Part shown: positions 1 through 64,000 of the stretch, in pieces
Position numbering within the stretch: the stretch's first letter is position 1
How the letters are laid out: the number at the start of each line of letters is the position of its first letter
Origin: Gnetum montanum
Lineage: Eukaryota > Plantae > Gnetophyta
DNA length: 64,000 nt
NCBI GenBank assembly: GCA_015680685.1
Contig: MNCI01001967.1
Span: forward strand, 281,066-345,065
Direction: 5' to 3'
Notes under the pieces: generated by a model
What the model was told of the DNA's origin: nothing
The model's input: only the letters and a program-made list of their open reading frames with translations
Databases searched by the model: none
Made by a program: the position numbers and the translations under genes

Positions 1-2
1 AT

Positions 3-644
3 CGTGAAATTACTAAAATACCTACTAGGACGATTAGTAGGTTTAGACATGATTGGAGTACAAAATTAAATTATGCTCTATGGGACTATAAAACATCTTA
101 CAAATTACCTAGAGGGTACACCCCATATGAGTTAGCCAATGGAAAGTTACTGATACTTCTAATCCAAGCAGAGCTTCACACTTTAGCTACTGCTAGTGAA
201 CGTGACCTTGATTTGAGTTTAGCATAAAAGGAACGTCTAATGAATATAAATATTTTAGATGAAAATAGACAAGTAGCACTTATGGGTAGTGAAGTGCACA
301 AGAACTACTTCAAAATTAGGCACAATTCGAGGATAAGACATATAACCATACAACCAAGTGACAAGGTCCTCTATTACAATCCTAGTCATTTACCCCAAAA
401 GGCTAAATTTCAAACACTTTTGGAGGGACCATACATAGTACATGCCACTTATCCATCTGGCGCCTTACATATTCATCACCCATCTAGCCCACATAAACTT
501 ATCCTTGTCAATATCCAACAAGTCAAACCATACTATGAGTACTCAAAGAAATCTACCCAACCCACTCACCAATCTTCCACTTATTCTATCTTCCATTTCC
601 CTAATCTTCATAATAGTCATGGGGGCATCCATTTACAATCGTAG
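3..644 (+). pseudogene. Ty3/gypsy (Athila/Tat-type) integrase C-terminal region
   Basis: Frame from nt 3 reads REITKI..RHDWSTKLNYALWDYKTSYK..GYTPYELANGK..*KERLMNINILDENR..DKVLYYN..EGPYIV..VNIQQVKPY (GPY motif). One in-frame stop. Confidence 0.85.
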
Positions 645-2727
645 GTACCTTACTAATTTTTCTATTTTCTTTGTTTTAAAAATTCTTTTCATTTTTCATT
701 TTCTTTTACATTTTCTCATTCTTTTATACTTTCTTATTTCTTCAACTTTTCACATTCTTTAATATTTTTCAATTCTTATACTTTTTCATTATTTTTTGCC
801 ATCTTTCCCATTTCTTTTATACTTTGTTTTAAACCCTTTGTAGATAATTTTTGATCATTAATAAAACACATTTAAATAAAGGCAAGATGTAGCCCAATAA
901 GGTGAAGATTTCACTATGTCATTAAGTCATAAAAGATTAATTATTTGCACAGTGAGCCCACATCACCGTCCATCCATTCCATTAATAAGAAGTTCTCACC
1001 ATGGCCATAATGATATTCTTTCCATCATCAAACTAAGAATAAACTTGAGATCATTATGCTTGGACAGAAAAGTGAAGAACCAAGTGGAGTGAAAAGGGTG
1101 TGACATTAAGGGGACTTGTGGATTCTTTTTGAATTATTATTATAAGTTCTATCATGTTACTAAGGTTGTATTATATCCTTGTAGATCTAATGAAAAATGG
1201 GAGTAAGAGTAAAATAAGTGCTACCTTAAAAGGGTTGACACAAATAACAAATAAAAGAGCACAAAATAAGTTCCTAAGGGTCCACCTGGAAACACATGTT
1301 ACCCATGCCTGAAGGTAGGTGGCTTCTCAGAAATATAAAAATAAAATAAAGTGCCATGAAAAAAGCTCCTTCCTTGGACAATACGCCAAGTGACAGTACT
1401 CCTTGTAACATTGATAGTCTTACAATTATAATTCCAAGAGATGAAACGATGCGATTTTCTTAGAATGTGGTCTAGACTTGGTTTAAATCTTGGATAGAAA
1501 GGCTAATGATTACTTTAACCACTAATAAAATACAATAATTCATTATGCTTATGGTAAGACACCTCACGTCCCAATTTCTACAATCCCTTCTAAAACCATT
1601 TCATCTCACTGTTTGAATAATCATAACTTATGATTTTGTGTAACATAGAGTAATTTTTCCAGAGTAATTTTCCCAATTTAGTGGAACTAATATGCGTGTT
1701 TTGCTAAAGTGGTATGTGCTACGTTCAACTCCTTAAGTGTCCAGGGACACTTCTAGGCATGGTTATACAAGGGCATTAAGAGCTAAAACCTGCTTTGAGG
1801 AGGATCCACTTGTATAACTGTTGTATCTTATACTTGCCAAGTGATTCCACATCATCTTAAGCCTTCCAATTCCAATAAATAACAATAAATACTTCCCATA
1901 TCATTCACATTATTCATTCTAATAACACAATAATGTTGTCTTTCTCATCCCTTCCATCAATACCTCATATACTTTCATAGCCCAAGATTCCTTAATCATA
2001 GACTTTCAACACTTATTTTTCACAACTGAAGCATCATCTCCATATCAAGATCCTTTTAGCATGATGCGTATCTTCTAACTATCCAATGGGACTCAAATTT
2101 TTTTGAGAAAAACATTCAGAAATTTTGATTTTTCTATGGTGACATCGTATCTATGATATTGTAGGCACCTACAATATTGCATCTACGATGTTGTATTTAC
2201 GATATTGCACCCATAAAAACTATTTATAGCACAAGGGAGTTAGAAAAGATTTTTCATTTCTTAATTTCATAAGAAGGGAATTATTGCCAATTTTTCCTTG
2301 TAGCTAAAGAGCTCTAACACACCAACTTCTAACACCCATAACTTGCTCATTATTGCCTTGATTTGCATGATTTTTGAATCTACGTGATCCCAGAGTGAAT
2401 AGCTTAGTTGTGGGAGGGTTCTAGTAATGGAAATTTAAGTTGATTTTTTGAAATTGCTAACAATTGGAAGGTATTATAAGGGTAATTCTAAGGAAATATA
2501 TTAAGAATTTTTAAAGTAAATCACTTATGTGTAGGCCAAAAACACTTTAAGAAGATTTCTAATTGATCATACAACTTATTTAAAGTACTAATGGGGTTGT
2601 TATTGAAAAATCTTCTAACTCTACAATCATAATGAACTAATAACTTGATATAACTAAGGGTATGAATAAGATATCAAATTGTTGCTCATTCATGAGAATA
2701 TTCTAGTAATTCCAAACCCTTGATTAG

Positions 2728-5489
2728 ATGGCCCCAAAAAGAGGAGCATAAGGAGAACTCCCATGCCTATTAAGCAAAAGACCACAAGGCCATGGAAGAG
2801 GACAAGTGAGCGAGCAAAATCCCCAAGCAGAACAAGGAGAGTAGGAAGCATAATCTTTCAACATTCATCAACAAATTCTTGCCATAGAGCTATCTGCTCA
2901 AGCAGAAGCGAATGTTCCACCAATGCTCGTCCAAGGATAGCAACTTACAATGTCACCTGAATGTCTTCAAGATATTTAGGAAAAGTCCATGACGTCGATA
3001 GTAATTATGAAACTCAACTTTGGTCCATCTTTGGAATTTGCTCCAAAAGCTGTTAAGGCCCAACTTTAGTCATCTCCTTTGTGGCCTACTTTGACAAACA
3101 ATGGATAATGATATCTAGGAGAAATACTCCAGTTTTGGAAAAACTGAGAAGCTAATGTAATAGTCAAAATTGAAGGAATTTCGGTATCCTACTTAGTTAA
3201 GGCAATTGCAGAGGTATTGAATGTGCCTATACAAGNTTACTTAGTTAAGGCAATTGCAGAGGTATTGAATGTGCCTATACAAGGAGCAAAAGTGGCATAG
3301 ATATCAACCAGATTTGACACAGATGCCAAGAAGTTATGGTTATAATGGATATACGATAAGGAAGATAAAGAATACAGTGAATTGACTATAGAAGAAAATA
3401 TCTATTTCAAAATTGACACTTATCACATGTTTCCTACCAAGAGATTGAATCGAATCTCTACTTATGCGGCTAGAGGGAGTGCAATATTAATGGGAAAATT
3501 TAATGCAAACATCGCTCACCTCTACTTCACAAAAATCCAAAGGTGATTTGAAGAAAAGATGGTAGGGAAGTTAACACTTCCATTCCCTTGCCTTATTCGG
3601 AAGTTATGTAAACAAGTTGGTATCCAAGGGTATACAAATGATGCATTGAAGAAGGCACAAAATGCTTCCTATGCAAAAATGCTTAAGCTAGTGCCTCCCA
3701 AAAAGGACCAATTAGAAGAATAACCAGGTACTAAAGAGACTACCCAACCCACAGGACAACAATAGTAGCAACCACAACTTCCACCACCGCCACTGTAAGA
3801 GTATAAAGCTTCAATGAGTCATATGCAACAAATTGCAGAAACTATTAGTTGGGAAAGTAGAGAAGAGGCCAATTTATTCAAAGTTATTGATGATGCAATC
3901 ATACCAACCATTTCAACCAATCTTGCTAGTGGACAAATATCATTGCAGTTAGGAGGAGAGGCCTAGTGGTCACAACAGATTTTTAGGAATGCTGCATCAT
4001 TCCAAGTGGTGCCTAAATCAGGAGAAGTAGCCACAGTTGTTGCAGCACCATGATGCAGCGAGAGCCATAGAAGTGATCACATATCACATTAAAGAATCTT
4101 TTAATGTACTTGTTGTGCCACTAGCTAATATTTTTGGAACCAAAGATGCTCAAATGATAGCTGGTACCTCTATGACTCTTGTAGAACATGAAGACGTGTT
4201 GGATAGACTATTGCAAATATAATAAGTTATGACAAATCTATTTGATAATCCTAATGATATCACTGCAACATAGTATGAATTAATTACCACCAAAGGAAAA
4301 TTAACTAGGGTAGAACATGTTGAGAATGAGCTTCACATATTATAAGAAGAGCTTGTAGCCTTGAGAGCAGAAAGGAAAGATCCAACTAAGTTCATAGCAC
4401 CAAATCAGATAACACAATTTAGAACTAAGTAGATCAATTTTCTCCTTAAGAACAATAAAGATATAGCAGATGAGAAAGAAAAGGCAGTATGGAAAGCTTT
4501 AGTAGCCTAAGCCCAATCATATGCCCATGTCAAAGCACTTGCTGCCTTATAGGAAGAAAATAAACAACTTGCTGTAGATAGCATGAAGTTGACCACAATA
4601 GAAAAGCAGAAGAACACTATAGAAGAAAGCATCCATCAGTTGAGAGAGTACTTGATGAGGATCAACCAAGATGTGAGCTACCTTGTAAGAGAAAATAGAA
4701 CCCTTTCTATGGAGGAGGTACACACCACTAGATAGAAATCAGCTATCGAAATTAGTGTGTGGAAAAATAAGGCTAAGAAACATGAAAGGCTCATAGAACA
4801 CTTTGAGATCAAGTAGGCACATATAAGTAAATAAATGAGAAAGAGATCTAGATGGCAAAAGCTAAAATCAGTTCGATTGCAGCACAAAATCTTGATTGGC
4901 AACCCATCTTGGATAGCATGGCCTGGACTTATCAAGCGAAAGTGTAAAGAAAGATGTGTAGATAGAAAACTTAAAAGAATACATGACATTAGTAAACCTC
5001 TGTTAGGGTAACTTAGCCATGTTAACAACAGGTAGGCCCAAGAATGAACTAGAATAGCAAGTAGTAGCCACATATGCTTTATGTGAGAAGAAGTTTGCAG
5101 ATAGAAAAGATGCTCTACAAAAACTTCAAGTAGCAAACTTAGAACTAGAAGTAGTTAAGGTTAGCTATCAAGGGCAAAAAGATGTAGTAGCGAATTTGGC
5201 CAAAAAATAAACTGACTATTATGAACTTAGAGAAATGGCCAGAGCTTTTGAAGAAGAGAGATGACAGTTTGTGACATGGTACATTAAAGCCAATAAGATG
5301 TTTCTGCAACTTCCATGTTCGTGGAATGTACCGAATCCATCCAATGTTGGTTCATTAGCATGGACTGTTCATGATCCAAGAATGGAAGAAGAGAAGTTGC
5401 AAACACTCCTAAAAAAATACCAATTTAAGAACCCTGATGACAAGGGAAAGAAACCTATGGAAAAGCCACCTCCGCCTAAAACAACATAA
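2728..5489 (+). pseudogene. Degenerate env-like/extra ORF of the old Athila-like element
   Basis: Starts AG|ATGGCCCCAAAAAG (MAPKR). Contains YFKIDTYHMFPTKRLNRISTYAARG, LPFPCLIRKLCKQVGI and WYIKANKMFLQLPCSW, homologous throughout to 59463-62180 (-). Many TAG/TAA/TGA stops and frameshifts. Confidence 0.85.
3190..3283 (+). repeat. Tandem duplication of ~48 bp inside the env-like pseudogene
   Basis: TACTTAGTTAAGGCAATTGCAGAGGTATTGAATGTGCCTATACAAG occurs twice in tandem. Confidence 0.9.
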
Positions 5490-5696
5490 GGCTACATTCA
5501 ACCTTGCCAGATTTTGTTTTTTGTTTTTTGTTAAAATTATCATGTCATGTGTTCATTTTTGTAAACTCCACTACAACACTAGAGCATCATGTATATAGAA
5601 GTCGGTGTTATGTAAATCTACCTCCCAATTTTGTAAGGAACTCCATCCTCATTTTGTTTTAACTTGAGAACGAGTTTTTAGTCAGTTGTGGGGGTA

Positions 5697-6581
5697 TGAT
5701 AAATCCAAAAATTTTGAGTCAACAATATTGTAGTTACAATATCATATTTGTGATGTCGTAGATACATTATCGTATCTCAGCATACGTTATCATATAAACA
5801 ATATCACGGGATGCATGCCAGTCTATATAAGCAACACTTGGGTGCATGCATCCGCAGTAGATTTGATAGCCTAGTAACAAAACTCTTTCAGTTTGTTTTC
5901 TTGAATTCAGTACTTAGTAGTGTGTGCTTGCAGTGTGATGTTTTGTAATTGAATGAAATCTTTATTCAAGTGTGATGTACTTGGACACATTGCATATTTA
6001 GCAATAAAGCTTGAGATTACTCTACATCATTGCAGCAACACTTAAGTTTTATTTTTGTTTTCAATTAGTTTATTGTTTACTATTTTCATAGTTAATGTTT
6101 ACCATTCCTTGTAATTTAGTTTTAATATTATAAAGTGGAATGAGTATAATTTATTTCAAGCACATAAGTGTAATTACTTGGTAACCCAGTAGTACTATCA
6201 TGTGGTACACCCAGTAGTGCAATACTTGGTAATTCTAGTAGTAGTTACACGAAGTCCAAGGTATGACTGGAAGATCAAGACCAGCTACTCATCGGGTAGG
6301 CTAGTTTAGATTTGTTTTGCTGTTACTTAGATTTAGAAACTTTTACTCTCACTTCATGATTATTAACAACATAATGGCCAATTCAACATCAATTATCATA
6401 CATCTCACCATGAGTTAAACCATACACATTGATTTTACTAACTCACATGGAAAGACAATGATCGTGAATGATAACTAATTATTGGTACAATCACATTGCT
6501 TTATCTGTGGAGTTCGACCAGGATTGTGTGTGAACACTTGTATCTCGTATGGTTGAGTGTTGGATACTCCACCGCTCATTA
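5697..6581 (+). repeat. 3' LTR of the old Athila-like element
   Basis: Begins TGAT right after the PPT. Ends ..CCGCTCATTA, aligning to ..CCACTCATCA of the young LTR. Degenerate GATATCG arrays, TATA near 5824, CTTGGTAACCCAGT sub-repeats. Confidence 0.8.
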
Positions 6582-6870
6582 GTAGTACAAAAGAGTTATG
6601 AACAATGAATCAATGTAGGAGAAATGCAAATGCTTAAATGGATGTTGAATGTTATCAAATGAGATAAATTATACAATATAGACATTAGAGAGATTTGGAG
6701 TGGCTTCTATTTCAAATAAGCTACACAAATAGTGTCTTAAATGGTTTAGACATATGTAATGAAGATAGATAACAAGCCTATAAAACAAGGTTGCTACCTC
6801 ACTATTCCAAGAAAGCCACCAAAAGAAAGACCAAAAAGAAGGATAAGACTAATTTGATGATGATGATTTA
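6582..6870 (+). mobile_element. RTE-clade LINE 3' fragment
   Basis: Reads ..VGEMQMLKWMLNV..DIRE..GVASI..LKWFRH.. and ends in a (GAT)n tail. Confidence 0.7.
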
Positions 6871-8179
6871 TGTGATTCACCATGTATATGCAAGCATCCT
6901 CCAAGATTAATAACTTGAAACAAAGCTAAGATAATGATGATATATGTATTTCACCATCTATATGCCAGCATCCTTTAAAATTAATTTTAAAAATTGACAA
7001 AGATGGTTGACATATAATAGTAAAGGGCTTAGACAGCCCTACGTTGCCCAATATTAATAAAGATGAATTTAATAGAGGAGGTGTTGTAGTTGCCCTACGT
7101 TGGCTAACATGCTTTGCACCTAGATGTATGAACACCCTGAACGCTAGCTTGCGATTGAATCTACCCTGAATGCTAGGTTGGAACCATGTTCCAAGCATGC
7201 ATACATGTAATTTTTTTAAAAATTTGAATTTAATAACCTTATAGATCTGGTTAGATTTCGGTTCTGTAGTAAACTGTGCCATTGTTACCCCCGTCAATCT
7301 CCAATGCAGCAATGCCCAACGTCTTGAGCCCAAAAAAACCGTTCTCGTTGGTTCCCTCTGCAAACATGATACTGTCGGTAGCTGTTGTATCTAATCTCTA
7401 CTTGGGGTGACGTATTTGAGAAACATGGCACCGAGAAGTGAGTTGAGTTTTTGATTAATTGAATCGCAAGGGGATTTCGGTTGTATTAGCCTAAAGTTTC
7501 GTTTAACTGTTTTTTGGGTTTACCTGCAATTGCAGCCGTTACAACCCATCCTAATTCAATCTAGGTTTTTATTTATTTATTTTTATGTGTTGATGCTTAT
7601 TTAGATTTAATCAAGAACTCACTAAATATTTGAATTGGTTGAGAGGGATGGTAAGATGCTTGTTTTTCAAGTTGGAAGGTGGGTTAGAACTGTGCATCAC
7701 TCTACCAAATCTCTCTGATCCACTTGGCCAGATTAATATTGATGGTACCATATCGTTTTAACAAAAGGGAAAATTTTTTCAGTTCTTTGATCTATTAAAA
7801 TCATCTGGCAGATCCTGAAAATGCACACAAAAGTAAGTTTGAAATATAAAATAATGAATATCAGAGATTTATTCTTTCATAAAAAAATAGTGGACATTAC
7901 AGTTAGGTAGAAATCTAATCAACAGCGGGAAGAAAACTCGTCTAAAAATCTCAGACAATGAAATTTATTTAAACATGAACACAGTTGAGAGACCATCCCA
8001 CAGATCTTGCTTCCATACACTGCTAAATATATAGTTCCCTCATTAGGACTGAATAACATGCCAATAGGTGACATCACTAGCCTCCTTATTTTTAAGGCAT
8101 ACAAAATATATAGTCTTTAAACTTGCATTTGTTACATGAGCCCTCAGATGCTGCATCTATGGTTTCAACTTCTTAGATT

Positions 8180-8385
8180 AAAAAGTTGCTTGGTTTTATG
8201 TGCGTTTGTGTAGATGTATCATGGGATTCTTGTTGGATCCACCCACATGGCCACTTATATTGATTTCTGAATTCTTTTGGGATTTGATTTCCATAGGTGT
8301 AATCTATAGTGATTCAAGAATTGTTTGATTCAACATCTTCAGCAATTCAATAGCTAGAGATTCGAGCAACCAAACATGCCCTTAG
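8180..8385. mobile_element. Possible PIF/Harbinger (Tourist-like) MITE; related copies at ~45137-45310 and ~56480-56673
   Basis: Right end AACCAAACATGCCC followed by TTA or CTAA, the typical Tourist terminus. Left terminus only degenerate (..TTGGTT..). Confidence 0.35.
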
Positions 8386-8829
8386 ATTTTGTCCTTGAAA
8401 ATGGTGCTTGGGGGGTTAATGATGTGATGTTCAATTTGGGGATAAGGTTATGAGAATTCTTAACTGGTGCTCAAGGAATTGGAAAGTTTACTTCCATAAT
8501 TAGAATAAGATGTAACATCATGGTATAGCTTTTCAGTGTATCCGGTACCATAGTTACACTGGAAAACTTTATTGTCAAAAATGATATGTTCCTTAAAATA
8601 ATAGTTTGTAAGAACGACTGCTCCCCTTTTTCTCTACTAGAGTTTTATAGAAATTATCAATTGCTATGTTGACTTGTCATTTGTTGCCGCATTGTAGAGG
8701 ATATGGATCAAAGACGGCTCCTTTTGTTTTCAAGGTGGGTAAGCATGGTTGCTTATTAGATGTAACATGCTAAACTCAAACTATTTGGTAGAACATCCAA
8801 ATTTGATTTTGAAAGGTTATGTAAGGAAC

Positions 8830-9755
8830 ATGACTATTTTCTTGATATGACAAGTAATAGAGAAATTTGGAAAACATAGAGAATATATATATATGATCAT
8901 CATTGACTTGGAAAAAGCATATGATAGAGTACCAAGAAGTATTATTTGCTAGCCCTTACACAAGTATGAAAGAGTTACTACAAAAATTACAACAACTTGT
9001 GAAATCACCTTTGACTTTCCAATCATAGTATCTACATCAAGGGTCTATGATTAGCTTATATGTATTTGCTATTGTTATGGTTGAATTGGCAAAGAAAAAA
9101 CATAATGAAATCTATTGGTTTATGCTATTTGTAGATGACATTGTGTTGGTGGATACAATTTAGATACTTGGAGTGTTTGGTTCAAGTGGATGGTGAGATT
9201 AACAATGATGTTACAAGCAAAATTGAAGTATGATGGAAGAAATGATGAGAAGTTGGTGATGTGCTTTGTGATAGAAGAATCCCTACTAGGTTGAAGGGTA
9301 AGTTTTAACGAATTGCTATTAGATTTGGAATTCTTTATGCTGCAGAATGTTGTCTTATTAAAAAACATCAAACATAGCATGTGCATGTGATAAAGATGCA
9401 TATGTTGAGGTGGATGTTGATTTGACAAGGAAATATTGAATTAACAACTCTTTTATTAGGGGTAATTTTTAAGTAGCTTCCATAGATGAGAAGATTAAAG
9501 AAAGTCCTCTTAGATGGTTTGGTCATGTGTTAAGAAGACCAAGGAATGCTCCTATTAAAACATGTTGCTTCATTAAAGATGAAGGCAACTAACAAAGAGG
9601 TAGACTAAAACATACTTGGTTTGCTTGCATAAAGAAAGATATCCAAGATTTGGGTATTAATGCTTATTTGGTTCTTAATAGAAGCGAAGGATGTAAAAGA
9701 ACTCATATAACCAACCCCATGTAGTTGGGATAAGGCTAGGATGATGATGATGATT
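8830..9755 (+). mobile_element. RTE-clade LINE remnant (internally deleted RT + 3' tail)
   Basis: IIDLEKAYDRVPR, MLFVDDI, DGEINNDV and LRWFGHVLRR motifs. Tail CCAACCCCATGTAGTTGGGATAAGGCTAGG(ATG)n. Confidence 0.85.
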
Positions 9756-10512
9756 GTATTGGTGGATAAAACTCAAGAAAATATTGCTTTTAAAATAGAA
9801 AAGTGGAGACATGCTTTAGAATAACAAAAGGCTTAAAAATTAGTAGAAGTGAGATAGAGTATAAGATATGCAATTTTAATAAAAACATAAACATGGTGAA
9901 CTAAAAGTAATAGTTTACGGCCACCAAGTCTCTCACTACAAATAGTTACACTACCTAAGATCAATGCTCCAATTAGATGGTGAACTTGATAAAGATACAA
10001 TAAATAGGGTTGAAATAGGATGGTCAAAATGGAGACAAACTAGTGTTTTATGTAATAAAAGAATCCCAATAAAACTACAAAGAAAATTTTAAATGATAGT
10101 AGTTAGGTTTGCTATTTAATATGGTGCTGATTATTGAGTTGTACAAAAGAGGCATGAATAACAAACTAGTGTGGTAGAAATGCAAATACTTAATGAATGT
10201 TGAATGTTATAAGAATAAATAAATTGCATAATACAGAGATTAGAGGAAGATTTTGAGTGGCTTCTATTTTAGATAAGCCACAAGAATGACATCTTAGATG
10301 ATTTGGGCTTATAATGAGCCTATTAAAAAAGTTTGTTAAATTCTGTTCTTAGAAAGCCACCAAAAGGAAGAGCAAAAAAAGACATGGGAAAAAATAATCG
10401 AAAATGATCCAAAGAAATTGCAAATAGCAAAGGATCTAACTCTTTAAAAGGCAAATGGTGAAAGAAAACTCATTATGTTAAGACACGGCTAGGATGATGA
10501 TGATAATGATAA
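9756..10512 (+). mobile_element. Second RTE-clade LINE remnant
   Basis: IVLVDKTQENIAFKIEKWRHALE.., WSKWRQTS and VVEMQIL; ends GGCTAGGATGATGATGAT. Confidence 0.75.
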
Positions 10513-10689
10513 AGGTTATGTAATGAGCCAAGAAATGATGCTTCTACTACATCTATGTACCACATGATAAGGAATCTATAGGAGTAGTTGAAAGGATGTC
10601 ATGCATATCTTACATAGTATGCTTTTTGTGTTTATACTAATAGACTTAATAGTTGTAGGGTTTTTTTAAAATTTTAAAATTTTTTATTT

Positions 10690-11705
10690 TAATCAAACGG
10701 ACAGTTGCCAAGTCACAAAAAGATAATTCCATTGAAATAAATAAAACAACATGTAAACTATCATCCATATTACTCTTTTGGAGATGTAACTAAACAAGAT
10801 TGTTCAAATTATAATTCCTCCTAAATTTTATAGCATGCCTCCAAAGAGCCAAAGTAGCAATACACATTGATGTCAGGCTTCTTGACCTTTGCTGCAAAAC
10901 ATTAAAATTTCATTCTTGCTATACTACAAACCAAATAAACCATGGAAATGTTGTCCATAACTTACGTTTTCTCCTTTATAATGATGTTGTTACCAAGCTA
11001 ACAAAGAATCATTCACAAAATTGGCCACAGGTTGTGACCTCTTGGCACTTTGCTTGAACTTATTCTAAATATCATAAATAAACAAACAATTTATAAAAAG
11101 ATGATCAATAGTTTTTGTTATTAAAGAACATAAGACACAACTTGGATCCTCCATAATATTCTTCTGGGCAAGATATTGACCATTGGATAATTTTCTATGA
11201 AGCATCTTACTAGCAAAGAGATGGATGCGAGGGGTAAAAATGAGATTCTTGATGTCTACTGGATATTGTACTCTTTCCATAGGGTGGGAAGTGGTATAAG
11301 CCTTTTTCTGTGAAATATTCTGAATCACACCACTTCTATTGCTGATTATGCAAAGAAACATGTTGATTCAACAATGTTTTATAAATTAAAGCCTTTTCCA
11401 AATTGGGGAGGGATTAATAATATTGGGAGCATTAACAAATTGAAAACCATCATACAGGTACTTGGCTTTCATCACTTGAACCCACAGCTTATCTGAGATG
11501 CAAAGCTGCTACACAATCTTTCCCAACAAAGCATAATTAATGTCTTGTATATGCTTGAGATTCCATCTGCCATAAGATCAGAGTTTACATATTGTATTTC
11601 AATTTAAAACATGAAGTATTTTTTTTTTCAAATGGTTGGACCACAAAAAGTTCTTTCATTTGTCTCTATATTAGAAAAAATAGTTGTAGAGTTAGGATAA
11701 GAGTG
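10690..11705 (-). mobile_element. L1-clade LINE 3' fragment (zf-RVT region) with conventional A-rich tail
   Basis: PRIHLFASKMLHRKL..CVLCSLITKTIDHLFINC zf-RVT motif with NFLWS upstream. Minus strand ends ..TTGATTAAAATAAAAAA. Confidence 0.7.
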
Positions 11706-12151
11706 TAGTATATGATCATGTCACTTCTTTTGCTATGTGTGTTTATGTTGGTGTGCATGATTTGTTTATACTACATGTATACTAACTGTTTATGTATGTT
11801 TGGTTTATAGTCCATAGTGCTAGCTTGTTCATGGTTTTGTTCTCCTAATACCTTGTTCTTAATGTAGGTTGTTAATAGATTTTGGGGTGTAGTCTACTAA
11901 CCCCATTTGGAGTGATGGTAGCAGCTACTTGAAGAGGCTAGGCTTTTGCTCATCCATTGACCTTCCCAAAATCTCAGTTGGTGGGATGAGCATTGAAGCT
12001 TTGGGTAATGATTTTTTTTATTCCACTTATCTTCTAGTTTGAGGGACTCTTGATGGTTTTGAGTAGTGCCATTACATGTAATCTTTTTAGCTATATATCT
12101 TTATTGGTATCATCATCCTAGTATCTGTTGTAGCCAAGGACCAAGGTCATT

Positions 12152-12340
12152 ACTGAAACTAAAACTGAAAATTTATTTATATCCACTAAGACCCTCTTGG
12201 ATATATTGGACATCTTTAGTTTCAGAATTCCTTTTATAAAATTTTTTTCATACTTAATGTAGCATATTGGAATTGAATATGTGACTTGGGGTTTCTATGC
12301 TAAGACTTTTATTACTAAGCTAACACTTAATTCTTGAGCA
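12152..12340 (-). mobile_element. RTEX-like LINE 3' tip
   Basis: Minus strand AATAAATTTTCAGTTTTAGTTTCAGT, the same tail type as at 27576-27600 and 34455-34476. 5' extent uncertain. Confidence 0.4.
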
Positions 12341-13274
12341 CCATTTAGATGAAAGCAAGTATATACAATTTAGATAAAAGTACTAAAAGGATACACACCA
12401 AGCAATATTATCCTTTGAGCTGAGTCCCTTATCGATCTTTTTTGAGTCCTTTCACTTGTGTGAAATCACAAGCTATATTGAGAATACAGTTCTAATTATT
12501 AGTTAGAGAGTCCTAGTATTATACTTTCTCCATAATTCACATGAAATCCTTGGTAACAATGCTAGCCAAACTTATCACCAGTATGCTGATCGTACAACCT
12601 GGCCAAGCCACATTGGTTTTAGCCAAAGTCAGGTCTTGTTGAGAAAATAATTTGTATCACTTTACCGTTTCTGGCTTGCATTCTCTTTTCTGTAAGATGT
12701 TTCAAATTGCACTTGAATCATTATTAGTTTAATTGATTTTTCAAGGCGTAGAGAGAGAAAAAAATTAGCATTTGAGTTAACAAATGTTTTGAAAATAATT
12801 TGAATTGCTCTGAAATCTGCCCACTGTTACCAACAATATCAATATCAGAATCCACATAGTCTTACATGAACATAATGCTTTTTAAAAGTTGACTGAAACT
12901 TCTGAAAATGGAAAGAAAAACTTCTGAAATCTAAAATTTGAATCTTTAGTAAATTTTATACATGTGGCCTTGAGGCATATGCTAGGCAATTAGTAAAGAT
13001 ACTTACTAGGCCACATTAGTATCCGTTAATTCTTTAGATATTAAACAACATCAATGCTAATGAGAATCCTAGCATGCTAGTGAAAACAAATTGTCAAAGT
13101 TCATGATAATTTTATAGGTACATTAAACTATTTTATTGGGTACGTGGCTACAGACTAAAACTGATTTATCAAAATGATGCTACTTTATCTCCTATACATG
13201 CTTAAAATAGTTGTTTTCTTGCAAGTTATTTTCATTGAAGATTAGGATTAAAAATCAATAATTTATTAAAGAAA

Positions 13275-13885
13275 GCAATTTAGATACTTGGGGTCACTTG
13301 TTTAAATAGACTGTGAGATTAACAAGGCTGTGACAAATAAAATTGAAGCTAGATAAATAAAATGGCAAGAAGTTAGTGGTGTACTTTTACAACAGAAGAA
13401 TCTTTACTAGGTTGAAGGGAACGTTCTATAAAATTGTTATAGACTTGTGATCTTTCATGATATTGAATGTTGTTTTATCAAAAAGCATCAAGCTCAACGT
13501 GTGCACATGGCAGAGGTGTGAGTGTTAAGGTGAATTTTTGGTGTCACTAGGAAAGATGGAATCAACAACTCTGTTATCAGAGCAAGTTTAGGGGTATCAC
13601 CTATAGATGAGAAGATTAAGAAAAATCATGTCCAATTGTTTGGTCATGTGTTGAAAAGACCAGAAAGTGCTCTTGTTAGAAGAGGTTACTTTATTAAAGT
13701 TGAGAGGAAACAACAAAGATGCAGACAAAAACATACTTGGTTTGCAAGTATGAAAAAACATATCTAAGATTTGGGTAGTACTGCTAACTTGGCTCTTAAT
13801 AATAGTGAATGGCAGAAAAGAATTCTTATAACCAACCCCATGTAGTTGGAATAAGTTTAGGTTGGTGATGATGCTGATGATGTTG
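13275..13885 (+). mobile_element. RTE-clade LINE 3' fragment
   Basis: FRYLGSL..DCEINKAVTNKIEARx.KWQEVSGVL and FGHVLKRPE; tail CCAACCCCATGTAGTTGGAATAAG..(GAT)n. Confidence 0.8.
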
Positions 13886-14496
13886 ATTTTTTTATGTTAT
13901 TTGAAAGGATAGATGAAAAGAGTCCTTGTAGCAATTGCCAAATGTTTTTTTAGTTTGCAAGTAATCGAATATTTCATTCAGGTATATAGGGAACACACAA
14001 AGGAAGTAGTCACAAGCAGTTATTTCTTTTAAAGCTATAAAGAACTTTGTAGATCGTTCTGAAGCTGTGTAGAGAGAATATAGCATTTGTATTTAGGCAG
14101 TTTTGGGATGCTTTAGAACAGATACTGAAGCTTCTCTGCATCACAGACAGTACTGCTAATTAATAGTTAGTACTTATGAAATAAAGAAAACGCTGGAAAA
14201 CAAGCAGTAACGCAATTGAAATAGTTGAAAGCTACAATCTGCCATAATAAATATTTTTTTCTTTCATGTTCCATAAATCTGTAACATGCATTCATGAATT
14301 TTTATTGCATCCATGCTTCGGTTTCCATGAAGTCCTAATATGATTTAACTTGCCAAAATGATACTGTTAATTATGGTTCAATAATTTGTCAAGGATTTCA
14401 GGTTATTAGGAAAGTCAACTTGTAACATTAACTGTTTAAAGATGTACAACCGTTTGTGATGTACATGATAATTAATTATAGTTAGTAAAGATAATT

Positions 14497-14656
14497 GGAG
14501 GGGTGTTGGAACCCGCAATAATTACAATATAGGTACAACCCAAGATATATAGTCCACATAGAACTTTATAACTCAGGATTGCCCACCAGAATTGAACCCA
14601 TGACATAGAGTTTCTAAATCAAGAGTCTTACCACTAGGTTAACACCTTATTTAATA
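14497..14656 (-). mobile_element. tRNA-derived SINE (160 bp), no poly(A), 3' end GCGGGTTCCAACACCCCTCC
   Basis: 13-bp TSD AGTAAAGATAATT (14484-14496 / 14657-14669). Pol III A box TAACCTAGTGG (14641-14631) and B box GGGTTCAATTC (14599-14589). Homologous copy at 41427-41559. Confidence 0.85.
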
Positions 14657-14733
14657 AGTAAAGATAATTAATATGGTATCAGATAGATAAATGGCCATGG
14701 TAAGCATCATTAAAGAGTTCACTTACTATAGTG

Positions 14734-15232
14734 AGTTGGCCTATGTTGATGGAATAAAGGTACTAAGAAGATGAGTAAAGATAATGAATAGAAATGATTT
14801 GTGATGAAAGGGTGCAACCTTGTGCAAGATAATATAAAAGAGGAACATTTTCAATTTCATGAATATTGTGATATACCTCTTACCATAGTTCTATGTATAC
14901 CCTATTATAGTGTTTGATTTGCTGCCTACCCTTTCATTTGTTGTATCATTGCTTTATTTGCAATTTTTCATGAATATTGTTATATACCATAGCAAGTTGG
15001 CCCATGTTGATGGGATAAAGGCACTTAGATGATGAGTAAAGATAATGAATAGAAATAATTTGTGACAAAATGGTGCAACCTTGTGCAAGACGATATAAAA
15101 GAGGAACATTTTCAATTTCATGAATATTGTTGTATACCCATTACCATAGTTCTATGTATACCCTGTTATAGTGTTTAATTTGCTGCCTACCGTTTCATTT
15201 GTTGCATCATTGATTTATTTGCAATTTTTCAT
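14734..15232 (+). repeat. Tandem duplication, ~261-bp period
   Basis: Units start AGTTGGCC at 14734 and 14995. The junction contains a short filler copied from inside the unit. Confidence 0.9.
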
Positions 15233-17191
15233 ATCTACTTTAAATGTTTTTTCCTATGTTTTTTTTACTCTTCTTCTTAGCAGGTTTTTGAAAACTGTGA
15301 TGGGGCAATCTTTATTGAGAGGTTTATTATCTGATTATCATTGAACATGAACAAACCATCTAAGACACCATTTCTACAACTTATCTGTAATAGAAGTCAC
15401 ACCTTGTTTTTCTTTAATATCTTTTTTGTAATGTTTGCCTCACCTTGCAACATTTAGCATCCATCCAAGCACTTGCCCAATTTAAAATCCTAGAAAATCC
15501 ACTTGATTTGAAATTCAACTACCACTCATAGTACTTATGGTGTGTTTTCATTGTTCTTCTTCTGTTGCAATGCATTTGCATCATTAGGCAGTTGGATATG
15601 CTAGCTATACTTGCCCCATCTCCTGTGAATCAAATGAGTTTAGCTACATGGATATCTCCTTACGTCTGCTGATATTTAGTACCTTAGTTTTTCAAATTTT
15701 ATTGTCACATTGCTAGGTTGTTTCTTTATTTCTTGTATTTTACTTTCCCATTCATCTACCCTTAACTCTAACACTTAAGATAGATAACTGAACATTAAAA
15801 ATAATCATGATAATAATCCTTAGCAAGCTGAGAAAATTCATCTTCCACCAATTAGCTCATTTACTATAATAATATTTGCTAAGAAAAATTCAACATTCTT
15901 ATTTTTTATCACAAGCAATAAGTATATTAATCCTTCTATCCTATCATCTTCAAATACATTGTAAAGAACATGAAAGCAAGTGGTAGATGTAATATGAAAT
16001 GACAAATACTTTTCCCCTGCTACGAATTATGGAATGAAAACAATGAAATGGATTAGCTAGTGTGGAAGCTTTGGGTCACCTAGGCCTTGCAAAAGGAATA
16101 CATATCAAAAGGTTCTTCAAACAATTTACTCAATAAATCTCTAGCAAGTTTAGAGGCCATAGCAATCTCAGAGCTTTTTTTCAACACTAAAGTTATAAAA
16201 GAGCTATTCTTTTCCTTGTCAGTACATACTTATACATCATAAGAAAGAAGAAGTCCAATTGTTACATCCCTTTCATAGACATTGGGTATTGCATTACGAT
16301 TTTGATTTATATTGGGTGTAGTCTAGATGGGTTATTGGGGACAAGTTAGTTTGTTATGTTTGTGCTTTATATGTTATGATGCTTTGGCTCTTATGATATG
16401 TTATGATGTCATTACATGCGTAACTAATATGATCATATATATTAGTCATATGTGATGTATTAAACAGGTGATGTGGTTGGTGAGGATGTTGGATTGGGGT
16501 AAGAGCAACTATTTGGTATGTATTTATGTTTTATGTGTAATTTCAGTATTTACACATTTGAACTATAGCACTATGTTGTGTAACACTTGAATGTGATTTT
16601 AGCATGTAGATGTGTAGTGTGTTTAATATGGATCTCATAGGTTCAGATGGATTTTAATTTGGAGTCATGGTATATTTGTTATGCATGTTTGAAATGTAGA
16701 GTATTAGTTAAGGAGGAACTAAAAGAAATGAACTTTTAAAATGTTTAGTTTAAAAAAATAATAATAAATAAAAGTAAGCTTGGTTTGGTAAATGCATGTG
16801 ACGTGCGAGACGAAAAGTAAATGTACTTTTTATAAACTGCATATGCTTCCCACTTTGTTGATAAACTATCATGTATTCTTTTTTTTAACCATTGCCACCC
16901 ATAGAATTTGGGTTTCTATTTTTTTTTTTGTTTTCGTACAACGGAAACCAAGTTTAAGTTTGTTCTTCCCTATTTCTTCTGTCTTCTTTCATTTTCAACT
17001 CTTTTTTTTGTAAATTCTGAACTTTGTAGATGGATTTTTCTTTACTCTGAGTTTGGATTTGGGATTGTTGCGGTCACATCAATATGGGTGCAAAATTAGT
17101 TTGGAGTGAAATAGAGTTTTGTCAGATTTTTGAGGATTTTATGCTTGTTTTAGACTTTTTGCTTTAACAATTTTAATTGATGGGTTGCATT

Positions 17192-20100
17192 TGTTAAACT
17201 TTATGGATCGTCAAAAAATAGCGTAGTAGAATCTTAAAAGCTTTGTAAACACAAAATACAATTGAATAACCTTGACAGCTTGAACTATTCTCTGAGTGAG
17301 CTTTATTGAAGATCTTCTTGCCTATGCTTGTTGCTGCAATTGAATTGGATCATATTTTCATCTGATTCGATTGCCTTGATGGTAGGCAAATCACATTTTA
17401 TAGGCTAGGCAAGGGACCCCAACAACCTTAAATGGAATGGCATTAGTGCTTTCCTGCATCATGAAAGCATTAATGCTCCATAACTAGAGCAGTGTTAAAC
17501 TACTGTAACCAAAACCATAACTGTTACGAGATAATGGATCTTTAATTAACCAATACCTATGAAAATGAGCCATTTATTCTTACATTCTCCCACTTGGCCC
17601 ACTTGATCAGCATTGTATATTTACAACTATATCATGGCCATGCTTTGACTCTAGCTATAACTCTAATTCAAATAAACAGTCTCAATACATGAATCATGGT
17701 GGTCATATCCACAAGTTTGAATATTTCCTTCCATGTATTACAATGTATGATACTCCTTAAGTGAATACTTTATGAGCTATTTCTTTACCAATGATGTTTG
17801 TTAAATCAGTTTGGGTCCTACTTTAGTTATTCCAATGGATATGGCATAAACTTTATGTGCACTTCAAATATGTCATTTATTATCCAAAACTCCTTTAGTG
17901 GTGTATAGATAAGAGTAAGAAGCAAACTATATATCGCTTAAACAAGTTCCATATAATCCACATGATTTATATGTTATTTTGTTGGTAATGCATTAATCAT
18001 GAGATCAAAATAATTAGCTTAGTATTAATATGTTGTATATCAGCCTCATGCTTTTTTATTTCTATCTTTAATAGCAAAGTACTTTATATCAATATATTTG
18101 CTATACTTCCACTTTCACCACTCTTATCATAAGATAAAATTGTAGCTAAGTTACCATAATAATTCTTTATTGGCCTTGTTATAGATCCAATAACTTTTAG
18201 ACCAAAGATAACATTTCTTAACCATTATGCTTGTGAAATAACTTTATCACATGTTTTAAATTCTTTCTTTAAGGAATTCCATGGGCATTGCTTTACAAGG
18301 ATCTTTATCCCTTTTCAAGAGACCAAGCTATCCTTTGTCTTAAACTTTTTAAGAAAGGAATAAGCCCAAGTCACTGCTTGTAAGTATAAGGTCACTTGTG
18401 TATAAGATCAAGAAAGTAATTTACTCCCACTATTCTTAAGGTACCATAACATTGTGAAACTTTATATACCATTGTTGGGAGACTTGCTTTATTTATCTAA
18501 CTTGCAAGTCAAGTGACTATCTTGATAGAAATCCTTAAGAAAATATCATTTTTCACATCTATTTGAGGAAGCTCCAATTCAAAATGAGTCACCAAAGCCA
18601 TGATTATTCTAAATAAAACCCTCTATAATGCTTTAGAGAAGGTTTCATGGTATTCGATGCCCTCCTCTAGCTCTATATCATTTGATATTTTCAAAAGATT
18701 GCTTTTGGTCTTATAGACCCATTGTTGATGATTTATTTGGGAATTCAAAGAGATTCTAAACTTTGATTTGGTTTTTTTTAGCTATAAGACTTTGATTTCT
18801 TTATGGCATCATACCAAAGTGTGAAATTTCCTCCACTCATGGTGTGTGAAAATGAAAAGGGGTCATCTTTGGGAGATAACCAATTTCTCTTTATCTTTTA
18901 GAGATTCATTAGATTCCTTTATTTCCTCAACTATAACCTTCAAGGAAATTCTCTCCCCTTAAATTTTAAGATCCTTAAACAATTTAGCTTTTCCATGTAA
19001 ATTCAAACCTTCATATGGGTAGAGGTTGCATCACGCATGAATTTGCATGTCAAATTCATTAATAAGACTAATAAATCTAAAATAAATAATCCATACCTAT
19101 GGGCATAGGAACATTTAATTAAGATTCACTATCTTATACCAATTAGGTCATAAGAATAACCACCTCCCTATGGGGCCAAGCAATTAACTTATGAAATAAT
19201 TGCAATTCTTCAAATAACACCATTATCTTAAAACATCATTATGACTTAAGGTGTTGTGGCTACCCCAAAGCCATGTTGAAGTCTTTCTTAATATGGCATC
19301 AAGAATATCATAAATAATCTTTACAATTGATAAATTTATCCAATAATCTCAGTAGCAATTCATCATATATGCATGATAACATATAAAAATATTCATGCCT
19401 TATGCTACTAGCATGGAATGCATAAGAATATAATCTATATGTTCAAAATAATCCTTAAGCTACATTTTGCTAAAACCTTATTTATCATGCAACTATAGCA
19501 CTACAAGGTTGCTTCTAAAGCATGTAAATGTAACTAACTGATGTACAAAAAAATATTCATGCTTTATATTCAATTAAAAATATGCTTTATATGAGTAATA
19601 AATTTATGCATTAACCCTTTTAAGTTATTATACCAAAGAAAATGTGAATATGACTTAAGATGTTGTGACTACCCTTAAGTCACACCACATATTTCCAAAT
19701 CAAATAATATAATACATAAAATAATATCAACTTATCTTTGTTCGTCACCTCTCAAATGTTAATTCTCACTAATAGTTTTTGCCCGAAATCTAACATCATT
19801 GGTAGCAATAGCTTGTCCGTTCTTCTCTATTTTCATGATGATGCTTTCTATATCAGCTTGCTGGTGTCCATGGTCTACTACTACTTCCTCACTGTTGGGT
19901 GCTAGGTGTAAAAGAACTTCATGTCAGTGGAGTACTGCCAGGTGCCAAAAAATTGCCTTTTGTGGGCCTACGACACTTGCTTTATCCCCTTGTGTTGGTT
20001 GTTCATTGATGGCTCTGACAACAAGTGGCTCTCTAGCACCGACAACATCAGCCGCTTGTTCCTGGATGTTTTACTGGCCATTTTGCTTTTTGCTAATGTT

Positions 20101-20539
20101 GTTACATGGTTTTGTGGACATCGTAGATTCTGCTTGTGCACAAACTTGGCTCTGGTACCATTGTTAGACTTTATGAATTGTAAAAAAATAGCGCAATGGA
20201 ATCTTAAAAGCTTTGCAAACACAAAATATAGTTGAATAGCCTTGACAGCTTGAACTATGCTTCGAGTGAGCTTTATTGAAGATCTTCTTGCCTATGTTTA
20301 TTGTTGCAACTGAATTGGATCTTATTTTCATCTGATTTGATTATGTTGATGGTAGGCAAATCACATTTTATACGCTAGGCAAGGGACCCCAACAACCTTG
20401 AATGGAGTGGTGTTAGTGCTTCCCTCCATCATGGAAGCATTAATGCTCCATAACTATTGTAGTTGAAACTATAACTATTACGAGATAACAGATCTTTAAT
20501 TGACCAATACCTATGAAAAGTGGACCATTTATTCTGACA
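17192..20539 (-). mobile_element. Degenerate, internally deleted Ty1/copia element (~3.35 kb)
   Basis: LTR pair 17192-17584 and 20162-20539 (TG..CA). PBS TGGTACCAGAGCC (tRNA-iMet) on minus at 20148-20160. PPT CCAAGTGGGAGAA on minus at 17585-17597. TSD GCATT/ACATT. RNase H remnant KYIDIKYFAIKD near 18070-18100. Confidence 0.85.
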
Positions 20540-21205
20540 ACATTTACCTTTTTCTTGTATTTTTATAGTAGATTAGTGTATATGATTATGCAATGTCGGC
20601 ATGTGAGGTGGATAATTTAAAGATTGAATTTGGAGAAATTGTTTTGCAAATTACCAGAAAATATTTTTTTTTTTGCAGATTATATATAAATAGATATGTG
20701 ATGAATTAAATGATATGGACTTCTAGAATATTAGATGTGATGTTGATGGGACTAGCATGGCCTTGATATTATATTTTATGGGTATTTTTTTGTACGAGTG
20801 TTGCTAGGAGTTTTGATTATCATTGACTATAATTACATATTATTATTTATTATTTTATTGATTAAATTTTAATTGCACATAAAAATTTGTGTCTAGGAGT
20901 CTGATTGAGGTGAATTTGATGTCATTGGAATTGTCTTTTGATGTACTTTTTAATCATGGAATTTGTTTTCTCTTTAAGCATCTAGCATTTTGGAGGTTAC
21001 AATAGTGGTCGTTTTTATGAAATTATATGTAGTTCAAGAAGTATGTTTATGGTGCAAAATTTTGTTATGCCATGCTATGGTATGGTCTTCACAGAGTGAG
21101 TGTGGTTGTTAGGTGTGGATATATGTAGTTATGTTAAGTTTGCTTCAAATGTGTTGTGCTTGTGACATGTGATGCCTGGATTGGTACGTCTTCACAACGA
21201 TACTT

Positions 21206-21317
21206 GTAGTGGTCATTGGTAGGTGGTGCTAGCATAAAGGTGTGGACCAGTTGGTGATGAGGTAGCGGTCGTTGGTAGGTGGTGCTAACATAAAGGTGTG
21301 GACTAGTTGGTGATGGG
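21206..21317 (+). repeat. 2 x 56-bp tandem repeat
   Basis: GTAGYGGTCRTTGGTAGGTGGTGCTARCATAAAGGTGTGGACYAGTTGGTGATG twice. Confidence 0.9.
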
Positions 21318-23195
21318 GCACCCTAGAGATAGTTATGGATTGACTCCCACTGTGATGCATTAGTGAGGTCTTGTCTCAAGCCTCATTCTGAGAGAAGGAG
21401 AGCGTAGGTGTACTCATCTTTACAGTTGGTATGTGGCATAGGTGTATATATCCTTATAGCCAGTTTTTCAGAAGGCTAGTGGTTGCGGGTCATAGGTTGA
21501 CAAACTCTTGCATTAGTCAAGTAAATAAAAGATTAATAAAAGGCTTCCAGGCAAGTGATTGATTCTAAGTATTAATGACAATGTTTCACATGCTACACTG
21601 AGTGTGCATATGCTAATGACCACATGAGTTATATGTATATGTCGGTAAAGTGCCCACATGGGTTATGTGTATATATTTGTATCACTTTGTGAGTCATGGT
21701 AATGGTAATATATCTTGTGATTGATCTACGATTATGTGGTCATTGTGATGCTTGATGGTATGATGTGGATATGACTACATGGGCATGATAGTGGAGATGC
21801 ATGTAGTGTGATGTAATGGATATATGATTGATTATGTTTGATAGTGATTATATCTACGACTATGTGCTAGCTATCTTTTCATTTTTGTAGGGATTATGTC
21901 AATGCTATGTGTGATATCGTATGTACATGTGTTGCTTAGAGCATGCGCAAGACTAACTTTTGATGAAGGTTGCTTTGTACCCCTTTTTTTTCCTCTAGTG
22001 TAGTACTTGTTGACCATCTAGTAGGGGAAATGTAAAGGCTTCCCACTTAGTTTTATACTGACTATATTTTGTTACAAGTGGAGGCTGTAGGGGTGCAGGA
22101 GAGCATTGAGAGAGCTAAGGAGAAGGATGTCTATGGGGATTGGTTGATGTTTATCTCTAGGCACAATTTTCTATAGACTGTTTATAGTTGCATGACCCTC
22201 ATTGTACTATTATGTATATGATGATGTTTAGGTTTTGTATTCTATGAGAGCAGTATAGATTTTTGGTTTATGTAGAGACATGCGATTTTATAAATTGAAA
22301 TGTATGCTTGGTCTTTGCTTTGGCATGGATTTTTGTCAAGTTTGACCTTTCATAATATTTATACATATTGAGTAGTTTATTCTTAATGTATTTTCATGCT
22401 CCATTAGTTCCCAGTTTGTCATACTTCTGTTGTGATTATTATTAGCAATCTTAAGCAATCACTTCGTCCTAGCTAGGAGTGGTAGAGTGGGGTGGTATAC
22501 CTTTACAATGTGATTGAATGAAGCTAGGCTGTATTTGTTTATCTTGTGTCTTCCTTTCTTCTCAAAATGTGATTTTTTGTCACATACATTGGAGTTTAGT
22601 AATGAGGCCTTGAGCTGGTATTTGGATTACCATTGAAATACCAATAACCTTGTAAAAGCCACTTTTGTAAGCTCTTTTTCTTAAATAGCGATGTGGACAA
22701 CCTCACATAGGTATATTTTTGTTTTTACAGAATAAATAATCTTTTTGACCTTAGTCCAATTTAAAAAATTCAGTGTTTCATTTTTCCTTGGTTCTAGCTT
22801 GCTCTTGTTTTTTTGAAGCTAATGGTAACTAATCCATGTAGCTAAAAGAAAACCAAAGTATATGTTTATCAAGTTAATAACAAATGAAAAGCAATAAAAT
22901 TACAAATGATCCATGCAAATGCTACTAGATTTATTCAAAAAATTATCTAAATGACAATGAATTATAATATGATGCCTTTTATAAATATCATATGTTCAGA
23001 TTATGCATTGTTAATACGTTATATATTATAATAAACTTGCTGTTTACATTATTTATGTTCAATTCATGCAATGTTCAATCAATGTGTTTTCACCCTAAAA
23101 TCATCTGAAAGTGTTAACATAAATACATGAATATTAATTAATGCTTCAAAGTAGTTTACTCATTTTTTTCTTTTGTTCATATTTTTAAAATGTAG

Positions 23196-24420
23196 ATAAC
23201 AAGTTTCTGGAAGTTTGCAAGGTATGTTGTTGTCAAAAGGCATCAAAGAGGTACTATTAGATTTGAAAATTTGAAATGGACTAAAAGTGGAAAAGAACTA
23301 TTTTCATGGACTCCTGTTGATTGCAAACTTGATTATCAAGAGTAAGTAAATCTTTATTTTGAGATAAACTTTTATTTGTAATGTAATACTTATTGCACAT
23401 TTAAACTTGATGGAAAGTTTTATATTAATTGTTGTCTTGATAAAGAGAGGTAACCTTCATGGTTTAATTTATATTCTAAAATTTTATAAGTTACTATAGT
23501 AATTAATTTTTAGAATATGTATTTGCTATTTCTATGTACATGTTGGTATGCATATGGTCCTAATGATAAGATTATTATAAATTGTAATAATAAGAATGTT
23601 GGAAGGTGAATCTCACAAATTGCACTTTGATGAATCAAGAGTATTGATTAATTATTCATGTCATGATCATACTCATGTAAATAGGTTGAAGACTTATTGT
23701 CATGAACATTTATGTACATTTGCAATTGGAAGTATGGTGTTCACATTTCTCTAAACTTAAAAGAGCTATTTAAATTCATTGTGTAATGCTAAAAATACAG
23801 TTGATGCATCTTATAATTTAAATATTGAGTCTAAAAGATTGCTCTTTGATCAACATAATATTTACCTTATTCCTGAGTGTGATATGACCTTATTTATAGG
23901 GATGTTGCAGCAATATGTTAAGTCTAAATGACATTATATTTTGAAAATATAGTAATTAAACATATTTTTGAAAACAAATTGCACTTTGATGAATCAAGAG
24001 TATTGATTAATTATTCATGCCATGATCATACTCATGTAAATAGGTTGAAGACTTATTGTCATGAACATTTATGTACATATGCAATTGGAAGTATGGTGTT
24101 CACATTTCTCTAAAGTTAAAAGAGTTATTTAAATTCATTGTGTAATGCTAAAATAACAATTGATGCATCTTATAATTTAAATATTGAGTCTAAAAGATTA
24201 CTCTTTGATCAACATAATATTCGCCTTATTCCTGAGTGTGATATGACCTTATTTATAGGGATGTTGTAGCAATATTTTAAGTCTAAATGACATTATATTT
24301 TGAAAACATAGTAATTAAGCATTAGGTGTCAAGTTGCATACGGAGGATTCTTTTAACTGCTTCTTATATAAGTTATTGCATCCTTAATAATGTAATTTTC
24401 ATGAAAGGTGTTTGAATGTC
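23196..24420 (+). pseudogene. Degenerate SWIM-family / Mutator-like transposase N-terminal remnant
   Basis: Ordered motifs IRFENLKWTKSGKELFSWTPVD..LDY, WYAYGPND, VLINY..HTHVN....CH..AIGS, RDV and KLHTEDS. These recall, from memory, the plant SWIM proteins of the At1g60560/At4g13970 type. Stops and frameshifts present. Confidence 0.5.
23615..24318 (+). repeat. Tandem duplication, 359-bp period
   Basis: Units start ACAAATTGCACTTTGATG at 23615 and 23974; near identical. Confidence 0.95.
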
Positions 24421-27149
24421 TATAATGAAAAGGTTTTTCTTTTATGTCTTGCCTATATATAAAAAATTTGTTAAAATAATCTTCCTCGTACCATATTTTT
24501 AATAGTTAATACATCATTACTAGGCTCTTGAAGTTCTAAAATCTTTTGCAATTGATTACAATATACTCCCTAACTAAGTTCATGTCATGCTCAAGCACAA
24601 GGAAATCTTACGATGTTCAAGGCATTATTTTAATATCAATATTTAATTCACAAGTTGCATCCCCCATCATTCCAATTTTATGAAGAAAAATTAAATAACT
24701 TTTTTGACTTTGAGAAAATTTTGATGTATTTAAAGTATATCCAATTGTAAATCACAAATGTCCATGACAATAAGAATTCGACTTATTTATATGATAATTA
24801 GATGAATACTTAATCAAAACCCATGACCTAACAAACCATATTTTGCATACTGTAAACTAACATTGATATCTTTGATGCGAGATTAACTGTTCAACAGTAT
24901 CGATTATGTATACACCAATATCTGCATGAAGAAATGTTAAATTATTCTGACGATTAATTCCTACAGTAACCAGGAAATTTTTAAAAACATAAATGAAAGA
25001 ATGAAACTTACTCTTCTCTCAAACCAATAGTTAATATGAATCCTTTTGTAGGTTTAAATGTGCATTAACTGCTATGTTGCAAATATAAGTTTGTCTCCTA
25101 TCTTTTCTCTTCCTTTTTAGAATCAATTATGCAGTTAGTTTTTTCTAGTTCAATTCAATTTTTATCCCTTTTGCTCTCTCTTTCTATTGTTTGTACCATT
25201 GTTTTCCCCACTTTCCCCCTAGTACTATTGCTGGCAGTTTATTTTTGTATATGCTTCTAGGTATTTCTTTTCTTTTCTTTTCTTTTTCATTAAAATTTGC
25301 TTATGCTGAGGTTTCAAGTTCAAGTTCTTTCGCCCTTTTTAAAGCTGAATTCTACCAAAGTCTTGGTTTTAATGCCTTTGCCCATCTTTTTAAAAGATAT
25401 ATAAAATATTTATCTAATTTATAACAACAATATCAATGTTAGCAAAATTCTTCATTAGGAACCAAAGCTATAGTGTGAAGGAAAAAGGATTCAACAAGAC
25501 TTAGATGATACAATCTAAAACATTAAAACCAAGAGAAAACACCTATTGTTGCATTACGTTATAAGTTCTGAATGGTTGTCACACAACCTTTCTATATCTA
25601 TAGATAAAGGTGTGTTATATTTAGAATTTTATTTCAATTATGGTTGTAAGTTAACACGATTTTTTTAATAGCAATATGGCAAAATAAAAAATCAACTATG
25701 ATATGCAATGCAATCCTGGCTTATAGGCCAGGTTTCTATAATGTCATTTCATGCCACTACCTAACCAAATAAGCAAATCATACCTGTTCTTATTTTTTCT
25801 ATGCTCAAGTTGAACTCTTCACTCTAGCCTAAAAGGTTAGTTAACAAATAATAATTCATATAGGCTCTTTATATAACATTCTTATGTTAACCACATATAA
25901 ATATCTCTATATTCATGCAAGATTCCAGGTATAGAAAAATGCATTTGCATGCAATTCAAAGTAAGGCATAGAAGAAACCTTTGAGTTCCTCAAGCCAAAA
26001 GCCCTCATATAATCAAACACAATATTTAATAAGATATCAATAGAGAAGTGCACACACATGCGACTAGAGCTTACATATACAAGGAACACACAATTAGAAC
26101 TCACATAGAAACACTAACTCCAAAAAAGGGGGTAATTTCCCTTTCCCTCAACTTTAACCAAAGTTGAAATCTACATAATCTAGTCGAAGGCAGACATGGC
26201 CAACCAACCCATCTTAGATGGCTTTCTTTCACTTTAGCACATGTTGTTACTGCCTTCAAAATTCCTTAAATGAAAGAATGTCTGCATCTATTCTGTCCTG
26301 TAACATTCAACGTCTCTATCAACATTGGAATGTTTGCAATGTTAACATGGTGGCCTTGTTGGCACACTAACATCCCACTCTTTCTTTTAGAGGGAATGAG
26401 TTCTTTACATGTGCCCACTGGCATAATGTCTGTGAGGAGAATAAACCAAGGAATGTGATCTTTTATTTATTTGGTTAGAGCATCCTCAATAATGATTAAA
26501 CAGTATAGGCTTCGTGAAAGTTGAAGTATTATTATGACAAAGTCAAAAGTTTCTTTATACACAGTCAACTCTTGTTATAGCTCTATCTTACATGTCTCGT
26601 ACAAAACCTGGATATATTTCATTTATAAGTCTTGCCAAATAATATCCCTATGAATCACATTCCTTCTTTAGGTTCATTTTCTTACTGTAATTGTAACTCT
26701 GTGCTAAATCCTCGGAAAGTTTTGTCAAGTTTATTGTTGGAATTTATGGTTGGATCTTTAAGGGATGCATGCTGTTGAACGATTGTAAACTTTTCAAAAG
26801 CGTGTAAACAGAATCTGGTTTTGTGTTTAAAGCTGTGTTATTTGCTGTTCGAAACTCAACTTTGGGCCTCTTTGGCAATTAGAATATGGGGATGCTTTCT
26901 ATCTATAATTGGTTAGCCTAGAAGGAGCTGATCCCTTAACTTCCAAGTCCCAGGTGTAATGGCAGAAAAGTTCTGAGCAAGGTTTTGCACTTAATTCCAA
27001 ATTCATGTGAAATGCTGTTGCCTTGAATGATCATTCAAAGACTTCATAGCCACATAGATTGTTAGAACATAGATTTAGGGATACAATGTCACCAAAATGC
27101 AAAAGTGTAGCAAAATCCTAAGCATATTTATCAATTAGTCAATCCTAAG

Positions 27150-27600
27150 GTTTTAACACTGTTGAGGTCTGATGTAGAAGGCAAGAAACAATTTTATTTA
27201 CATCACATTAGATCTAATAAACTAGATGCAGAAGCTCACTATCTCTCAGCCACTATTCCAATCAAGTATCTTAGTGCCATCATCAAGCTTCACCTATGTT
27301 TGCATTATCCTAGAATTGAAAATGGAAGATGGATTCGACTTTCCTGAAAAGAGCGCACCAATAGGTTGTGCAGTTTAAAAGCCCTTGAGGATGAGTTACA
27401 TGTGTTTCTTTTTTATGTTAACTACCCATTTGAGACAATGTTATAATGTTGCAGCAAAAAATAAATATGATTTGTTTTATTGCCCTTATTGGTGCTTAGT
27501 CAATTTGTAGAGTCTGTTTTTATCTTTCATAAAAATAATATATATACCTAATAGATCATATGGATCTTCCGACGTAATAAAGCTTCAGTTTTAGTTTCAG
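27150..27600 (+). mobile_element. RTEX-like LINE 3' fragment
   Basis: HYPRIENGRW....KER..RLCS...EDELHVF C-terminal motif; tail AATAAAGCTTCAGTTTTAGTTTCAG. Confidence 0.65.
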
Positions 27601-30429
27601 CATAACAGTAGTGAAATGCAACAAAATAGGTAATAATAGTAGTCTAATGTTCAAGATCATCTTAATCTTAAAATGATAAATTGCAAATATGATTATTGCA
27701 ATAAAATTCAAAGAAGTGAAATGCAGTGAATCTATAAGTGCAATGATGGATAAACAATAAGGAATTAGATTTGCCAATTAAAGATACAACTGTTGCAACA
27801 TGATTGGATAACTGTTTTTAGTTTGAACAGGAGTAAAGAAATATATCAGTCGATGAGATGATTTGGGATTTGGTAGATTAAATGGATAAATGAGGTGGAT
27901 CAGTTTTGTTGCACTATATATTGTGATTACCAAGCTCTTGATTGTTCTTCATTCCTTGGCTCTTTGTTCTTCTCACTTTGCTCTTGCTTTTCTTCTAGAC
28001 TTCGAGAAACTTGTATTTCTGCTCATAGCAGGACCAGAAGATTCACTCAGGATAAGCGATCCTTTTTAAATGGATGAAAACGCAGTTGTTGATGCATGGA
28101 GTCAATGGGTGATCATTTTTAAATAGATAAACACAGTTAAATGGAGAAATGATGATTTTTTAATTACTTGAAAATTCAGACTTTGGAGTACAAGATTACT
28201 TCTAAATCAATCAATGCTAGATTTCAGTGTGGTTACGATGTTCAAATTAACTTTTTTGGTATTCCATTATTGTTCTTCCTCTTACTCTATGCAAGGGACA
28301 AAAATGCTGACAAATAGAAGCCTATTTGAGTCTCTATTTTTAAGAGCATAGGACACTACCTTAGTATCCCTGCAAGGAGTGAACGAAAATGGGTTCGGAA
28401 TCATGCAGATAGTGTAGTTGATGTTTTTTTTTATCTCGTCAAATTCACTGGAAATATTTGAAAAGCATTTTAATAGTAAACTATTTCTTAGACATGTCAT
28501 TGGTGCTAGCAAATCATCTTCATCAAGCTGTTATAATCAACAGCGGCACTGATGCATATACTTAGATAGATTATCGAGATAACAAAGTAAATTAAAATTA
28601 AGTAATAGTAAATCATGCGAACTTAGGACTTGCACTTAATGGGTAAAATGAAAGAATGTTTTCTGATGTACTTTCTTTGTGTGCTACAGAGCCCTCAAGA
28701 TAGGATGGACAAAGGAGTTACTAATTTCAATGGAAGAAAACCAAAGACATATCGCGGGATGATAGCATATGACATAGGATTAGGGTATATGTGATTGGTA
28801 ATGATGATGAAATTGGACTTACACATGAATATTTATTTTTCTTTACCCCAATTTCTATTTTGTTCCCCTTTCCAAGTACACTCTGGTTTTAATACATGTG
28901 GGTTGCATTACAAATATGTTGATTTGATTTTTGTGCATGGATAGCTCAATTTTTTTCATTCCAACATTTTATGGTGAATGTTTATTTATTCCAATTCTGC
29001 AGACCCATGACACCATCTGAAAAGGAGCACATATTGTAAGCATATATGGATTTCTTCGAAAGTATGTTTTATTGCAATTAAATGGACTAAGATTAGGCTG
29101 TTTTAGCTTTTGTAAATCTATGAGATTACAACCTCAATACAATGCTGTGCAGGCTTCAGAAACCTTGTGGAGGTTATACATTTCTGCAGATTGTTCGGTC
29201 AGCAGGAAATGATCCTGATAAAGGAATGATATGATCTTTTAGTACTGCATTCTTCCAGAGTTGTCTCTCCTGCGGATATTTCTTCACATTTAATCTGAAA
29301 GCTTAAAATTTTTGTAAAAAATGGTACAACATTTTATTTCCAAGTTTGTAAATATCTAATTATTTGGAAATATCTTCAATCCAAAGACAACAGGATATCT
29401 GCTCCTTGGTTGAAGAATTTTAGTTTTTACATGTTGTCGGGGTCATCGTAGCAGAAATTTGTTGGTGTTAGTTGCACAATCCTCTGTAAGATCGGTGATC
29501 TGAATAGGTTACGATTGAGATGTACAAACAGAATGCAAAAATAGTTAAAATTGAACAATACAATAGATTTAGGTGATTTTTAAATGTAATTAAAAATAAT
29601 TCATTTTCAGTATTTTAGAAAATGATTAATGACAACGAAGGTATGGGCTAAAAGTTCACTATGTTTTTGCTTAGCCAGGTTTGGTAAGTTATTGACTCCA
29701 TTAAGATGGTTTACTGTAACTCTTTGGATTTGTGCCTTTGCAAACATTCTCAGGTAAGACAGTTAACATATTGGTCATTTTGATTAGATAGGGTAACCAC
29801 ATATGATGGTCGTTCTGGCAACTCATGTTTTCACTTAAAACATTTTTAAATAAAAAATAATTATGTAAGAACCCAATGCAAGGATGTTTTGATCTTTTCC
29901 ATTACATGATTTTCTAAATAAAATGTTAGGTTTATATCTAGCAAACTTGTTGATTCCATGAATGGAGGGAGTAGGTGATTATAATAAAGAAAACATTTAA
30001 TACAAATAGCATTGAAGATGAATACTATATTTTCTTTCAATGTATTATATTTTGGCACATTACAATGTCTTATATTTCAGCATATTACACATAAGTGAAA
30101 CATTACAATTACAAATTTTGGTTGATTTTTTTTATGTTACTAAGAATATTTGGTATTTTTTGGCGATTTGGAAATTTTGGGCTTTTGATGGATCACAAAT
30201 TTGCTTTGGGCTTTAGTGTTTTGATGATTTAAGATTCAACATGTTGTATGCTAAGGCCAAGCAAAAAGCAACGTATTCCATTTCAAGTAGTTTGGGTAAG
30301 TATAACAAATGGGGTTTCAATAGTACGAGATGAATGAAATAACATGGTTGCAACTTTGAAATCCATGGTTTTTAGGATTGTGCAATTAAAATCCATGCTT
30401 GAAGCCATGGTAAAAAAAAAAAAAGGTAC

Positions 30430-33400
30430 AAACTGTTCCAACCACTCTAAAATTGAAAGATTCATTATCAAATGTTGAACTAACTCAAGTTCGACTAATA
30501 TGGATACTCTACAGTCAAAGTTGAATTCTTTTGAATCAAAAATAATTGCTCACTCAAGCTTAGAAGTAGTTATTGAGAAAATGCATGAGGATGAAAAATG
30601 TGATAAGATTCAAAATTTTCGGGTTGTGGGAGTTCTTGAAAAACATGATGAGGATCTTTTGTAGGTCATGCTAGATTTCTTTATGAAACAAATACACATT
30701 TCTTTTACCTTGATAATTAGTGTAAATAGACTTGGTCCTAAGGGAGATAAGCCTTGGCAGATTCTTGTTAAGTTTGCTAATTGGGGTGGAAGAGGTAAGG
30801 TTTGGAATAACAAAAGTATATTGAAAGGATAGAAGATTTGGATTAATGAACACTTACCAAAAAAAAGTTTGCAAAAAAAGCAAGAAGAATAGTCAAAAGC
30901 TAAACAAGCTTATGTTGAAGGTAAAATTGTTTATTTGAACTATAAATGTATCATAGTCATAAGAGAGGGCAAATCCTCCAAAATAAGGATTTTCTTCTTC
31001 TACATGTGGTTTCCTTAATGTTGAAGGTTCAATGGTTGATAAAGTTTCTGCTTTAGATACTAGACATTTCTTCAATGATTTTAATCTTCTTTGTTTTTTT
31101 TGGTTGAAATGTTGGAAGAAGAAAATTCTCCGATTGTATTTATTTTAGGCTTTCATATCATTTCTGTTAGAAATAAGCATTCCAAGGAGAGAGGTAGGCC
31201 TTCTAGTGGTATTGCTTGTTTAATTAAAAAGTCTAGAGATCATTTCATTAAATTCTTCTTCTACATGTGATTTCCTTAATGTTGAAGGTTCATTGGCTAG
31301 TCATTTCTTCAATGATTTTGATCTTCTTCTTCTTTTGCTGAAACTTTGGAAGAAGAAAATTCTTTGATTGTATTTATTCTAGGCTTTCATATCATTTCTA
31401 TTAGAAATAAGTATTTTAAGACAAGGGGTAGACCTTCTGGTAAGTTCAAAGATCATTCCATTAAGGTGCACAAAGTTGATTATAATAACCAATATTTGTG
31501 AATTAAGGTTCAAGGCCTTTCAAAGGTTCTTTATATTGCTTTTTGTTATTTTGCTTTAGGGGATTTTTCTATTTACAATTATGTTAATCTTTCACAAGAG
31601 CATCCTTTTCAGTCTTTGGGTTTCTTTGTGGAGATTTTAATGCTCTTGTAGAAAAAAGTTAGATTCAAAGGCTTATTTGGAATTCTCAATTAAAGTTCAG
31701 TGAAGAGCTCTATTTAGTTCACAAAAGATCATCTACTGATCATATTACAAATTAGAGGGGTATTCATTTATCAGAATGGGATTATTCCTTTGATTTTTTA
31801 ATTCTTAATAGCATCCACAAATCTCGTTTCTCCTCTCATTTCACCTTTACTAGACACTAAGGTAACTCTTTTATTGATATTCTCTTGTCTATTCTTGACA
31901 ATATAGACACAGTGAAAAACTTTCAAGTGGGAGAAAAGCTCATAGAATCTCCTTCTCATTACCTAAAATTCACTATTGTTACTTCAATTCATCATATTCA
32001 CTACAAGAAATGTAGAATTTGTCATCTCACAGAAGACTTTCATTAGTATTCTCAAACAAGAGTGACTAATATGTTAGTTAATAATGACAATGAGTTAGAT
32101 TTGACTAATGTTCTTTTTTCTATAGTTATGTGTAGATTAAGAAGAGGCCTACTTGTAGAAAATCTTGGTTTGATGTGGACTGTTTGACAACTCGTCAAGA
32201 TGTTTTAGCTTCACATTTTGATGTTTCAATGTTGAAGAATTATAGAAAGATTATTTAATTTTTAAAAAATATAAGTTCACTAAAGAAAAGAAAAAAAGAA
32301 TGATTAGTGATCTCAAATCCAAAAAGCTTTTAGAATTTCTTCCAAGACAGATAGCAACATGGTTGGGATATTTCCTTATCAACTATTCAAACTTTCTTTA
32401 ATAAAATTTTTGATCAAGAAGCTCCCCCTATTGTACAAGATAACTCTAATGTTCTTGAGTTATCCCTTGATGTTTCTGCAGGAATTTAAAGGTTATCTTC
32501 TAAGAAAGGTGGGAATGTTAAGGGATTATTACATACAAAGCTTCTTAAATGTGATGGTCCATTGGTGTGGAAAGTAGCTTGCAATATTCTTAATAAAGGG
32601 CTTTCACATGGTTTAGATCGCTCTTGTTGTTTTAGTTGAGTAGTCATACTTGTCAAAAAGGGAGATGGGATAGATCTTAATAATTACTGATTGATTGCAA
32701 TCAATCAGTTTTCACTAATCTTTTGGGCATTATTTTGGAGAATAAAATTAGTTCATGAGTAGAAATGCAAGATCTTCATGCTTAGTCACAAGCAAGCTGC
32801 AGGAGAAATCATTCTACTATACACCATCTAATAACTTTATGTTATTGTGTGGGCAAAGCAAAAAGGCCCAACCATACAACTTTTATCTTTTTTTGTTGAT
32901 TTTTCCGAGGCTTATGATTCTATTGCTTGAGATAAAGCTTGGAAGAAATTAGATAGCATTAACATTCTACAAGATCTTCTTTCTATTGCTAAAAGAATCT
33001 ATGAGATGGTTAACATTCTTATTGAAGATAATCTTTCTAGAGAAGAAACAATTCTCAATAACTCAATTGGAGTTAAACAAGGTTTTTCTTTATTCCCTAC
33101 CCTTTTTGGCATATTTATAGATGAATTAAAGGAATCAATGCAAAATGCCTCTACTCATGCTATGTTAGTGAATGGATTAGTTTTGAACATGCTTCTCTCT
33201 ATAGATGATGTGGCCTTGATTGTAAAATCAACTATAAGATTAAATTATATGCTTCAACTTCTCCATGACTACTACAACCATTCTAGTATAAAAGTTAATA
33301 TTGATAAGACTAAAATTCTAGTTTGTGATATTAGAAATAGAAATTACATTTTTTTTCTTTGAGACAAAAGACTTGATATATGTGAATCTTATAAATATTT

Positions 33401-34476
33401 GGGAGTTGAATTTGCTATTAATTATAGTTGGAATACCCTTGTTGCTCAAAAGGTTTCAAGTGGCATGCGAACTCTATTTGCTCTACGAAATAATTGCAAT
33501 AAGAACAAATTTTGGCATGGGAGATCAGAAGGAAAGTTTTTCACAATCTTCTTTAACTTGTATTATTGTATGGGTGTGTTGCATGAGGACCTTTTCTTTC
33601 TACACATAATTTGAAAAATTAAAGCATGTTCAAAAATAGTTTCTTGTATGTGAATTTCAAGTGAAAATGTAGACTTCTTATGATATCATACTTTTAAAAG
33701 AAAATTTGCTTCCTCTTAAAGTTGAAGCCCTTTGTCAATTTATTGATTATACTGAGAAGTTAAGTCACATGGAGGAACTCAATCATGCTAAGGAGATAAT
33801 AAATGGTACACAAGAAAATGAATGGTTGCATTAAGGAAAATATGGCTTCAGTCATAGAATATTGTAATAGAGGATGTTCCTTTAAATAAAAGGTCCTTTC
33901 AGAAGATTAAAAGAAAAAGTTTTGGCAAAAGTTTGGTTGAACACATCAAGGTAAAAACATTTTTATTTACATTTTGTTAGAGGAGGTTTGTTATCTAGTA
34001 CTCAAAACTATCCATTCTCACCTATTTTTATGCATGTAAGGAATCAAATTGCTAGAGAAAAAATAAGCTCTCATCATCTCCTTATTGAGATAGGTCATTA
34101 GATCAATTTACTGAGAGAAGAGTATATTTATAGGTTGTGCAAGAAAAGCATAGAAGATGAAGAACATATCTTTTTATTTTGCCCATCTTTGGTTCACATT
34201 TGAATGGATTATAATATTATTTGTAATATGTTGATTTTTTTCTTTCAAATTGACCCTATTTGCTTATGACATTACATCAATTATATTTTCAACTTTCCTA
34301 AAATATATATTAAGGCTTTTTAATTGTCCATCAAATCCTTTATGATTTCCTAGATATAATAAAAATGTCTAGTTTCCAATTTCCATAATGATGATTTTAA
34401 AAGTCATAGTATCTACATTTCTATGAATAAGTAAATCTAAAGGGTTATGACTGTAATAAAGTTTCAGTTTCAATTT
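30430..34476 (+). mobile_element. Degenerate near-full-length RTEX-like LINE (ORF1 + APE-RT ORF2)
   Basis: ORF1-like VNRLGPKGDKP.QILVKF..ILKG.KIWINEHL. APE motif CGDFNA. RT GVKQG.SL.PTLFGIFID..LLSIDDVAL..VNIDKTKILV. C-terminal SSHHL.IE.G..RLCK.SIEDEEH..CP. Tail AATAAAGTTTCAGTTTCA. Internal tandem duplication near 30990-31460. Confidence 0.7.
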
Positions 34477-35633
34477 AAAAAACATATGATTCAAGCAAAG
34501 TTTGACCTTACAACATATTGATTAGCAAGGTGATGATGATGAAGTGCCTTCCAATAAGATGGATAAGTTAAAATTTGAACATAAAAATGATATGTCTAAA
34601 ATTTCTTTCAAGTTTGTAACCCATGAACTAAACAATACAATATTTAAGATCATCATCATCATCCTAGCCTTATCTTAACAAAATAGCATTGCTACATGAG
34701 TTATATTTCCCTATTTGCTTTTATGAGTACTTAGGTCCTTATTTGTTTGTAAATTCTTAAGATCATATTTCATCATGTTTTCCCATGTCTTTTGTGTCTC
34801 CTTTTTGATGGCTTTGTTGAAATAGTGATGCGTCAATCTTTTTTTGATAAATTAACTATGTGATCTTTTCAGCAAATAATCAAACTATTTAAGATGTTAT
34901 TCATGTAGCCTATCTAAAGTATAAGTCACTCCAAGTCTTTATCTAATATTTGTATTGGTCAATTTTGTTGGAAAAATGAAGACAAATACATTAGTATTAT
35001 TTGTTGTATTTCCTTTTATGTTTTTAAAAGGATGTTGCATTTTAAATAATGATATGAAAAAAGGGGGCATGGGAGGTTGTAAAGTGATGTTTATGTGGGG
35101 ATGTGTTTTATCCCACATGTGTTAGAATTGGGATTTGGTCCTAGTGTTTCCTTATAAATAGAAGGCTTGGAGTAGCTTTTAAGTAGGTGTTTTTGATGTG
35201 GAAGCATTGTATTGAGGTTTTACCTTGGAGACAAGAGTCTAAGATCTAAGATCTGTCGGACTAACAAATTGGATGCTTGGGAAAGCTATAAGGATGACTT
35301 TTGTCCTTAAGATTTGAGCAAAATAAAAGGTAGATTAGCATTTTTGTGGAGGTAGGCTAAAAAGGGCTCGAACCACGTAAATATTTGTGTTCTTGTGCTA
35401 TTTTCTTTCATTGTTTTCATTTTGCTTTTACAACAAACATTTTTTGGAGTTTACAATGGTTTTTTCAATAATTTATAACGTCTATTTAATCTGCTACAAC
35501 ACAACATTTTCTACCTTTAACGTTTTATTTAGATCTATAGCATTGTAATAATTTCTCCAGAGTTTCTCTAGTGTATTTTTAGATTTGACGTGCTAATTGT
35601 TTTATTGAAACTATCGCTTTTGATTATAACAAC

Positions 35634-35645
35634 TGGTATCAGAGC
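35634..35645 (+). promoter_or_regulatory. Primer-binding site (tRNA-iMet)
   Basis: TGGTATCAGAGC 2 nt after the 5' LTR. Confidence 0.9.
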
Positions 35646-35658
35646 TAGATCTAAAGAG

Positions 35659-38600
35659 ATGGAGAGGTTGCAAACAATGGGAAGATTGGTAGGAAAGAAC
35701 TAAAATGTCTAGAGCATTTTGATAAAGGTGGTTTTGGCACAAAAGAAGTGCTAGAAGGCCCTAGAACCCTCTTAACCAGTGGGAATGTCGAATGCTGATT
35801 GGAGACAAATTAAGACAAAGACATTATCTTTCATTCATTCAACCCTAAGCAATGGGATTTTGACATTAATTAAACCTGATATGGATCCACATGATCTGTG
35901 GAAAACATTGAAGAATAGGTTTGATAAAGTATCAGGTTTGAATACCTTTCATATTTATTAGAAAGTTTTTAGATGCAAGAAGAGATCTGATGTATCTTTC
36001 CAAGATCATTTGGATGAGTTGAGGGGAAATTTGAATAAGTTGGAAGAATATAAAATTGTTATTCCAGATTTAGTTAAATCTATGCTCTATTAAATTCCTT
36101 ACCTGATTCCTAGTTTGCAATTGTGACATTTATTACTACTTATATGAGTTTTTCATCTAGGACATTTGAACAAGTCATGTTTACCCTTTAGGATTCAAAA
36201 GGAAGAGTAGATGAGTCTTTTGGATCTAGAAATGTTCATGTAGTAAAGGAAAGAGGGAGAAGTAGGAGACATTTCCCAAGTAGAGGGAGAAGTAGCAACA
36301 AAGGTGTATCACATGGAAAAACTCAAACTCAAGAGTGTTGGTTCTATAAGAAGAAAGGTCATTTGAAGAAGGATTGCTTTGCATAGAAAGCATAGAAAGA
36401 TAAAGAAAAGGAGAAGAAGTCGAAAAAAGGAACATCATAGGTAAATGCAGTTGATGAAAACGTTAGTTTCATGGTTCAAGAACTATGTACAATGATGGTA
36501 GATGGATGTAACAGTGACATCTAGTTGATTGACTCAAGTGCCTCCTTTTATATTTGTCCAAGTCTTGTTTTACATCTTATCATGAAGTTAAATCTAGTCT
36601 TGTATATGTTGCTAATGGAAAAACTTTAAAATTTCTTGGAATTGGAAGTATAAGTTTGCAACAAGCAGGGACGCTAAAGGTGATAATAGATAACATTAGA
36701 CATGTTCCTAAAGTCACAAAGAAGCTGATTTCAGTTTCACAGCTAGATGATTCAAGTTTGAATTTTAGTAGTGGAGGTGGACATTAGAGGATTTCCAAGG
36801 GAATCATGACCATTCTGAAAGGAAAGAAAGAGGGCAGCTTATATACGTTGATGGTAAATTCATGCACTCTGTTATAGTAGTTTTTGATGTAGAAAGTTCT
36901 GAAGTGTGGCATAAATGTCTTGGACACATTGGCTGGTCAGGCTTAAAGGTACTTCAAAATCAATCTCTCATTCCTATATTTTCTTTTGCCCAAACTGATT
37001 GTAAAGACTGTTTAGTTGGAAAATTTAGGAGAGTAAACTTCCATAGGGATCTAGACAGCAGAAAGAAAAATAAGTTAGAATTGGTCTATTCTGATGTTTG
37101 TGGTCCTGTGACTCTCATTTCTCTTGGTGGATTTGTTTATTTTGTAACTTTCATAGATCATTATACAAGAAAGGTTTGGGTTTATATGCTGAAATCAAAA
37201 GATGAAGTGTTTTTAGTTTTCAAAACATTTTTTGCAAGAGTAGAAAATGAAACAGGTTTAAAAATAAAATGTTTGCAAATTAATAACTGTGGGGAGTACA
37301 CTTCTAAAGCATTTGCTAATTTTTGCAATAACAAAGGAATTAGGCACATTTGTACCCCTGCTGGTACACCACAGGAAAATGGAGTTGTTGAAAGATGCAA
37401 CAGAACATTGTTGAATTGTGCTAGAACAATGGTTTCAGGTGTTGGCCTACCCATAGATGTTTTGGGGAGAGACAGTTAAAACTACAACATATTTGGTGAA
37501 TAGGTCTCCACATTTTTCAATTGATGCTATTCCAAAAGCTGTTTGGAGAGGTAAAGACATTTCATACAATCATTTGAGAATTTTTGGTGTGAGGCATTTA
37601 TGCATATTCCAAAGGAGAATTAAACTAAGTTACAGGATAGGCCTAAACGTTGCATATTTGTTGGATATGGAGAAGATGATTTAGGATTCAAACTTTAGCA
37701 TTCTGAATTGAAACGTGTAGTGAGATCAAGAGATCTTAAATTCAAAGAAAACATGATGTTTAGTGAGTTGCAAATGAAAGACAAGAACAAAAATGGCTCA
37801 GACAACATGAGACCTCTTTTTAGGGTGACTGAAGAAGTTGAAAATGATGAAATTCATAGATTTTCCAAATCTAGAAACGTTGGACAACATGCTGAAATTT
37901 CATGGTAGCAAGCTAAGAACTCAAGATAGCAAGGAGAAAATGAAGGACAACAAGGAAATGAGGAAGAAGATGATGAACAACAAGCTATAGATGTGTCTCA
38001 TTGGATTAGAAGGTCAATAAGAGCTACCAGACCTCTTGACAGGTACTCTCCCTTGCTGAATTATGTACTTTACAATGATAGTGGTGAACTGAAAACAATG
38101 GAGAAAGCCATGATGTGTACTGATGCTACAAAGTGAAAGGTAGCTATGAATGATGAATGGGAATCACTCCAGCAAAATAAAACATTGGAGCTAGTTTAGT
38201 TGCCAAAAGGGAGAAAACCCTTAGTGCAGGTGGCTATATAGAATTAAAATAGAGGCCAATGGGGAAAAACGTCTCAAGGCCAAGTTGGTGGTGAAAGGCA
38301 ATGCATAGAAACCAGGCATAGACTTTCAAGAAATTTTTTTTTTTGGTGGTAAAGCACTCTTCTATACATTTAGTGCTATCTTTGGTGGCCTACATGGACT
38401 TAGAATTGGAACAACTTGACATAAAAACAAGTTTGAAAATAAAATTTTTGCAAACTGATAACGGTGGGGAGTACACTTCTAAAGCCTTTGCTAATTTCTG
38501 CAACAACAAAGGAATTAGGCATATTCGTACCCCTCCTGGTATGCCATAGGAAAATGGAGTTGCTGAAAGATGCAACAGAACATTGTTGGATCATGCTAGA

Positions 38601-40486
38601 ATAATGGTTTCAGGTGCTAGCCTACCTAAGATGTTTTGGGGAGAGGTAGTTAAAACTACAACATATTTGGTGAACGTGTCTCCACATTTTTCAATTGATG
38701 CTATTCCAGAAGCTGTTTGGAGAGGTAAAGACATTTCATACAGTCAATTGAGAATTTTTTATGCGAGGCATTTATGCATATTCCAAAGGAGAATAGAAAT
38801 AAGTTGTAGGACAGCGCTAAATGTTGCATATTTGTTGGATATGGAGAAGATGATTTAGGATTTAGACTTCATCTTGAATTGAAACATGTAGAGAGATTAA
38901 GGGATGTTAAATTAAGAGAAAACGTGATGTTTAGTGAGCTGAAAATGAAAGACAAGAACAACAATGGCTCAGAAAACATGAGAACTCCTTTTAGGGTGAC
39001 TGAAGAAGTTGAAAATGATGAAATTCATAGATTTTCCAAATCTAGAAATGTTGAACAACATGCTGAAATTTCATGGTAGCAAGCTGAGAACTCAAGATAG
39101 CAAGGAGAAAATGGAGGACAACAAGGAAATGAGGAAGAAGATGATGAACACCAAGTTGCAGATGTGTCTCATTGGGTTAGAAGGTCAATAAGAGCTATCA
39201 CACCTCCTGACAGGTACTCTCCCTCACTGAATTATGTACTTTACAGTGATAGTGGTGAACTGAAAACAATGGAGAAAGCCATGTCGTGTACTAATGCTAC
39301 AAAGTGAAAGACAGTTATGAATGATGAATGGGAATCACTCCAATAGAACAAAATGTGGGAGCTAATTTAGTTGCCAAAAGGAAGAAAACCCTTAGAGTGC
39401 AGGTGGCTATATAGAATTAAAATAGAGGCCAATGGGGAAAAACATTTCAAGGCTAGGTTGGTGGTGAAAGGCTATGCACAAAAACCAGGCATAGACTTTC
39501 AAGAAATTTTTTCTCTCATGGTAAAACACTCTTCTATACATTTAGTGCTATCTTTGGTGGCCTGCATGGACTTAGAATTGGAATAGCTTGACATAAAAAC
39601 GACATTCCTCCATGGAGATTTGGAGGAAATATACATGAAACAACTAGAAGGGTATGAAAAATAAAAAGGTTTAGGTTTGGTTTGCAGACTGAAAAAGAGC
39701 TTATATGGTTTGAAACAAGCCCCTAGGCAGTGGTATAAAAGGTTTGATACCTTCATGAAGAAGCTGAATTATTAGAGAAACAATCTGGACCACTGTGTGT
39801 ATATTTCTGGAGATGTTTTGGGTAAGTTTACAGTGTTGTTGTTATATGTTGATGATATGTTAATTGCTAGAAATGACATGACATAAATAAAACATCTAAA
39901 ATTGGAAATGGGCAAAGAATTTGCTATGAAGGATTTGGGACAAGCAAAGAAAATTCTTGGAATGAATATTTACAGGGATAGAAAAAGGAAGAAGTTGTGG
40001 CTGAGTCAAGAAGATTATATTGGAAAGGTTCTAAAATGTTTCAACATGGAAGATGCAAAACCTGTAAGTACACATTTTTCAGCACAATTTAATTTATCAA
40101 AGGAGGATTGTCCAAAGTCAAAAGAGGACTTTGAAAAGGTGAAAAACTTCCCATATGCTTCTGTTGTTGGGTCATTGATGTATGCCATGGTTTGTACATG
40201 TCTTGATATTACTCATGTCGTTGGAGTAGTTAGTAGATTTATGACCAACTATGGTTGGAATCACTGGTTAGCTGTTAAATGGATTCTAAAATATTTAAAA
40301 GGCACAAAAACACATTGCTTGTGTTTTGAAGATGCTAATCTACACATTGAAGGTTTCATAGATGCAAATTTTGCTGCTAATCATGATACAAGACGTTCCA
40401 CTAAAGGGTACACATATTTTTGATGTTGCTAATGCTTTAACAAAACTAGTGATAGTTGATAAACACATTTTCTATAGGAAGAAGCT
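35659..40486 (+). pseudogene. Copia gag-pol pseudogene
   Basis: WHKCLGH..C..C GAG-pre-integrase, YSDVCGP..FIDHYTRK..QENGVVER integrase, KARLVVKG, LYGLKQAPRQWY, LLYVDDML, YASVVGSLMY. Many stops and frameshifts. Confidence 0.9.
37250..39600 (+). repeat. ~1.18 kb internal tandem duplication (integrase core to RT start)
   Basis: Junction at ~38425 fuses RT ..LELEQLDIKT to integrase SLKIKFLQTDNGGEY via AAAC microhomology. Confidence 0.9.
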
Positions 40487-41426
40487 TGTAAAGTGATGTT
40501 TATGTGGGGATGTGTTTTATCCCACATGTGTTAGAGTTGGGATTTGGTCCTAATGTTTCCTTATAAATAGAAGGCTTGGGGTAGCCATTAAGTAGGTGTT
40601 TTTGATGCAAAAGCATTGTATTGAGGTTTTACCTTAGAGACGAAAGTTTGAGATCTAAGATCTATTGGAGTAACAGATTGGGTGCTTGGGAAAGCAATAA
40701 GGATAGCTTGTGTCCTTAAGATTTGAGCAGAATAGAAGGTAAATTAGCATTGTTGTGGAGGTAGGGTAAAAAGGGCCCGAACCACGTAAATCTTTGTGTT
40801 CTTGTGTTATTTTCTTTTGCTATTTTCATTCTGCTTTTACAACAAACGTTTTCTAGAGTTTACAACGGTTTTTTTCAATGATTTACAGTGTCTATTTGAT
40901 TTGCTACAATGTGATATTTTTTTCCTTTAATGTTTTATTCAAATCTACAATGTTCTAATCATTTCTCTAGAGTTTCTTTAGTGTATTTTTAGATTTGATC
41001 TGCTGATTATTTTGTTGAAACTATCGCTTTCGATTATAACAAATTTCTCTCTTCTTGTAACATTCAACATCCATCTACTAATTCATATTTATGTGATATT
41101 AATTTATTGTTTATGCCTCTCCTGTGCAACCCAACATCCAACACCATATAAAATACTAGGTCTAATCAATGTCACTATAGACTTTAGGATACCTCTTAAA
41201 ATCAAGAAATTAATAGAAGCATTACAAAAGCAACAATTATGGAGTCATAACAAGATCATGTTGATTGCAAGACATTGAAGACATGGTTTTGCAAGAAACT
41301 AGTTATGTACATGATATACCATATAAGGTTGATCAAAATGTGTAGTATTCATCTAATTAATGTTAACAAGGCATTGCTAATTTAGAGTATGCAAGTTGAA
41401 GTTCATAAGTCACAAGTTTAATTCCA

Positions 41427-41559
41427 GGTAGTAATACTATTGATTTGGATGTTCCAAGTTATGGGTTTGATTTTGGTGGGCATTGCTAAGTTATAAAGTT
41501 CTAATTTATCTATATGTCTAGGGGGTAAATACTCTTAAAAACATTTTGGGTTCCAACAC
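41427..41559 (+). mobile_element. Second copy of the tRNA-derived SINE (5'-truncated in the A box)
   Basis: 16-bp TSD CACAAGTTTAATTCCA (41411-41426 / 41557-41572). Body aligns to 14497-14656 (ATGGGTT..TGGTGGGCA..AGTTATAAAGTTCTA..GGGTTCCAACAC). Confidence 0.8.
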
Positions 41560-42966
41560 AAGTTTAATTCCAAACATTATGATAAAACACATGCTAATGT
41601 GGGGTCATAGTAAAAAATATGTTTGGGCTATGCAATCAGGTAGTTAGTCAGCCATAGAAAATTATGATCAAATCTTTTGCCTACCTTAACATTCAACCCA
41701 TGTTAATGGGATAAAGGCACCATGATAATGATGAAATAAGTAATTATTCATAAATTTTTTCATCCATGTCTTTGTGAAGGAAATATATCATCTTGTACTT
41801 TGATTGAAGAATTCCTATTTGACCTCAATGATTTGGTAAAGATTTTAATAGTAAACTTATAATGGTAGTAGCTAAAAGTTGCTTTAATTATTCCTAGACT
41901 TTTGATTGTATACTCTATATACTTTTGTTTTGAAAAGAATACTTGATAGACATTAAAGGCTGAGATTTGCCTATACTTAGATAACTCTTTCATTATGCTT
42001 AATATACTATTTCTACTTTGACTATTAATAACATTGATATAGTTTGCTATGTTGCATGCTTAAGATGATACTTTTAGCATATTGGTCCATTTGATTAGTC
42101 GATAACGGTGGGTCAAATTTAACTTTTCCTTGAAAAAGTATATTTTTATGATCTACATTGTAGACTCCATTGACAATGTTATAAGATTTATTTTAACTAT
42201 AAATTAGTTATATCCATAGATCATAATTACTTTGGTGGATAATTTTTGAAAAAGTCAAAACTTTTGTAAAGTTAGAATTTAAGATTATAGGTCTTCCTAG
42301 GAAAATTATTAAAGATGAAATTATTTTCTCATTTAGTAATCTTCAACAATATTTTATTAAAATGGATAAGTGGAATAAAATATGTATAATAAATATCTAC
42401 CATAACTTGCCTAATTCTTATAACTATTGTCATTTTGAAGGTCACTTGTTTAATTATACTACTGTGAAATTAGATAAAGAATTTATATGCTTTTGTACAA
42501 GGTTTTGATACAACTTTTATTATTTCCAAAACAAACAAGGGTAACTTTTTTTCCTAAGGCAATATATAAAGGTTGAAGCTAAAATAATTGCAAGACAATA
42601 TGGGATAGGAGAAAGACTTGTATTTGCAGAACTCATGAAAGTGCAAAGTGTGACTTAAATTTGTAACGTGAGTAAACTTTTCCTACAACAAGATAATCAA
42701 GCTACCTTAGTGTTGATTGTACCATTATGCGTAATGATGATTGTTATCAATGATTTAAAGGAATGGAAAGCAAGGAACCAACAAATACAAGGGAATTGTC
42801 AACATAATATAGAATAAGCATTCAAAGTTGCATGTTGCAAGTGGAAGGATGGATGAAGAAAGATGATGGCGAAAGCATGTTACAAAAGGGGTCAATGAAC
42901 AGCACGGTGAGAATCAACATTATTATTCTCCATTAAAACCATGGCAGAAAATGCCACGTCTTGTTT

Positions 42967-43968
42967 TTAGGAGGAAGGCATGCCACGCTGGCCAGCATGA
43001 CTAACCAGGGGAAAGTGTTGCTTGTACCATGCTGCTGACTCAGTGGCCTTGGTCACAGTGTTGCCACAGTCAACCAAAAGGTTGTGCCCGCTGACGTAAG
43101 CAGCCTCGTCAGACGCCAGATACAGCACCGCCTGCGCAATGTCCAGCGTGGTCAAATAATGTCCCGGCAAGGGAGACCTCTCTGCCACGAAGGCACAAGC
43201 GTTGTCCATCGTGGCATCCATGTCAGTCAACATGGCGTTAGCGTGGGCCAGCAGCAGCGTGGGAACTCCATCCGGAGACACCATGTTCACCCGCACGCCG
43301 TGGGCCCGGAGTTCCACGCTAGTGCTCCGCATGAGGCCCACGAGGCCGTGCTTCGCCACGCAGTACGAGTGTGGGCTCATGCCGCCCACCACAGCAGCAA
43401 CCGACCCAGTCAGCACTATGGAGCCCCTGCCACGCGGCTTCATGTGGCGCGCCGCGTGCTTCACGCCGAGGAGGGCCCCACGCAGGTTCACGGCCAACGT
43501 GTAGTCGAACTCGTCCACGGGCGTCTCGTCGATGGGGCCCGTCGCGCCGATGATGCCGACGTTGTGGTGCACAATGTCCAGCTGGCCCCCGCCCGCAGCC
43601 GCTGCAGCGTCCACTGCTGCCGCCACCTCGGACTCCTTGCGCACGTTGCAGGCCACGTAGGATGCCAGGTCGCCGATATCTGCCGCCGTGGCAGATGCAT
43701 CCTCCACGTCAGCAATGACGACCCGCGCGCCGTGCACTGCCATGAGGCGGGCTGTCGTCTGGCCGATCCCCGTGGCGCCACCAATGACCAGCGCAGTTTT
43801 GCCCTCCAGCCTGTCACCCAATTCTTGCCACGTCAGCGAAGAGTATAAAAACAAAAAAGCATTTCAGTGCGAAGTTTCGTAGAAAGGAGACTCCTCAAGC
43901 GACCTCTTTGCCTCTGGAGAAGGAATGGCGCACATGTTGCGGAGGAGCCTACGCCTTTGCTGTTTCAT
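42967..43968 (-). CDS. Short-chain dehydrogenase/reductase, SDR110C (ABA2/TS2/secoisolariciresinol-DH-like) family; exons 43968-43904 and 43810-42967 (302 aa, or 291 aa from ATG 43935)
   Basis: 93-bp GT..AG phase-2 intron in KR|LEGK, the usual position in this family. GxxxGIG motif, catalytic N-S-YxxxK (YCVAK), GVRVN.VSP, YVSGHNL.VD. Open frame, GC-rich codons. Confidence 0.9.
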
Positions 43969-46900
43969 CGCCGTCAGCCCCAGCCTGCAGTTACGCGTAA
44001 GATCTCTTTTTAGCTTTTGCATCGACTCAGAGCAGAAAATTCATAGAATTGGAACTTTAGGATAAGCAATGTTAAAGCCCTTTAACCTTTCGTGAATGCG
44101 TTTCACGTGCGCAGCCTTCATCTGGTTCATTCTTTTGGAAGATAACGCTAGGAATTGTGTTCTAAAGTTGTCAAAATATTACTTCCTGGAGTAAATCAAC
44201 TTTCACTTTTGGATACTATTTGCTTCAAGAAACACTAAAGAAGCTCTCTCCAGTGGCCAAAGTGTTTGTAATGTCGAACGTTTTGTTTTGGACAACAGAG
44301 GAATGGCGTTTAGGTTGCTTGATTTTATTGATATTTTGAGGTCTTCGCAAAAGAAACATTCCAGTAAATCATATAACGAGGTAAGGTTATGCTTTCTTTT
44401 TTTCTAGTTGTTTTGCTGGCATGTTAGATTAGCAAGTTCATTTACAAAACGTTTCCTGTTACAGCAGGGAACCAAAGCCTTTTTATTCAATTGCGTCATT
44501 TGCGTGTACACTGAAAGCTTGGCGTCCATGTTCATGCCATTGATCGTAGAGTTCCTCGGATCAAATCCAATGTGCAATTACAGTCTTCGCAATGCACAGA
44601 AATAGAGAACCGTTTCCTTGTACCAGAGTAACGATTAATCTTTCAAGAAAAAACTCATCTTCAGTATTGAAATTTTCTTTTCATAAGACGAGGATATCAG
44701 GCTAGATTTCTAAGATTATTTAAATAACCAAAGAAGCATTGAATAATTATCAGATAATTATCTTTTTAGGTGCAAAGCAACCCTGCAAACACAATAGTAC
44801 CACTGTACCATCCACAGCTTCCATATTTGCATCCTATGGATGGTACAATAGTTACTCATTTTGATTTGCTTTGTTATTGCAAACTGGAAATCCTCCGCAT
44901 AAATCGAACTGGGCAAGCCGAACCTCCGGGGACATTAGCATCCAACATTTTAATCCTGAAGAAGCTGTTATTTTTCTGCATTCTGATTCCTTCTGTATCT
45001 GGTGCAGGCCGAAGCTAAACAGCTAAAATAAACGTGTCGGTAGCGGAGACGTTTCTTTGAGCTTCCTCAATTGAAGATTCTTAAAATGATGTGTTTTGTG
45101 CAGATGCTGGATCGGTAGATTTCACATATTATATTTAGAAAATGGTTTGGTTTCGGTTAATTCTGTAGTGTTTCACCTAGATTAATTTTCGCATATTGAG
45201 TCCACCATTTTTATTGTTTTTTTAGTCTATTAGTCTACTATGATTCATAAATCTGTAACATATTCATAGATTGAACATCGTCGAATTCACCCAACCAAAC
45301 ATGCCCCTAAAGCATACAGCTGGCCGTAAAATATTGTACGAATGTAAGAATGTTTGACTCTACGCGACACCCTGTGATCGTTGTAAGCTCTGCTACGGCT
45401 ATTTAAACGCATAGATTAACTAACCAGGACTTGACTTGTCCGCACTTGGCTTTAGATTAATGGCCTCGAGCTGCTAACCAGGACTTCACTTGTCCACATT
45501 CGGCTTTCGTCCTGCTGCGCACCGTTTTCAGGGTGCATTCTGGCATTAAAAAGTCTCTTCCGGACTTCCTAAATATGGTCATTTCTGATTTAGAAGGGAA
45601 CCAGTGAAATTGCAAGGCCAAAACTAGCTTTTCAGCATGGACTGGAAGTCTGGCTTTTGATTGAAGTTTCAAGGGCAACAGCATGGATTTTAAGTCTTAA
45701 CCCCGGGTTCTGGATGCAACCTATAAATTTCTTACTTCAATCTCCTGTGCTTTGGTATTTGGCCAGTTAGGACTGGTGGTGCCAAAGCCCAAAGCGTTTT
45801 ACCGGAACAAAAATGTCTTGTTTCTATTAAATATCAACTCCAGATCGCCAGATCGCCTGAGATTTCCTTTATTCTCATGAAAGGCTTATACCATATAATT
45901 TTTCAGAAAGTATACTACTCTGTTGTAGAAGGGACCCCTGGATATGAGAACCACCGCAGGCGCGGTTTGGTTTGTCTCTCCCCTATTCGACAACAGCTTC
46001 ATAGTATAAGTATTTCTGTTGCACTATTGATGATAGTTCGGCATTCTCGTCAGTTGAAGCATCTAATTAGTTCTACTCTATGATATGATTTCCCAGAAAA
46101 GAGCTAAACTTAGGGAATGAACCTGGATGTATGATAGATACTTTTCTTCTTGCCTATTACGGTAAGATCTGTAGTTTAACTATTTTTTGATCCTTGATGA
46201 GGAAGACTGAATCAGAATGCATGATAAGCTGTTGAGAAAATAATCCTGATAAAAAGTTGCATTTGCTTTTTCATTGTCCTCAATTTTCAATTTTAGTCGA
46301 GGCATTTGCTGCTGGCAATGTACATAACAAAAATAGGAGATCATTGATACCAGAGATTATAAGTAGCCACTGTAAAGTTATTATCCAAATGTATCTAATG
46401 ACAAGTCAAGTATATGATCAAGCAGGTGATTCATGCTTAATTCCACAATACAATCTGCACAATTTAACAGCCTCATTCTATCAATTTCCAGAAGGCAGAG
46501 CACAAAGTTACCCCATAAGTTGCCATATTCCACTGGATTTGTTTTGTTAAAGATTTTACAGTTCCTACTTTGATATCGAATTAATATCGAAGGTACTATA
46601 TATCGATCAGCTCCTGAGAAATCACCCATCGAAGATTTACAAAGTTCATATTTTGACTAAATCCCAACACCTGTTGCTAAGATTACCGTTGTTGAGCCTC
46701 CTCCCTCGTTGTTCCAAGCCCTTTGCATTTTGATCTAACTAGGGTGGGTTGTTCGTGACTTCGTGTTACCTCATTAACAGACCACTGTGGATAAACAATT
46801 GAAATCTATCTGGTTGAATCATTTCTATCATAATAAAAATTAAACCCTGGACAATATCTGTTATTGCTTTTTAAATCAAAAGGCTGATTCTCTCTGAGAC

Positions 46901-47587
46901 GTGCTTGAACGGAAACTATGAAAACCCTCACAGTACTCAATCTGTCGTATGACTAATTCAAAAACAAACCGTGCCACCAGTGCCACAAATCTTGCAGAGG
47001 ACCAGAGATGGAGTATCACCAAAATTTTAAAAAAGCTTTTCAAGCAAAATCCTAACTGAAATCACTAGTAGCAGTTGTAACATCCTGCAGAAGAGCATAC
47101 CTCAAGAAGACTGTCGCCTGGGACATCATTGGTGCTCAGAAAACCAAGCTGTGGATCTAAAATGTCTCCGGCAACTCAAATCAGGTGAGGTGAGGCTCTG
47201 AGTTCAATCCAGATTCCAGTGGAGGAAGCAGACGCTACCGTAAATTTTTAAAGATAGGATTAGCACAGAATCCATGTAGCAGATCAGGTTGGAAAACACA
47301 CAAAGTCAAGCTCGTAACAGAAGCTGCGACGGCATGAACCACGAGATTGGTGGGTGCTGAGCAGTCGAGATCCGGTCACATGTCATGGTTTTTGTTCGTC
47401 ATGGCGCACCATGTCGGATCGTTACGATTAACAGCGTCTTTTTTCGCTATGTACTATGCTGTCATGACCGTTCATTACAGCTGTTACGCATGATAAAACA
47501 AAATGTTCCCCGTATCATTTTATTTTCAAGCTTATGCTTTTGTCAACCCTTATAATGTGTTTATTTTTCCCGTTTGCCACATGTAGC

Positions 47588-48421
47588 AAGTTCTTTCTAA
47601 CTTTGTTGTGCATAAGTTGCATAATAATATTCCTTGGTATGAAGATTGGTTTTGGCCTGACGGTTCCCCTCTTTGCTCTTTACGTATCTCTAAAGCCAAA
47701 TCTTGGTTTCATGCGCAAGCTTTTCAATTTTCCACTATAAATAGACGTTGGAGTTTACATTTTGAGGATCACCAGTGGAAAATTATTTTTCGTCGGATTT
47801 GGACTTCCAAGGCCCAACCTAAGCATCATTTCTTGTTTTGGTCCTTGGTTCATCAAGGTCTTCCCATCGGACATAGGCTTCATTTGTTAGGAATTGATCA
47901 TCCTAAATGCCCCATTTGTAAAGCGGATGATTCTTTTCAACACGTCTTTTGGGATTGTTCATTCTCTCAATACATTTAGAAATGGTGTCAATCTCTCCGA
48001 GTCTTCCTTCCTAATCATTTTATTCGTTTTCCTCAATGTATCCTTCAAGATGATTGTGTTAAGCGTCATCTTCAAAAAGCCTGGAAAATCCTCCTATTTG
48101 AGATTATCTTCTTTATTTGAAAATGTCGTCTAGATGCTTGGTATAAACACAAACTACAATGAATTTGACTACGGTATGAAATGCTCTATTGCTAGTAATG
48201 TTCAACTTCACTGTCGTGGCTTTCTCAATAATATTACCTTTTCCAACTGAATTCTCTTTGAATTAGGTGTATTGATCTCCTTCTTCAGTTGTCATTCCGG
48301 GGGTGCGATAAGCTTTTGTCTTGTTGCAGGTTGACTGGGGGTCATCTTGCAACATTGGGCTCTGTTAAGGTTTTGGATTTAATTTTTCTTCTGCAGCTAG
48401 CACATCACCTTAACAACCCCC
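47588..48421 (+). mobile_element. 5'-truncated L1 (zf-RVT + 3' UTR) ending in a C-run, no poly(A)
   Basis: 11-bp TSD CCACATGTAGC (47577-47587 / 48422-48432). PKHHFLFWSLVHQGLPIG..CPIC...DSFQHVFWDC, homologous to ORF2 near 54550-54700. Ends ACCTTAACAACCCCC. Confidence 0.85.
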
Positions 48422-50357
48422 CCACATGTAGCTGGCAGATTCAATTTCATCCATTTCTTTGCAGATTGTTTCTTGTCAGGCTTTATTGGCTTCAAAAGGG
48501 TATGTCGCAGCACTGTTGCAGCGTTCCTGTTGCAGGTGCCTGCAAACATACCACAGACGTTTTATGGGATCTGACACCATTAATATTTTTTATAAATTTA
48601 CGGAATGCAAATACGTTATCTGGTATTTGACGGTTTCACAAAAGGCTGTAATAGAGAAAAAAAGAACCCTAATTCTTTACGGGAATCCATAATCCACCTT
48701 GTCTTATTTGTGTACTTGTAATAAACCCATATGATGCATTCACGTGAACAGGGAAGAGCGTGGAGGGTATTAAATTTGCAGTTTAAGCGCGGATTACATC
48801 AACCTGATATTGAAATGACTATGACAGTATATAATACTAGCTACTTCCTGGTCCACAGGTACCCTTCGAGATGAAAGCGTTTCGAGCCGTTAAAGGCATC
48901 ATTGGCCAGGAGCTTTGTGGTAGCTATTCAATATTCAATGATAGATATCGATACTAGAGACATTGGACAGCGGACACAAAAAAAAGGTACCTACTTCTGT
49001 AATTTAAAAACTTGAAGGGAATTCATAGGGACCTGTATTATCACATCCTTGGTGCAGGATTTCCCAGAAACGAAGGACTTCCTATCAAGTTCGAAGATTT
49101 GTGTTCGGCTTTGGCTCATTAACTCTTATCTTTTTGGAACTTTGTTTAACTGGATGAACATTAAGGCTCACGGGTAATGATCCTTTTACTTTTGTCAAAT
49201 TTTACTTTGATTTTTTTACTTTGATTTTTTGTAGAAAGGTTGAATGATCCTTGAACTTATCAATTTTTACTTTGGCATTTCATGGAAGGGTTGAATTTAA
49301 CTGGTTTGAGTTACTCAAAAAAATTAGGCTTTCACTCATTTTCTGAGGATCCTACATACTCCTCTAACCCATGTCCCTTTCAATGAGTATTGAGGCTCCA
49401 AGTAATATTCCTTTAAAGACTTTTGTCAACAATACATGGGTTAGGAGTAGTTACATGAAGTGTAAGGTGTGGCTAGAAGATTAGGACCGGTTACTCATCG
49501 CATAGGCTAGTTTAGATTTGTTCTGCTATTACTTAGAATTAGAAACTTTTACTCTCACTTCATGATTATTAGGATCATAATGGCCAATTCAGCTATCTCA
49601 CCATGAGTTAAACCATACACATTGATTTTACTAACTCATGTGGGAAGACAACGATCGTGAATGCTAACTAATTACTGATATAATCACATTGCCTTATCTG
49701 CAAAGTTTGATTGGGATTTTGCATGAACACTTGTATCTCATATGCTTGGGTGTTGGATATTCCATCGCTCATTAGTACAAAAGAGGTATGAACAATGAAT
49801 CAATGTAGGAGAAATGCAAATGCTTAAATGGATGTTGAATGTTATCAAATGAGATAAATTATACAATATAGACATTAGAGAGACTTGGAGTGGCTTCTAT
49901 TTCAAATAAGCTACACAAATAGTGTCTTAAATGGTTTAGACATATGCAATGAAGATAGATAACAAGCCTATAAAACAAGGTTGCTACCTAACTATTCCAA
50001 GAAAGCCACTCAAAGAAAGACCAAAAAGATATGAGCAAAATTTGTTAGGATAAGACTAATTTGATGATGATTTAAGTGATTCACCATGTATATGCAAACA
50101 TCTTCCAAGATTAATAAGTTGAAACAAAGCTAAGATAATGATGATATATGTATTTCACAATCTATATGCCAGCATCCTTTAAAATTAATTTTAAAAATCG
50201 ACAAAGATGGTTGACATATAATAGTAAGAGGCATAGTCAGCCTTACGTTGCCCAATATTAATAAAGATGAATTTAATCGGGTAGGCAAAGATGCTTGACA
50301 TAACATATAATAGTAAAGGGCATAGTCAGCCTTACGTTGCACAATATTAATAAAGAA

Positions 50358-51221
50358 ATGGCTCGTCATTTTATTTTGGTAGAATTATCTGACGCTTCAC
50401 AGGTCGAAACGGCTCTCTCAAAAAAAAATTTTCCAACTAGAAATGCAACCCTTATCGCACGCCCCTGGAGTTTTGACTTTAATGTCAATGACCCCGCTTT
50501 TAATATAATTCCTTGTTACATAGAATTGCCCAACCTTCCACACATTTTCTCCCCGGTTGAGAGGGACATAGTTAGCACCCTGGGCCCTATTATTTCCGAT
50601 CATTGTAAGGCGATCAATGGAACTCAAATTCGACGTTACTGTATTGAACTGGATATAGCCCGTCGGAAGACCTCATTAAACCTCGGTGCTGGTGGAAAAA
50701 TCTTTACCCAAAAAGTGGACTATTTTTACCTTCCAAACTCATGTAGCTATTGTCATAGGGCCGAGCATCATATCTCGGTGTGTCCCATCCTAACCAGGAA
50801 AAAACAATCAGTAGCCTCTCAAAAGACTGGTTCCCTAGTCACACCACTAGTCGGCCCATCCTCCGTACCCTTCAAATTCGGATCTCCTCTCCCAACATCT
50901 CCTAAATCCTCCTCTCAACCTAGCCGCTCCAAGCTCCAGAAACAACAGTCAGGTACTTACACCTCCACCCAGGTCATCCCTTCAAACGTTGTCAAGAACT
51001 CATTCTCGGAGGATGAGTTCGTGGTGGCCAGTGGTAGAAAACGAGTCAAAGCTTCCCTTCGTTCTACTTCTACCTCCACCTCCTCTTCACTAGACACTTC
51101 CATGGCCCTTGTCCCCACCAACAACTCCTTTGCCCTCTTGTCAGGAACAAAGGAAACTGATACTTCGACTCCCAAACCTTTGGTTACCCTCCCATCCAAC
51201 CCACCCCTGGTTTCCTCATGA
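50358..51221 (+). CDS. L1 ORF1 C-terminal part (DUF4283-like end, CCHC knuckle, Ser-rich tail)
   Basis: ..ARPWS..IPCYIELPNLP..LG..RYCIELD..QKVDYFYLPNSCSYCHRAEHHISVCP. The N-terminal codons in the ORF track (50337-50356) come from flank/TSD. Confidence 0.85.
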   Translation: MARHFILVELSDASQVETALSKKNFPTRNATLIARPWSFDFNVNDPAFNIIPCYIELPNLPHIFSPVERDIVSTLGPIISDHCKAINGTQIRRYCIELDIARRKTSLNLGAGGKIFTQKVDYFYLPNSCSYCHRAEHHISVCPILTRKKQSVASQKTGSLVTPLVGPSSVPFKFGSPLPTSPKSSSQPSRSKLQKQQSGTYTSTQVIPSNVVKNSFSEDEFVVASGRKRVKASLRSTSTSTSSSLDTSMALVPTNNSFALLSGTKETDTSTPKPLVTLPSNPPLVSS

Positions 51222-54200
51222 ATCTCTTTTCTTGGAATGTTCGAGGCCTTACTGATAGGCTTCGACGAAAGCGAGCAGGCAACTTTATATCTAGTCTTAA
51301 TTCGACTTTTGATTTCATTCTTCTTCAAGAAATTAAGATTTCCGCCAACCTTTTATCCTATTCCGCCCATTGGTTTCTTCCTCACTCCTCAATCCTAGCG
51401 ACATCCCATGCTTGTGGGAAAGGAGGAGCGGCCATTCTCCTCTCACCCTATTGGAAAACTAAAATCCTTCAAAGCGGTTCGGATTCTGGGCATAGAGTTT
51501 CCTGGGCCACTTTCTCCTCCCAGCATGGCCCCTTTGGCATTTGCTCGATATATGCCCCAAACGACTCCACAGAACGGGCTCTCCTTTGGCATGAACTTGC
51601 CACTTCTCTCCCCCCAATGCCTTGGATATTCGGAGGAGATTTTAATATGGTAGAATTCCCTCAAGATAAGCTCGGAGGGGCATTTCTTCAATTGCCCAAT
51701 CTCGAGTATCAGGCCTGGTCTGCGTTTACGAAACGATTTTACCTCTCAGACGGAGCAGACAACTCCATGAGCGCTTCCCCCCATCGATTCACCTGGAGCA
51801 ATCTCCGTCTAGGGCAAGCTCGCATCTATAGTAGGTTAGATAGGTTCCATTTCTCCACCCTCTCCTTTTGGCAAGCTTGCTCTGCCACTACAGTCCATCA
51901 TCATGCCACCTTATCCGACCACCTTCCTATCTCCATATCTATCCAGCTACATGGTAGCCCTAACCGACAACAATTCCATCTTTTCAGACTGCACAACAAA
52001 TGTTTTTCTTCCCCCACTGCCCAACTTCTTCTCTCCAACCTTTGGAATGCCGAACCTAGGCCCCTAAATCAGACGGGTTGGATTAATTGGTGGCATCGTG
52101 CTTCATGTCGAGTGCGAAATTTCACTCGTTCATACGGTAAGACCGTGGCTGCTCAAGCCAAACTTGAATACAACAAAATTCACCTCACCATTGAGCATCT
52201 CACTATCAAACTAGCTCATGATCCCTTCAATACTCTAATTCACGAGGAGCTAGCTAGAGCACGCGTAGCCTTCCAACATTGGGATGTGTACCATGCAGAA
52301 AGTGCCTTAACTAAAAGTCGGCTCACTTGGTTAAATATTCAAGATGAACACTGTAAGGAATTTTTTAAATATCTTAATGCTGCTTCCCCCTCGCATGCTA
52401 TCGACAAAATCTCATGTGAGGGTACTACCATTACTGACCACAATAGTATCCTCTCTTATCTCAAGAACCACTACGAAACCCTTTTTGCTGCTACCCCAAT
52501 GGACATCTCTTCGTTCAAGGCTGCCACCCCTGATTATCCTCGTCTTATTAATCCTACTATGCTACAAAGCCTTGAAGCTGATATTACTTTAGCGGAGCTA
52601 CAGGAGGCTTGTTCCAAGTTACGTCGCGGTAAGGCTCCTGGTTATGATGGGTTTCCAGCAGAATTTTTTCAAAATCATTGGGATTTGGTGGGCAAGGACC
52701 TTATGCAGGTCATTAACGAGGCTATCTTCACTGGTTCCCTCGGGCCCAATCTAAATCAAGGGGTAATTCGTCTCCTCCCCAAGTCTGGGGATCTAACCGA
52801 TATCTCCAATTGGCGTCCCATAACTCTTCTCAATGTAGTGTATAAAATTTGGGCGAAGTGCCTTGCCTTACGGCTGAAAAAAATTCTCGGTCAGATCATA
52901 TCTCCTCAGCAAACAGGGTTTGTTCCGGGCAGGTATATTTTAGACAATGTGGTAGCGGCGTGGGAAGGTCTCAAGTGGGCTGAGGACGATGGACAAGATA
53001 TTCTCCTAGTGAAACTAGATTATGCCAAGGCTTATGACAACATTAAGTGGGATTTTATCTTGCAGACTATGACCAAATTGGGTTTTGGACCCAAGTTCTT
53101 GCATATGGTGACATGCTTATTCTCAGATGCTACTGCGAGAATTGCCACTACCTTCGGCATTACCTCTCCCTTTCCAATCCATAGGTCTGTGCGCCAAGGT
53201 TGTCCTCTCGCCCCCTATCTCTTCATCATTGCATCAGACTTTCTTTGTCATCAAATAAACCTGGACATTAAAACTAAAGTTCTCACTGGGGTTAGCCTTT
53301 CCTCCTCTCAACAACAGCTTCTCAATATGCACTTTGCCGATGACTCCTTTTTTCTAGTTCAAAACACAGCCACCAATTTGCACCGCCTCTTATCAAGGGT
53401 GGAGCAATATTGCACACTCTCAGGTTCCATAATTAATTGGAATAAATCCTCTGTTTATAGCTTTAAGGGCAATTACAACCATGTGACCCACTATAAGTGG
53501 AAGCAACTTCAAGATCAAGACATCGTTAAGATTCTGGGAATCCCTTTCCGCTTCAGAGGCTCAACATCTATCCTTTGGGAGCAAGTTATTCATCGAATTC
53601 AAAAGAAACTCGATAAATGGAAAACTAAGCCCCTCACACTTGCGGGTAAATACCTTATCTGTAAGTCCATATGCGCATCCACCCATGTGTATTACTCTTC
53701 GTGTTGGGCCCCTTCCCAAGCTGCCTACCAGAAGTTAGAACGGTTATTCCGTGACTTTATGTGGTCCTCCAAGGACTCTCAAAAAGGCTTTCATCGTGTC
53801 GCTTGGACTATTGTTACTCTCCCCAAGAATAAGGGCGGCTTAGGCCTTTTAAACTCCTATAAGCAAGGAATTACCTTGGTTGCTAAGTGGTTGGTACAAC
53901 ATTTAGATGCCTCAAATATTATAGGGACCCTCCTCCAATTAAGGCTTCATCAAGCCTTTCCTAAAAATAAGCCCTTCTGGCAAGACATCCATTTCGTTAA
54001 TTGGATTATTTCCCCCCTCACTATCATTCTTCCCGGATCTCATGTCTTCAAAAGCATTTGGAGGGCCTGGCAAATTGTTCACACTCACATAGACTGGACT
54101 ACCGTTAAAATCAATCCTACTATCCTCTCTAAAGTGTGTCCGTGGTGGTTACCTCTGTCACCCGCTCCCCTAGCTATCACAAATGCTAAGGTGGCTACCT

Positions 54201-55060
54201 CGTGGTATCGGAAAGGTGTCATTTCCTTGAATTGTCTTAGGCTAGCTAGTCGTTGGATTTCAGGGGTCGAGTTTAACACTTTGTACGGGGAGTCGGCTGC
54301 AATGAAACATTGCCTTGTTCAGATTTACTCCTTCCTCCACAGTCACTGGCACCTGGATGTTACCGTGCCAAGCCTTTTCCATGGCCTGCAATGGCGTAAT
54401 GGGGTTAGACTCCTTCCCTATCGGCCATCTGTCCCCTTTCATCTCATGCATGACCCATCTGCAGTCGTTCAACGTTGCAATAGATATTGGCACAAACAAG
54501 CGTCAGAATCATTTTGGATCCCTCTCTTCCAACATATTTGGAAACTTCCGACCCTCCCCAAAATTAAGCAGTTCCTTTGGTGTCTTCTCCACCATGGTCT
54601 TCCTATCGGAAAACGTCTAGAATATCTTGGGATTCCTAATCCCACTTGCCCTCTATGTGGTGGACTAGATGACTTTGTCCATGTGTTTTGGCAATGTCCC
54701 TTTGCTCAACATGTGTGGCAGTGGACTTCTAAAGCTTTTCCATCCTACCAGTTATCTCAAGAGGCTGCCATATTCGGATTCTTGAACATTACTTCTACTA
54801 ACCTTAACTTTCTGTGGAAAGTTCTTAGACCTATTATTTTACATTATATTTGGAAGCGAAGATGCAATGTTCTATTTCAAAAGACCGAGTATTCTAACAA
54901 ATGTTTGCTTACCAGGTTGGAGATGTTGCAGATCTTTCGGCTCACCTATTTTCAACTCACATCTCAAGCATCCAAGTTCAATTTGGACAGTCATCAATTG
55001 GTTCATCTCCTGCAGCTCTGGGACAATCCTATGTGTCTTAATTACACTTCGCATCAGTAA
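51218..55060 (+). CDS. L1 ORF2 (APE endonuclease - reverse transcriptase - zf-RVT), 1280 aa, uninterrupted
   Basis: SWNVRGL, LQE, IYAPN, GGDFN, RLDRF, SDHLP; KAPGYDG, WRPITLLN, KLDYAKAYD, RQGCPLAPYLF, FADD; CPLC..DDFVHVFWQC, IWKRRC. Confidence 0.97.
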   Translation: MNLFSWNVRGLTDRLRRKRAGNFISSLNSTFDFILLQEIKISANLLSYSAHWFLPHSSILATSHACGKGGAAILLSPYWKTKILQSGSDSGHRVSWATFSSQHGPFGICSIYAPNDSTERALLWHELATSLPPMPWIFGGDFNMVEFPQDKLGGAFLQLPNLEYQAWSAFTKRFYLSDGADNSMSASPHRFTWSNLRLGQARIYSRLDRFHFSTLSFWQACSATTVHHHATLSDHLPISISIQLHGSPNRQQFHLFRLHNKCFSSPTAQLLLSNLWNAEPRPLNQTGWINWWHRASCRVRNFTRSYGKTVAAQAKLEYNKIHLTIEHLTIKLAHDPFNTLIHEELARARVAFQHWDVYHAESALTKSRLTWLNIQDEHCKEFFKYLNAASPSHAIDKISCEGTTITDHNSILSYLKNHYETLFAATPMDISSFKAATPDYPRLINPTMLQSLEADITLAELQEACSKLRRGKAPGYDGFPAEFFQNHWDLVGKDLMQVINEAIFTGSLGPNLNQGVIRLLPKSGDLTDISNWRPITLLNVVYKIWAKCLALRLKKILGQIISPQQTGFVPGRYILDNVVAAWEGLKWAEDDGQDILLVKLDYAKAYDNIKWDFILQTMTKLGFGPKFLHMVTCLFSDATARIATTFGITSPFPIHRSVRQGCPLAPYLFIIASDFLCHQINLDIKTKVLTGVSLSSSQQQLLNMHFADDSFFLVQNTATNLHRLLSRVEQYCTLSGSIINWNKSSVYSFKGNYNHVTHYKWKQLQDQDIVKILGIPFRFRGSTSILWEQVIHRIQKKLDKWKTKPLTLAGKYLICKSICASTHVYYSSCWAPSQAAYQKLERLFRDFMWSSKDSQKGFHRVAWTIVTLPKNKGGLGLLNSYKQGITLVAKWLVQHLDASNIIGTLLQLRLHQAFPKNKPFWQDIHFVNWIISPLTIILPGSHVFKSIWRAWQIVHTHIDWTTVKINPTILSKVCPWWLPLSPAPLAITNAKVATSWYRKGVISLNCLRLASRWISGVEFNTLYGESAAMKHCLVQIYSFLHSHWHLDVTVPSLFHGLQWRNGVRLLPYRPSVPFHLMHDPSAVVQRCNRYWHKQASESFWIPLFQHIWKLPTLPKIKQFLWCLLHHGLPIGKRLEYLGIPNPTCPLCGGLDDFVHVFWQCPFAQHVWQWTSKAFPSYQLSQEAAIFGFLNITSTNLNFLWKVLRPIILHYIWKRRCNVLFQKTEYSNKCLLTRLEMLQIFRLTYFQLTSQASKFNLDSHQLVHLLQLWDNPMCLNYTSHQ

Positions 55061-58007
55061 TCTCTGCAAGGAAGTTTTCCCTTCATTTTGTGGATTCACC
55101 ATTGGCATTCCCTAGCTCTTGGCTTCATCTACTTCTATGTCATTCTATTTTGTAAAATGCTAGTTTGTGCGAACATTTGGTTGTGTCCCAACTTGAGGTA
55201 CCTCCTCTTATACTAGTTGTTTTTTTAAGGTGTCCCAACTTGAGGTACCTTAACCCTACGACTTCTTCAAGTTGTTGTAATTGATGCCCCTTTAATTTCA
55301 ATAAAATTTCTTTTCGGGGTCCGACACCCCCCAATATTAATAAAGATGAATTTATTTGGGGAGGAGTTGTAGCTCTCGTTAGCTCACATGCTTTGCACCT
55401 ACATGTATGAACACCCTAAACGCTAGCTTGCGATTGAATCTACCCTAGCTTGTGATTGAATCTACCCTGAATGCTAGCTAGGTTGAAACCATGTAATTTT
55501 TTTAAAAATTTGAATTTAATAACCTTGTAGATCTAGTGGAAGTTCGGCTCTGTAGTAAACTGGGCCATTGTTACCCCGTTAATCTCCAATGTAGCAATGC
55601 CCAACGTCTTGAGCCCAAAAAAACCGTTTTCGTTGGTTCCCTCTGCAAACATGATACTGTCGGTAGCTGTTGTATCTAATCTCTGCTTGGGGTGACGTAT
55701 TTGAGAAACATGGCACCGAGAAGTGAGTTGAGTTCTTGATTAATTGAATCGCAAGGGCATTTCGGTTGTATTAGCCTAAAGTTTCGTTTAATTGTTTAAC
55801 TGTTTTTTGGGTTTAGCTGCGACTGCAGCCTTTACAACCCATCCTAATTTAATTTAGGTTTTTATTTATTTATTTTTATGTGTTGATTCTTATTTAGATT
55901 TAATTAATCAAGAACTCACTAATTGAATTGGACTATGGTTTAGAGGAGCAAAATGCTTGTTTTTCAAGTTGGAAGATGTAGGTTAAAACTCTGCATCACT
56001 CTACCAAATCTCCCTGATCCACTTGGCCAGGTTAACATTGAGGTTACCATATCGTTTTAACAAAAGGGAAAAATATTTCAATTCTTTGATTTATTAAAAT
56101 CATCTGGCAGATCCTGAAAATACACACAAAAGTAAGTTTGAAATATAAAATAATGAATATCAGAGATTTATTCTTTCATAAAAAATAGTGGACATTACAG
56201 TTAGGTAGAAATCTAATCAACAGCGGGAAGAAAACTCGTCTAAAAATCTCAGACAATGAAATTTATTTAAACATGAACACAGTTGAGGACCATCCCACAG
56301 ATCTTGCTTCCATACACTGCTAAATATATAGTTCCCTCATTAGGACTGAATAACATGCCAATAGCAGTGACATCACTAGCCTCCTTATTTTTAAGGCATA
56401 CAAAATATATAGTCTTTAAACTTGCATTTGTTACGTGAGTCTTCAGATGCTGCATTTATGGTTTCAACTTCTTAGATTAAAAAGTTGCTTGGTTTTATGT
56501 GGGTTCATGCAGATGTATCATGGGATTCTTGTTGCACGGCCACTTATATTGGTTTCTGAATTCTTTTGGGATTTGATTTCCATATGTGTAATCTATAGTG
56601 ATTCAGGAATCGTTGGATTCAACATCTTCAGCAATTCAATAGCTAGTGATTCGAGCAACCAAACATGCCCTTAGATTTTGTCCTTGAAAAGGGTGCTTGG
56701 GGGTTAAGGATGTGAGGTTCAATTTGGGCATAAGGTTGTGAGAATTCTTAATGGGTGTTCAAGGAATTGGAAAGTTTACTTCCAATAAGATGTAACATGA
56801 TGGTATAGCTTTTCAGTGTATCCGGTACATTAGTTACACTGGAAAACTTTATTGTCAAAAATGATATGTTCCTTAAAACAATAGTTTGTAAGAAAGACTG
56901 CTCCTCTTTTTCTCTTCTAGAGTTTTATAGAAATTATCAATTGCTATGTTGACTTGTCATTTGTTGCTGCATTGTAGAGGATATGGATCAAAGATTGCTC
57001 CTTTTGTTTTCAAGGTGGGTAAGCATTGTTGCTTATTAGATGTAACATGCTAAACTCAAACTATTTGGTAGAATGTCCAAATTTGATTTTGAAAGGTTAT
57101 GTAAGGAGCATGACTATTTTCTTGATATGACAAGTAATAGAGAAATTTGGAAAACATATAGAAAACATATATATGATCATCATTGACTTGGAAAAATCAT
57201 ATGATAGAGTACCAAGAAGTATTATTTGGTAGCCCTTACACAAGTATGAAGGAGTTACTACAAAAATTACAACAACTTGTGAAATAACCTTTGACTTTCC
57301 AATCATAGTATCTACATCAAGGGTCTATGATTAGCTTATACGTATTTGCTATTGTTATGGTTGAATTGGCAAAGAAAAAACATAATGAAATCTATTGGTT
57401 TATGCTATTTGTAGATGACATTATGTTGGTGGATACAATTTAGATACTTGGAGTGTTTGGTTCAAGTGGATGGTGAGATTAACAATGATGTTACAAGCAA
57501 AATTAAAGTAGGATGGAAGAAATGATGAGAAGCTAGTGATGTGCTTTGTGATAGAAGAATCCTTGCTAGGTTGAAGGTTTAGTCTTAACAAATTGCTATT
57601 AGATCTGGAATTCTTTATGGTGTAGAATGTTGCCCTATTAAAAAACATCAGACATAGCATGTGCATATGATAAAGATGCATATGTTGAGGTGGATGTTGA
57701 TGTGATAGGAAAGATTGAATTAACAACTCTTTTATTAGGGATAATTTGGGAGTAGCTTCCATAAATGAGAAGATTAAAGAAAGCCCTCTTAGATGGATTG
57801 GTCATGTGTTAAGAAGACTAGAGAATGCTCCTATTAAAACATGTTGCTTCATTAAAGATGAAGGCAACTAACAAAGAGGTAGATTAAAACATACTTGGTT
57901 TGCTTGCATAAAGAAAGCTATCCAAGATTTGGGTATTAATGTTTATTTGGTTCTTAATAGAAGCGAAGGATGTAAAAGAACTCATATAACCAACCCCATG
58001 TAGTTGG

Positions 58008-58305
58008 TGATGAGACGCGATATGCACAAGTCGTGATATCGCGTACGCGATGTCGCAGCCGCCGCGATATTGCGTACGCGATGTTGCAATTGCCGTGATA
58101 TCGCATCCCCTGCGATATCGCGTACGCGATATCGTGGTCTGCCGCCAAATCTATAAATAAGAGGCGGCACTCCCCTCATTTCCCATCCTAGGCTAGAAGT
58201 AGCAAAGCTCTGGCGGATTGATCACCCCAGAGATAGAATATTTTCCATGTGCCTACAGTAGGAGTCCCCCAAGTGAACGGTTCTTTATTCGAGCAGCTTT
58301 GTACC
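58008..58305 (+). mobile_element. First ~300 bp of a third Athila-family LTR, inserted in the RTE tail and itself interrupted
   Basis: Starts TGATGAGACGCG directly after RTE ..TAGTTGG. Homologous over its whole length to the start of the minus-strand LTR (59291 to ~59017). TATAAATA at 58152-58159. Confidence 0.85.
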
Positions 58306-58639
58306 TGATGAGTGGCGAAGTGCCCCTACACTCAACCATACGAAACGAGTGTCGCACACGTGATCCGATCGAAATCCGCAGATGGACTAGTTGTGGCACC
58401 TGGATAGTTAGCCTTAGGTCACAGTTCGCTGTCTTCCCATCTAGACTAGTTTTGCATATGGTTTAGTCTAGATGAGGTGTATGATGTGTCCTAATTCTAC
58501 GCTACTCCTGATGGCGGTGGAAAATAATATTTAACTAAATCTAAGCTAAGAGGAAAAGGGTAAGAAAATCTAATCTAGCCTAAGTGCGATGAGCAACTGA
58601 TTCCTTGATCAACCGTACACATCTTGGACTTCGTGCACG

Positions 58640-58765
58640 ACTACCACTGGGACTACCAAGCGTAGGCCTAGGTATGCCACTGGGATTACCAAGCGCAGAT
58701 CTCAAATATGCCACTGGGTTACCAAGCGTAGATCCCCCTGGCTACACCACTGGGCTACCAAGTAG
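58640..58765. repeat. Four ~33-36-bp sub-repeats in the LTR
   Basis: Core CCACTGGG(A)YTACCAAG with short variable linkers. Three degenerate equivalents in the old LTR (~6176-6240). Confidence 0.85.
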
Positions 58766-59462
58766 TCACACTTAAATGCTCGTAATCAAGTCGTACTCGT
58801 TCTGCTTCTAGGAGTTTAAGGGTGAGAAACTACTCGCGATGAGTAACCGATTCCTTAACTAGCCGTACACACCCGTAGATGCTCGTAGTTAAGTCATACT
58901 CACACCGCGCTATGAAAGCAATAAATAACATTAAATAAATAACAAATAAATAAACTAAGTGAATGCTGCAATGATGAAGTAATCTCGATCTTTATTGCCG
59001 GTCATGTGCATGTCCAAGTACGACACACTCGAATAAAGACACCGTACAATTACATTCACCACATTGCGGGCAGACACGGGAAAAATTCTAACTTTGGAGG
59101 GATCAAACTGCTAGAGCTTTCCTACTCTAAAACTGGGATCCCCAAACAAGGGAGAGCTGCCTCTTATTTATAGACATGGCGGCTGACTGTGATATCGCGT
59201 ATGCGATATCGTAGGGAAGGATGCTTTATCACGTGGGATGCAATATCGCGTCGGCTGCGATATTGCGGCCGACGTAAACCGCGTCTCATCATACCCCCAC
59301 GACTGAATAAAAACTCGTCCTCGAGTTACAAGGAGAACAAGCTTCAGTGATTACACAGTGGATAGGTATGGGATTATTAACTGGAAAAAGAAATGGACTA
59401 ATGCCGTAGTGTGGGAAGACACAACACAGAGAAAAAATGCTACAACTACAAAAATGTGGAAC

Positions 59463-62180
59463 TCATGTAGTTCCTAGTGGCGATGGCTCCTCCATGGGTG
59501 CTTTTCCTTTGTCACGTGCTCCAAGCTTTGAAGATTGATGACGCTGAAGAATAGTCTGGAGCTTCTCCTCTTCGGTCTGAGGGTCTTGTGCCGTCCATGC
59601 TGATGCTCCGATGTTTGATGGAGTCGGCACTTCCCACGGACAGGGTAGTTGCAGGAACATCTGATTAGCTTTGACGTACCACGCCGCGAACACCCGTCGT
59701 TCCTCTTCGTAGGCTCGGGCTTTGTATTTGTATTCATGAAGTTCTATTAGCTGTCGAGCCAAGTCGGTTGCCACATCTTTCTGTCCTTGGTAGCTTTCTT
59801 TTACCACCGCGAGTTCAGAATTTGCAACATCTAGTTTTTCAGCCAACTTCTTTCNNNNNNNNNNNNNNNNNNNNNNNNNNNNNNNNNNNNNNNNNNNNNN
59901 NNNNNNNNNNNNNNNNNNNNNNNNNNNNNNNNNNNNNNNNNNNNNNNNNNNNNNNNNNNNNNNNNNNNNNNNNNNNNNNNNNNNNNNNNNNNNNNNNNNN
60001 NNNNNNNNNNNNNNNNNNNNNNNNNNNNNNNNNNNNNNNTGGATCTCCTTCTCCAGGATCTGTTTATACATCCCCACCTGATCACAGAAGTGCTCCTTCA
60101 GCTTCTCATGTCATTTAGCCTCATTCTGCCACGCACTAATCTCGATGGCTGACTTCTGTCGAATAGCGCGTACCTCCTCCAATGAGAGGGTCTGATTTTC
60201 TCTGGCTAAACGGCTTACATCTTGGTTGACTCGGATGAATTGTTCTCGCAGTCGATGAAAGTGCTCATCGAGAACATTCTTTTGCTTCTCCACAGAAGTC
60301 AACCGAAGGTTATCTGCAACCAACTGCTTATTCTCTTCTTGCAAGGCCTTGAGTGCCTTAAGATGCGCATGAGTTTGCACCTTTGCTGCGGAGGCATCCC
60401 AAGTGGCCGTCTCCTTTTCTTCTGCCACCTTCTTATTTTCTGCAATTAATTTGGTTAGCTACTCGATTTTAAAATTGTTTAACTGGTCTGCGGGAACCAA
60501 TTGCAAGGGATCCCGCTGTGTTGCTTGTAAGGCGATGAGCTGCTCTTGTAATTTCTGCACTTCAGCCTTAGCATTCTCAGCCCTTACTTCGGATATGACC
60601 AGTTTCCCCTTTGTCAAAGTGAGGTCTGACTGTATTACGGTTACATCCTGAGGGATGTCAAACAGGGACGTTAAAACTTGTCCTGTTTGAAGCAATCTGT
60701 CCAATACATCCTCATGTTCAGCAGGCGTCATTGAGGTTCCGGCAATGGTTTGAGCATCCCGTGCTCCTGAAAGATCTGCCGGTGGCACAACAGGTACATT
60801 AAAAGACTCTTTGATGTGGTCAGCGACCACCTCAGCTGCTCCCGCGGCATCCTGGTGTTGCATGACCACCACAGTGGCCCCTTCACCAGTCTCTAATTGA
60901 ACTTGAAAAGATGCCGCGTTTCCAGAGATCTATTGTGACCATCTGCTTTCCCCTCCTCCTGTCTGCAGTGACAACTCACCCCTTGTGCGATCCACTGAAA
61001 TTGTAGGCTGGCTGGCATCATCGATGACATGGAAAAGATTGGCGTCATCACGACTTCCCCAACTGATCGTCTCAGCAATGACCCTCAAATGGCTCATTGA
61101 CGATCTATAGTCTTGCGGTGGCAGCTGATCCTGGCCTGTACTGGGTCTTGCTTCTTGTTGTTGGCTGGGACCTGTGGCTAGAGGTTGACTGGGTTCTGCA
61201 AGTTGAGTTGCAGGAGGTCCAGTCATTTGTTCTTCATCTTCTTCATCTGGTCCCAACTCTTCGCCAGTGCTCTTTCTTGGAGCTGGCGCCTTTAGCAATT
61301 CAGCGTAAGAAGCATTTTGGGCTTTTCGAAGGACATCATTTGTATATCCCCAAATCCCAGCCCGACGGCACAGTTTTTTGATAAGACAAGGAAATGGGAG
61401 TGCCATTTTTTCTGTCTTCCGTTCCTCGAATCGCCTTAGGATCTCCGTTAAATATAGATGAGGAAGGTTAGCGTTAACCTTTCCCATCAACACTGCACAT
61501 CCTCTTGCCCCGTACGTTGATATTCTTTTTAAACCTTTTGTGGGGAAGAGGTGATAGGTTCCAATTTTGAAATAAACTCGCTCTTTCATGGTCAGCTCAC
61601 CAAAAGCTTTATCTCTGCCATAAGCCTTCTCTAGCCAATCTTTTCGCACATCAGGGTCAGATCGGGTGGATAACCGAGCAACATGGGGGCCTGAATTCGG
61701 AAGGTTTAACACTTCCGAAATCGCCTGTGCATAAAAATCCACTGTCACACTACCAATGTTTACCGTGGTGCCTTGCTCCTTATTGTGCCAAAATAGGTAC
61801 GTTTCGCCTAAGTACCAAGCACCTTGTTCAGAGAGGACAGGCCATAAGGGAGATCCTTTGAGGTGATCCCTAACAGCCTCAGGAGCAAACTCTGCAAAAG
61901 ATTCGAAGTTGAGTTCCACAATCACCGAAGCGATTATGGACTTCGTGTGGATAGCCTGAACACATTCCGGGGGCAACGTGAGTTGTTGTCCCAGTTCAGG
62001 CGCAGCAGCTCCTCCTTCTGCCTGCCCGGATCGTCTGGTAGGAGGTTCATCTTGATGGATGCTGAATGAATGCACCTCCTGTTCATTATGTTGTCCGGCA
62101 GGGACTTGCCTTCGACCTCTCCTAGGTTGTTTTGCTCCACCTTGGGTCGGACTCTTCTGCTGGGAGCGTTTTGGGGCCAT
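59463..62180 (-). pseudogene. Env-like/extra ORF, one ~905-930-codon frame broken by three in-frame stops and an N gap
   Basis: ORFs 60930-62186, 60459-60872 and 60111-60428 and the start of 59463-60077 are in one frame (TAG 60932-30, TAG 60461-59, TGA 60113-11). Motifs VDFYAQAISEVLNLP and LPFPCLIKKLCRRAGI resemble Athila/Calypso env-like proteins. Confidence 0.85.
59855..60039. other. Assembly gap (185 N)
   Basis: Run of N. The old paralog has ~253 nt (4851-5103) at the equivalent place. Confidence 0.99.
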
Positions 62181-62646
62181 CTGCAATCACACGGGCCAAT
62201 ATTAGTAAGGTTGTTTAGGAAATCAGGTTATACCTTACTACGCCTTAATTAAAGATCATTTATTATTGTGTGATCGTGCCTGAAAATTATAATGATGGGT
62301 CCTATGACTTAGGTGGATGTGCGTTTTAATATCCCGGTATACTTAAGGGCGTATGATTTTTGGCACAATTTTCGAGGTGTTAGTATTAATTACCCTAATT
62401 GATGTCCTTTGGGCGATGAAAAATTTTAAAAAATTTAGGCACTTTTCGGCAAGTGTCTCTCCCCCACGACTAAACTGAACACTCCGGGTTCAAGTAGGTT
62501 CAAACGGAATTCAAATCGGAGTACCAGCGCGTGAGATATAGTTGAAAAAGCAAGGGTCACTCAAGCGCAAGTCGTAGAGAAAGAATTCAAAAACTTCCCC
62601 CCCGCGTGAATGCCAAATGAAGCTAAGTGTTGTGGTGGGGGGTTCC

Positions 62647-62735
62647 TATTTATAGGAATAGGGGACGCGATATTGCATACGATACATCGCGTACGCAATA
62701 TCATGTGGGACGCGATATCGCGTACGTGATATCTC
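62647..62735 (-). promoter_or_regulatory. Putative internal promoter of the env-like ORF (GCGATATCGCG array + TATAAATA)
   Basis: Same motif array and TATA arrangement as in the LTR U3 (59285-59165 and 58016-58159). Degenerate equivalent at ~2140-2230 in the old copy. Confidence 0.6.
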
Positions 62736-64000
62736 AACCCAACTGCAATGAGACACCTTAAAGAAACCGAATTTTTAATGATTTTTCGTGAAATTAATAT
62801 GTAAAGTGAGGACATTGGCAAGGATTAATGGATTCAAGGGTAATTACATACATTCGAGAGGCACTTTAAATGATAAAGATGTGAATTTAACGATTAAAAC
62901 TTTGGCGGTTATGAAGAAAAGGGAATGTAATGGAATATTGGAACATTAAAGTTTAGAGGGTTAATAAATAGGAAAGAAAATTATGAAAATTAAGCTGAGG
63001 GTCAAAAAAAATGTGTGTTTAAGCGAGAGGATTAATGAAGATTACAACAAGATTACACAAGTGGGTCCTCCCCAAAGCAGGTTTCAACCTATTATGCCCT
63101 TGTGTAATCACCCCTAAAGTGTCTGTGGGCACTAGAAGGGTTAAATGTAATATGCACTAACTCCACAAAACACACGCATGTAAATATCACCGAAATGAGA
63201 TGAAAATTTTATGCTACATGGGACACGAGCTACAATTATACGAACAGTGAGATGAGACGAAGTATAGAAAGGGATCGTAGAGATTGGAACATGAGGAAAC
63301 TGACCAAGGGTACAATGAATCCTGCGTGAAAAGCATTGTTAACGTGTCATTAACCCATCATTCCAAGATCAGGACCAAGTCCATCCTTCTAAATAGTGAC
63401 ATCGCATTGTTTCATCCCATGATGAACAACTATGAGAGTACCATAACAACAAGGCGTACGATCACTTGGCGTTTAGTACAAGGGAGGAGTGGTTTTTGTT
63501 TTATGGCACTTCTTTTGTTCTTTTCTTCTTCTTGTTTTTTTTTTCACTTTACTGAATCCAGAGAAATCGCCAACCTTCAGGCATGGGTGCATGTCTTTCC
63601 AGTGGGACCCCCTAGAACAGCTTTTGAATGTTGAGTGCCCTTTTGATTACTCTTACTCCCATTTTTCATTAGATCTACAAGGATCTTAGTACAACCATAT
63701 TGCATGATAACTCCCACAACTGCTACCAAAGAGAATCCACAAGTCCCCTTGATGTCACACCCTAATCATTCCCTCTTGGTCCATCCTTCTTCATTCTAGG
63801 TACAATGAACACAAAATTAATTTTAAGTTTTTAGAAATTTCAAGAATATCACTGTACCCTCGAACAGAACCTCTTTATTGATGAGTGGATGTAGTGGGCT
63901 CACTGTTTCAAATAATTGATCACTCATGACTTAATAACATAAAACACATCTCAACCAACGATCCACATGAGTGTTTTATTCGTAGATGAGATTACTTACA

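What the first reader, a model, noticed from the sequence alone, without database searches (positions are those of the whole stretch)
14484..14669. tRNA-SINE that shares its 3' tail with the intact L1: candidate stringent L1/SINE pair without poly(A)
The 160-bp SINE (A and B boxes, 13-bp TSD) ends CGGGTTCCAACACCCCTCC. Its second copy (41427-41559, 16-bp TSD) ends GGGTTCCAACAC. The intact L1 ends CGGGGTCCGACACCCCC (55315-55331). None has poly(A). The shared (C)GGGKTCCRACAC(CCC) folds as a small GGG(G)T/ACCC(C) stem-loop. Established knowledge: shared 3' tails define stringent LINE/SINE pairs (common for RTE, CR1, L2), whereas most L1s rely on poly(A) and only a few plant/algal L1-SINE tail-sharing cases are known. 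Both the probable enzyme donor and its passenger are in this window.
Basis: partly seen in the sequence, partly recalled or inferred. Interest (0 to 1): 0.85.

Follow-up and report, generated by a model that had tools for sequence, protein, structure and literature searches.

The report
Plant SINE sharing an L1 tail
A very abundant small plant jumping element (a SINE) ends in nearly the same 16 letters, with no poly(A), as an intact L1-type jumping gene 36 kb away, so it probably borrows that gene's copying enzyme through this shared tail. This arrangement is known but rare for L1 elements.

Summary
Target-site duplications (TSDs) fix the ends of all three elements. SINE1 (14497-14656, minus strand) has a 13-bp TSD. 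SINE2 (41427-41559) has a 16-bp TSD. The full-length L1 (50276-55329/55332) has an exact 25-bp TSD and intact ORF1 and ORF2. All three end in GGGKTCCRACAC plus a short C run. None has poly(A).

In the whole window, the best match to the L1's last 16 letters lies exactly at SINE1's end (13/16; 14/16 to the family consensus).

Contigs from four organisms show 7,000-8,000 SINE-bearing contigs per run. Their tail consensus is TTAGGGTTCCAACACCCCC, followed by unrelated AT-rich flank.

This is most likely a stringent-type L1/SINE partner system, probably in a gymnosperm. I rate it a new member of the rare kind described for maize, sorghum and Chlamydomonas (Ohshima 2012).

Four points are not shown:
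- that other L1 copies carry the tail;
- that the small hairpin matters (it folds no better than shuffled sequence);
- that this L1 family, which differs at 2 of 16 positions, is the actual mobiliser;
- that the pair is absent from Repbase or Dfam.

First readers of this scan noted the same theme on other pieces of this genome (s1-833642, s1-825506, s1-819328); I did not check those notes.

The parts
14497..14656 (-). SINE1: a 160-nt tRNA-type SINE with A- and B-box-like motifs. It ends ...GGGTTCCAACACCCCTCC.
   Evidence: In one search, 7,240-8,355 contigs per run lie on exactly this interval and do not pile up on the flanks.
14484..14496 (.). TSD copy next to SINE1's 3' end (AATTATCTTTACT on the minus strand).
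   Evidence: identical 13-mer at 14657-14669.
14657..14669 (.). TSD copy next to SINE1's 5' end.
14497..14515 (-). SINE1 3' tail module CGGGTTCCAACACCCCTCC.
   Evidence: The family consensus TTAGGGTTCCAACACCCCC comes from 231-330 loose contig ends per run.
41427..41559 (+). SINE2: a diverged copy truncated at its 5' end. It ends GGGTTCCAACAC and has no C run.
41411..41426 (.). 5' copy of the SINE2 16-bp direct repeat CACAAGTTTAATTCCA. Its first 3 letters overlap the tail motif.
41557..41572 (.). 3' copy of the SINE2 direct repeat.
50276..55332 (+). Full-length L1-clade LINE. The 3' end is ambiguous between 55329 and 55332 because the TSD begins with CCC.
50251..50275 (.). L1 5' TSD copy (25 bp, exact).
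55330..55354 (.). L1 3' TSD copy (25 bp, exact).
50358..51221 (+). L1 ORF1 (287 aa from the first ATG; DUF4283). Its stop codon overlaps the ORF2 ATG (ATGA).
51218..55060 (+). L1 ORF2 (1280 aa): AP endonuclease, reverse transcriptase (FADD at 706-709) and zf-RVT.
   Evidence: Pfam. (catalytic columns invariant). (colinear with human L1 ORF2p residues 10-892, E 4.6e-50).
55315..55332 (+). L1 3' tail module CGGGGTCCGACACCCCCC. The predicted hairpin is GGGGU/ACCCC with loop CCGAC.
55300..55305 (+). AATAAA, 24-27 nt before the L1 end.
   Evidence: read directly.
47588..48421 (+). 5'-truncated fragment of a second L1 family. It ends ...TTAACAACCCCCCC, has the TSD (CC)ACATGTAGC and has no terminal hairpin.
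   Evidence: (31% identity to ORF2 residues 1059-1221). (-1.5 kcal/mol).

Best explanation
This is a non-autonomous tRNA-type SINE family, with thousands to tens of thousands of copies, spread by the enzymes of an L1-clade LINE lineage. That lineage does not use poly(A).

Both elements end in a short module: GGGKTCCRACAC followed by 4-7 C. The proposed mechanism has three steps, all inferred:
1. The L1 ORF2 protein recognises this terminal module on its own RNA and, in trans, on SINE RNA.
2. The endonuclease nicks an AT-rich target.
3. The freed DNA 3' end pairs with 2-3 terminal letters of the RNA (CCC, CC or CAC), and reverse transcription starts there. No poly(A) is copied, and the C run varies in length.

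Shown here: the shared terminal sequence, TSD-defined ends, absence of poly(A), 5' truncation of SINE2, family-wide conservation of the SINE tail, and L1 coding integrity.

Inferred: recognition by ORF2p, any role of the hairpin, priming by microhomology, and that this particular L1 family, rather than a sister subfamily with an exact tail, is the donor.
For: - TSDs bracket all three elements directly at the motif.
- The motif has 3 exact hits in the window and all are terminal.
- SINE1's terminus is the best match in the window to the L1's terminal 16-mer: 13/16, next best 11/16, with P(>=14/16) of 1.1e-8 per offset.
- In four organisms, 7,240-8,355 contigs per run carry the SINE. The loose-end consensus is TTAGGGTTCCAACACCCCC followed by AT-rich letters that vary between runs, with no homopolymer.
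- SINE2 lacks about 22 nt at its 5' end, as LINE-made copies often do.
- ORF2 has an APE domain, an RT with FADD, and zf-RVT. It aligns colinearly with human L1 ORF2p.
- In 3 of 4 insertions, the letters just before the 5' TSD copy repeat the element's last 2-3 letters: L1 CCC, SINE2 CAC, second L1 CC.
- First-reader notes on other pieces of this genome report the same theme. They are unchecked and are not independent evidence.
Against: - The shared stretch is only about 16 nt, with 2 differences between this L1 and the SINE consensus. Known pairs share about 45-80 nt (PMC3472496).
- The hairpin is no more stable than shuffled sequence. SINE2 lacks its 3' arm, and no covariation is available.
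- A second L1 family ends in ACA plus a C run without the 5' arm, so the specific part of the signal may be smaller than the motif.
- Only one copy of this L1 was seen.
- The SINE1 insertion is old: it is shared by organisms A-D, with about 7% divergence in D. The L1 copy looks young. Co-activity is therefore not shown.
- ARAGORN and Rfam found no tRNA match.
Confidence: 0.65

Rival explanations
1. Generic oligo(C) priming rather than stringent recognition. Several L1 families in this genome simply start reverse transcription on any RNA that ends in ACA plus a C run, much as mammalian L1 uses poly(A). The GGGKT arm shared by this L1 and the SINE would be leftover common ancestry, not a recognition element.
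For: - The second L1 family ends TTAACAACCCCCCC with no terminal hairpin.
- The hairpin energies are not better than shuffles.
- SINE2 was inserted without the C arm.
- C or CAC microhomology at the target occurs in 3 of 4 insertions.
Against: - The SINE family consensus keeps the full GGGTTCCAACACCCCC across four organisms and hundreds of sampled ends. That is more than a C run.
- The SINE tail matches the L1 tail at 14/16 positions, including the non-C part.
Confidence: 0.2
2. A historical tail capture with no present dependence on this L1. The SINE acquired an L1-type end long ago and is now dead, or is moved by a different LINE. The intact L1 in the window would be only a distant cousin of the former partner.
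For: - The SINE1 insertion predates the split of organisms A-D.
- The tails differ at 2 of 16 positions.
- Most laid contigs are under 90% like SINE1: 5,039 of 8,355 in X1.
Against: - In X1, 82 contigs are at least 99% and 573 are 95-99% like SINE1. This argues for fairly recent or long-lasting amplification.
- An L1 with intact ORFs and a perfect 25-bp TSD carries the tail.
Confidence: 0.12
3. Chance resemblance of two unrelated GC-rich ends.
For: The motif is short, and both elements have otherwise AT-rich 3' regions with no further similarity.
Against: - The probability of >=14/16 at one offset is 1.1e-8.
- The best non-self match in 128,000 scanned positions falls exactly on a SINE terminus.
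- The pattern has 3 exact hits in the window, all terminal. Allowing 1 mismatch, chance predicts only 0.33 hits.
Confidence: 0.02

Closest known systems
Maize ZmSINE2/ZmSINE3 and sorghum SINEs with LINE1-1_ZM (monocot 1a L1 lineage; Baucom 2009, Ohshima 2012, PMC3472496)
   Same: A plant L1-clade LINE and tRNA-type SINEs share a 3'-terminal sequence with a stem-loop. This implies stringent template recognition by an L1.
   Different: - The shared region there is about 45-50 nt, and compensatory changes prove the stem. Here it is about 16 nt, and the 4-5 bp hairpin has no statistical support.
- Here the end is a short C run with no 3' repeat or poly(A).
- The host here looks like a gymnosperm, not a grass.
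- The ORF2 here is only about 24-34% identical to any database protein.
Chlamydomonas SINEX-3_CR with L1-1_CR (Ohshima 2012)
   Same: An L1-clade LINE and a SINE share a tail.
   Different: That pair shares about 80 nt and both elements end in poly(A). Here neither has poly(A).
Eel UnaL2 / UnaSINE1 (L2 clade; Kajikawa and Okada 2002, cited in PMC3472496)
   Same: The working model is the same: a LINE protein recognises a short conserved 3' stem-loop, and a short terminal repeat helps priming. Here the C run would play the part of (TGTAA)n.
   Different: It belongs to a different LINE clade. Trans-mobilisation was shown by experiment there. Nothing was tested experimentally here.
Mammalian L1 with Alu/B1 (relaxed type)
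   Same: The enzyme architecture is the same: ORF2 is colinear with human ORF2p. TSDs start in AT-rich sequence, and the target end pairs with the RNA's homopolymer end.
   Different: There is no poly(A). A specific 16-nt terminal module is shared instead.

Membership tests
L1-clade LINE | ORF2 has an N-terminal AP-type endonuclease followed by reverse transcriptase, colinear with L1 ORF2p | tested here: met
   Pfam Exo_endo_phos, RVT_1 and zf-RVT. phmmer to human L1 ORF2p 8sxt: residues 3-894 against 10-892, E 4.6e-50, compared with R2 at 1e-21 over the RT only. Catalytic columns are invariant.
L1-clade LINE | Separate ORF1 upstream of ORF2, and variable-length TSDs | tested here: met
   ORF1 is 287 aa with DUF4283, and its stop overlaps the ORF2 start. 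The TSD is 25 bp and exact.
L1-clade LINE | Placement inside the plant L1 clade on an RT tree with reference LINE clades | not tested
   No curated reference set (Repbase) was at hand. The best named hits are annotated LINE-1 or TX1-like plant proteins at 23-34% identity.
tRNA-derived SINE | Internal pol III promoter (A and B boxes) at tRNA-like spacing | tested here: met
   TAACCTAGTGG at 14631-14641 (1 mismatch) and GGTTCAATTCT at 14588-14598 (2 mismatches), with starts 43 nt apart. Matches this loose are common in the window, so position and spacing carry the weight.
tRNA-derived SINE | Detectable homology of the head to a tRNA | tested here: not met
   ARAGORN found no tRNA in the window. 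Rfam at E<=10 gave no tRNA match on 14450-14700. The head is too diverged to assign a parent tRNA.
tRNA-derived SINE | Short, non-coding, dispersed high-copy repeat with TSDs of variable length | tested here: met
   The element is 160 nt, with TSDs of 13 and 16 bp. 7,240-8,355 contigs per run in four organisms lie only on the element.
Stringent-type LINE/SINE pair (shared 3' tail) | The SINE's 3'-terminal sequence is homologous to the LINE's 3'-terminal sequence | tested here: met
   13/16 for SINE1 and 14/16 for the SINE family consensus against the L1 end. Both are terminal by TSD. The shared length of about 16 nt is short for the class.
Stringent-type LINE/SINE pair (shared 3' tail) | Tail conserved and terminal across SINE copies | tested here: met
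   The loose-end consensus is TTAGGGTTCCAACACCCCC followed by unrelated AT-rich letters, in 231-330 contigs per run across 4 runs.
Stringent-type LINE/SINE pair (shared 3' tail) | Tail conserved and terminal across copies of the LINE family | not tested
   There is only one copy in the window.
Stringent-type LINE/SINE pair (shared 3' tail) | Conserved 3' stem-loop supported by compensatory changes | tested here: inconclusive
   A hairpin is predicted, but z is -0.65 and -0.18. The L1 and SINE stems differ by a register shift, not by compensatory pairs. SINE2 lacks the 3' arm.
Stringent-type LINE/SINE pair (shared 3' tail) | Tail-dependent trans-mobilisation of the SINE by the LINE's proteins | not testable with these tools
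   This needs a retrotransposition assay.

The most novel reading that the evidence does not exclude
A seed-plant L1 lineage, probably in a gymnosperm, recognises a tiny tRNA T-arm-like hairpin followed by an oligo(C) end: GGGG / UCCGACA / CCCC. The L1 tail GGTCCGACACC matches the B-box/T-arm consensus GGTTCGANNCC with 1 mismatch. The lineage would prime on G-ending target DNA instead of using poly(A). That would be a living example of the ancestral stringent mode that Ohshima proposed for green-plant L1s. It would also explain why tRNA-derived RNAs became its parasites, reaching more than 10,000 SINE copies.
Probability: 0.2. Interest if true: 0.75.

Novelty: new member of a known kind. Interest (0 to 1): 0.55.

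Why it matters
L1 elements are the textbook case of relaxed, poly(A)-based template choice. [quoted passage not shown] He proposed that stringent recognition was ancestral in green plants.

A poly(A)-less L1 with intact ORFs and a highly abundant SINE carrying its 16-nt end, in what looks like a gymnosperm, would add a data point between the alga and the grasses. It also offers an unusually small recognition module that is easy to mutate in a retrotransposition assay.

In practice, SINE and LINE annotation pipelines that look for poly(A) or poly(T) ends would miss both families.

Tried and rejected
- Protein relatives: the ORF2 is not in the protein collection. The best relatives are only 31-34% identical.
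- Metagenome relatives: 80 loci at 23-35% identity were fetched. None carries the motif. Their ends are heterogeneous, some with poly(A), and cannot be delimited, so they say nothing about this lineage.
- Head-to-tail panhandle in the SINE: the MFE fold pairs GGUGUUAACC with GGUUCCAACACC. The duplex energy is no better than for dinucleotide shuffles; the fraction of shuffles at least as good is 0.83 for SINE1, 0.30 for SINE2 and 0.47 for the L1 UTR. Rejected.
- Terminal hairpin as a statistically supported structure: not supported.
- tRNA parent of the SINE head: ARAGORN and Rfam were negative.
- Literature search for the motif strings found only unrelated primer sequences. Searches for gymnosperm or Gnetum SINE/LINE partners found nothing relevant.
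- SDR gene (42967-43851, minus strand) as a retrogene with an informative tail: no TSD or tail is visible.
- Naming the organism: run and organism names are coded. The best named hits of the SDR gene are conifers at 55-57% identity. A gnetophyte is my guess only.

Full report
**What is there**

The window is AT-rich plant DNA (35.5% GC) with copia and LINE remains.

*SINE1.* Read on the minus strand, 14484-14669 is a 160-nt element (14656->14497) bracketed by a perfect 13-bp direct repeat, AATTATCTTTACT. It carries an A-box-like TAACCTAGTGG and a B-box-like GGTTCAATTCT with starts 43 nt apart. It ends ...TTGCGGGTTCCAACACCCCTCC directly against the repeat.

*SINE2.* A second copy at 41427-41559 is 73.7% identical to positions 23-154 of the first, so it lacks about 22 nt at its 5' end. 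It ends TTTTGGGTTCCAACAC. Its 16-bp repeat CACAAGTTTAATTCCA (41411-41426 and 41557-41572) overlaps the motif by its first three letters.

*The LINE.*
- ORF1 runs 50358-51221 (DUF4283).
- ORF2 runs 51218-55060 (1280 aa) and contains an AP endonuclease, an RT and zf-RVT.
- The catalytic columns, including FADD at 706-709, are invariant against five relatives.
- ORF2 is colinear with human L1 ORF2p over endonuclease plus RT (E 4.6e-50), whereas R2 matches at 1e-21 over the RT only.
- An exact 25-bp target-site duplication lies at 50251-50275 and 55330-55354.
- This fixes the element at 50276-55329. Up to three more C are ambiguous because the duplication begins with CCC.
- The element ends TTTTCGGGGTCCGACACCC(CCC).

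None of the three elements has an A run.

**Is it more than chance?**

GGGKTCCRACAC has three exact matches in the window, and all are at these three termini. Allowing one mismatch, chance would give 0.33 matches.

I slid the L1's last 16 letters over both strands of the window. The best non-self match is SINE1's terminus (13/16), and nothing else exceeds 11/16. With the window's base composition, the probability of >=14/16 at one offset is 1.1e-8. Chance is excluded.

Beyond these 16-19 letters the two 3' regions do not align.

**Family-wide test of the SINE**

Runs holding this locus were found in 8 studies. I laid Logan contigs of four runs, from four coded organisms A-D, on 14200-14950 at >=80% likeness.
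- 7,240-8,355 contigs per run lie on the SINE interval, and the flanks stay at single-locus depth. The family therefore has thousands to tens of thousands of copies in all four organisms.
- In X1, 82 contigs are >=99% like SINE1, 573 are 95-99%, 2,661 are 90-95% and 5,039 are below 90%.
- At 14517 the alignments of 231-330 contigs per run break off. Their overhang consensus, read on the SINE strand, is TTAGGGTTCCAACACCCCC (six C in organism D). It is followed by AT-rich letters that differ between runs and form no homopolymer.
- The motif is therefore terminal and conserved across the family, and there is no poly(A) or poly(T).
- The base before GGG varies (A, T or C).
- Locus-specific contigs run from the unique flank into SINE1 in all four organisms, with 0, 0, 4 and 14 differences. 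This insertion is therefore old: it predates about 7% sequence divergence.

**What could not be tested**

Only one copy of this L1 is available. The ORF2 itself is absent from the protein collection, where the best hits are 31-34% identical.

Eighty distant metagenomic relatives do not carry the motif and have ends that cannot be interpreted.

**The hairpin**

RNAfold predicts GGGGU/ACCCC with a 5-nt loop in the L1 (-7.6 kcal/mol) and GGGU/ACCC with a 6-nt loop in SINE1. Shuffled sequences fold as well (z -0.65 and -0.18).

The L1 and SINE stems differ by a register shift, not by compensatory pairs. SINE2 was inserted without the 3' arm. The hairpin is possible but not demonstrated.

A head-to-tail pairing that appears in the full SINE fold is also no better than shuffles, and I reject it.

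**A second L1 family and microhomology**

A 5'-truncated fragment of another L1 lies at 47588-48421. Its ORF2 C-terminus is 31% identical to this one. It ends TTAACAACCCCCCC, has the TSD (CC)ACATGTAGC and has no terminal hairpin. This agrees with note s1-834313 about the C run but not about a hairpin.

In three of the four insertions, the letters just before the 5' copy of the duplication repeat the element's last letters: CCC for the L1, CAC for SINE2 and CC for the second L1. I roughly estimate the chance of two or more such letters as under 0.05 per insertion. This suggests that the nicked target end pairs with the RNA's terminal letters.

If those letters are assigned to the element, three of the four duplications begin with AA (AAT, AAT, AAG; the second L1 fragment gives ACA), which is an L1-like AT-rich nick site. 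Variable C runs of 4-7 fit an initiation point that slides within the run. This is an inference from four cases.

**Most likely mechanism**

This is a stringent-type partnership. ORF2p of this L1 lineage selects RNAs that end in GGGKTCCRACAC plus C(n), namely its own RNA and, in trans, the SINE's. It primes on a target end that pairs with the last few letters, so no poly(A) is copied.

AATAAA sits 24-27 nt before the L1 end. The mRNA is therefore probably cleaved just after the C run.

My confidence differs by claim:
- that the tail is truly shared: about 0.95;
- that an L1 lineage with this tail mobilises the SINE: about 0.65;
- that the hairpin, rather than the ACA plus C-run end, is the recognised feature: about 0.4.

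The main rival is generic oligo(C) priming without specific recognition (0.2).

**Comparison with what is known**

[quoted passage not shown] Related sorghum SINEs were also found. 224 of 233 flowering-plant L1 families end in poly(A).

Those pairs share 45-80 nt, and the monocot stem is proven by compensatory changes. The pair here shares only about 16 nt, ends in oligo(C), and sits in a genome whose one host gene in the window (an SDR, 42967-43851) best matches conifer proteins at 55-57% identity. It is therefore probably a gymnosperm. A gnetophyte is my guess, not a result.

I file this as a new member of a known, rare kind. I found no description of it in the open literature searched, but the catalogues were not checked.

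**Earlier notes of this scan**

First readers flagged the same theme on other pieces of this genome: s1-833642, s1-825506 and s1-819328. None of these shows a follow-up. I did not test them and do not count them as evidence.

**Limits**

Noticed in passing
window 50201-50271 vs 50286-50356: The L1's whole 5' UTR is 87% identical (62/71, one 5-nt gap) to the DNA immediately upstream of its own insertion point, ending inside the 5' TSD copy. No ORF1 homology follows the 3' TSD. The young L1 sits right behind an older stretch that resembles an L1 5' UTR. I have no explanation. Possibilities include a preferred target inside L1 5' UTRs, a monomer-like UTR repeat, or a remnant.
   Followed up: partly
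window 55316-55332 (also 14497-14514 minus strand, 41548-41559): The shared tail looks like a tRNA T-arm or pol III B box. The L1's GGTCCGACACC matches GGTTCGANNCC with 1 mismatch, and the SINE tails match with 2. It has a G/C stem, the 7-nt loop UCCGACA, and then a C run. I noticed this after the fact, and such matches are common in the window (53 at <=2 mismatches), so it is only a lead.
   Followed up: partly
window 47588-48421: A 5'-truncated fragment of a second, diverged L1 family ends in seven C, with the TSD (CC)ACATGTAGC. No hairpin is predicted in its last 43 nt.
   Followed up: partly
window 12240-12345 (minus strand): A SINE-head-like fragment, about 70% identical to SINE1 positions 6-68, is followed by an A-rich stretch (GAAAAAAATTTT) instead of the C-rich tail. 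It may be another SINE type or a decayed copy.
   Followed up: no
window 55183-55203 and 55230-55250: An exact 21-nt direct repeat, GTGTCCCAACTTGAGGTACCT, lies in the L1 3' UTR and contains a GGTACC palindrome. The last 163 nt of the UTR fold better than shuffles (z -2.48).
   Followed up: partly
window 42967-43851 (minus strand): An intronless 294-aa short-chain dehydrogenase gene sits in a GC-rich island. Its best named hits are Wollemia and Taxus (57%) and Cryptomeria (55%). No poly(A) or TSD is visible downstream.
   Followed up: partly
window 60930-62183 (minus strand), next to the assembly gap at 59855-60039: A 417-aa ORF has a Transposase_32 domain. Other notes of this scan link that domain to an extra ORF2 tail in LINEs of this genome.
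   Followed up: no
window 14200-14950 in runs X1, X2, X7, X10: About 50 nt at 14720-14771 also attract extra contigs (depth 36-168, against about 10-20 for the flanks), so another low-copy repeat lies there.
   Followed up: no

What the first reader, a model, noticed from the sequence alone, without database searches (positions are those of the whole stretch)
55290..55346. Intact L1 ends in stem-loop + C-run instead of poly(A), with the empty site in the same window
The duplication shows the pre-insertion sequence GTTGCCCAATATTAATAAAGATG (7043-7065), so the element end is fixed: AATAAA-ATTTCTTTTC-GGGGT-CCGAC-ACCCC-C joined to a target beginning (CC)CAAT. Canonical L1 priming uses a T-rich nick and poly(A); here a G-ending primer would pair with a C-ending RNA. 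With 47588-48421 and the two SINEs, three of four junctions have C-containing overlap. Inference: an L1 lineage with altered endonuclease preference and sequence/structure-based 3' recognition. The 3' UTR also has a 21-bp direct repeat GTGTCCCAACTTGAGGTACCT (55183, 55230).
Basis: partly seen in the sequence, partly recalled or inferred. Interest (0 to 1): 0.85.

Follow-up and report, generated by a model that had tools for sequence, protein, structure and literature searches.

The report
Plant L1 retrotransposon without poly(A) tail
A very abundant plant L1 jumping gene and a small SINE that borrows its 20-base end insert with no poly(A) tail, ending in a short C-rich motif, so this L1 lineage probably starts DNA copying at that motif rather than on poly(A) as L1s usually do.

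Summary
A plant L1 with both reading frames open lies at 50357-55331, flanked by a perfect 15-base target-site duplication (TSD). Two uninterrupted copies of the target, at 7049-7063 and 50253-50267, fix its end at AATAAA-N10-GGGGTCCGACACCCC(C) with no A-tail.

Four other TSD-bounded insertions also lack A-tails:
- two SINE copies that share about 20 bases of this tail;
- a fragment of a second L1 family;
- an 83-base sibling copy seen in RNA reads.

Four of the five junctions overlap the target by 1-3 bases, mostly C. The family is about a thousandfold deeper than its flanks in DNA runs of three related organisms.

RNA reads carrying the tail continue for 2 or 12 further bases and then into poly(A). 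Reverse transcription therefore probably starts inside the C-run, upstream of the mRNA tail. This is "stringent" template recognition.

The stem-loop is weak and shows no covariation. Five junctions cannot show altered endonuclease preference. The copy has no 5' UTR.

Stringent plant L1/SINE pairs are published. I found no description of a tail-less, C-ended one. I rate it a new variant of a known kind. Unchecked notes of this scan report the same tail on two other pieces of this genome.

The parts
50357..55331 (+). L1-type LINE copy, 4975 bases, both ORFs open, no 5' UTR and no A-tail. The end could be 55329-55331 depending on how many C belong to the TSD.
   Evidence: Boundaries come from the TSD and two empty-site copies. 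Summed DNA contig depth is 4.7e3-6.2e4 inside the element against 12-78 in the flanks, with sharp steps at both ends, in three runs.
50342..50356 (+). Left copy of the target-site duplication, CAATATTAATAAAGA.
55332..55346 (+). Right copy of the target-site duplication, CAATATTAATAAAGA.
7049..7063 (+). Uninterrupted target (empty site) in the paralogous segment.
   Evidence: Self-BLAST and colinear alignment with the rejoined flanks.
50253..50267 (+). Second uninterrupted copy of the target, in the upstream unit of an old tandem duplication of about 82 bases (50205-50285 and 50286-50356 onward).
50358..51221 (+). ORF1, 287 aa, with a DUF4283-like domain and a CX2CX4HX4C zinc knuckle. Its stop overlaps the ORF2 start (ATGA).
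   Evidence: Pfam DUF4283 E 1.1e-5, 25.6 bits against a cut-off of 27.2, profile positions 26-106. Sequence read.
51218..55060 (+). ORF2, 1280 aa: APE endonuclease, reverse transcriptase and C-terminal zf-RVT, with no RNase H.
   Evidence: Pfam. The best solved structure is human L1 ORF2p 8sxt, E 4.6e-50, colinear over residues 3-894. The endonuclease catalytic residues and the RT FADD motif are conserved.
55061..55331 (+). 3' UTR, 271 bases.
55183..55250 (+). Two exact 21-base direct repeats GTGTCCCAACTTGAGGTACCT, at 55183-55203 and 55230-55250.
55300..55305 (+). AATAAA polyadenylation-signal-like hexamer, 26-27 bases before the element end.
   Evidence: RNA reads turn into poly(A) 2 or 12 bases past the element end.
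55312..55331 (+). Terminal tail motif TTTCGGGGTCCGACACCCCC, shared with the SINE. It holds the possible hairpin GGGGT/ACCCC (55316-55330) and the C-run (55327-55332).
   Evidence: The 15-mer matches the SINE end with 2 mismatches. Chance expectation is 0.15 matches in the whole window on both strands, and the match sits exactly at a TSD-defined 3' terminus.
14497..14656 (-). First SINE copy, 160 bases, ending GCGGGTTCCAACACCCCTCC. Its TSD AATTATCTTTACT lies at 14484-14496 and 14657-14669. No A-tail.
41427..41556 (+). Second SINE copy, 5'-truncated, ending TTTTGGGTTCCAA(CAC). Its TSD CACAAGTTTAATTCCA lies at 41411-41426 and 41557-41572. Copying began 4-7 bases short of the full tail.
47588..48421 (+). 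5'-truncated fragment of a second, distant L1 family (31% aa identity to this ORF2), ending ...ACCTTAACAACCCCC(CC). Its TSD CCACATGTAGC lies at 47577-47587 and 48422-48432. No A-tail.

Best explanation
This is a young copy of a hyper-abundant plant L1-clade LINE family that uses 'stringent' template recognition.

The proposed mechanism is as follows. ORF2p recognises a short terminal motif, roughly YCGGGKTCCRACACCCC. It begins target-primed reverse transcription within or next to the terminal C-run, not on a poly(A) tract. The nicked target strand often pairs with the last 1-3 template bases. The start point wobbles by a few bases. A SINE that carries the same 20-base tail is mobilised in trans.

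The element's own AATAAA makes its mRNA end a few bases beyond the C-run, with a poly(A) tail. Initiation is therefore internal, and neither the short downstream stretch nor the poly(A) is copied into DNA.

Shown here:
- exact element ends;
- absence of A-tails;
- the shared tail;
- family abundance;
- polyadenylated RNAs that carry the tail.

Inferred: that ORF2p binds the motif, that initiation is internal, and that base pairing with the primer matters.
For: 1. The exact end is fixed by the TSD and two empty-site copies, and no A-run follows it.
2. Four more TSD-bounded insertions have no A-tail.
   - The first SINE copy ends ACACCCCTCC.
   - The second SINE copy is 5'-truncated and ends CCAA(CAC).
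   - A fragment of a second L1 family ends AACAACCCCC(CC).
   - An 83-base sibling was reconstructed from RNA loose ends. The 13-mer ATAATGTTGCTCA lies 8 bases upstream of where the reads begin to match (55248) and again directly after ACACCCC at 55330. Its first 12 bases are absent from the window.
3. The L1 and the SINE share the terminal roughly 20 bases and nothing else.
4. Four of five junctions show element/target overlap of 1-3 bases. C makes up only 17% of the window, so my rough binomial estimate for chance is about 0.02.
5. Contig depth in the L1 body is about 1000 times that of the flanks in DNA runs of organisms A, B and C. It drops between the bins ending at 55333 and starting at 55334. 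No poly(A) loose end was listed for any DNA run, although loose ends backed by only 1-3 contigs were listed.
6. In the RNA run, 184 reads continue past 55332 as CG plus poly(A), and 77 continue past 55330 as a 12-base flank plus poly(A). Coverage is 3'-biased, at 206 against 22-56 in the preceding bins.
7. ORF2 is an intact L1-type enzyme.
8. A lead only. The segment that aligns with human ORF2p R385/N388, the adenine-specific contacts described in PMC10830416, reads AASPSH here. It is mostly R and N/K in the angiosperm L1 proteins I aligned.
Against: - Only five junctions were seen, and genome-wide sibling ends could not be fetched.
- The DNA evidence against A-tails in siblings is indirect. 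The loose-end table was truncated, with 2311 rows not shown.
- The RNA library appears oligo(dT)-primed, so it cannot see non-adenylated L1 RNA. The 184 'CG plus poly(A)' reads could come from a single sibling locus whose genomic flank is A-rich.
- The shared tail is short, about 20 bases.
- The hairpin is weak and shows no covariation.
- The tails of the two L1 families share only ACA(A/C)CCCC, which could be convergence or chance (3 matches against 1.06 expected).
Confidence: 0.62

Rival explanations
1. The lineage has an endonuclease with changed nick-site preference, cutting next to G/C rather than at TTTT/AA, and that preference rather than RNA recognition explains the C-containing junctions.
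For: C or CC lies immediately 5' of the unambiguous TSD at 4 of 5 sites: TTG|CCCAAT, TTG|CCACAT, AGT|CACAAG and GAT|CATAAT. None of the sites is a classical TT|AAAA.
Against: Five sites cannot define a preference. The same data fit primer-template pairing after an ordinary nick. With the overlap assigned to the element, the TSDs start A-rich (CAAT, ACAT, AAGT, ATAA, AATT). The first SINE copy inserted at ATT|AATT with no C. The endonuclease catalytic residues are canonical and the specificity-loop region is not obviously different. This reading does not exclude the main explanation.
Confidence: 0.2
2. The transposing RNA is not polyadenylated at all. Its 3' end is made exactly at the C-run, for example by hairpin-dependent processing, and reverse transcription simply starts at the physical RNA end.
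For: DNA copies end in the C-run with variable numbers of C. The RNA library is blind to non-adenylated RNA (adaptor and poly(A) loose ends).
Against: AATAAA lies 26-27 bases upstream of the end, and adenylated RNAs carrying the tail exist. The second SINE copy started 4-7 bases inside the tail. SINE transcripts made by RNA polymerase III would run into the flank up to a T-run, so they need internal initiation anyway. That last point is general knowledge and was not tested here.
Confidence: 0.15
3. The terminal C's are not templated. The reverse transcriptase adds G's to the primer before copying, so the true element end is ...GACA or ...ACAC.
For: The length of the C-run differs between insertions: 4 C, 4 C plus TCC, 3-5 C, and 5-7 C.
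Against: ACACCCC is present in the L1, in the first SINE copy and in the sibling seen in RNA. The first SINE copy has CCCCTCC, which is not a pure run. Target overlap of C or CC would then be coincidence.
Confidence: 0.08
4. This is an ordinary poly(A)-primed L1 whose tail was lost from this copy by deletion or shrinkage.
For: 224 of 233 flowering-plant L1 families end in (A)n (PMC3472496).
Against: The right-hand TSD abuts the C-run exactly, and the rejoined flanks match the empty site base for base. Four further insertions are tail-less too. The copy is young, with open ORFs and a perfect TSD.
Confidence: 0.03

Closest known systems
Maize LINE1-1_ZM with ZmSINE2/ZmSINE3, and related monocot L1s (Ohshima 2012, PMC3472496)
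   Same: A plant L1-clade LINE whose conserved 3'-end sequence is shared with tRNA-type SINEs. It was taken as evidence for stringent template recognition inside the L1 clade.
   Different: There the shared tail is about 45-50 bases, with a solid hairpin backed by compensatory changes. Here the tail is about 20 bases, with a weak and unsupported hairpin. That paper counts 224 of 233 flowering-plant L1 families as (A)n-ended and suggests the ancestral L1 needed both the tail and poly(A). Here there is no A-tail at all. I did not check the 3' end of LINE1-1_ZM itself.
Chlamydomonas L1-1_CR with SINEX-3_CR (PMC3472496)
   Same: An L1-clade LINE/SINE pair with a shared 3' end.
   Different: [quoted passage not shown]
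Eel UnaL2/UnaSINE1 and zebrafish ZfL2 (L2 clade; Kajikawa and Okada 2002; PMC4176376)
   Same: ORF2p recognises a 3' tail, the SINE is mobilised through the shared tail, and there is no poly(A).
   Different: The clade is different. The stem-loop is proven, and the tail carries short tandem repeats on which the primer slips. Here there is an oligo(C) run and no repeat.
R2 elements (from my own knowledge of the R2 literature, not checked here)
   Same: Reverse transcription starts at the end of the 3' UTR even when the RNA continues downstream. The DNA copy has no A-tail.
   Different: R2 has a restriction-like endonuclease, strict rDNA site specificity and a single ORF.
RTE-clade LINEs with Au-like SINEs (Nishiyama and Ohshima 2018, PMC6007223)
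   Same: The first base of the TSD correlates with the 3'-terminal bases of the element. This points to template-primer pairing at initiation.
   Different: These are RTE-clade elements with (TTG)n or T-ended tails and a T-stretch target signature.
Human L1 (Thawani et al. 2023, PMC10830416)
   Same: The ORF2 architecture is colinear, and the endonuclease and RT catalytic residues are conserved.
   Different: Human ORF2p needs a poly(A) tract, which it reads through adenine-specific contacts, and its insertions carry A-tails. Here there is no A-tail, and the residues aligned to R385/N388 are S and H.

Membership tests
L1-clade LINE | N-terminal APE-type endonuclease with catalytic residues | tested here: met
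   Pfam Exo_endo_phos, E 1.5e-7. N, E, Y..N, D.N, D and D-H align with the human L1 endonuclease catalytic residues.
L1-clade LINE | RT closest to L1 ORF2p, followed by a C-terminal Cys/His motif | tested here: met
   Human ORF2p 8sxt scores E 4.6e-50 and is colinear over residues 3-894, against about 1e-21 for R2. FADD is present. zf-RVT scores E 9.9e-12. No formal clade phylogeny was built.
L1-clade LINE | A separate ORF1 upstream of ORF2 | tested here: met
   ORF1 is 287 aa with a CX2CX4HX4C knuckle. The DUF4283 match is just under the Pfam cut-off, 25.6 against 27.2 bits.
L1-clade LINE | Variable-length TSDs and frequent 5' truncation, the TPRT hallmarks | tested here: met
   TSDs are 11-17 bases. 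The second L1 fragment, the second SINE copy and the 83-base sibling are all 5'-truncated.
L1-clade LINE | 3' poly(A) or A-rich tail. This is usual but not universal: 224 of 233 flowering-plant families have it. | tested here: not met
   No A-run lies between the C-run and the TSD in any of five insertions.
Stringent-type LINE/SINE partnership | The SINE's 3' tail is derived from the LINE's 3' end | tested here: met
   A 15-mer with 2 mismatches lies exactly at the SINE terminus, and about 20 bases align. The second SINE copy has the same tail. The shared stretch is short.
Stringent-type LINE/SINE partnership | A conserved stem-loop in the tail, supported by compensatory changes | tested here: inconclusive
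   A 5-bp stem is possible (-6.5 kcal/mol). In context z = 0.18. The SINE has G4 changed to U with no compensation. Too few sequences were available.
Stringent-type LINE/SINE partnership | The tail is required for retrotransposition and is recognised by the element's own ORF2p | not testable with these tools
   This needs a retrotransposition or in vitro TPRT assay.
tRNA-derived SINE | A head recognisable as tRNA, with box A and box B | tested here: inconclusive
   ARAGORN and Rfam (E up to 1) found nothing. Box A-like TAACCTAGTGG and box B-like GGTTCAATTCT were seen by eye only.
RTE-clade LINE | A single ORF, no C-terminal zinc motif, and a microsatellite 3' end | tested here: not met
   There are two ORFs, zf-RVT is present, and there is no tandem repeat at the end.

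The most novel reading that the evidence does not exclude
An L1-clade lineage in a land plant has given up poly(A) priming altogether. It is amplified about a thousandfold in at least three related species. Its ORF2p reads a roughly 20-base C-ended motif, starts cDNA synthesis upstream of the mRNA's own poly(A) tail, and has lost the adenine-reading residues that human and angiosperm L1 enzymes share. If so, it would be a natural counterpart to the poly(A)-dependent L1 for working out how L1 enzymes choose their template. It would also be a living example of the stringent ancestral state that Ohshima proposed for green-plant L1s.
Probability: 0.4. Interest if true: 0.7.

Novelty: new variant of a known kind. 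Interest (0 to 1): 0.55.

Why it matters
L1 is the textbook 'relaxed' retrotransposon. Its dependence on poly(A) explains Alu and other SINE mobilisation and processed pseudogenes, and it now has a structural basis in human ORF2p.

A closely comparable enzyme has the same domain order and catalytic residues. Yet it ignores poly(A), uses a short C-ended motif and has made thousands of copies. That offers a natural contrast for mapping template choice in L1 enzymes.

It also bears on whether stringent recognition was the ancestral state of plant L1s. For annotation it has a practical consequence: LINE and SINE finders that look for A-tails will mis-bound or miss this family in this genome.

Tried and rejected
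**Searches for sibling copies outside the window**
- A scan of metagenome contigs for the 20-base tail gave one chance hit in a GC-rich bacterial contig.
The DNA around the nearest ORF2 relatives could therefore not be read for their 3' ends. Those relatives are P0001-P0006, at 31-34% identity, from Cryptomeria and from unnamed ENA/JGI contigs.
- The listing of cluster members gave no organism names.
- The search of earlier findings by sequence was blank.

**Searches inside the window**
- I looked for further copies with the tail motif, with RACAMCCCC, and with a C-run plus TSD scan. Only the two L1 ends were found. The hit at 2593 is unconvincing.

**Structure**
- The hairpin is not better than shuffles, and no covariation could be assessed.

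**SINE head**
- The tRNA origin of the SINE head was not confirmed by ARAGORN or Rfam.

**Endonuclease**
- The endonuclease domain alone gave no PDB hit at E 0.001 or better. Only the full-length alignment was usable.

**Literature**
- Six full-text searches found no description of a C-ended or tail-less land-plant L1 with a SINE partner. The library lacks most subscription journals, so this is not proof of absence.

**Other**
- The source organism was not identified, because run names are coded.
Full report
**What is there**

The window is AT-rich plant DNA (35.5% G+C). At 50357-55331 lies a LINE with two open frames.
- ORF1 (50358-51221, 287 aa) has a DUF4283-like domain just under the Pfam cut-off and a CX2CX4HX4C zinc knuckle.
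- ORF2 (51218-55060, 1280 aa) overlaps the ORF1 stop in an ATGA. It carries an APE endonuclease, a reverse transcriptase and a C-terminal zf-RVT.
- The best solved-structure match is human L1 ORF2p (8sxt, E 4.6e-50, colinear over residues 3-894). R2 proteins score about 1e-21.
- The endonuclease catalytic residues and the RT FADD motif are conserved.
- The nearest database proteins are only 31-34% identical. They come from unnamed ENA/JGI contigs and from Cryptomeria japonica. Angiosperm L1 proteins are 24-28% identical.

It is an L1-type element of a deep plant lineage.

**The ends**

The window contains a segmental duplication: 6236-7073 matches 49442-50277 at 88.7%, and 7047-9731 matches 55330-58011 at 92.7%. 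The older copy is uninterrupted.

Joining the left flank through 50356 to the right flank from 55347 reproduces the empty site colinearly. The TSD is CAATATTAATAAAGA, 15/15 identical. It could be 17 bases if the A at 50341 is a later substitution.

A second uninterrupted copy of the target lies at 50253-50267. The target region had already been tandemly duplicated, in a unit of about 82 bases whose copies are about 10% diverged.

The element therefore ends ...AATAAA ATTTCTTTTC GGGGT CCGAC ACCCC(C), directly abutting the TSD. There is no A-tail.

One qualification applies. The element starts one base before the ORF1 ATG, and the DUF4283 match begins at profile position 26. This copy therefore has no 5' UTR and is probably slightly 5'-truncated.

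**Other insertions**

| Insertion | Place | 3' end | TSD |
|---|---|---|---|
| First SINE copy, 160 bases | 14497-14656, minus strand | GCGGGTTCCAACACCCCTCC | AATTATCTTTACT |
| Second SINE copy, 5'-truncated | 41427-41556 | TTTTGGGTTCCAA(CAC) | CACAAGTTTAATTCCA |
| Fragment of a second L1 family (31% aa identity) | 47588-48421 | ACCTTAACAACCCCC(CC) | CCACATGTAGC |
| 83-base sibling of the main family, seen in RNA | elsewhere in the genome | ACACCCC | ATAATGTTGCTC(A) |

- Copying of the second SINE copy began 4-7 bases short of the full tail.
- The sibling shows up in the RNA reads as follows. Loose ends before 55248 read ...GATGGGATC ATAATGTTGCTCA TAGCTTCC. Loose ends behind 55330 read ATAATGTTGCTC followed by A's. 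The 12-mer is not in the window.
- None of the five insertions has an A-tail.
- Overlap between the element end and the target is 1-3 C, none, CAC, CC and C respectively (counting the intact L1 first). With C at 17% of the window, overlap at 4 of 5 junctions has a chance probability of roughly 0.02. That is my own binomial estimate.

**Shared tail**

The L1's terminal 15-mer matches the first SINE copy's terminus with two mismatches. Chance expectation for such a match anywhere in the window is 0.15, and the match sits exactly at a TSD-defined end in the right orientation. About 20 bases align and nothing further upstream does. The second SINE copy has the same tail. This is the signature of a stringent LINE/SINE partnership.

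The hairpin is less convincing. GGGGU/ACCCC folds at -6.5 kcal/mol alone. In 50 bases of context the fold is no better than shuffles (z = 0.18). The SINE changes the fourth G to U without compensation.

ARAGORN and Rfam do not recognise a tRNA in the SINE head. Box A-like and box B-like motifs are visible by eye only.

**Reads**

In Logan contigs of DNA runs from three coded organisms (A, B, C), summed word depth is 4.7e3-6.2e4 across the L1 and 12-78 in the flanks. The steps are sharp, at 50342 and between 55333 and 55334. The family is therefore very abundant and shared by related species. The tool warns that depth is not a copy number.

No poly(A) loose end at the 3' junction was listed for any DNA run, although loose ends backed by only 1-3 contigs were listed elsewhere. 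This is indirect evidence, because 2311 rows were not shown.

In a 2026 RNA run, only about 2% of the run was read. Its adaptor and poly(A) loose ends suggest an oligo(dT) and template-switch library. Coverage rises towards the 3' end (22, 56, then 206). Past 55332, 184 reads continue as CG followed by at least 28 A. Past 55330, 77 reads continue as the 12-base foreign flank followed by A's.

With AATAAA 26-27 bases upstream of the element end, the simplest reading is this: the element's own signal causes cleavage and polyadenylation a few bases beyond the C-run. The RNAs carrying this tail therefore have downstream bases plus poly(A) that never appear in the DNA copies.

**Mechanism proposed**

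ORF2p binds the terminal motif and starts target-primed reverse transcription within the C-run. It is helped by 0-3 base pairs with the nicked target strand, and the start point wobbles by a few bases. The SINE uses the same tail in trans.

The steps shown are the ends, the missing A-tails, the shared tail, the abundance and the adenylated RNAs. The steps inferred are motif binding, internal initiation and the role of pairing.

The alternative that the transposing RNA is non-adenylated cannot be excluded with an oligo(dT) library.

'Altered endonuclease preference' is not demonstrated. If the overlapping bases are given to the element, the five TSDs begin CAAT, ACAT, AAGT, ATAA and AATT, which is A-rich as for ordinary L1s.

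**A lead on the protein**

Human ORF2p reads the poly(A) template through adenine-specific contacts that include R385 and N388 (PMC10830416). In the HMMER alignment these positions fall on S390 and H393 of this ORF2.

In a MAFFT alignment of 23 plant relatives the same columns are mostly R and N/K in angiosperm L1 proteins. They are H/R/Q/P/F and mostly E in the proteins nearest to this one.

The 3' ends of those relatives are unknown, and the alignment across kingdoms is thin. This is a hypothesis to test, not evidence.

**Comparison with the literature**

Ohshima 2012 (PMC3472496) counted 224 of 233 flowering-plant L1 families as (A)n-ended and 9 with no repeat. He described stringent L1/SINE pairs in maize and sorghum and in Chlamydomonas, the latter poly(A)-ended. 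He proposed that ancestral green-plant L1s were stringent.

Nishiyama and Ohshima 2018 (PMC6007223) showed for RTE elements that the first TSD base tracks the 3'-terminal repeat.

The present case combines these known ideas in a form I did not find described: a hyper-abundant land-plant L1 with a SINE partner, no A-tail and an oligo(C) end.

First-stage notes of this scan report the same kind of tail on two other pieces of the same genome (s1-833642, s1-825506). I could not check them.

**Limits**

The organism is coded and was not identified.

Noticed in passing
window 42967-43854 (-): An intronless 295-aa short-chain dehydrogenase/enoyl-ACP-reductase-type ORF (adh_short_C2, E 1.6e-51). It sits in a block of 58-69% G+C surrounded by DNA of 22-39% G+C. 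It looks like a bacterial-type gene inside plant DNA: a possible horizontal acquisition, an organelle or bacterial insert, or an assembly contaminant.
   Followed up: partly
window 50205-50356: The L1 target region is tandemly duplicated, in a unit of about 82 bases with about 10% divergence between units. The paralogous segment at 7001-7080 lacks this duplication. The L1 sits in the downstream unit, so the upstream unit is a second 'empty site'.
   Followed up: yes
window 56699-56725 (-) and its paralogue 8410-8436 (-): CACATCCTTAACCCCC and CACATCATTAACCCCCC resemble the tail of the second L1 family (CACATCACCTTAACAACCCCCCC at 48401-48423). This may be an older LINE or SINE end that predates the segmental duplication. 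No TSD was found.
   Followed up: partly
window 51933-52261: The RNA run shows a pile of reads in the opposite first-mate orientation (depth 50-114). 77 molecules begin at 51933, and foreign sequence (GGTAAGGCAGTGGC...) joins at 52166. This is probably a chimeric or antisense transcript through another copy of the family.
   Followed up: no
window 12270-12332 (-): A 63-base stretch 70% identical to the SINE head. It may be the head of another SINE family or a decayed copy.
   Followed up: no
window 51218-51221: The ORF1 stop and the ORF2 start overlap as ATGA. This fits translation of ORF2 by termination-reinitiation.
   Followed up: no
window 36862-40423 and 59463-62186: Fragments of LTR retrotransposons: integrase, RVT_2, and an ORF similar to Transposase_32. 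Internal repeats lie at 35074-41042 and 37250-39600.
   Followed up: no
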